Shown: piece by piece, positions 1-19,090 of the stretch
How the letters are laid out: each line of letters begins with the position of its first letter
Position numbering within the stretch: position 1 is the stretch's first letter
From: an uncultured Methanosarcinales archaeon
Lineage (GTDB): Archaea > Nanobdellota > Nanobdellia > Woesearchaeales > GW2011-AR9
Assembly: GCA_964344235.1 (NCBI GenBank)
Contig: CAYFMJ010000016.1
Span: 1 to 19,090, forward strand
Reading direction: 5' to 3'
DNA: 19,090 nt
Program-made: the position numbers and the translations under genes
Notes under the pieces: model-generated
Told to the model about the DNA's origin: nothing
Seen by the model: the letters and a program-made list of their open reading frames with translations, nothing else
Databases searched by the model: none

Positions 1-1350
1 AAATAGGTGGTGTGTTTCGTACACCCAGACCGTACGGACTCCTCCAAGCCCGTTTTCTCTGTGGGAGCGTGCTTTATTTTTCAAGGACGACTTTTCCGTT
101 GAATGCACCAATGTAATGCCAACCCCTAGTGATACATTCTTCTGCTTCATCTGCATTGACGACCCGTTGCTCGCTTCTGTTTTCCCGTTGTCAAGTTCAC
201 TTAACAACTCTTGGACTTTTGCGAGTTGTTCGGGTGTCATGTTTTCAACTTGTGCTTTTACATCTTCTTTCTTGGTTTCTATTGGGTCTTCTTCGCTTTT
301 CTCAATGTCAAGTTCTTCCTCGCATCTCTTGAAGGCTTCTTTCATTTCGCTAAGCAAATCTTGAGGAAGCATTCCTTTGTTGGTTGTGTACGTTGATTCA
401 ATCGAACCTTTGTGTCCCATAAAGAACACTCGGAAATCATGTGCTATCTTTCCTCTTGATTCAGCGATTAGAAGTCTTGTATCAAAGAAGCACCTTAGAA
501 CGTAAGGCCTCCAATTGAATCTTGGACGTATAGTTCTCCTAACCTCTCTCCTTATGATTGGTGTTGTGAGGAAAGTTTTGTTCTCGTTGTCTCCTCTTCC
601 GTACTTGTATCTGTGGTCAGGTGCAATCACAGCATCATCAGGGCCAAGTGATTCTCCTGCAAGTATTCTCTGATTGAGATATGCTAGAAGCGTCTTGCCT
701 CCTTCATTTGTTATGAAGGTGAAATATCCAAATCCGTTTTTGGACAGTTCAGTTCTTACCATTATTCTTGATGGCTTTCTGATGAAAGTAGCGATTCCCT
801 TGACAATGGAAAGGTCTGGAAGGTCTTTTATTCTCAGTCCGTCGGTTGCATCGCAGTTGCCTAGAACTTCTGGACGAAGACCTGCCTTTCCAATCAATGA
901 GATTATTGCTCTCGTCCTCGTGTCTGCAAGATTGTATAGTTCTGCAAGTTCGTCTGCCTCTGGAACTCTTTCGTCTTTTAGAGAAGGAGTTGTTGAGGAA
1001 TTTTTTACATTCAGTTTCCTAGTTATAGTTACGTCGAAGTGAGACAGCCAAGACTTTACTGTTATCTTTATTCCGTTTATGTAAGTTGGAAGTTTTCCGT
1101 CGTTTTCCATGTTCGTGATGTGATCCTGTAACAAGTCAGTAACAGTCCTTACATCTTTCATGCCTAATTCTGCTACCTGTATTGGAGTCATTTCATGTGC
1201 ATCACAGAAAGTAGATAATCTTCGTAAGTATGCGTTGGCAGTATTCTTACTTCCTCTAGCAATATTATCATACCATCTTTTTACGTCTGGGTTGGCTAAC
1301 AGACGTGCTTTTTTTGTCATCCTTGTTTGTTGTGTCTTTAACATTTGCAT
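1..1350 (-). CDS. int: Tyrosine recombinase/integrase 1 (archaeal RPYVLR-type). Absent from the ORF track because the frame runs off the left edge; probably frameshifted near its C-terminus
   Basis: Manual translation from ATG 1350 (GAGGT upstream): MQMLKTQQTRMTKKARLLANPDVKRWYDNIARGS...GKAGLRPEVLG...ELSKNG...NWRPYVLRCFFDT...FFMGHKGSIESTYTTNKG. Catalytic R, K, YxxR (in place of HxxR), H and Y are present. No stop codon between 1350 and base 1. Confidence 0.88.
   Translation of the reverse strand, partial: MQMLKTQQTRMTKKARLLANPDVKRWYDNIARGSKNTANAYLRRLSTFCDAHEMTPIQVAELGMKDVRTVTDLLQDHITNMENDGKLPTYINGIKITVKSWLSHFDVTITRKLNVKNSSTTPSLKDERVPEADELAELYNLADTRTRAIISLIGKAGLRPEVLGNCDATDGLRIKDLPDLSIVKGIATFIRKPSRIMVRTELSKNGFGYFTFITNEGGKTLLAYLNQRILAGESLGPDDAVIAPDHRYKYGRGDNENKTFLTTPIIRREVRRTIRPRFNWRPYVLRCFFDTRLLIAESRGKIAHDFRVFFMGHKGSIESTYTTNKGMLPQDLLSEMKEAFKRCEEELDIEKSEEDPIETKKEDVKAQVENMTPEQLAKVQELLSELDNGKTEASNGSSMQMKQKNVSLGVGITLVHSTEKSSLKNKARSHRENGLGGVRTVWVYETHHLF
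34..54 (+). repeat. Left attachment site core, ACGGACTCCTCCAAGCCCGTT
   Basis: Identical to 19037-19057. Internally an imperfect inverted repeat, ACGGACT-CCTCCA-AGCCCGT (6/7 arms, 6-bp asymmetric spacer). CCCAG also recurs 5 bp upstream of both copies. Confidence 0.9.
59..74. repeat. Element-side arm next to the left att core, inverted partner of 19016-19031
   Basis: The reverse complement of 59-74 (AAGCACGCTCCCACAG) matches 19016-19031 (AAGCACGTTCCCCCAG) at 14/16 positions. Each arm lies 5 bp from the 20-bp palindromic core. Confidence 0.7.
74..190 (-). other. Out-of-frame (-1) segment encoding the probable native integrase C-terminus, QRENRSEQRVVNADEAEECITRGWHYIGAFNGKVVLEK*
   Basis: Open between TGA (191-193) and TAA (74-76). 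It resembles the QxVV..E.E..I..GW.(Y/F)I....GKVVL tail I recall from this archaeal integrase family, and it stops at the att arm. Confidence 0.6.
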
Positions 1351-1380
1351 TTACATTACCTCTTTGTCCCCATTTCCTTA

Positions 1381-1415
1381 GTCTCTCGGAGTTTCGGGGT
1401 ATTTTTCCGAAAGAC
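1381..1415. promoter_or_regulatory. Inverted repeat upstream of integrase 1
   Basis: GTCTCTCGGA (1381-1390) pairs with TCCGAAAGAC (1406-1415) at 9/10 positions. Function unknown. Confidence 0.35.
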
Positions 1416-1461
1416 CGCATCTTGAGGTTTCCCTCTATCTATTATTTGTCTTAACTTATAT

Positions 1462-1479
1462 TTATCCATGCATGGATAA
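1462..1479. promoter_or_regulatory. Perfect 18-bp palindrome TTATCCATGCATGGATAA, a putative operator in the divergent int / micro-ORF promoter region
   Basis: Seen directly in AT-rich TATA-like intergenic DNA. A related partial site, TGCATGGACAA, follows at 1494-1504. Confidence 0.6.
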
Positions 1480-1551
1480 CTATTATTTATACTTGCATGG
1501 ACAAGTATCAAACACGGAGATAGCAAAGACTTTCTCCAAAAGGTGATAGAG

Positions 1552-1659
1552 ATGGATAAGAACGAACCGTTGATGGTGGAAATTGGAGTTACAATGGTAA
1601 CAATGACTCCAAAAGAGTTTGAAGTATATCAGAAAACAGGAGTCTTTAAGGTGATTTAA
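1552..1659 (+). CDS. 35-aa micro-protein MDKNEPLMVEIGVTMVTMTPKEFEVYQKTGVFKVI (not in ORF track)
   Basis: AGGTGA RBS just upstream. Its stop lies 1 nt before the next ATG. Confidence 0.5.
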   Translation: MDKNEPLMVEIGVTMVTMTPKEFEVYQKTGVFKVI

Positions 1660-1660
1660 G

Positions 1661-1780
1661 ATGGCAAATTGTACCTTTTGTGGCTTTCCAGCAAAACGTC
1701 GAACCAAATTGGTGTTTACTGATGGAAAAGAAGAGATGGCATGTAAGGATTGTTTCAGGGAATTGTTTAAGGAGGTGTGA
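1661..1780 (+). CDS. 39-aa Cys4 zinc-finger micro-protein MANCTFCGFPAKRRTKLVFTDGKEEMACKDCFRELFKEV (not in ORF track)
   Basis: CxxC...CxxC pattern, AGGTGA RBS upstream, tight packing with its neighbours. Confidence 0.7.
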   Translation: MANCTFCGFPAKRRTKLVFTDGKEEMACKDCFRELFKEV

Positions 1781-1783
1781 GTA

Positions 1784-1876
1784 TTGGATGACTTCAACTT
1801 AACTGCAAAAGACCTTGAAACTCTAATGTGGATGGAAACAGGACTGCCAAGTCTTAGAATAAAACCGAAATTTTGA
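1784..1876 (+). CDS. 30-aa micro-protein MDDFNLTAKDLETLMWMETGLPSLRIKPKF (TTG start; not in ORF track)
   Basis: A strong GGAGGTG RBS overlaps the previous stop, at plausible spacing from the TTG. Confidence 0.45.
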   Translation: MDDFNLTAKDLETLMWMETGLPSLRIKPKF

Positions 1877-1917
1877 GAAAGGCAGATACTTATCCTTTTG
1901 ATAAAAACTGTTGTATT

Positions 1918-2139
1918 ATGGCAAGAGATTGGACGGAAGAAAAGAGAAGACAAACTAAAGAAATTCTTAAGGTTTTAAGAGAAACGTATCCCGATTCTTT
2001 GAACATTAGTCAAATAGCAAAAAAGGCAAAAATGCATCGTCATACTGTACCTCAATACCTAGACGATCTAGTTAAGGAAAAGAAAATTATTGCTAGGACT
2101 GTTAGTCGCTGGAAGGTTTACAGAATTAAGAGGAAATAA
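1918..2139 (+). CDS. Winged helix-turn-helix DNA-binding protein (73 aa from ATG 1918)
   Basis: EILKVL...SLNISQIAKKAKMHRHTVPQYLDDLVKEKKI...VSRWKVY is a typical archaeal wHTH. ATG 1918 is preferred over the track's TTG 1873. Confidence 0.8.
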   Translation: MARDWTEEKRRQTKEILKVLRETYPDSLNISQIAKKAKMHRHTVPQYLDDLVKEKKIIARTVSRWKVYRIKRK

Positions 2140-2226
2140 TTGTTTTTTGATCGCAAATATGAATAATTGAATAAATAGGAAAGACACCAATAAGAGTAGT
2201 TTTCAAGAAAATAGAGATGTGATAAT

Positions 2227-4521
2227 ATGGTTTTGATTAATAATCAACTGGTACTGAATTTTCTGCCAATCGAAATTTCTGGAAAATCTTTCAAATCGTA
2301 TGTAAGTAAATTCACTTCTAAGGATGAATTGATAAAATTACGAGAAGAAAACCCACATTGTATTTTTCATAGGATAGGAGATGTTATTCATTGCATTCCA
2401 ATTTCCGAAGGAATAACAATAGGCAATGAACAGATCTTAGAAGTTAATGATAATTTAGGAATAGTTCGCAGACTTGTTTCAGAGAAAATACAAAAAGCAA
2501 TTATTGGAACAAATAGAGTTATCACAAAATTTCCTAATTCTTTTATAGATACCAACAAGAATCTTCTTGAAGACCTTTCTGATTATTCTGATAAACTTCA
2601 AGGAATGCGCCTTTACCCAGAAATATCAATTGATGTAAAAATAATCACTAATCAAAATGGAAATCCAAAGTTAGGAATTGTAATAGATGCACATGCTCTT
2701 TACGATATTTCTGAAAATGTAGCAACTCTTATTCAGAAAGGACTTAATGTAGAAGGTTTGTATGTAGTTAAGAAATCATTTTCCCGAATAGGAGATAAAA
2801 ATATTCGACGTAGTAGACTAATAGGAAAAATAAAATCAATAACAGGTGAAATGGCAAAATTAACAGATTATAGAGAATCTGATTCTGTTAATACTTCAGA
2901 ATGTCATTTAGAAGCGAGTAGAACAAATCGTAATTTATTATTAGAAAGAATATTTCAAAATGATTCTGGAAAAGTTAAGAAAGCAATTGACAATGTTGTA
3001 CTTCAAATTATAGGTGGAGAAGGTAAGTATGGGTTAATCAAATCCATCACAAAAGAGATTGAATCGATGAGTGACACAAAATTAACGGAAAATGTATCCT
3101 TTACAGTAGAAAAAGAGTTTCTTCCTGCTTCTAACGGTGAAATAAACACGAGACAAATTTCCAAACCCACATTCGTTTACAGTCCAGCAAAGGATAAGGT
3201 GGATACATGGCACAATAGAGGTCTCATCAATAATGGTCCTTTTGATTTGGAAGTTTTTTCTCATAAAGAACCCAAAATAGTTGTTGTAGTTCCAGATTCT
3301 TACAAAGGTGAAGTTGAAAAATTCCTAAATGTATTCCAAAATGGGTATAATGGAAATAGGTATTTCCAGCAAGGATTTGTTAGAAAATATCATTTGAATA
3401 GAATTCAAAAAATGGACTTTATCAACGTAAATTTTTCATCAGCGAATATTCCATCGGCATATCGAGAAGCATGTTTGGAAGCACTTGAGAAGGATACCTA
3501 TGATCTTGCCATTGTAATAATTGAAGAAAAATTCCATGAGTATCATGGTGATAGTGATCCTTATCTGGTGTCGAAGTCTATCTTTATGTCTCAGGGTATT
3601 CCTGTTCAAGAAATTGAAATTGAAAGTATCCGCCAAGGTGAAAGATCTTGGCCATATACGCTAGATAATTTTGCGCTTGCATGTTATGTAAAAATGAATG
3701 GTACTCCTTGGACACTTTCAACCTATGAGCCAATCTACCATGAGTTGGTTATAGGTATGGGAAACGCTGTAGTAAAAAAAGAAAGATTAGGAGAATCGGA
3801 TAGATTTGTTGGGATTACTAATGTTTTCAGTGCAGATGGAAGTTATCTTCTCAATAATATTTCCAGTGATATTAGAATGGAAAATTACAAAGAAGAACTA
3901 CTCAAGAGTCTTCAATCCTTATTCGATTATGTTTCTAAGCGTAATGCTTGGCAAAAAGGAGATAACGTTAGGCTTATCTTTCATCAACAATTCAAAGATT
4001 TCAAAGATGAAGATATTGAAGCAATAAAAGAATTTGTTCAACAATACCAAGACTACAACATTGAATTTGCCTTTGTTCGTCTAAGTGAGAGACACCCATT
4101 TCAGATTTATGATACAAGTCAGAATGGCGTTGCCCATAAGTTCGATAAAGATTTTTCAAACCGTGGTTTAATCAAAGGAAAGTTTGTGCCAGAACGAGGT
4201 TTTGGTACACAACTTGGCCCAAAAAGTATGTTACTTACAATAACAGGCCCAAGTCAACTTATTACTCCCTTTCAAGGAATTCCAAAGCCACTTCAAATTT
4301 TTATTCATAAAGATTCAACATTTGTCGATATTAATTACATAACAAGACAGATTTTTCAGTTCACGTTTCTAAATTGGAGAAGTTTCAATCCTACGTCCAT
4401 TCCTGTTACAATTTTATATTCAAACCTAATTGCAGGTTTTTTAGGTAAACTTCGTGGTGTAACAAACTGGAATCCTGATGCTATCAGAACTAAATTGAAG
4501 TACAGTCGGTGGTTCTTGTGA
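2227..4521 (+). CDS. ago: Long-B prokaryotic Argonaute (RsAgo-like), PIWI catalytically inactive
   Basis: 764 aa with RsAgo-like motifs: GPFD, the MID pocket PYLVSK..QGIPVQ..YVKMNGTPW, ELVIGMG..RFVGITNVFSADGSYLL, VRLIFH, NWRS..PVTILYS, and a KLKYSRWFL C-terminus. G, H and N occupy the catalytic D/D/X positions. Confidence 0.93.
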   Translation: MVLINNQLVLNFLPIEISGKSFKSYVSKFTSKDELIKLREENPHCIFHRIGDVIHCIPISEGITIGNEQILEVNDNLGIVRRLVSEKIQKAIIGTNRVITKFPNSFIDTNKNLLEDLSDYSDKLQGMRLYPEISIDVKIITNQNGNPKLGIVIDAHALYDISENVATLIQKGLNVEGLYVVKKSFSRIGDKNIRRSRLIGKIKSITGEMAKLTDYRESDSVNTSECHLEASRTNRNLLLERIFQNDSGKVKKAIDNVVLQIIGGEGKYGLIKSITKEIESMSDTKLTENVSFTVEKEFLPASNGEINTRQISKPTFVYSPAKDKVDTWHNRGLINNGPFDLEVFSHKEPKIVVVVPDSYKGEVEKFLNVFQNGYNGNRYFQQGFVRKYHLNRIQKMDFINVNFSSANIPSAYREACLEALEKDTYDLAIVIIEEKFHEYHGDSDPYLVSKSIFMSQGIPVQEIEIESIRQGERSWPYTLDNFALACYVKMNGTPWTLSTYEPIYHELVIGMGNAVVKKERLGESDRFVGITNVFSADGSYLLNNISSDIRMENYKEELLKSLQSLFDYVSKRNAWQKGDNVRLIFHQQFKDFKDEDIEAIKEFVQQYQDYNIEFAFVRLSERHPFQIYDTSQNGVAHKFDKDFSNRGLIKGKFVPERGFGTQLGPKSMLLTITGPSQLITPFQGIPKPLQIFIHKDSTFVDINYITRQIFQFTFLNWRSFNPTSIPVTILYSNLIAGFLGKLRGVTNWNPDAIRTKLKYSRWFL

Positions 4522-5732
4522 GTGATAAAATTGGAAATACAATTCAAAATCAATTGACTGAAATTATTTCCTTTTTAGAAAAAAACAATTTAGAAGGAAA
4601 CAATGAAGGTCTCTTTTCAAAGTATGTGTTGTCCAAAAAAGACCAGACCAAACTTGATTGGAAAGTAAACTGTACTTCTAAGTGGATAGAAGAAAATTCA
4701 CAAACTATATCCCAAGGAAACTATACAAACCTAGCATCATTAGGCTTCTCTTTACATCTAGATTCCCAAGAAAATCAAAACCAAATTTTCAAAGAAGGTT
4801 TTAGACAATTAATGCAAAGAGATCCATTTCTAGGAGATCGTATTTCGTTTCCCTTTTTCCCAAGATTATTTTTAGGCATAGTTCTTGGAGTTCAAACAAT
4901 AGAGGAAACAAGAGATGCAAATCTGTCTTGGCTTAAAGGGATTTACAACAAGCGTAGTGAAATGGGCGACTTTGATTCGACACAAAAATTACAATACTCT
5001 GTTGTAGAAAATATGCTTAATGAAAAACAGACCTACATTGACCATTCGACTATTGAATCGTTAACCAAACTTGAGGAATTTTGTATTGTATACTGGGGCT
5101 ACAAGAATGGAATATTCTTATTTCATAGCCCAGAAAAAACATATTCTTTAGTTGAAAATGAAATTATTTCTAGATTTACTTTACAAAATATAGAATCTTT
5201 TGATGAATCACTGTTAGCATTTGTCTACTATTCTGTAAGCAACATCGTCATTGATACTACGGTATCATCCCTAATGTCAGTAAGTCATATTTCAAAAATA
5301 TTACAAAATTTTGAGAGTGCTATGAAACGATGGATATTCAACGAAAACAAGAAATGGAGAATTGATAATGAAAAAGATGTTCAGAGCATACTATACCTAA
5401 TTCTTAGATCGGTTTTTGAAGATGCTCAATATGAAGAACCCACAGACAAATTTGGTCATGGATGGTCTGTAGTAGATTTGAAAATTCCATCCCTAAAGTT
5501 GTTAATAGAGGTAAAGTTTGCAAGACAGTCAAGTGATTTCAGCAAAATTGAAGATGAAATCAAGATAGATAGTGTAGATTATGTAAAATCCACAGACTAC
5601 AAAAAAATAGTTGTTTTCATTTATGATAACAGTTCAAGTGTGCAAGATCATGAAACTACTAAAAATGCAATGAAAAAAATAGATTCAATCGAAGATGTTG
5701 TTATTGTCTCAAAGCCTTCTCATATAACATAG
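4518..5732 (+). CDS. Argonaute-associated nuclease with a C-terminal PD-(D/E)xK (DpnII/MboI-like REase) domain; BPAN-type effector
   Basis: NEKDVQSILYLILRSVF..YEEPT..VDLKIPSLKLLIEVKF..KIVVFIYD is a PD-(D/E)xK core. GTG 4518 overlaps the pAgo stop (GTGA); the track starts at GTG 4509 in the same frame. Confidence 0.85.
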   Translation: MSDKIGNTIQNQLTEIISFLEKNNLEGNNEGLFSKYVLSKKDQTKLDWKVNCTSKWIEENSQTISQGNYTNLASLGFSLHLDSQENQNQIFKEGFRQLMQRDPFLGDRISFPFFPRLFLGIVLGVQTIEETRDANLSWLKGIYNKRSEMGDFDSTQKLQYSVVENMLNEKQTYIDHSTIESLTKLEEFCIVYWGYKNGIFLFHSPEKTYSLVENEIISRFTLQNIESFDESLLAFVYYSVSNIVIDTTVSSLMSVSHISKILQNFESAMKRWIFNENKKWRIDNEKDVQSILYLILRSVFEDAQYEEPTDKFGHGWSVVDLKIPSLKLLIEVKFARQSSDFSKIEDEIKIDSVDYVKSTDYKKIVVFIYDNSSSVQDHETTKNAMKKIDSIEDVVIVSKPSHIT

Positions 5733-6044
5733 TCAAATCTTTGTTGGAAGTCCAGCATCCTTTAGTCGTTTAAGAATTTCTTTACGAGAAGGTGCATTGG
5801 ATATAGAACCATCTTTCAATTTTTTCTGAATTTTTTCTTGTTTTGCACCGCATTTTGCACAGTCATTTTGTACATCTTCTCTTTCTTTTGATTCATGTGT
5901 AGATCTTGCCTTTTTACCTGCTACACTGCTAGACAAGTTTTGATTCTTTATTGGAAAAATATGTTTGATTACAATAATTCCTTTACCACAGAAGGGGCAT
6001 TCAATTTTTTCTAAACGGTCTCTTTCAAATGTACCATAAGACAT
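5733..6044 (-). CDS. Small basic Zn-ribbon protein (CPFC...CAKC)
   Basis: Two CxxC pairs. ATG 6044 is the likely start (track: TTG 6089). Its stop abuts the nuclease stop with zero gap. Confidence 0.65.
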   Translation of the reverse strand: MSYGTFERDRLEKIECPFCGKGIIVIKHIFPIKNQNLSSSVAGKKARSTHESKEREDVQNDCAKCGAKQEKIQKKLKDGSISNAPSRKEILKRLKDAGLPTKI

Positions 6045-6092
6045 GGATAGATTATGGTAAGATAAGATTAAGTCCTTAATTGTTGTCAATAA

Positions 6093-8285
6093 TCAAATAT
6101 CAAGAACCTTCCAATCTGAAAGGTCACTAGGGTCATATTGATACTTTTTGTTGTCATTATAACGCCAACTACCATTTACATAAATCAAAATTCCTCCCCA
6201 TAGTTTTTTCCCTTTTTTGTTTTGGGCCAGAATGTATTTTTGAAGGCCGTCTGCACGGGTGCCAGCATCTTTGGCAGTAATACCACTTTTTGTATCAAAC
6301 AAACCAATAGTTCCATCTTTGAACATAACTATGAAATCAACATAAAATCCTCTTTCAAAATCACTTTCATCTTTATACAAAACAGCAAAATATTTGATTT
6401 CACTTTCTCCATTCTTAAACCACCATTTTACTTTGTTGGATTGTGATAGTAATTTCATGAAATCTTTCTCTGGTTGACTGGGATTTTTTAGATAAGTTGG
6501 TTCCATTATTGAATTAGAATAACTGGTTTTTTTGTATCTACTATTATAACTAATAATTATTGGAACTTCCCAATTTGCTATTTCTTTTATTTCTCTTTTT
6601 TCACTTAACTGCTTAACTACAGTTGTTTTGTAATGTTCCTTTGATAGATTAATACAATCAACAAACGCTTGTACATTCTCTTTTCCTAAAACAATTTTTT
6701 GTGCAGTTGGATCAAATTTTTCAATGTTACATTCTTTCTTTAAGAATTGGTATAGAGAAGTTTTCATTCTATCGCTTGAATCACGCGGTGCGAAAGGAGT
6801 ACAATTAGAACTTATGAAATTATCAAATCGTCTCTGTAATTCATGGTCTGTTAATTGGACATCAACAGTTCCTTCATGTTCAATTTCACCTGTTTTATCG
6901 ATGTTTACGATTTTCCCATCTGCTATTACTGGGCTAACTATCTTAGATGGGCTTAACTTAATTTTCTCTTTAAGACCTGTTTTAGAAGCAGATTTCATGA
7001 ATATTTTAGCAAATTCACCAGATAGTCTAGTTCTTTCTCTCTGTCTTTTGAGATAAATAGAATTCAACTCAACATTAGAGTAGAGTTCTGGTCTTCTCTT
7101 TGCCTCGTTTACTGTAACATAATCTTTAACAAAATCTTCTGTTATCTCTATGTTCTCTAAATTAGTAAAAACAAAGCCCCTGTTTAGTTCATCGTGTTTT
7201 AGATAGTGTTTTTGTTCTGGCATCCTCATAATCCTTCCAATTGTTTGAATTGTAAATGTGAAACTTTTCGATTCTCTAAAAATAACTAATATTGATGCTC
7301 TAGGACAATCCCATCCTAAAGCAATGGCTTGTTTGAAAACTAAAACTTCAACTTCATTATCATTTTTTTCTATATTTGGTAAAGTATCAGATTTGTCTTC
7401 GGATAACCAGATTGCTAATTTTCCATTTTCTTCAGTAATACCAAATTTATTTTTGAGAATTTTAACAACTTGTTCTTTTTTATCTTCTAAGCCTTCTCTT
7501 TTGTCTGGAAGTTGAATTAAAACTAGTGGATTTACATTAGATTTTTCTGCATGATACATTTTTAGTAATTCTTCACGTTTTTTCAACGATTGTTCTATTA
7601 CTAACTCATCTGCACTTTTAGAACCAATCTTAATGCTCTTAAATTCAGGATTAACTGCAATTTCTGTCTTTATCATCTCTTCTTCTTTAACATCACTAAG
7701 ATTCACTTTTACAATCGCTGAAACATCTTCTTTTAGATGAGGTGTTGCTGAAACTTCAAAAGTTATTTTAGGAGATATGATTTCGATTAATTCTTTTGAT
7801 TTCTCAGAACTTGCAGTATGATGACTTTCATCAATTATTAGAATTATTTCTCTGCCTTCTTCTTTGGTATTTTTTATAATATTATTTAGATTGTTATCTT
7901 GTTCATTATCTCTAACGTAAATATTGATATCTTTCTTGTTTATGCTGTGCCAATTAATGAAGAGAATTTCATTTTCGCTTAATTTTTTATCTTGTAAGTC
8001 ATCAAAATAAGAGCAATGTAATGTCTGGTCAACTTCGTAAAACCTTTCTAATTTGTCTTTACTTTGATCGTGTAGTTTTCTTACAGAAATCCAAATAAAG
8101 GAAAATTTGTGCTGTTTTTGGGATTTTACGAATCTTTTTAGGAATTCTGCCATTATGATGGTTTTGCCAGAGCCTGTAGGAGCCTGAAATACACAAATTT
8201 CATTTTCGTGTGATCTGAGAAGATTTTCTGAATTTTCTAAAAGTCTTTCTACGGCATTTTCCTGATAATCTCGTAATACAATCAT
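6093..8285 (-). CDS. res: Type III restriction enzyme Res subunit (SF2 helicase-like ATPase plus C-terminal nuclease)
   Basis: LRDYQ, QAPTGSGKT, IIDESHH, SATP, ALGWDCPRA, QTIGRIMR, and C-terminal FYVDFIV..LFDTK. Its ATG overlaps the mod stop (ATGA). Confidence 0.92.
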   Translation of the reverse strand: MIVLRDYQENAVERLLENSENLLRSHENEICVFQAPTGSGKTIIMAEFLKRFVKSQKQHKFSFIWISVRKLHDQSKDKLERFYEVDQTLHCSYFDDLQDKKLSENEILFINWHSINKKDINIYVRDNEQDNNLNNIIKNTKEEGREIILIIDESHHTASSEKSKELIEIISPKITFEVSATPHLKEDVSAIVKVNLSDVKEEEMIKTEIAVNPEFKSIKIGSKSADELVIEQSLKKREELLKMYHAEKSNVNPLVLIQLPDKREGLEDKKEQVVKILKNKFGITEENGKLAIWLSEDKSDTLPNIEKNDNEVEVLVFKQAIALGWDCPRASILVIFRESKSFTFTIQTIGRIMRMPEQKHYLKHDELNRGFVFTNLENIEITEDFVKDYVTVNEAKRRPELYSNVELNSIYLKRQRERTRLSGEFAKIFMKSASKTGLKEKIKLSPSKIVSPVIADGKIVNIDKTGEIEHEGTVDVQLTDHELQRRFDNFISSNCTPFAPRDSSDRMKTSLYQFLKKECNIEKFDPTAQKIVLGKENVQAFVDCINLSKEHYKTTVVKQLSEKREIKEIANWEVPIIISYNSRYKKTSYSNSIMEPTYLKNPSQPEKDFMKLLSQSNKVKWWFKNGESEIKYFAVLYKDESDFERGFYVDFIVMFKDGTIGLFDTKSGITAKDAGTRADGLQKYILAQNKKGKKLWGGILIYVNGSWRYNDNKKYQYDPSDLSDWKVLDI

Positions 8286-9982
8286 TTGAATATCCTCCTA
8301 TACACGTTTAGTATAACTTGTGGTATAGGTTTTAAATTAACGAGTTCCAAAACATCTTCAAATTCTTCTTCTCTTGCACTCTCATCTAACGAAAAAACAT
8401 AAACGTTGATTTTTTTACCTGATTTCTTTACTTCTTTTTTGAATGCATCAATTCCATTATCATCATAAACTATACCCAAATAGTCACCGTCATTATTTTT
8501 AAAAATTTTAAAGAATTTTCCTGCTTTGACATCATTAAAACAATTTTCTTTTAAACAAAGCATTTCTGTTGATTGGTCTACTAATTTTTTCTTATTTTTA
8601 TCAGTTGGTTCTCCCTCTACAAACGCAGTTTTAAAATATTTTAAACTATCTTGAAAGCCTGTTATTTTTACACCATCCATATTTTTGTATCCTTTCAAAC
8701 ATTTTTCAATTCTTGGATAACAAACATCTGTACAAATATTATTTTCATTATTAGTGCAAAGAATAAATTTTCTATTTCCATCATCTTCATTATTTAATTC
8801 CAGCAATGCGTGTGCGGTTGTTCCAGAACCTGCAAAAAAATCTAATATTATTGAATTTTCATTACTTGCTATTTCTATTAATCTCTTAATAAGACCGACA
8901 GGTTTTGGAAATTTGAATTTTTCATCACCATTAAAGATATCTTTGAGTATTTCAGAACCAGATTTTGTTGATCCTACATCACGAAGCACTGTTTTAGGAT
9001 TAACAATAGTTCTTTCTTTTCTATATCTAAGAACACCATTACGATTAAAATAAAATTCAAGAACTTTTTGTCCTTTTGTATCTATTGTTTCTTTTCCTGA
9101 AAACCATTGCTCCATCTGTCTTTTTTGTGCCCAGCCTGCTTCCAGAGTAACCTTATGAAGCAATTTCTTGTTTTTACAAATCATTTTTCCTGATACTAAC
9201 CTTGTAGTTTCTGCACCTCCCCATTGGCCTTTTAATTCACTTCCGTTATCAGCGTCCCATCTAGTTCCTGCTGGAAAGGTAAATTTACTGGCAGGGTTTT
9301 TACGACTAATTATCTTTAATGCAGAATGATCAATTATGCCACCTCCGCCTGAGAAATTATCAAGTATGTCTTTATTTTTTGCATATGCCAGAATATATTC
9401 ATGTGATCTTGTAAAATGGCCTGCTTGAGTTCCTGTACTAAGATCCCAAACTAGTACTGATAATAGATTCTTTTCTAGAAAAACCTCATCACATAGAAGT
9501 TTTAATTGTGAAATTTCATTATCGTCAATCGAAATAAAAATTACGCCAGAATTTTTCAAAAGATTTTTTGCTAGTTTCAATCGTTTATTCATAAAAGAAA
9601 GCCATTTGCTGTGTCGATAAGCATCTTCCTTATCGACAATTTTATCATTATAACGAAAGGTATCACCGTTTCCTGTATTGTATGGAGGATCAATGTAAAT
9701 TATGTCCACATTTCCTTTGTGGGTATAGTTTAAAACAGAAAGTGCGTGATAGTTATCTCCTTCAATCAGAATGTGTGTAGAAGATTTTGTTTTAGATTTA
9801 ATTTCTTTATTTTTTACTTCTTTTAGAACAGGAAGATTTCCTTGTGCCTCTCTATCAAATTTTTCTTTAGTTTTTTCTTCGTCCCAAACTATGCCATACT
9901 TCTTTCTTTTCTTGAGTTTCTTAATTTCTCGAATTAAATCATTCTTTGACCAGTCTTTGAAATCCCCGTTTGTTTTATTCAC
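8282..9982 (-). CDS. mod: Type III R-M Mod subunit (adenine DNA methyltransferase)
   Basis: LIEGDNY, IYIDPPYNTG, WLSFM..RL, FISIDDNE, FPKP..LI, ILDFFAGSGTT. Directly upstream of res. Confidence 0.93.
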   Translation of the reverse strand: MNKTNGDFKDWSKNDLIREIKKLKKRKKYGIVWDEEKTKEKFDREAQGNLPVLKEVKNKEIKSKTKSSTHILIEGDNYHALSVLNYTHKGNVDIIYIDPPYNTGNGDTFRYNDKIVDKEDAYRHSKWLSFMNKRLKLAKNLLKNSGVIFISIDDNEISQLKLLCDEVFLEKNLLSVLVWDLSTGTQAGHFTRSHEYILAYAKNKDILDNFSGGGGIIDHSALKIISRKNPASKFTFPAGTRWDADNGSELKGQWGGAETTRLVSGKMICKNKKLLHKVTLEAGWAQKRQMEQWFSGKETIDTKGQKVLEFYFNRNGVLRYRKERTIVNPKTVLRDVGSTKSGSEILKDIFNGDEKFKFPKPVGLIKRLIEIASNENSIILDFFAGSGTTAHALLELNNEDDGNRKFILCTNNENNICTDVCYPRIEKCLKGYKNMDGVKITGFQDSLKYFKTAFVEGEPTDKNKKKLVDQSTEMLCLKENCFNDVKAGKFFKIFKNNDGDYLGIVYDDNGIDAFKKEVKKSGKKINVYVFSLDESAREEEFEDVLELVNLKPIPQVILNVYRRIFK

Positions 9983-10057
9983 TCATAACACACCCGTCTC
10001 TTAATATCTTGATTGAACAGATTAAAAGCATACCTTAACACTACACAAATTCTCTTT

Positions 10058-10072
10058 ATTGTCACTGTAAAA
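10058..10072 (+). promoter_or_regulatory. ATTGTCACTGTAAAA site, near-copy of 12626-12640
   Basis: 14/15 identity with ATTGTCACTGTCAAA at 12626-12640. Lies in the divergent mod / wHTH intergenic region. Confidence 0.45.
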
Positions 10073-10163
10073 TAACAACTAATCACCCAACTGACCTACC
10101 CAATAGGGTAACCCAGTAAGCCTCGCAAATGCTTTTCTTTAATCGCTACAAAAATTTCTACAG

Positions 10164-10454
10164 ATGAGTATGATGGAACAATCCCTAGAACAATTGAAAA
10201 GGAAACGAAACATGGATTCGAGTTTAGAGTTTCGGGATTGTAACATGCAGTCAACAGTATTGAAAACTTCAATCGATGAAAGGATTCTATTGGTTCTTTC
10301 TACAGATTGGGGCAAATGTACTTCGCAAATTGCTAGAGAGGCAGGAATATGCAAATCCACAGCAACTATGCACCTGTGGAAATTATGGGGGTTAGGAGAA
10401 GTAGTAAATTCCGAAAGTGGGAGACAATTACTCTGGAAAATACATAGTGATTGA
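10164..10454 (+). CDS. Winged helix-turn-helix regulator
   Basis: ERILLVL...TSQIAREAGICKSTATMHLWKLWGLGEV..SGRQLLWK. Confidence 0.75.
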   Translation: MSMMEQSLEQLKRKRNMDSSLEFRDCNMQSTVLKTSIDERILLVLSTDWGKCTSQIAREAGICKSTATMHLWKLWGLGEVVNSESGRQLLWKIHSD

Positions 10455-10507
10455 TCCCTAGATACTAGAATCCCCATCAATACGACTAGACGTGTCTATG
10501 AAAATCT

Positions 10508-10732
10508 ATGTCACGAAAAGGAGGAGAGATAAGAAAATGGATAGAACATCACGAATACGGAGAAATCATAATTCTCTGTCTTTTTGGTATAGCAATTCTC
10601 TCCTTACTAACAGTCCTTGGATGGGCATACTTTGTCATTGACATCGAATTTGGAGTTGATAGAATCAAAGAAACTATCTTTAGAGTATGGGAGATGATGA
10701 TAAATGAAGTCGGAAGGTTACCACAGAATTGA
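10508..10732 (+). CDS. Small single-pass membrane protein
   Basis: Hydrophobic run IIILCLFGIAILSLLTVLGWAYFVI; overlaps the next ORF. Confidence 0.7.
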   Translation: MSRKGGEIRKWIEHHEYGEIIILCLFGIAILSLLTVLGWAYFVIDIEFGVDRIKETIFRVWEMMINEVGRLPQN

Positions 10733-10934
10733 TAAGAAAATCAAAAGAAGGTTGCTAAAGTGGTTAGGCTGGCTATTTAGTGCTGTTATCGTCCTCTTCT
10801 TACTCATATTCGGTCTCCTCTTTTTAGCCATCGGCATAGAACTTGATGAATTTCTTCTTTTCATGTTTGATGTGACAAAAGACGTTGGTACCGTCGTTAT
10901 AGAAAATTTGGTAAATGTTACCGTTGGTGGTTAG
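10704..10934 (+). CDS. Small membrane protein with a basic N-terminus
   Basis: KKIKRRLLKW followed by LGWLFSAVIVLFLLIFGLLFLAIGI; its stop abuts the next ATG. Confidence 0.7.
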   Translation: MKSEGYHRIDKKIKRRLLKWLGWLFSAVIVLFLLIFGLLFLAIGIELDEFLLFMFDVTKDVGTVVIENLVNVTVGG

Positions 10935-11240
10935 ATGGAATTAGAAGACGATAAGGAAAAACTGAAAAGTATTTTCCGTTGTGAATTGGATGGAAAGCGT
11001 TACTATTCAGAATCTGTCGAGTGCACTAACTGTAAAAGAATTTGTTGTCTTAACCACATCAAAAACTTTCACGACGAAGAGAAAGGATTTGATTATGCTT
11101 TATGTTCAGAGTGTTATCCCCTAAAGGAAAAAGAGATAGAAGAAAAAGAAAGAAAGGAATACATCGAGAAGGCTAAGATTATTCTCTATCTTCTTGTTGC
11201 CTTCACTGTAATTGCATTGGTGTTTAGATATGCTAGATAA
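10935..11240 (+). CDS. Cys/His-rich zinc-binding protein with a C-terminal transmembrane anchor
   Basis: C..(CTNC)..CC.NH..CSEC followed by IILYLLVAFTVIALVF. Confidence 0.7.
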   Translation: MELEDDKEKLKSIFRCELDGKRYYSESVECTNCKRICCLNHIKNFHDEEKGFDYALCSECYPLKEKEIEEKERKEYIEKAKIILYLLVAFTVIALVFRYAR

Positions 11241-12597
11241 TGTTTTCAAAAACGACATGACAAAAGCACTAGAAAAGGCAAAATGTACTCTAGTTTCAAC
11301 ATTAAATATTGCATGGAATGATGAAAATAAAGTTCTTGTAGTTATAGAAAAAAGACAAAACAGTTACGATATTCATGCAATTAGAATTTATCTTGTAGAA
11401 GATAAAATGCACAAAGTAAGTGCATCTGCAACAACTGACAAAATATCATCTCTTGGAAGCGTTCTAGCAACAAAAATACACAATGTAAGTGTCATGCAAG
11501 GTAAGGGGTCAAGAGTCAAAGACCCACATACATGTCTTGAGGTTTTGTTTACAGTTGATGAATATGAAGAAGAATCTACCCTAATGCCGATTGTTCCTAT
11601 GCAAGAACTAAACCAATATCCAACGGATGGGGGACTATTCGGATATGTCTGCGATCCTTATCTGAATCCCACAAAAACCCCACTTTACATCACGCCTGAA
11701 ATGGTCTTACATCATATCATTGTATCAGGGTCTACAGGATTTGGCAAGACATCCATTCTATTTAGAATCATTACAGAACTCAACAAAGAAAACATCACCG
11801 TATTGGTTCTCACCCCTGAGTCCCATCTACAAACATGGAAATCCTTGGCTAATTCTATTGAGATAGATGAGGAAGTAAGGGAAGGAAAAGTAAACATTCT
11901 CAACTTATCCTATGCCAATAATCTCAAAGAAGAGTCTAGCAGGATACTCAAAGAACTGATAGATAATTACTCAACTCTTGAAGAGACAAGAGGTGTAAGA
12001 CTAACACTTGTTATTGATGAGTCTGAACAGTTTGACCAAGAAAGGATAGAAGAATGTGTTAGGACGTTAAGGAAATTTGGAATCGGTGTAATAGTAGTTT
12101 CTCACAAGTTTACAGGTGATGGAGGCGTTAACGGTAGTATACGTGCCAACGTAAACACTCACATCTCTACTCAAACGGCATGGGAACCAGATATACAAGA
12201 GATGAGAAAGTACCAGCCGAAGAAAGGTTCTGATTTTGCAGGAGTTCTTCGTGTAGCACCTAGAGGATTTTGTGTGGTTAGAAGCAGTTTCCTTAACAGG
12301 GGGTTACCCACCCCCTGCAAGGTGCTTAGAGAATACGAAAAGTTACAGTATGTTGAAAGTAGTTCTTTTGATTCATTACCAAAGGTAACAGGTGACCAAA
12401 CACATGAAAGAAAACGTACGGTTCTTGATGTTATACGACGTAATGCTGGAATTACCGCCGAAGAAATAATGCTCCAACTGAAAATTCCAGAGAAAGAAAA
12501 GAGGTCATTATACCGTACGGTTAGGTATCTAGAAAATGAAAATCTCGTAATAGTAACTACGGGAGACAAGAATCGTAAACATTACACAGTAAGATAA
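11230..12597 (+). CDS. HerA/VirB4/FtsK-superfamily P-loop ATPase with a C-terminal winged helix
   Basis: HIIVSGSTGFGKT (Walker A), LVIDES (Walker B), LRKFGIGVIVVSH. The C-terminus RTVLDVIRRNAGITAEEIMLQL..SLYRTVRYLENENLV is wHTH-like. ATG 11230 overlaps the previous ORF. Confidence 0.8.
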   Translation: MLDNVFKNDMTKALEKAKCTLVSTLNIAWNDENKVLVVIEKRQNSYDIHAIRIYLVEDKMHKVSASATTDKISSLGSVLATKIHNVSVMQGKGSRVKDPHTCLEVLFTVDEYEEESTLMPIVPMQELNQYPTDGGLFGYVCDPYLNPTKTPLYITPEMVLHHIIVSGSTGFGKTSILFRIITELNKENITVLVLTPESHLQTWKSLANSIEIDEEVREGKVNILNLSYANNLKEESSRILKELIDNYSTLEETRGVRLTLVIDESEQFDQERIEECVRTLRKFGIGVIVVSHKFTGDGGVNGSIRANVNTHISTQTAWEPDIQEMRKYQPKKGSDFAGVLRVAPRGFCVVRSSFLNRGLPTPCKVLREYEKLQYVESSSFDSLPKVTGDQTHERKRTVLDVIRRNAGITAEEIMLQLKIPEKEKRSLYRTVRYLENENLVIVTTGDKNRKHYTVR

Positions 12598-12601
12598 GGG
12601 G

Positions 12602-12644
12602 GGTGTTTGACTGTCAATGACAGTCATTGTCACTGTCAAACACC
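12602..12644. repeat. 43-bp nested inverted repeat built from TGACA/TGTCA units
   Basis: Perfect 10-bp outer arms GGTGTTTGAC / GTCAAACACC, inner palindrome CAATGAC-A-GTCATTG (12615-12629), and an extra GTCAAACA at 12645-12652. Confidence 0.8.
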
Positions 12645-12665
12645 GTCAAACAGAAGAGGTGAGAT

Positions 12666-12863
12666 ATGATGAGGCCAAAACTAATGGTACTTTGGCGATG
12701 TAATAATCCGTACTGTCCAACCATAGGAGAAGCGACCGAACCTTTGGCAGTCGACTATTCTACAGTAGATTACAACATAGCCAAATGCCCTCGTTGTGGG
12801 GAATATACTCTGGAAAAAATCAAGGAAGTTTGGACTTCAAGCCTTGATGATGAGGAAATATAA
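12666..12863 (+). CDS. Small Zn-ribbon protein
   Basis: CNNPYC...CPRCG; GAGGTGA RBS upstream. Confidence 0.7.
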   Translation: MMRPKLMVLWRCNNPYCPTIGEATEPLAVDYSTVDYNIAKCPRCGEYTLEKIKEVWTSSLDDEEI

Positions 12864-13174
12864 TGAAATTGGGAGAGAGGATCGAAGAGTTCAGTGCTGA
12901 GAGAAAAATAAGTTTTGATGGAGAATGTTACCATCTAAGACTTCCAATAGACATAATGAAGACTGTACGAAAATACGTTGAAAACATCTTAAATGTTCAT
13001 TGGAGTGGTATTTGGAAAAATGATGACTGGTTATATGTTGTTCTTGGTTTCAAGATGAAAGAGACTGTAAAAGAAACAAAATCAGAAAAAATAACTGTTA
13101 AACAAAATGATGATGGAGATTATGTTGTTCTAAAAGATAGTTATGTCAATGTTTACGAAAGAAGAACTAGATGA
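12863..13174 (+). CDS. Hypothetical protein, possibly an AbrB-like beta-hairpin DNA-binding protein
   Basis: RKISFDGECYHLRLP resembles AbrB-type N-termini (weak resemblance). Coupled to the previous stop (TAATG). Confidence 0.5.
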   Translation: MKLGERIEEFSAERKISFDGECYHLRLPIDIMKTVRKYVENILNVHWSGIWKNDDWLYVVLGFKMKETVKETKSEKITVKQNDDGDYVVLKDSYVNVYERRTR

Positions 13175-13280
13175 AGTCTTGAAAAGATTTGGGTCGAGGT
13201 TCAAGCATATTGAACCCCATGTTATTCTAATTCTTTATGCTTATTTCAAAATGGAAGCACTAAAAGAAATGAAACAATAG
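13143..13280 (+). CDS. 45-aa micro-protein MSMFTKEELDEVLKRFGSRFKHIEPHVILILYAYFKMEALKEMKQ (not in ORF track)
   Basis: Helical, protein-like composition. It fills the gap to 2 nt from the convergent integrase 2 stop. Confidence 0.4.
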   Translation: MSMFTKEELDEVLKRFGSRFKHIEPHVILILYAYFKMEALKEMKQ

Positions 13281-13282
13281 TT

Positions 13283-14572
13283 TCATTTCCTCTGTGCAAC
13301 CATTATGGCGTGTTCTTTAAGAGGAGGAGAGAGGTTTGGATGTGCATTTTTCATTTGTAAAATCTCGTTAAGTTTCTCTTCTATCATTTTCTTAACAAAA
13401 TTTTCTAGAGAATCTGGTTGAGAAAACATTTGTGCTGTTGCGTTTGCATCAATAGTTCTTTGTTGTTCTATGTCCATAGGATTGTTTTCATCAAGTGGCT
13501 TTGTACATTTTTGACAAACTACTGAGGTAACACCGTTCATGTGTTCACAGTTTTTACATATCTTTGGTTTTAACAAACTTTCAACAGGTTTCTTCTCTCT
13601 TTTTATTCCATAAAATTCTAACAGAGGGTCTTCGACATCCTCACCACTAAGATGAAGATAGACTTTCCACATCTTTGAATCTCGACCCCAGCCCATGATT
13701 TGGTTCATTGTAGCAGGGTCTTTCTTAAGGATACGGTATAGTTTGGTGGCTCCGAGATGACGGAAACTATGTGGGTTTGCTCTTGCTTTTACTCCTGCAA
13801 TTTTGGCGGATCGTATTAACATCATTCTAAACTCGGCATAGTCCATTGGTTTTCCATAGTTACCACCACGAAGTTTAACAAACAGGTAGGCTTCGGGATT
13901 ATCCTTGTCAGGATGTTCAAAATTCAGATAGTTGTCAATAAACGGGGCAGAAGCAATCAATGGAATGGGCCTCTGTCCTGTTTTTCCATCTAAAAGGATC
14001 ATGTAGCCATATTTCCATTTCTTGAGATGTTTTATTTGGGGAGGGCCTATTTCTCCTATCCTGCCACGACTGTCAGCAAGTGCCATAATGAACGCTTTGT
14101 CACGGTGATATTTCTGGACTTTAACCATTTTTATAATATCTTCTTCGGTGAGATCAATCCAAGGATATTTTTTTTCGTCTCTGCTTCTAAGTTTAATCCA
14201 TTTTACACAGTCTGGATATTCTTCTCCTCCATTAAGCCACTTGTAGAACTTCTTTGTTCCAACTTTGTAATGATACTTTGTTGCTTCTGCACATTTGTAC
14301 AGTTCTATCGTTTTTACAAGTTCTTTTATGTCTCTCTTGCTTGCTTTTCTAAAATCTTTTTTCATCCACTTTCCGACTTTCAATAAACTGAATGCATGTC
14401 TTGTTGTTGTAGGAAAAGCAAGTGGACTTCCGTGTCCTGCTCCGTCAATCCTACAGTCATCTAAGAAGTCTAGTATTAACTTCCTGTTTTGTTTTGTAAT
14501 CTCATCGTTTTTCTCGATGAGTTTTCGTGCACCCTCCAAACGTTTTTCATAGTTGTAGATGTCTCTTTTCAT
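13283..14572 (-). CDS. int: Tyrosine recombinase/integrase 2 (Xer-like archaeal family with a C-terminal Zn ribbon)
   Basis: DIYNYEKRL N-terminus, RGRIGE, DGKTGQR, PHSFRH, IMGW, KVYLHL, then CKNC..CQKC. GGAGGT RBS at 14579-14584. Confidence 0.9.
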   Translation of the reverse strand: MKRDIYNYEKRLEGARKLIEKNDEITKQNRKLILDFLDDCRIDGAGHGSPLAFPTTTRHAFSLLKVGKWMKKDFRKASKRDIKELVKTIELYKCAEATKYHYKVGTKKFYKWLNGGEEYPDCVKWIKLRSRDEKKYPWIDLTEEDIIKMVKVQKYHRDKAFIMALADSRGRIGEIGPPQIKHLKKWKYGYMILLDGKTGQRPIPLIASAPFIDNYLNFEHPDKDNPEAYLFVKLRGGNYGKPMDYAEFRMMLIRSAKIAGVKARANPHSFRHLGATKLYRILKKDPATMNQIMGWGRDSKMWKVYLHLSGEDVEDPLLEFYGIKREKKPVESLLKPKICKNCEHMNGVTSVVCQKCTKPLDENNPMDIEQQRTIDANATAQMFSQPDSLENFVKKMIEEKLNEILQMKNAHPNLSPPLKEHAIMVAQRK

Positions 14573-14586
14573 AACACTACCTCCGA

Positions 14587-14872
14587 CCGTACGGAATTAC
14601 TTTTTAGTAGTCCTATTGATTACTTGTATTCGCTTTCCTAAAAACAAAACCCGTACGGTTGTTCCGTACGGTGACATTTCGTTAATTCAGAAGGTTAGTA
14701 CACCAAACTTGAGTATTGGTGGACCGGCCGAACATTCTATGTTAAGTTCACCTTACTGACATAGTACGGTTTTGTTTTTTACGACGAAACCAATAGGCCG
14801 TACTGTTTCCGTACGGTCTTTCTAAGTAATTTATTGAATGAGAAAGGATTTATGTTTGAAACCGTACGGTTT
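14587..14872. repeat. Array of CCGTACGG palindromes upstream of integrase 2
   Basis: Perfect copies at 14587, 14651, 14664, 14809 and 14862 (the last inside the 14-bp palindrome AAACCGTACGGTTT); degenerate copies at 14762 and 14798. Confidence 0.85.
14717..14730 (-). other. 14-bp fragment CGGCCGGTCCACCA matching an archaeal tRNA-Ala 3' end; putative att core for integrase 2
   Basis: Reads as T-stem 3' bases, acceptor 3' strand CCGGTCC (with the U70 alanine determinant), A73 and CCA. No other tRNA arms are present. It sits inside the palindrome array. The match is from memory of archaeal tRNA-Ala sequences. Confidence 0.65.
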
Positions 14873-14881
14873 TCAAGAATT

Positions 14882-15043
14882 TTATTCCGTTAGTTTTCGA
14901 TATTTCTTTTGCAGTTTAATGTATTCCTCTATAACGTCGTGACAATCTCTGCAAACCATTACCTTCTTTCGTATTTCTTTATCATGGTGTTCTGTAAGCG
15001 GTTTATCTTCTTTACAACAAGGACATTTACCCCATCCACCCAT
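14882..15043 (-). CDS. 53-aa minimal HNH-like zinc-finger protein (not in ORF track)
   Basis: MGGWGKCPCCKEDKPLTEHHDKEIRKKVMVCRDCHDVIEEYIKLQKKYRKLTE has the CxxC..HH..CxxCH pattern. Confidence 0.65.
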   Translation of the reverse strand: MGGWGKCPCCKEDKPLTEHHDKEIRKKVMVCRDCHDVIEEYIKLQKKYRKLTE

Positions 15044-15085
15044 GAAAATAGGATCAAAACCAATGATTTAACAATTTTCAGAGAA

Positions 15086-15616
15086 TCATGGATTTTCCAA
15101 TAATTCTTTATGTTCATTAGGATCAAGATAAACTAACATAATCTCATTAAGAATCGGTTTACATCTGCCAAGAAAATAATCGTACATTTTTCGGTCAGTA
15201 AGAACCATGTATTTTTTATTTGCGTATGCTCTGCTTAATAAAAAACAATCTCCCAAGATTGACTCATAAGCCACGTTTGCCTTATCATGTTTACTTGATT
15301 TTACCATTCCAATAATTTCTCTTTTATCTGGTTCACCTTCGGTATGTCCATACAAACCTGTTAATTCCATAAAGTATGGATTGTTCTTGTAGTGAGTAAT
15401 CTTACCGTGTGTTTCTTCATATTGTTTTATTTTAGAATTTAATTCCTCAATTTCTTTTCTGTTAGGTTGAGATGTAATATCAAATTCAAAACCATACATA
15501 CTATTATTTTCATCCCAAAACCAAACCCTGTCTTTTGTTAATTTGATGCCGTCATTTTCTTTACTGCACCATCGTCTAGACATTTCTTCTTTTTGCATCC
15601 AACTTAATTCGTCCAA
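15086..15616 (-). CDS. Hypothetical protein, possibly a degenerate PD-(D/E)xK fold
   Basis: FEFDITS...DKREIIGMVKSSK...ILGDCFLL...KKYMVLTD weakly recalls small PD-(D/E)xK proteins, but has M where E of ExK is expected. Start codon uncertain. Confidence 0.45.
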   Translation of the reverse strand: MDELSWMQKEEMSRRWCSKENDGIKLTKDRVWFWDENNSMYGFEFDITSQPNRKEIEELNSKIKQYEETHGKITHYKNNPYFMELTGLYGHTEGEPDKREIIGMVKSSKHDKANVAYESILGDCFLLSRAYANKKYMVLTDRKMYDYFLGRCKPILNEIMLVYLDPNEHKELLENP

Positions 15617-15759
15617 CGTTGATTTATTACCAAATCCTTAGAAAAAGATTCTGTAAAACCTATCAGTTGATTATTTGTAGGAATTACGAATGGTTAACTG
15701 TAGATTTGAACCCATATCAATGATGATTCTTAAATTGAATTAATTGTTAGGATTGTAAG

Positions 15760-17361
15760 TTGGAATACCACTGGATAGAATGGGAAGATTACGACAGCGT
15801 AGAGCAAAAATCTAGAAGAAAATGTGTTATTCTTGAGAAGGAAGTAGTTTTTGATGAACAGAAAATCAAACTATCAAATATTACAATTTCAGAGTTTGCA
15901 GTTTACGGTTTATCTGATATTCAAAAACAGAATGTTGAGAGTTGGATAAAAAAATGGAAAGAAAGAGGTGGTAAATGGAAATGGTATGATCGTCCCAAAC
16001 CCGATATCAAAATTTTGGATAATGATGAACTTCTTTTGCAAATTGAAACGCTTTTCACAAATGAACCAAATCATGAGAAAGGTTTCTACTCTTACTACGG
16101 CATTGGCATACTAAAGAGTAAATTCACAGAGGAAGAGTTCCAGAAGATGATTCCAAAGAGTGCATTAAGAACTTTTAGAGAGTATGATATAACAGACACT
16201 AAGTGGCGTAAACTACCAACACACGACTCAAGCAAACGTCAAGGTTTTCTTGGTTTCATAGTCGACGACAATCTTGAGATGACACACTATCCTGTTTTGT
16301 TCAACTTTGATGAGTTTGCACATACTCACATGTTTCTTTCTGGAATGACAGGTAGTGGAAAAAGCATAACAGGTTTTGACATAGCAGAAGAAGCGTTAGA
16401 TAACAGTATCCCTGTTTTGGTTCTGGATTACTATGGAACATGGACAGGTTTTCTTGAACCTTGTAATGACAAGAATCTTTTGAAAAATTATTTTGTATTT
16501 GGAATGGGAAAACCAAAATCATACGAAGGAGCAATATACACTCCGTCATCAGATGTTGGTAAACCGCTAAACATGAATCTGTTAGCAAAACCACCGACTG
16601 ATGACCAAAGCAAACTACAACAATTCGCTATAGAAGCATCTTTAATTATACAACAGTTCTGCGATCTTACCAAAGACGAAAGACTTGCAGTAAGAGCGTG
16701 TATATTTGAAAAATGGAAAGAAGGGCAAGACCTCAACTACAAAACCATTGCCGATGTTGTTGGAAATGACAAGACTAAGATGAGACTTGAGGAATTACTG
16801 GCAGTCTCTTACCTCTTTGAAGGGGAAAGACCAAAGATTAATGACCTGTGGAAAGATGGAGAGATTTCTGTAATTTCGTTCGATGAAATGCGTTCAGAAA
16901 AAGCAGAGATGTTCACTGCGTACTACGTACTTCGAGAGTTGGTAAACTGGTCTGATTCACTACCAGATTCTCCAAATAAAATCAATCTTTTAGTCGTAGT
17001 GGAAGAAGCCCACAAGTTTACCGAGAAAAATGTATGGGCCATGATGGATACGGCAGTAAAAACACTGAGAAAGAAAGGTATCGGATTGCTTTTCATCACA
17101 ACAGGAATTACAGATCTTGAAGGCATTAGAGGAAATACAAACTTCAAGACGTACATGAAAACGGAATATGATAACGATATTGATAGGATTGGCAGAGATA
17201 TTGGAGATTACAAATCACTTATGAAAATTTTGCCTGCTGGAATGGGGATTATCAAATATCCTGACTTTGGAATACCTGTGATAACACAATTCAGACCATG
17301 TTATCATAGACCAACAAAACTTACTACTGAAGAGATAAGAGAGAAGACGCATAATGAATAG
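15760..17361 (+). CDS. Second HerA/VirB4-like (DUF87-type) P-loop ATPase
   Basis: HMFLSGMTGSGKS, IPVLVLDYYG, LVVVEEAHKF, TLRKKGIG. Colinear motifs with 11230-12597. TTG start uncertain. Confidence 0.82.
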   Translation: MEYHWIEWEDYDSVEQKSRRKCVILEKEVVFDEQKIKLSNITISEFAVYGLSDIQKQNVESWIKKWKERGGKWKWYDRPKPDIKILDNDELLLQIETLFTNEPNHEKGFYSYYGIGILKSKFTEEEFQKMIPKSALRTFREYDITDTKWRKLPTHDSSKRQGFLGFIVDDNLEMTHYPVLFNFDEFAHTHMFLSGMTGSGKSITGFDIAEEALDNSIPVLVLDYYGTWTGFLEPCNDKNLLKNYFVFGMGKPKSYEGAIYTPSSDVGKPLNMNLLAKPPTDDQSKLQQFAIEASLIIQQFCDLTKDERLAVRACIFEKWKEGQDLNYKTIADVVGNDKTKMRLEELLAVSYLFEGERPKINDLWKDGEISVISFDEMRSEKAEMFTAYYVLRELVNWSDSLPDSPNKINLLVVVEEAHKFTEKNVWAMMDTAVKTLRKKGIGLLFITTGITDLEGIRGNTNFKTYMKTEYDNDIDRIGRDIGDYKSLMKILPAGMGIIKYPDFGIPVITQFRPCYHRPTKLTTEEIREKTHNE

Positions 17362-17364
17362 ATT

Positions 17365-17661
17365 TTATTCTATTACTACGTCTATTGTTTTTTCTTCTTT
17401 TGATGCCTTTTCCCAAGGTTGTTTGTAAATTAGTTTAATTGTAGTACGTCCTTTTTTGATAGCCTGAAATACAAATACATCATTTCCACCTGAACCTTTT
17501 AGGGAAGACAAGGCACGAAACTTCTTGTTTAACAACTTTAGAGTAGCATTATCATGAACTTCTTGCCACATATAACCTCCACTAGGATGAGCCTTTAATT
17601 CTATCTCAAAGTTACTTCCTTGTGAAACATGTTTTAGTTCAGTTTGCTCCAATAACATCAC
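17365..17661 (-). CDS. Chagasin-family (I42) cysteine peptidase inhibitor 1
   Basis: FEIEL.AHPSGGYMW (NPTTGY-like loop), GSGG..VFVF, LIYKQPWE (RPW-like loop). Its GTG start overlaps the protease stop (GTGA). Confidence 0.85.
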   Translation of the reverse strand: MMLLEQTELKHVSQGSNFEIELKAHPSGGYMWQEVHDNATLKLLNKKFRALSSLKGSGGNDVFVFQAIKKGRTTIKLIYKQPWEKASKEEKTIDVVIE

Positions 17662-18515
17662 GCTTCAATACCAAACATTTGATATCTAATGCCAATTCCA
17701 CATTCTCTAAATTTGATTTTAAACCATCCACTTTCTCCCCATCTTGTACCCCAACTATTTTTACAAATCCAATATTTTTCTTCATTATTGTAACCTACAA
17801 TTACTATAGCATGAGCACCTCTATAATTTCCAATTGCATGTTCAAAAATACCTCCTGTATAACCACGTATGAAATCATCATAAACATCCATTCCAACAAC
17901 CGCAGGTCCATGATTAGCAATCCAACTTTTCATGTCATCCTCAAGAAAAATTTCTTGCCAATCTTTAATTTTCGTTAATCTATTTTCCCAGTCTTTACAC
18001 CTATCTTCACAAGGTTTTTCTTCTGGTGGATCTGGCCAAGGAAAACAATCTTCATCTGTTATACCTTGAATTTTTGCAAAATTAAGTGCTGGATCTTCAT
18101 GCCAACCTTCTTCCCAATTTCCACCACCACAAAAGAACAAAAATGCCTCAGACAGGTCTATGGAAAGATTTGGTTCGTTTTTCTTTATTTTATTTAACGA
18201 CTCGATAGCACCAACACAAGCAAACGCTACACAAGCATTACTTGCACCTTGATTTTTTACAGATGTCATCCAGTCATTTCCTTCTTTATTACGCCAATCT
18301 ATTTGAGGTGGTATTGGTGGAGGTGTTGGAGGTGCCGCTGCTGCGGCTGCCTTCTTTTTACGCTCAAAAAATATTCCTCGTTCTGCTGTAACTCTAAGAC
18401 CTAGATATCTTGATAATTTTTCTTCTGGAATTGCTGATAAACCAGTATCGCCCACTTTCCATTTTAAATCAAGTAACTTGACTACTGATTCTATCTTCGA
18501 TAAAGTAATTTCCAA
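17658..18515 (-). CDS. Papain-family (C1A) cysteine peptidase with a short pro-region and no signal peptide
   Basis: IDWRN..SVKNQGASNAC(cat)VAFA, DLSEAFLFFC, GAH(cat)AIVIVGY, WICKN(cat)SWGTRWGESGWFKI. An Ala/Pro linker precedes the mature domain. Confidence 0.92.
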   Translation of the reverse strand: MEITLSKIESVVKLLDLKWKVGDTGLSAIPEEKLSRYLGLRVTAERGIFFERKKKAAAAAAPPTPPPIPPQIDWRNKEGNDWMTSVKNQGASNACVAFACVGAIESLNKIKKNEPNLSIDLSEAFLFFCGGGNWEEGWHEDPALNFAKIQGITDEDCFPWPDPPEEKPCEDRCKDWENRLTKIKDWQEIFLEDDMKSWIANHGPAVVGMDVYDDFIRGYTGGIFEHAIGNYRGAHAIVIVGYNNEEKYWICKNSWGTRWGESGWFKIKFRECGIGIRYQMFGIEA

Positions 18516-18632
18516 TAGTACATAAACGTAATAATGAAACTTAACTTTATCTTAAATTAATACTTAAAAAATTAACAATTGTAAGTTCTGAATTCGTATT
18601 TATAATTAAGTTCACCAATTCAAACGAATTTT

Positions 18633-18917
18633 ATGGAAAAAAGAAGGTTGAAGGTTGGAGAAACAGAAGAAATTTCATTTAAGACGTGTAGTGATGGCGG
18701 TTTTAGATGGCAGGTAAAATACGATCCAGATTATGTAGAAATTCAACAATATACCAAGCCTTCTGGTAAGGGTATTGGAGGAGCAACTCTTAGCGAATTT
18801 CACATAAAAGCAAAAACAAGAGGCAAATTTTCTATTGATTTTTATCATTGTAATCCTTGGTTGGGGCACGAATCTTCAACAGAACATAAAACAATCGATT
18901 TTGAAGTTGAAGAATAA
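18633..18917 (+). CDS. Chagasin-family (I42) cysteine peptidase inhibitor 2
   Basis: LKVGE..EISF..CSDGGFRW, GIGG...EFHIKA..RGKFSIDFYHCNPW. Transcribed divergently from the protease. Confidence 0.75.
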   Translation: MEKRRLKVGETEEISFKTCSDGGFRWQVKYDPDYVEIQQYTKPSGKGIGGATLSEFHIKAKTRGKFSIDFYHCNPWLGHESSTEHKTIDFEVEE

Positions 18918-18932
18918 TCTAACCTAATTCGC

Positions 18933-18960
18933 CAACGATTATCGTTGTTTTACCATTTTT
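18933..18960 (+). terminator. Possible terminator or operator after inhibitor 2
   Basis: CAACGAT-T-ATCGTTG palindrome (18933-18947) followed by T runs. Confidence 0.35.
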
Positions 18961-19015
18961 CTGTATCTTGACAACCAATTTCAGAATTTAATGAATTGTT
19001 AAAAAAAGTGGGAGT

Positions 19016-19031
19016 AAGCACGTTCCCCCAG
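19016..19031. repeat. Element-side arm next to the right att core, inverted partner of 59-74
   Basis: AAGCACGTTCCCCCAG, 14/16 match to the reverse complement of 59-74. Confidence 0.7.
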
Positions 19032-19036
19032 TCTCG

Positions 19037-19057
19037 ACGGACTCCTCCAAGCCCGTT
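19037..19057 (+). repeat. Right attachment site core, ACGGACTCCTCCAAGCCCGTT
   Basis: Identical to 34-54. Confidence 0.9.
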
Positions 19058-19090
19058 AAAAATAAAGATCTTAAAGATTATAGTTTATAC

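Follow-up and report, generated by a model that had tools for sequence, protein, structure and literature searches.

A predicted BPAN-type Argonaute and nuclease pair carried by an archaeal integrative element

Closest described systems

To our knowledge, BPAN systems have been studied in E. coli only. The E. coli system, EcBPAN, consists of EcAgo and the nuclease EcbAgaN (PDB 23wq; Song et al., 2023, PMC10620215; Liu et al., 2026, PMC13535254), and it is the only one for which RNA-guided DNA recognition is known to lead to non-specific DNase activity and abortive infection (Song et al., 2023; Liu et al., 2026). Cryo-EM has shown that the N-terminal helical domain of EcbAgaN binds Argonaute and autoinhibits the nuclease, which is inert without target-bound Argonaute (Liu et al., 2026).

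The best solved match to the Argonaute described here is RsAgo (PDB 5awh, 6d8p and others), which uses RNA guides on DNA targets and shares with it the inactive PIWI domain and the MID pocket. However, RsAgo has been studied as a stand-alone protein, while the present Argonaute has a partner gene. The short pAgo systems with APAZ proteins (SPARTA, SPARSA and SPARDA) follow the same logic, in that sensing of the invader by an inactive Argonaute turns on a toxic partner, but here the Argonaute is full length and the partner is without an APAZ domain. Cryptic integrated elements of thaumarchaea are bounded by integrases and carry restriction-modification and Zn-ribbon cargo (Krupovic et al., 2019, PMC6563490), as does the element described here. 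Unlike those elements, the cargo here includes an Argonaute system, and the words Ago and pAgo are absent from that survey.

The window, i.e., the whole stretch of DNA that was analyzed, is a contig of 19,090 nt. The pair under study comprises the following two genes:

2227..4521, + strand: long-B prokaryotic Argonaute, 764 aa, predicted catalytically inactive (profile and PDB sequence matches, motif alignment)
4518..5732, + strand: bAgaN-type effector, 404 aa from GTG 4518, alternative GTG 4509 (profile matches, AF2 model)

The pair resembles EcBPAN in being a two-gene operon with the Argonaute first, in its long-B pAgo, whose pocket reads Y-K-Q-K and whose inactive tetrad retains the glutamate finger, and in having a partner composed of an N-terminal helical domain and a C-terminal PD-(D/E)xK domain with a D-EVK motif. 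It differs in its archaeal host, its location as cargo of a mobile element, its wHTH and Zn-ribbon neighbours, and its distant sequences.

The Argonaute and its partner effector

The Argonaute is full length, with N, L1, PAZ*, L2, MID and PIWI domains, the PAZ being of the short type. It matches the class II PADLOC profile pAgo_II (PDLC02379; E 8e-226), with residues 8-764 aligned to the complete model (positions 1-724 of 724), and Pfam Piwi at E 4e-18, while a PDB sequence search returned RsAgo at E 7e-107 (residues 78-764) and EcAgo (23wq_f) at E 1e-102. Both the full-length class II match and a tree position inside the Argonautes with bAgaN partners place it in the long-B group. Against the NCBIfam RsAgo equivalog NF052569 it scores 461.5 bits, which is below the cut-off of 700, and we therefore regard it as a homologue of RsAgo and not as an orthologue or equivalog. 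The MID pocket residues Y446/K450/Q461/K489 align with EcAgo Y426/K430/Q441/K469 and are unchanged across 25 homologues. The tetrad positions G512/E552/Q588/N733 align with EcAgo G492/E532/Q568/D700. As in RsAgo and EcAgo, the glutamate finger is the sole retained tetrad residue, and the PIWI domain is therefore inactive. The C-terminal L764 corresponds to EcAgo L731 and is conserved. The first-pass annotation had described a full-length RsAgo-like pAgo with an intact Y, K, Q, K pocket and a dead PIWI tetrad, and all of this is borne out. It had also reported a GTGA coupling to a protein of about 400 aa with a PD-(D/E)xK C-terminus, and had typed the pair as BPAN. These claims likewise stand, as described below.

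The Argonaute stop codon (TGA, 4519-4521) and the effector start codon (GTG, 4518) form a GTGA overlap at 4518-4521. Gene calls of an independent assembly give the same effector start at 4518 and the same length of 404 aa, and the earlier GTG in the same frame, at 4509, can be put down to conserved Arg-Trp codons. The effector matches the PADLOC profile Aga_Helical-REase at E 3e-95 (residues 12-406; model 2-392 of 401). By this profile assignment, its N-terminal 250 aa, left unassigned by the first-pass annotation, is the conserved helical domain of the Aga_Helical-REase family, and the AF2 model (pLDDT 88) likewise combines an all-helical N-terminal domain (about residues 6-255) with an alpha/beta C-terminal domain. 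The latter, a PD-(D/E)xK nuclease domain at about residues 258-407, matches Pfam DpnII-MboI (E 1e-37, residues 260-404), and its model resembles the PD-(D/E)xK nucleases CdiA-CT (Z 8.8) and Card1 (Z 8.7). In the alignment, D323/E334/V335/K336 correspond to the EcbAgaN motif D298/E309/V310/K311 (Liu et al., 2026). All 22 effectors compared share D323, E334 and K336, and the predicted nuclease motif is intact. A Foldseek search of the PDB (entries to April 2026, without 23wq) with the effector gave no match at E <= 1e-3. Alpha/alpha-toroid folds were considered for the N-terminal domain and rejected, as their VIA-align scores (Z 10-12) are under the noise level for helical proteins. Judged by sequence comparison, the database matches of both proteins are far beyond chance.

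The pair is not near-identical to EcBPAN. A single-sequence comparison with EcbAgaN (E 2e-16) aligns effector residues 187-405 alone, i.e., the C-terminal 60%, and with a profile built from 22 effectors the match extends over EcbAgaN chain residues 103-386 (E 1e-45). Neither alignment covers the N-terminal ~100 residues of EcbAgaN, which include the Ago-binding loop Q81-R90. In phmmer searches, effector residues ~2-406 align to effectors from bacterial loci. A conserved RDPFxGD loop at effector residues 104-110 is a candidate for the Argonaute-binding loop and counterpart of Q81-R90. The first-pass annotation had suggested that the N-terminal domain may sense Ago, and this is supported by analogy with the E. 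coli homologue, for which such a role is no longer new after the EcBPAN cryo-EM paper of September 2026 (Liu et al., 2026). The pair adds archaea to the range of a system already known from bacteria and is not itself a new system.

The EcAgo interface residues are partly kept in the present Argonaute. Among the EcAgo residues mutated by Liu et al. (2026), R552 (R572 here), D559 (D579) and F323 (F344) are kept, while the interface residues Y318 (F339), R321 (E342), S524 (N544), N554 (A574) and H726 (Y759) are changed. Five of the nine mapped residues are thus altered, and the insert that holds a sixth, EcAgo D400, is missing here. Since several interface residues differ, the 8:8 assembly of EcBPAN should not be assumed for this pair. 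Further differences from EcAgo are found at the fourth tetrad residue (N733 against D700), at the contact to the guide 5'-base (D444 against N424) and at the contact to the target base (D480 against N460).

The Argonaute-then-effector order with overlapping genes is found in 68 of 79 related loci. This supports the BPAN type, and each gene product is a full-length representative of its family, long-B pAgo or bAgaN. It also bears on whether the two proteins work together. RsAgo, the nearest solved homologue, was characterized without a partner, and the DpnII-MboI family matched by the effector C-terminal domain is a restriction-enzyme family; the Argonaute might thus act alone as RsAgo does, by RNA-guided DNA binding that lowers plasmid content or transcription, with the nuclease as an independent restriction-type enzyme. 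We consider this very improbable: besides the overlap and co-occurrence of the genes, the effector N-terminal domain is confined to proteins associated with Ago, as indicated by the full-length Aga_Helical-REase match, no methyltransferase is paired with the effector nuclease, and the EcBPAN nuclease depends on target-bound Argonaute.

Compared with the copy at locus L084 (identity 89% for the Argonaute and 87% for the effector), dN/dS is 0.10 for both genes, and by this measure the pair is under purifying selection. At another related locus (L083), which lies at one end of a contig of 249 kb, both genes are broken into fragments. Such a locus would fit a reading of the present system as a decaying remnant without current function, but here both frames are intact and all motif residues are present, and together with the low dN/dS this makes decay hardly credible. 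In the Argonaute tree, the protein falls in a well-supported 10-member clade nested among bacterial BPAN Argonautes. Three members of the clade can be placed (the window contig, a Nitrosopumilaceae MAG and a Bathyarchaeia contig), and all three are in archaeal contexts.

The integrative element and its host

The remaining features of the window are those of an integrative element:

1..1350, - strand: integrase 1, tyrosine-recombinase-like, 450+ aa; the left att repeat is spanned by its 3' end
18..54, + strand: attL, left terminal direct repeat, core ACGGACT-CCTCCA-AGCCCGT
1918..2139, + strand: small winged-helix DNA-binding protein, 73 aa (independent assembly), directly upstream of the Argonaute gene
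5733..6044, - strand: Zn-ribbon protein with two CxxC pairs; transcription converges with that of the effector gene
6093..9982, - strand: Type III restriction-modification system (res 6093-8285, mod 8282-9982)
11212-12597, + strand: P-loop ATPase, 461 aa, element backbone
12863-13174, + strand: 103-aa protein, element backbone
13283-14572, - strand: integrase 2, tyrosine recombinase, element backbone
15760-17361, + strand: HerA/FtsK-like ATPase, element backbone
19021..19057, + strand: attR, right terminal direct repeat, 21 consecutive bases in common with the left copy

The ~19-kb contig carries terminal direct repeats and encodes two integrases as well as HerA/FtsK-like ATPases, and on these grounds we conclude that it is an integrative element with the repeats as its boundaries. 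The mobile element proposed by the first-pass annotation is thus confirmed by the repeats and the two tyrosine-recombinase genes. The attL core has 7-bp inverted arms with a 6-bp spacer between them. The 22-nt cores of the two 37-nt repeats differ by one base, and the 37-nt repeat occurs nowhere else in the genome. A circular plasmid was rejected in favour of an integrated element, because the contig termini do not overlap and the sequences flanking the repeat differ between its two copies. An empty integration site was not recovered. Neither ARAGORN nor Rfam detected a tRNA target in the window, and the att repeat shows no tRNA-arm fold.

The Ago pair lies in the integrase-proximal cargo region, and the Type III restriction-modification system adjoining it is a second defence cargo. 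The flanking small genes recur at a related locus (L003), where the winged-helix protein is kept beside the Ago module at 43% identity and the Zn-ribbon protein has a same-position counterpart at 65% identity. The winged-helix protein is a candidate regulator of the system. The Nitrosopumilaceae integrase upstream of Ago at that locus was also compared, and it is unrelated to either integrase of the window. The backbone at 11212..17361 is common to elements in two other genomes, G001 (C43/C34) and G415 (C1), the latter on a thaumarchaeal chromosome contig of 1.62 Mb. A further relative (L117) shows 77-85% nucleotide identity across the backbone, with no att copy and no host flank. In the G415 sister element, which is part of a closed thaumarchaeal chromosome, the equivalent slot holds a short pAgo system, of which the partner is a Schlafen/AlbA_2-APAZ protein.

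The position inside an integrative element, adjoining an integrase, and the pAgo system at the same place in related elements raise the question of which party benefits. The pair might mainly serve the mobile element, as an exclusion or addiction module against competing plasmids and elements or against element loss, and not as an antiviral system; RsAgo and BPAN systems were also first shown acting on plasmids (Song et al., 2023). We regard this as rather unlikely. It would leave the biochemical mechanism the same and change the beneficiary alone.

The contig is held by a bin that represents a Woesearchaeal (DPANN) genome, 96% complete with 0.6% contamination, and with an RpoB' 61% identical to that of a Woesearchaeota MAG. 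These values would fit a contig that truly belongs to the bin and was acquired from a thaumarchaeal element, e.g., of a host or neighbour cell. The tetranucleotide correlation of the contig to the bin (0.955) is also in the range of bin contigs of similar size, with the same value of 0.955 to a Nitrosopumilaceae sample, and 86 of 301 genomes from the bin's phylum encode integrase 2 homologues, at 34-38% identity. However, integrase 1 was found in none of 250 genomes of that phylum, compared to 56 of 151 Nitrososphaerales genomes with identities up to 61%. The nearest copies of both integrase 2 and the HerA-like ATPase are thaumarchaeal; for the ATPase, identity is 48% to the G415 copy and 43% to the G001 copy, with partial weak matches only in the bin's phylum. 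The Argonaute was not found in 400 other genomes of the phylum. In addition, the GC content of the contig (34.5%) is 5 points under that of the bin (39.4%), and that of the Nitrosopumilaceae MAG sample is 33.6%.

Nor does sequence link the contig to other bin contigs. Outside the repeats, the flanks of 89 and 105 nt have no match to other bin contigs, the contig ends, including the 72-nt longer ends from the independent assembly, have no match in the bin, and DNA or protein paralogy with other bin contigs was absent except for a weak integrase match. We therefore consider a Woesearchaeal host unlikely. Since the backbone, notably integrase 1, is typical of Nitrososphaerales and was not found in 250 genomes of the bin's phylum, the host is archaeal and, on this indirect evidence, probably a thaumarchaeon, most probably of the Nitrososphaerales. 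The first-pass annotation had placed the pair in an archaeal context by horizontal acquisition. The archaeal context held, with Nitrososphaerales relatives of the backbone and archaeal-context members in the Argonaute clade. The contig, though binned with a Woesearchaeal genome, most likely comes from a Nitrososphaerales archaeon. Horizontal acquisition is supported by the cargo position, the lack of an Argonaute match in 400 other genomes of the bin's phylum and the nesting among bacterial BPAN Argonautes.

Proposed mechanism and implications

Collectively, our results make it highly probable that the pair is a functional BPAN and a defence cargo of an archaeal integrative element, with a host that is most probably Nitrososphaerales. 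The use of RNA guides against DNA targets, the recruitment step, the stoichiometry of the oligomer and the abortive outcome are inferred by analogy with EcBPAN and RsAgo. The inactive Argonaute would load a 5'-phosphorylated small RNA guide into its Y-K-Q-K pocket, and the guide-loaded Argonaute would then pair with complementary invader DNA from a virus or plasmid. Target-bound Argonaute may recruit an autoinhibited bAgaN dimer through the N-terminal helical domain, and a higher-order Ago-nuclease assembly would free the C-terminal PD-(D/E)xK domain for indiscriminate DNA degradation. The predicted outcome is death or arrest of the infected cell, i.e., abortive infection.

A more far-reaching proposal is that the pair belongs to an archaea-specific BPAN lineage in a dedicated cargo slot, close to the integrase, of a Nitrososphaerales family of integrative elements, where long-B and short pAgo systems interchange and each has a restriction-modification system beside it, and that pAgo and restriction-modification form a co-selected unit. 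We hold this to be distinctly doubtful. If such a unit were true, it would go beyond mere neighbours in a defence island; for instance, the action of the restriction-modification system on the invader might feed or trigger the Argonaute.

For genome-resolved metagenomics, the locus is a caution, as a thaumarchaeal element appears to have been binned into a DPANN genome. An intact, selected BPAN copy circulates among archaea on integrative elements, and the archaea involved, represented by the Nitrosopumilaceae MAG, the Bathyarchaeia contig and the window contig, belong to abundant, mostly uncultured groups with a poorly known antiviral repertoire. With about half of the mapped E. coli interface residues changed in its Argonaute, the locus is a divergent natural variant for finding which parts of the EcBPAN assembly hold in general.

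The Argonaute and its partner nuclease

The window is the entire contig C16 (19,090 bp) of a genome of 1.19 Mb in 37 contigs, and carries the following gene pair:

2227-4521, + strand: long-B Argonaute, ORF of 764 aa
from GTG at 4518, + strand: effector, overlapping the Argonaute stop as GTGA

The Argonaute aligns with the full length of the PADLOC class II pAgo model (E 8e-226) and is also matched by Pfam Piwi. Among solved structures it comes closest to RsAgo (E 7e-107), followed by EcAgo from the E. coli BPAN system, EcBPAN (PDB 23wq; E 1e-102). Argonaute residue positions were taken from an alignment to EcAgo and 24 homologues.

Key residues of the window proteins and their EcBPAN counterparts
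5'-phosphate pocket, all invariant: Y446, K450, Q461, K489; EcAgo Y426, K430, Q441, K469
Argonaute C-terminal residue: L764; EcAgo L731
Catalytic tetrad: G512, E552, Q588, N733; EcAgo G492, E532, Q568, D700
Effector nuclease motif: D323, E334, V335, K336; EcbAgaN D298, E309, V310, K311

Because just the glutamate finger of the tetrad remains, the slicer site is dead. The database matches and the residue alignment agree with the first-pass annotation, which had described a full-length RsAgo-like pAgo with an intact MID pocket and a dead PIWI tetrad. At positions of the window Argonaute that correspond to EcAgo interface residues, R572, D579 and F344 are kept, and F339, E342, N544, A574 and Y759 are altered; EcAgo D400 sits in an insert missing from the window protein, which makes its equivalence ambiguous.

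The GTGA overlap noted earlier is seen at 4518, and the gene caller of an independent assembly chose the identical GTG start. The effector matches PADLOC Aga_Helical-REase across its entire length (E 3e-95), its residues 260-404 match Pfam DpnII-MboI, and its PDB match is EcbAgaN, whose DNase activity requires its D-EVK motif (PMC13535254). D323, E334 and K336 are unchanged across 22 effectors. In the AlphaFold2 model (pLDDT 88.3), residues 6-255 are all-helical and residues 258-407 alpha/beta, and the C-terminal domain resembles PD-(D/E)xK nucleases (CdiA-CT, Z 8.8; Card1, Z 8.7). Motif, family match and fold together bear out the PD-(D/E)xK C-terminus first read from the sequence.

The N-terminal 250 aa, previously unassigned, form the N-terminal domain conserved in bAgaN proteins. 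In 68 of 79 related loci, most of them bacterial, phmmer aligns effector residues ~2-406 to the gene that follows the Argonaute, and a profile of the 22 effector sequences matches EcbAgaN residues 103-386 (E 1e-45). Structural comparison of this domain gave alpha/alpha-toroid-like matches only, under the noise bar for helical folds, from a library older than 23wq. In EcBPAN, the nuclease is autoinhibited by the N-terminal domain (PMC13535254), and the strongly conserved RDPFxGD coil at effector residues 104-110 is a candidate counterpart of the EcbAgaN Ago-binding loop.

By homology with EcBPAN (PMC13535254, PMC10620215), the window Argonaute would hold a small RNA guide via its 5' phosphate, and the guide would then pair with complementary DNA of an invader. 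The Argonaute would next recruit a nuclease dimer, autoinhibited until then, and a higher-order Ago-nuclease assembly may form, leading to non-specific degradation of DNA and abortive infection.

Both reading frames are intact, and dN/dS is 0.10 for each gene against L084, a copy from another metagenome (89%/87% identical). The window copy is not decaying, unlike the pseudogenised system of L083 (1350-4321, at the end of a 249-kb ENA contig), where the Argonaute is broken into ORFs of 452 and 142 aa and the effector into ORFs of 190 and 160 aa. A Type III RM system still adjoins this broken pair.

Host of the contig and ancestry of the Argonaute

The bin to which the contig was assigned is itself archaeal and Woesearchaeal: its 16S rRNA scores 1396 bits with the archaeal model vs 1046 bits with the alternative, and its split RpoB' shares 61% identity with a named Woesearchaeota MAG and just 42% with a Nitrosopumilaceae MAG. 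Judged by its sequence, the contig does not look native there. Its GC content is 34.5% vs 39.4% for the bin, no links to other contigs of the bin were found, and the Argonaute occurs in 0/400 other genomes of the bin's phylum. Integrase 1 occurs in 0/250 genomes of that phylum vs 56/151 of the order Nitrososphaerales, strong matches to the HerA-like ATPase are confined to the genomes G415 and G001, and 250-300 genomes of the phylum held no close relatives of these two proteins. Integrase 2 is present in both groups, its closest copies being thaumarchaeal (46% and 43%). The tallies for integrases 1 and 2 each take in one unpublished genome (G245 or G511), on which no claim rests.

The host is therefore quite probably a Nitrososphaerales archaeon whose contig was mis-binned. 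That the contig is truly located in the DPANN genome, as the binning has it, is unlikely given the GC content, integrase 1 and the HerA-like ATPase. The archaeal context proposed earlier holds under either placement, but the Woesearchaeal bin is doubtful, and crediting other findings on this contig to a Woesearchaeal host is unsafe without a separate check.

A phylogeny of 93 Argonautes inferred by IQ-TREE (quick search, LG+G4) places the window protein in a 10-member clade with 100% SH-aLRT (P0001, P0003, L003, P0005-P0011), which sits inside the bacterial BPAN Argonautes. The weakly supported (80) sister of this clade is a group containing Dehalococcoidia. The clade members that can be placed are archaeal: one is from a Nitrosopumilaceae MAG, and the other is on a contig with an SLC13 permease 92% identical to a Bathyarchaeia protein from a 3.07-Mb contig. 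L019, a Woesearchaeota-labelled Argonaute, falls in a separate clade mixed with bacterial sequences. On the question of bacterial versus archaeal origin raised in the first-pass annotation, this nesting makes a bacterial origin of the clade likely but not proven, since the root was not inferred.

The mobile element and its cargo slot

The pair lies within an integrative mobile element with these features:

18-54 and 19021-19057: 37-nt direct att repeat, separated from the contig ends by 17 and 33 nt
1-1350, - strand: integrase 1
13283-14572, - strand: integrase 2
5733-6044, - strand: Zn-ribbon protein
6093-9982: Type III RM system
17365-18917: papain-family (C1) protease between two chagasin-type (Inhibitor_I42) genes, immediately inward of the right att repeat

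The two att copies have 21 consecutive bases in common, with a core in which 7-bp inverted arms flank a 6-bp spacer, and no further copies occur elsewhere in the genome. The contig carries one Type III RM system along with two tyrosine-recombinase genes and two ATPases of the HerA/FtsK type. A circular contig with terminal overlap was ruled out, as the window ends do not overlap. Another locus, L117 (ENA ERZ930063, same study), has a backbone with 77-85% nucleotide identity to window 12055-17347 and different cargo, including a subtilisin (S8) in place of the papain-family protease; the environment of that project harbours several variants of the element side by side.

The closest named Argonaute is on a 19.7-kb contig of a Nitrosopumilaceae MAG (L003/L103). 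Identities to this contig are 43% (wHTH), 66% (Argonaute), 56% (effector) and 65% (Zn-ribbon) in the Ago module, and 35% (ATPase), 31% (103-aa protein) and 41% (integrase 2) in the backbone. The Zn-ribbon protein (L003 5707-6015, - strand) has ~103 aa, two CxxC pairs and faint Lar-like matches. Its gene converges on the effector gene and is missing from the more distant members of the Argonaute clade looked at; the protein may have an accessory or regulatory role in the module.

G415 contains a third element, on a 1.62-Mb thaumarchaeal contig (L110, G415:C1:200000-219999; integrase 1 at G415:C1:196769-198070), with identities to the window of 61% (integrase 1), 44% (integrase 2), 31% and 47% (ATPases) and 54% (103-aa protein). 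The slot that separates integrase 1 from the backbone of this element is filled by a Type I RM system and by a short pAgo (PADLOC pAgo_I, 2e-146) with its Schlafen/AlbA_2-APAZ partner, and the equivalent slot of the window holds the long-B Argonaute, bAgaN and Type III RM. The pAgo type appears to be exchangeable cargo of this element family.

The G415 element adjoins a tRNA-like gene (G415:C1:196640-196800) whose anticodon loop is interrupted by an intron and which ARAGORN missed. A 16-bp repeat of the 3' end of this gene is found again 34 kb away (about 230529), and a further, degenerate copy falls within the 3' end of the integrase gene. This sister element appears to use the tRNA-like gene as its integration target.

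Five of eight loci of the Argonaute clade have an RM system of Type I or Type III immediately beside the Ago-nuclease pair, at either flank and on either strand (window 6093-9982; L003 6045-10392; L083 7804-12708; L114 1132-5740; L115 120-5908).

Relation to known systems

Long-B pAgos occur in both domains (PMC6299218), BPAN was defined in 2023 (PMC10620215) and its activation mechanism solved in 2026 (PMC13535254), and Argonautes go unmentioned in a survey of thaumarchaeal integrated elements (PMC6563490). Against this background, the locus is a new and divergent archaeal representative of a system already known. Our results make two modest additions: an archaeal BPAN clade, and a family of elements in which pAgo types appear to be swapped in a single cargo slot.

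Follow-up and report, generated by a model that had tools for sequence, protein, structure and literature searches.

A conserved, probable recombination site beside the internal integrase of integrative elements from ammonia-oxidising archaea

The element and its genes

The DNA analysed here, called the window below, is 19,090 nucleotides long and makes up the whole of contig C16 (GenBank CAYFMJ010000016.1) of a 1.19-Mb DPANN-type bin. It holds an integrative element bounded by two imperfect direct repeats, with one integrase gene, int1, at its left end and a second, int2, well inside (Table 1). Two ATPase genes stand as backbone neighbours on either side of int2 and the intergenic region upstream of it; the HerA-like gene is syntenic in six related loci (L006, L007, L088, L146, L147 and L155). 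The cargo of the contig includes Argonaute and restriction genes.

Table 1. Coordinates of the features discussed, in positions of the window
Feature	Position	Strand	Description
int1	1..1350	-	Divergent tyrosine-type integrase; reading frame runs through the left att site
Left att copy	18..54	+	Perfect 21-nt core at 34-54
FtsK/HerA-like ATPase gene	11212..12597	+	C-terminal winged helix; AAA_22, DUF87 and TrwB_AAD_bind (Pfam); backbone neighbour of int2
int2	13283..14572	-	Tyrosine recombinase (429 aa); zinc ribbon and tail at the C-terminus; PF00589, E 1.2e-10
Putative Int2-associated recombination-site region	14573..14881	-	Intergenic; two arms and a core
Innermost CCGTACGG with int2 Shine-Dalgarno sequence	14579..14594	-	CCGTACGG (14587-14594) abuts the Shine-Dalgarno sequence (14579-14584)
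Int-proximal arm	14641..14671		A-tract (14641-14656, inverted pair with 14764-14778) and CCGTACGG at 14651-14658 and 14664-14671
Dyad core	14698..14724		6-bp arms at 14698-14703 and 14719-14724 (left arm), 15-nt spacer
14-mer	14717..14730	-	GC-rich acceptor-like 7-mer, A and CCA; left half of the core
Distal arm	14764..14869		Inverted A-tract with GTACGG (14764-14778); CCGTAC (14798-14803); CCGTACGG at 14809-14816 and 14862-14869
HerA-like ATPase gene	15760..17361	+	PF01935, PF05872; backbone neighbour, flanks the site on the side away from int2
Right att copy	19021..19057	+	Perfect 21-nt core at 19037-19057

An earlier note on this DNA had described the element as carrying two recombinases and had ascribed the present insertion to the first. 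Both statements hold: the two proteins are of the tyrosine type, and the insertion is associated with Int1, which adjoins the terminal direct repeats. Int1 is 59-62% identical to an integrase that abuts a tRNA gene in Nitrosotenuis cloacae and 74% identical to its counterpart on contig C25 of genome G317. It has no Pfam match, a weak XerA/PHROG_1 match at its N-terminus, and ESM Atlas values of 0.98-0.99 to Phage_integrase clusters. No relation between Int1 and the Int2 family was found by hhalign, and the identity of Int1 as a recombinase therefore rests on these weaker leads. A phmmer match in the PDB to TAL-effector repeats covered one 34-residue stretch and was set aside as spurious.

Int2 has all the conserved catalytic positions. 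Its residues R171, K197, H268, R271, W295 and Y305 and its four cysteines are invariant among 22 homologues, and its closest solved relative is XerA of P. abyssi (4a8e, E 8e-6). Against the XerA model NF040815 it scores 55.4 bits where the cut-off is 220, and it is not a XerA orthologue.

Origin of the contig

It is worth pointing out that the contig is most likely foreign to the DPANN genome of its bin. Its GC content is 34.5%, against about 40% elsewhere in the bin. The same element is present in a public assembly that reaches 72 nt beyond it on either side, and these flanks are absent from all other contigs of the bin. Both occur as one contiguous stretch in the Nitrosopumilales genome G317: positions 1-54 of the window with the 72 nt beyond them are identical at 126 of 126 positions to G317:C25:15131-15256, and the right core with the right flank at 124 of 126 to G317:C25:15236-15361. 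To the right of this place in G317 lie cyclophilin and PfkB genes, the latter 73% identical to a chromosomal gene of N. cloacae and absent from the bin; to the left lies a related element, with HerA and with an Int1 and an Int2 that are 74% and 42% identical to those of the window. The flank matches and these neighbours place the insertion of the window element in a G317-like element, at its right att site, so that the two related elements form a tandem array in a Nitrosopumilales chromosome. Assignment of the contig to the DPANN bin most likely reflects an error of binning, and its origin in Nitrosopumilales alters the reading of every finding made on it.

The region upstream of int2

The earlier note drew attention to the 14-mer CGGCCGGTCCACCA as the core of a second, unrecombined attP aimed at tRNA-Ala. 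Position, minus strand and uniqueness are as it described them. The 14-mer sits in a 309-bp intergenic gap between a 53-aa ORF and int2, whose ATG is 144 nt downstream of its end, and it is single-copy in the window at up to 2 mismatches and in the whole bin at up to 1 mismatch. Neither ARAGORN nor Rfam finds a tRNA in the window, in agreement with the note's remark that no other tRNA arms accompany it. The 14-mer and the left arm of a dyad overlap, and neither the 14-mer nor the dyad recurs in the window, in the bin or in the genomes used as host proxies.

This core is flanked on both sides by copies of CCGTACGG, a perfect palindrome of 8 bp, and by an inverted pair of A-tracts, both of them features that the earlier note had placed correctly. 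The window has seven copies of CCGTACGG, where 0.01 are expected from shuffles. Five of these fall within 14587-14869 (starting at 14587, 14651, 14664, 14809 and 14862), with degenerate copies at 14765-14770 and 14798-14803; the remaining full copies are at 30-37 and 12513-12520. The copy at 12513 lies in the 3' end of the FtsK/HerA-like ATPase gene, which also has CGTACG at 12415, and two CGTACG are found in this gene end in the window, L006, L146 and L147 alike. The innermost CCGTACGG stands 1-2 nt before the GGAGG of int2 in the window, L006, L098, L146 and L147. In G317 three copies lie downstream of int2, and the G317-type element has one in the arm of its Int1-type att site.

Conservation in related elements

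A region of the same architecture stands upstream of Int2 homologues at L006, L007, L088, L098, L146 and L147; together with the window, and with L098 being the G317 locus, these are the seven elements counted in this work. Their Int2 proteins are 40-100% identical to that of the window, and the architecture is kept across Int2 proteins as low as 40-68% identical. In all seven the site is intact, with CCGTACGG copies and A-tracts on both sides of the core, and int2 is intact in every copy. The earlier note was thus right that an unrecombined, two-armed, attP-like site lies upstream of int2. It had taken this for a spare attP, with a cointegrate of two elements as the alternative; the seven elements speak against a one-off spare and against a cointegrate, as the region is part of a conserved backbone. 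A cointegrate, or an attL or attR, was also considered and rejected for want of a partner copy.

The different parts of the region have not diverged at the same pace. Between the window and L006 the two arms are 87% and 91.5% identical, including one block of 57 nt at 100%, against 69% for the central 90 nt and 75% for the int2 gene. The arms are thus under stronger constraint than int2 itself, and the centre is less conserved. On a contig of another sequencing run only the central 95 nt are swapped. The breakpoint of the cargo relative to L006 falls just past the distal arm, at about 14825-14866; directly beyond this arm L006 has 2.6 kb of extra DNA, G317 has AbiE, and L146 and L147 have no cargo. 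The 103-aa ORFs of the window and L006 are unrelated.

In the centre it is a pattern, more than a sequence, that is retained. The dyad has 6-bp arms separated by 15-16 nt. Across the seven sequences 76.8% of the cells are paired, with compensatory change at 4 pairs; only 1 of 500 shuffles did as well, and slid controls were much lower. The dyad of N. cloacae is poor. The 14-mer as such is not kept, its 7-mer differing even between close relatives, and yet the left dyad arm has, at all seven sites, a GC-rich 7-mer followed by a purine and an invariant CCA. The GTCC-A-CCA signature of tRNA-Ala is present in the sites of the window and L007.

The surroundings of the site are conserved as well. 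Element ends are known in three cases (the window, G317:C25 and N. cloacae), and in each of them an Int1-type integrase is at the junction and Int2 is internal. In the complete genome of N. cloacae the Int1 homologue marks the edge of the element and adjoins a tRNA gene with an intron; the Int2 homologue (44-46% identical) lies about 15 kb further in, flanked by a HerA gene and the FtsK-like ATPase operon, with its upstream CCGTAC-array region intact. There are variations on the theme, as L007 has a different second recombinase-like gene and the G317 element has kept the site and is missing the ATPase operon. HerA, the site, Int2 and the FtsK-like ATPase make up a backbone module in integrative elements of ammonia-oxidising archaea, and we consider it very probable that the region is the cognate site of Int2 and is conserved together with it as a module. 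Neither an element type with these two recombinases nor the CCGTACGG site is described in the literature that we found, and the survey of integrated elements in thaumarchaea makes no mention of it; the individual parts are of known kinds.

Two readings that give the region no present part in recombination can be weighed against this record. The 14-mer could be a meaningless GC-rich patch, or the scar of an old integration or cointegrate beside a decaying Int2. The poor dyad of N. cloacae and the tRNA matches presented below, which are individually non-significant, speak for such a reading. It is hard to reconcile with an architecture kept across Int2 proteins of 40-68% identity, with arms more constrained than the gene, with a covarying dyad and an int2 that is intact in all copies, and with the lack of a partner copy that would make the site an attL or attR. 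Conservation largely refutes it, and we regard it as highly improbable.

The second reading takes the CCGTACGG array as an operator or loading region for a DNA-binding protein encoded by the element, with the dyad as an operator or hairpin that controls int2. A candidate binder would be the winged helix of the FtsK-like ATPase, in the manner of TraB, which reads 8-bp repeats in the clt of Streptomyces conjugative plasmids (PMC4447253). Several observations fit: in five elements a CCGTACGG abuts the ribosome-binding site of int2; the motif is a perfect palindrome, unlike the usual arm sites; FtsK-like ATPases stand on both sides; and copies occur outside the region, in the ATPase gene end, downstream of the G317 int2 and in the Int1-type att arm. 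On the other hand, the region always comes with an intact recombinase gene, the centre has a tRNA-end-like half-site typical of the att cores of the Int2 family, and this centre diverges together with Int2 while the arms stay constant. Moreover, the clt repeats are direct and not palindromic, and G317 has the site and no ATPase operon. We find the operator reading quite improbable.

The Int2 family and tRNA-Ala as a target

More than 500 relatives of Int2 are found in archaeal genomes. A representative search brought up no further members of its own subfamily; one cluster is 68% identical, and the rest are at 41% or below. In the wider family a tRNA gene lies upstream of the integrase gene on the same strand at 35 of 121 loci, composed of 9 of 80 loci with the tRNA at 40-175 nt and 26 of 41 in a second set with it at 40-95 nt. 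No tRNA gene lies 40-95 nt upstream of the window's int2. The second att copy was located in five integrated relatives, at a distance of 12-58 kb downstream. Four of them have a repeat of 15-20 nt, made up of the last 14-17 nt of the tRNA and 0-3 nt more; in the fifth a repeat of 23 nt stops short of the tRNA 3' end, and it may instead be a second copy of the tRNA gene. The family thus does aim at tRNA 3' ends, as the earlier note had stated of integrases in general, with cores of 15-20 nt, and the place, strand and kind of sequence that it proposed for the att core are right for Int2. The left half of the core has the form of a tRNA 3' end, and since the relatives of Int2 use such ends for integration, this half was probably inherited from a tRNA-targeting attP.

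On one reading the half-site is still put to this use. Int2 would insert the excised element at a tRNA 3' end, tRNA-Ala in this case, as a second target beside that of Int1; the core shared with the tRNA would be the acceptor-strand and CCA stretch, and the CCGTACGG arrays would serve as arm sites. The layout speaks for this: as in the family, the site is directly upstream of int on the same strand, and a core with inverted recombinase sites has arm-type sites on both sides, as is expected of an attP. So does the pattern of seven bases, purine and CCA in the left arm at all seven sites, with the tRNA-Ala signature in two of them. Further, 98 of 101 Nitrosopumilaceae genomes have a tRNA gene that ends in CCGGTCC and A, as does the tRNA-Ala(GGC) of G317 and N. 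cloacae, and a few Nitrosopumilaceae tRNA-Ala(CGC) genes encode CCA and have 12 nt in common with the left arm of the window.

The matches to actual host tRNAs are less persuasive. No tRNA in the bin, G317 or N. cloacae ends in the 14-mer, contrary to the expectation of the earlier note. Among the tRNA ends of G317 the window centre has its longest match in tRNA-Ala(GGC), with 9 nt, and 89 of 500 shuffles were as good; the match consists of acceptor strand, discriminator and one more base, and is the same for the tRNA-Ala(GGC) of N. cloacae. The site of N. cloacae itself contains 9 nt of its own tRNA-Ala(TGC) end (84 of 500 shuffles as good). This counts in favour of integration, and so does the report of thaumarchaeal att sites as short as 8 bp (PMC6563490). 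The G317 site contains 8 nt of its own tRNA-Asp end (260 of 500 shuffles as good). The spacer of the window has a 10-nt match to an odd tRNA of N. cloacae (L224), reached by 6 of 500 shuffles in one of four such tests.

Other findings bear on integration at tRNA-Ala more directly, and most of them count against it. No Int2 gene stands beside the tRNA-Ala(CGC) genes with the 12-nt match. The likeness to tRNA in the window ends before the T-stem, unlike in the measured cores of the Int2 family, and the 7-mer differs between close relatives. Tyrosine recombinases require identity in the region of strand exchange. This exchange would be expected in the dyad spacer, and none of the tRNA-Ala trailers seen matches the spacer; if it does take place there, no tRNA gene that we have seen is a competent partner. 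If it falls inside the 9-nt identity, tRNA-Ala(GGC) could be one.

Relatives with a junction at the site, which the earlier note had suggested looking for, were not seen: split sites (attL or attR) number 0 of 7, in what is a small sample. No second copy of core or dyad that could be an attB partner occurs in G000, G317 or G001. Across 401 Nitrosopumilales genomes, a scan for the core pattern gave two chance matches only, and a scan for the arm motif (a 15-mer, 1 mismatch) stayed at control level; nine candidate places from the latter were dismissed, being without a CCGTACGG array and without Int2. The proximal-arm pattern had 4 chance matches, in GC-rich DNA, in a metagenome scan and 0 in a viral scan. 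Contigs of other runs contained a close relative and an L006-type variant only, with no joints to other DNA, which is not evidence of absence. (The tallies of the 401-genome arm-motif scan, of the 98 of 101 genomes and of tRNA-Ala(CGC) count four genomes that are unpublished, G261, G269, G846 and G847, and none of the loci named in this text is from them.)

The earlier idea of a tRNA-Ala target has therefore survived in part. The half-core is indeed built like the 3' end of a tRNA and shares 12 nt with some tRNA-Ala(CGC) genes; the 14-mer is not conserved, the spacer is unlike the trailers, and no junction was seen. The likeness to tRNA-Ala is real but short, and it belongs to a motif common to the related elements. 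Targeting of tRNA-Ala by Int2 is unproven, and we think it rather unlikely that the site serves as a spare attP. A broader version, to which we give somewhat little credence, would make the Int2 module a portable, re-targetable integration system whose half-core mimics a tRNA 3' end and can be rewritten to other tRNAs, alanine being the choice here. If true, a family of thaumarchaeal elements would have a second, switchable landing site besides that of Int1.

A proposed role for Int2

The reading that we favour, though tentatively and short of an even degree of confidence, is that Int2 recombines two copies of its own site. Insertion into the chromosome is the work of the terminal Int1. Int2, not inserting the element into tRNA-Ala, would act on two of its own sites, and would in this way reduce multimers of the excised circle, or tandem arrays, to single units. 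The CCGTACGG palindromes and bent A-tracts flank the core, and we infer that the palindromes bind a dimeric protein. Because one palindrome lies on the int2 ribosome-binding site, occupancy of the site probably throttles int2. The anatomy of the site, its conservation, its intactness in all seven elements and the habits of the wider family are direct observations; the protein that binds the palindromes, the position of strand exchange and the use to which the reaction is put are inferred.

We prefer recombination between two copies because the site is intact in seven of seven elements, a separate integrase is at the junction in three of three, the core has dyad symmetry, int2 is likely to be autoregulated, and there are tandem arrays. 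The window element in tandem with a related element means that arrays in need of resolution do occur. A site that is intact in every copy and adjoins its recombinase, in an element integrated by another enzyme, is what multimer or tandem resolution calls for. The covarying dyad and the intact catalytic residues of Int2 fit this role, as does a region in which the arms are more conserved than int2 and the centre less so, with the CCA and preceding purine kept in the left arm. The wider family, with a tRNA gene upstream at 35 of 121 loci and with att cores at tRNA 3' ends, supplies the likely ancestry, and searches of the bin, G317, N. cloacae and the 401 Nitrosopumilales genomes gave neither a partner site nor a junction.

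There are good reasons for caution as well. Accessory sites on two sides are typical of an integrative attP; to our knowledge, the known resolution sites (cer, psi, res and the IRS of Tn4430) have them on one side only. The relatives of Int2 are integrases and not resolvases, and arms of 6 bp with a spacer of 15-16 nt are unusual for the core of a tyrosine recombinase. With seven sites, moreover, integration by Int2 in up to about one third of the copies would still be compatible with none being split.

The mobile elements of ammonia-oxidising archaea are known almost solely through genome annotation. The present element type has a clear division, with one recombinase at the chromosomal junction and one internal, the latter with an elaborate and strongly conserved site. 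It offers a system in which integration versus monomerisation, or target switching, can be tested for archaeal elements, and its build, in which the arms are constant and a core resembling a tRNA end varies, could reveal the way in which tyrosine recombinases alter their specificity.

Comparison with known systems

The region resembles a lambda-type attP and the sites of archaeal tRNA-targeting integrases in having a tyrosine recombinase gene beside a core with repeated motifs on two sides and bent DNA. With the latter integrases (PMC6563490) it also shares family members at tRNA 3' ends and short att cores. It differs from them in that the flanking motif is a perfect 8-bp palindrome, the site has never been seen recombined, another integrase holds the chromosomal junction, and no host tRNA matches it over more than 9-12 nt. 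The SSV1-type integrases, with an att site inside the int frame, are a parallel for Int1 only: in the window, N. cloacae and G317 alike, the att core lies within its reading frame. The difference is that the att site of Int1 is in the extreme 3' tail of the gene, and integration leaves the catalytic domain unsplit.

TraB and clt, as mentioned above, offer a parallel in an ATPase of the FtsK type that ends in a winged helix, and in 8-bp repeats that form clusters and lie in part within the 3' end of its gene. The repeats of the present elements are palindromic and mostly flank a recombinase core, one related element is without the ATPase, and by this analogy the ATPase is a candidate binder.

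Further parallels in arrangement are the multimer-resolution systems: Cre/loxP of P1, XerCD at cer and psi, XerA/dif of archaea, and TnpI/IRS of Tn4430. In these, as here, a recombinase is encoded beside its own dyad site, which is always intact, integration or replication is a separate function, and the recombinase gene is probably autoregulated through the site. The elements described here, for which resolution is a proposed task, stand apart from them in the two-sided accessory sites, in the geometry of arms and spacer, and in a recombinase that is not a XerA orthologue.

Origin of the Contig and Tandem Insertion

The whole of contig C16 (window 1-19090) is probably mis-binned, since its flanks are identical to a locus (G317:C25) on the chromosome of a Nitrosopumilales genome, the nearest relatives of both Int1 and Int2 are found in the Thaumarchaeota, and its GC content is 34.5%, compared with roughly 40% in the DPANN bin. 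A thaumarchaeal reading is also called for when the cargo of the contig (pAgo, restriction, protease) is considered. The sequence on the left of the window's attL (window 1-54 with the public assembly flank L091:1-72; L155:15131-15361, in G317:C25 coordinates) belongs to the right-hand end of a G317-like element, so that a single att site holds two related elements arranged head to tail. The breaks of the contig fall at att copies.

Int1 and Its Attachment Site

The att core is located inside the Int1 reading frame in three elements, those of the window (1-200), N. cloacae (L089:2635-2900) and G317 (L155:1-100). It follows that integration alters the C-terminal tail of Int1. The tails of the window and N. 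cloacae are similar at the protein level, and that of N. cloacae overlaps a tRNA 3' end. In G317 and the window, Int1 targets no tRNA but a GC island (see table). On the minus strand this island is preceded by a TATA-like box and followed by a T7 run, features by which it may represent a gene for a small RNA. The replacement 3' part of this island, with a T7 run of its own, comes from the element.

In a PDB phmmer search, a 34-residue likeness to a single TAL-effector repeat was seen at Int1 residues 33-66 (window 1153-1254); no stretch was individually significant, and the likeness is probably spurious.

The Int2 Module and Its Relatives

Among the tRNA-integrated relatives in the wider Int2 family (L100-L124), a conserved GTTTAAW-N-CCC box is found about 10 nt past the tRNA end; this is probably the int promoter, borne on the element side of attL. 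The dyad spacer of the window has 10 nt in common with the 3' part of an N. cloacae tRNA, L224 (G001:C1:663374-663463). This 90-nt tRNA has a long variable arm and is called GAA (Phe) by ARAGORN.

Directly past the distal arm of the recombination-site region is a cargo hot spot (window 14825-14866 vs L006:4905-7517; L155:10994-12567), whose content differs between elements: the window has small ORFs there, the related element L006 has DUF5655 among other genes, and G317 has an AbiE toxin-antitoxin pair.

Coordinates of the Int1 target and the palindrome copies
Feature	Location	Character
Int1 attB	L155:15190-15270 (= window 1-54 plus 19058-19090)	GC island, ~50 nt, within AT-rich DNA
CGTACG/CCGTACGG copies	window 12415, 12513	
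CGTACG/CCGTACGG copies	L006 9781, 9880	
CGTACG/CCGTACGG copies	L146 6094, 6417	
CGTACG/CCGTACGG copies	L147 3729, 3985	
CGTACG/CCGTACGG copies	L155 8198, 8565, 8981	

The gene for the FtsK-like ATPase has repeated copies of CGTACG or CCGTACGG in its 3' end, which encodes the winged helix; where this gene is missing, the copies sit downstream of int2. By analogy, the copies at the end of the ATPase gene may be likened to the clt repeats of the Streptomyces plasmid transfer system, which are found at the end of traB.
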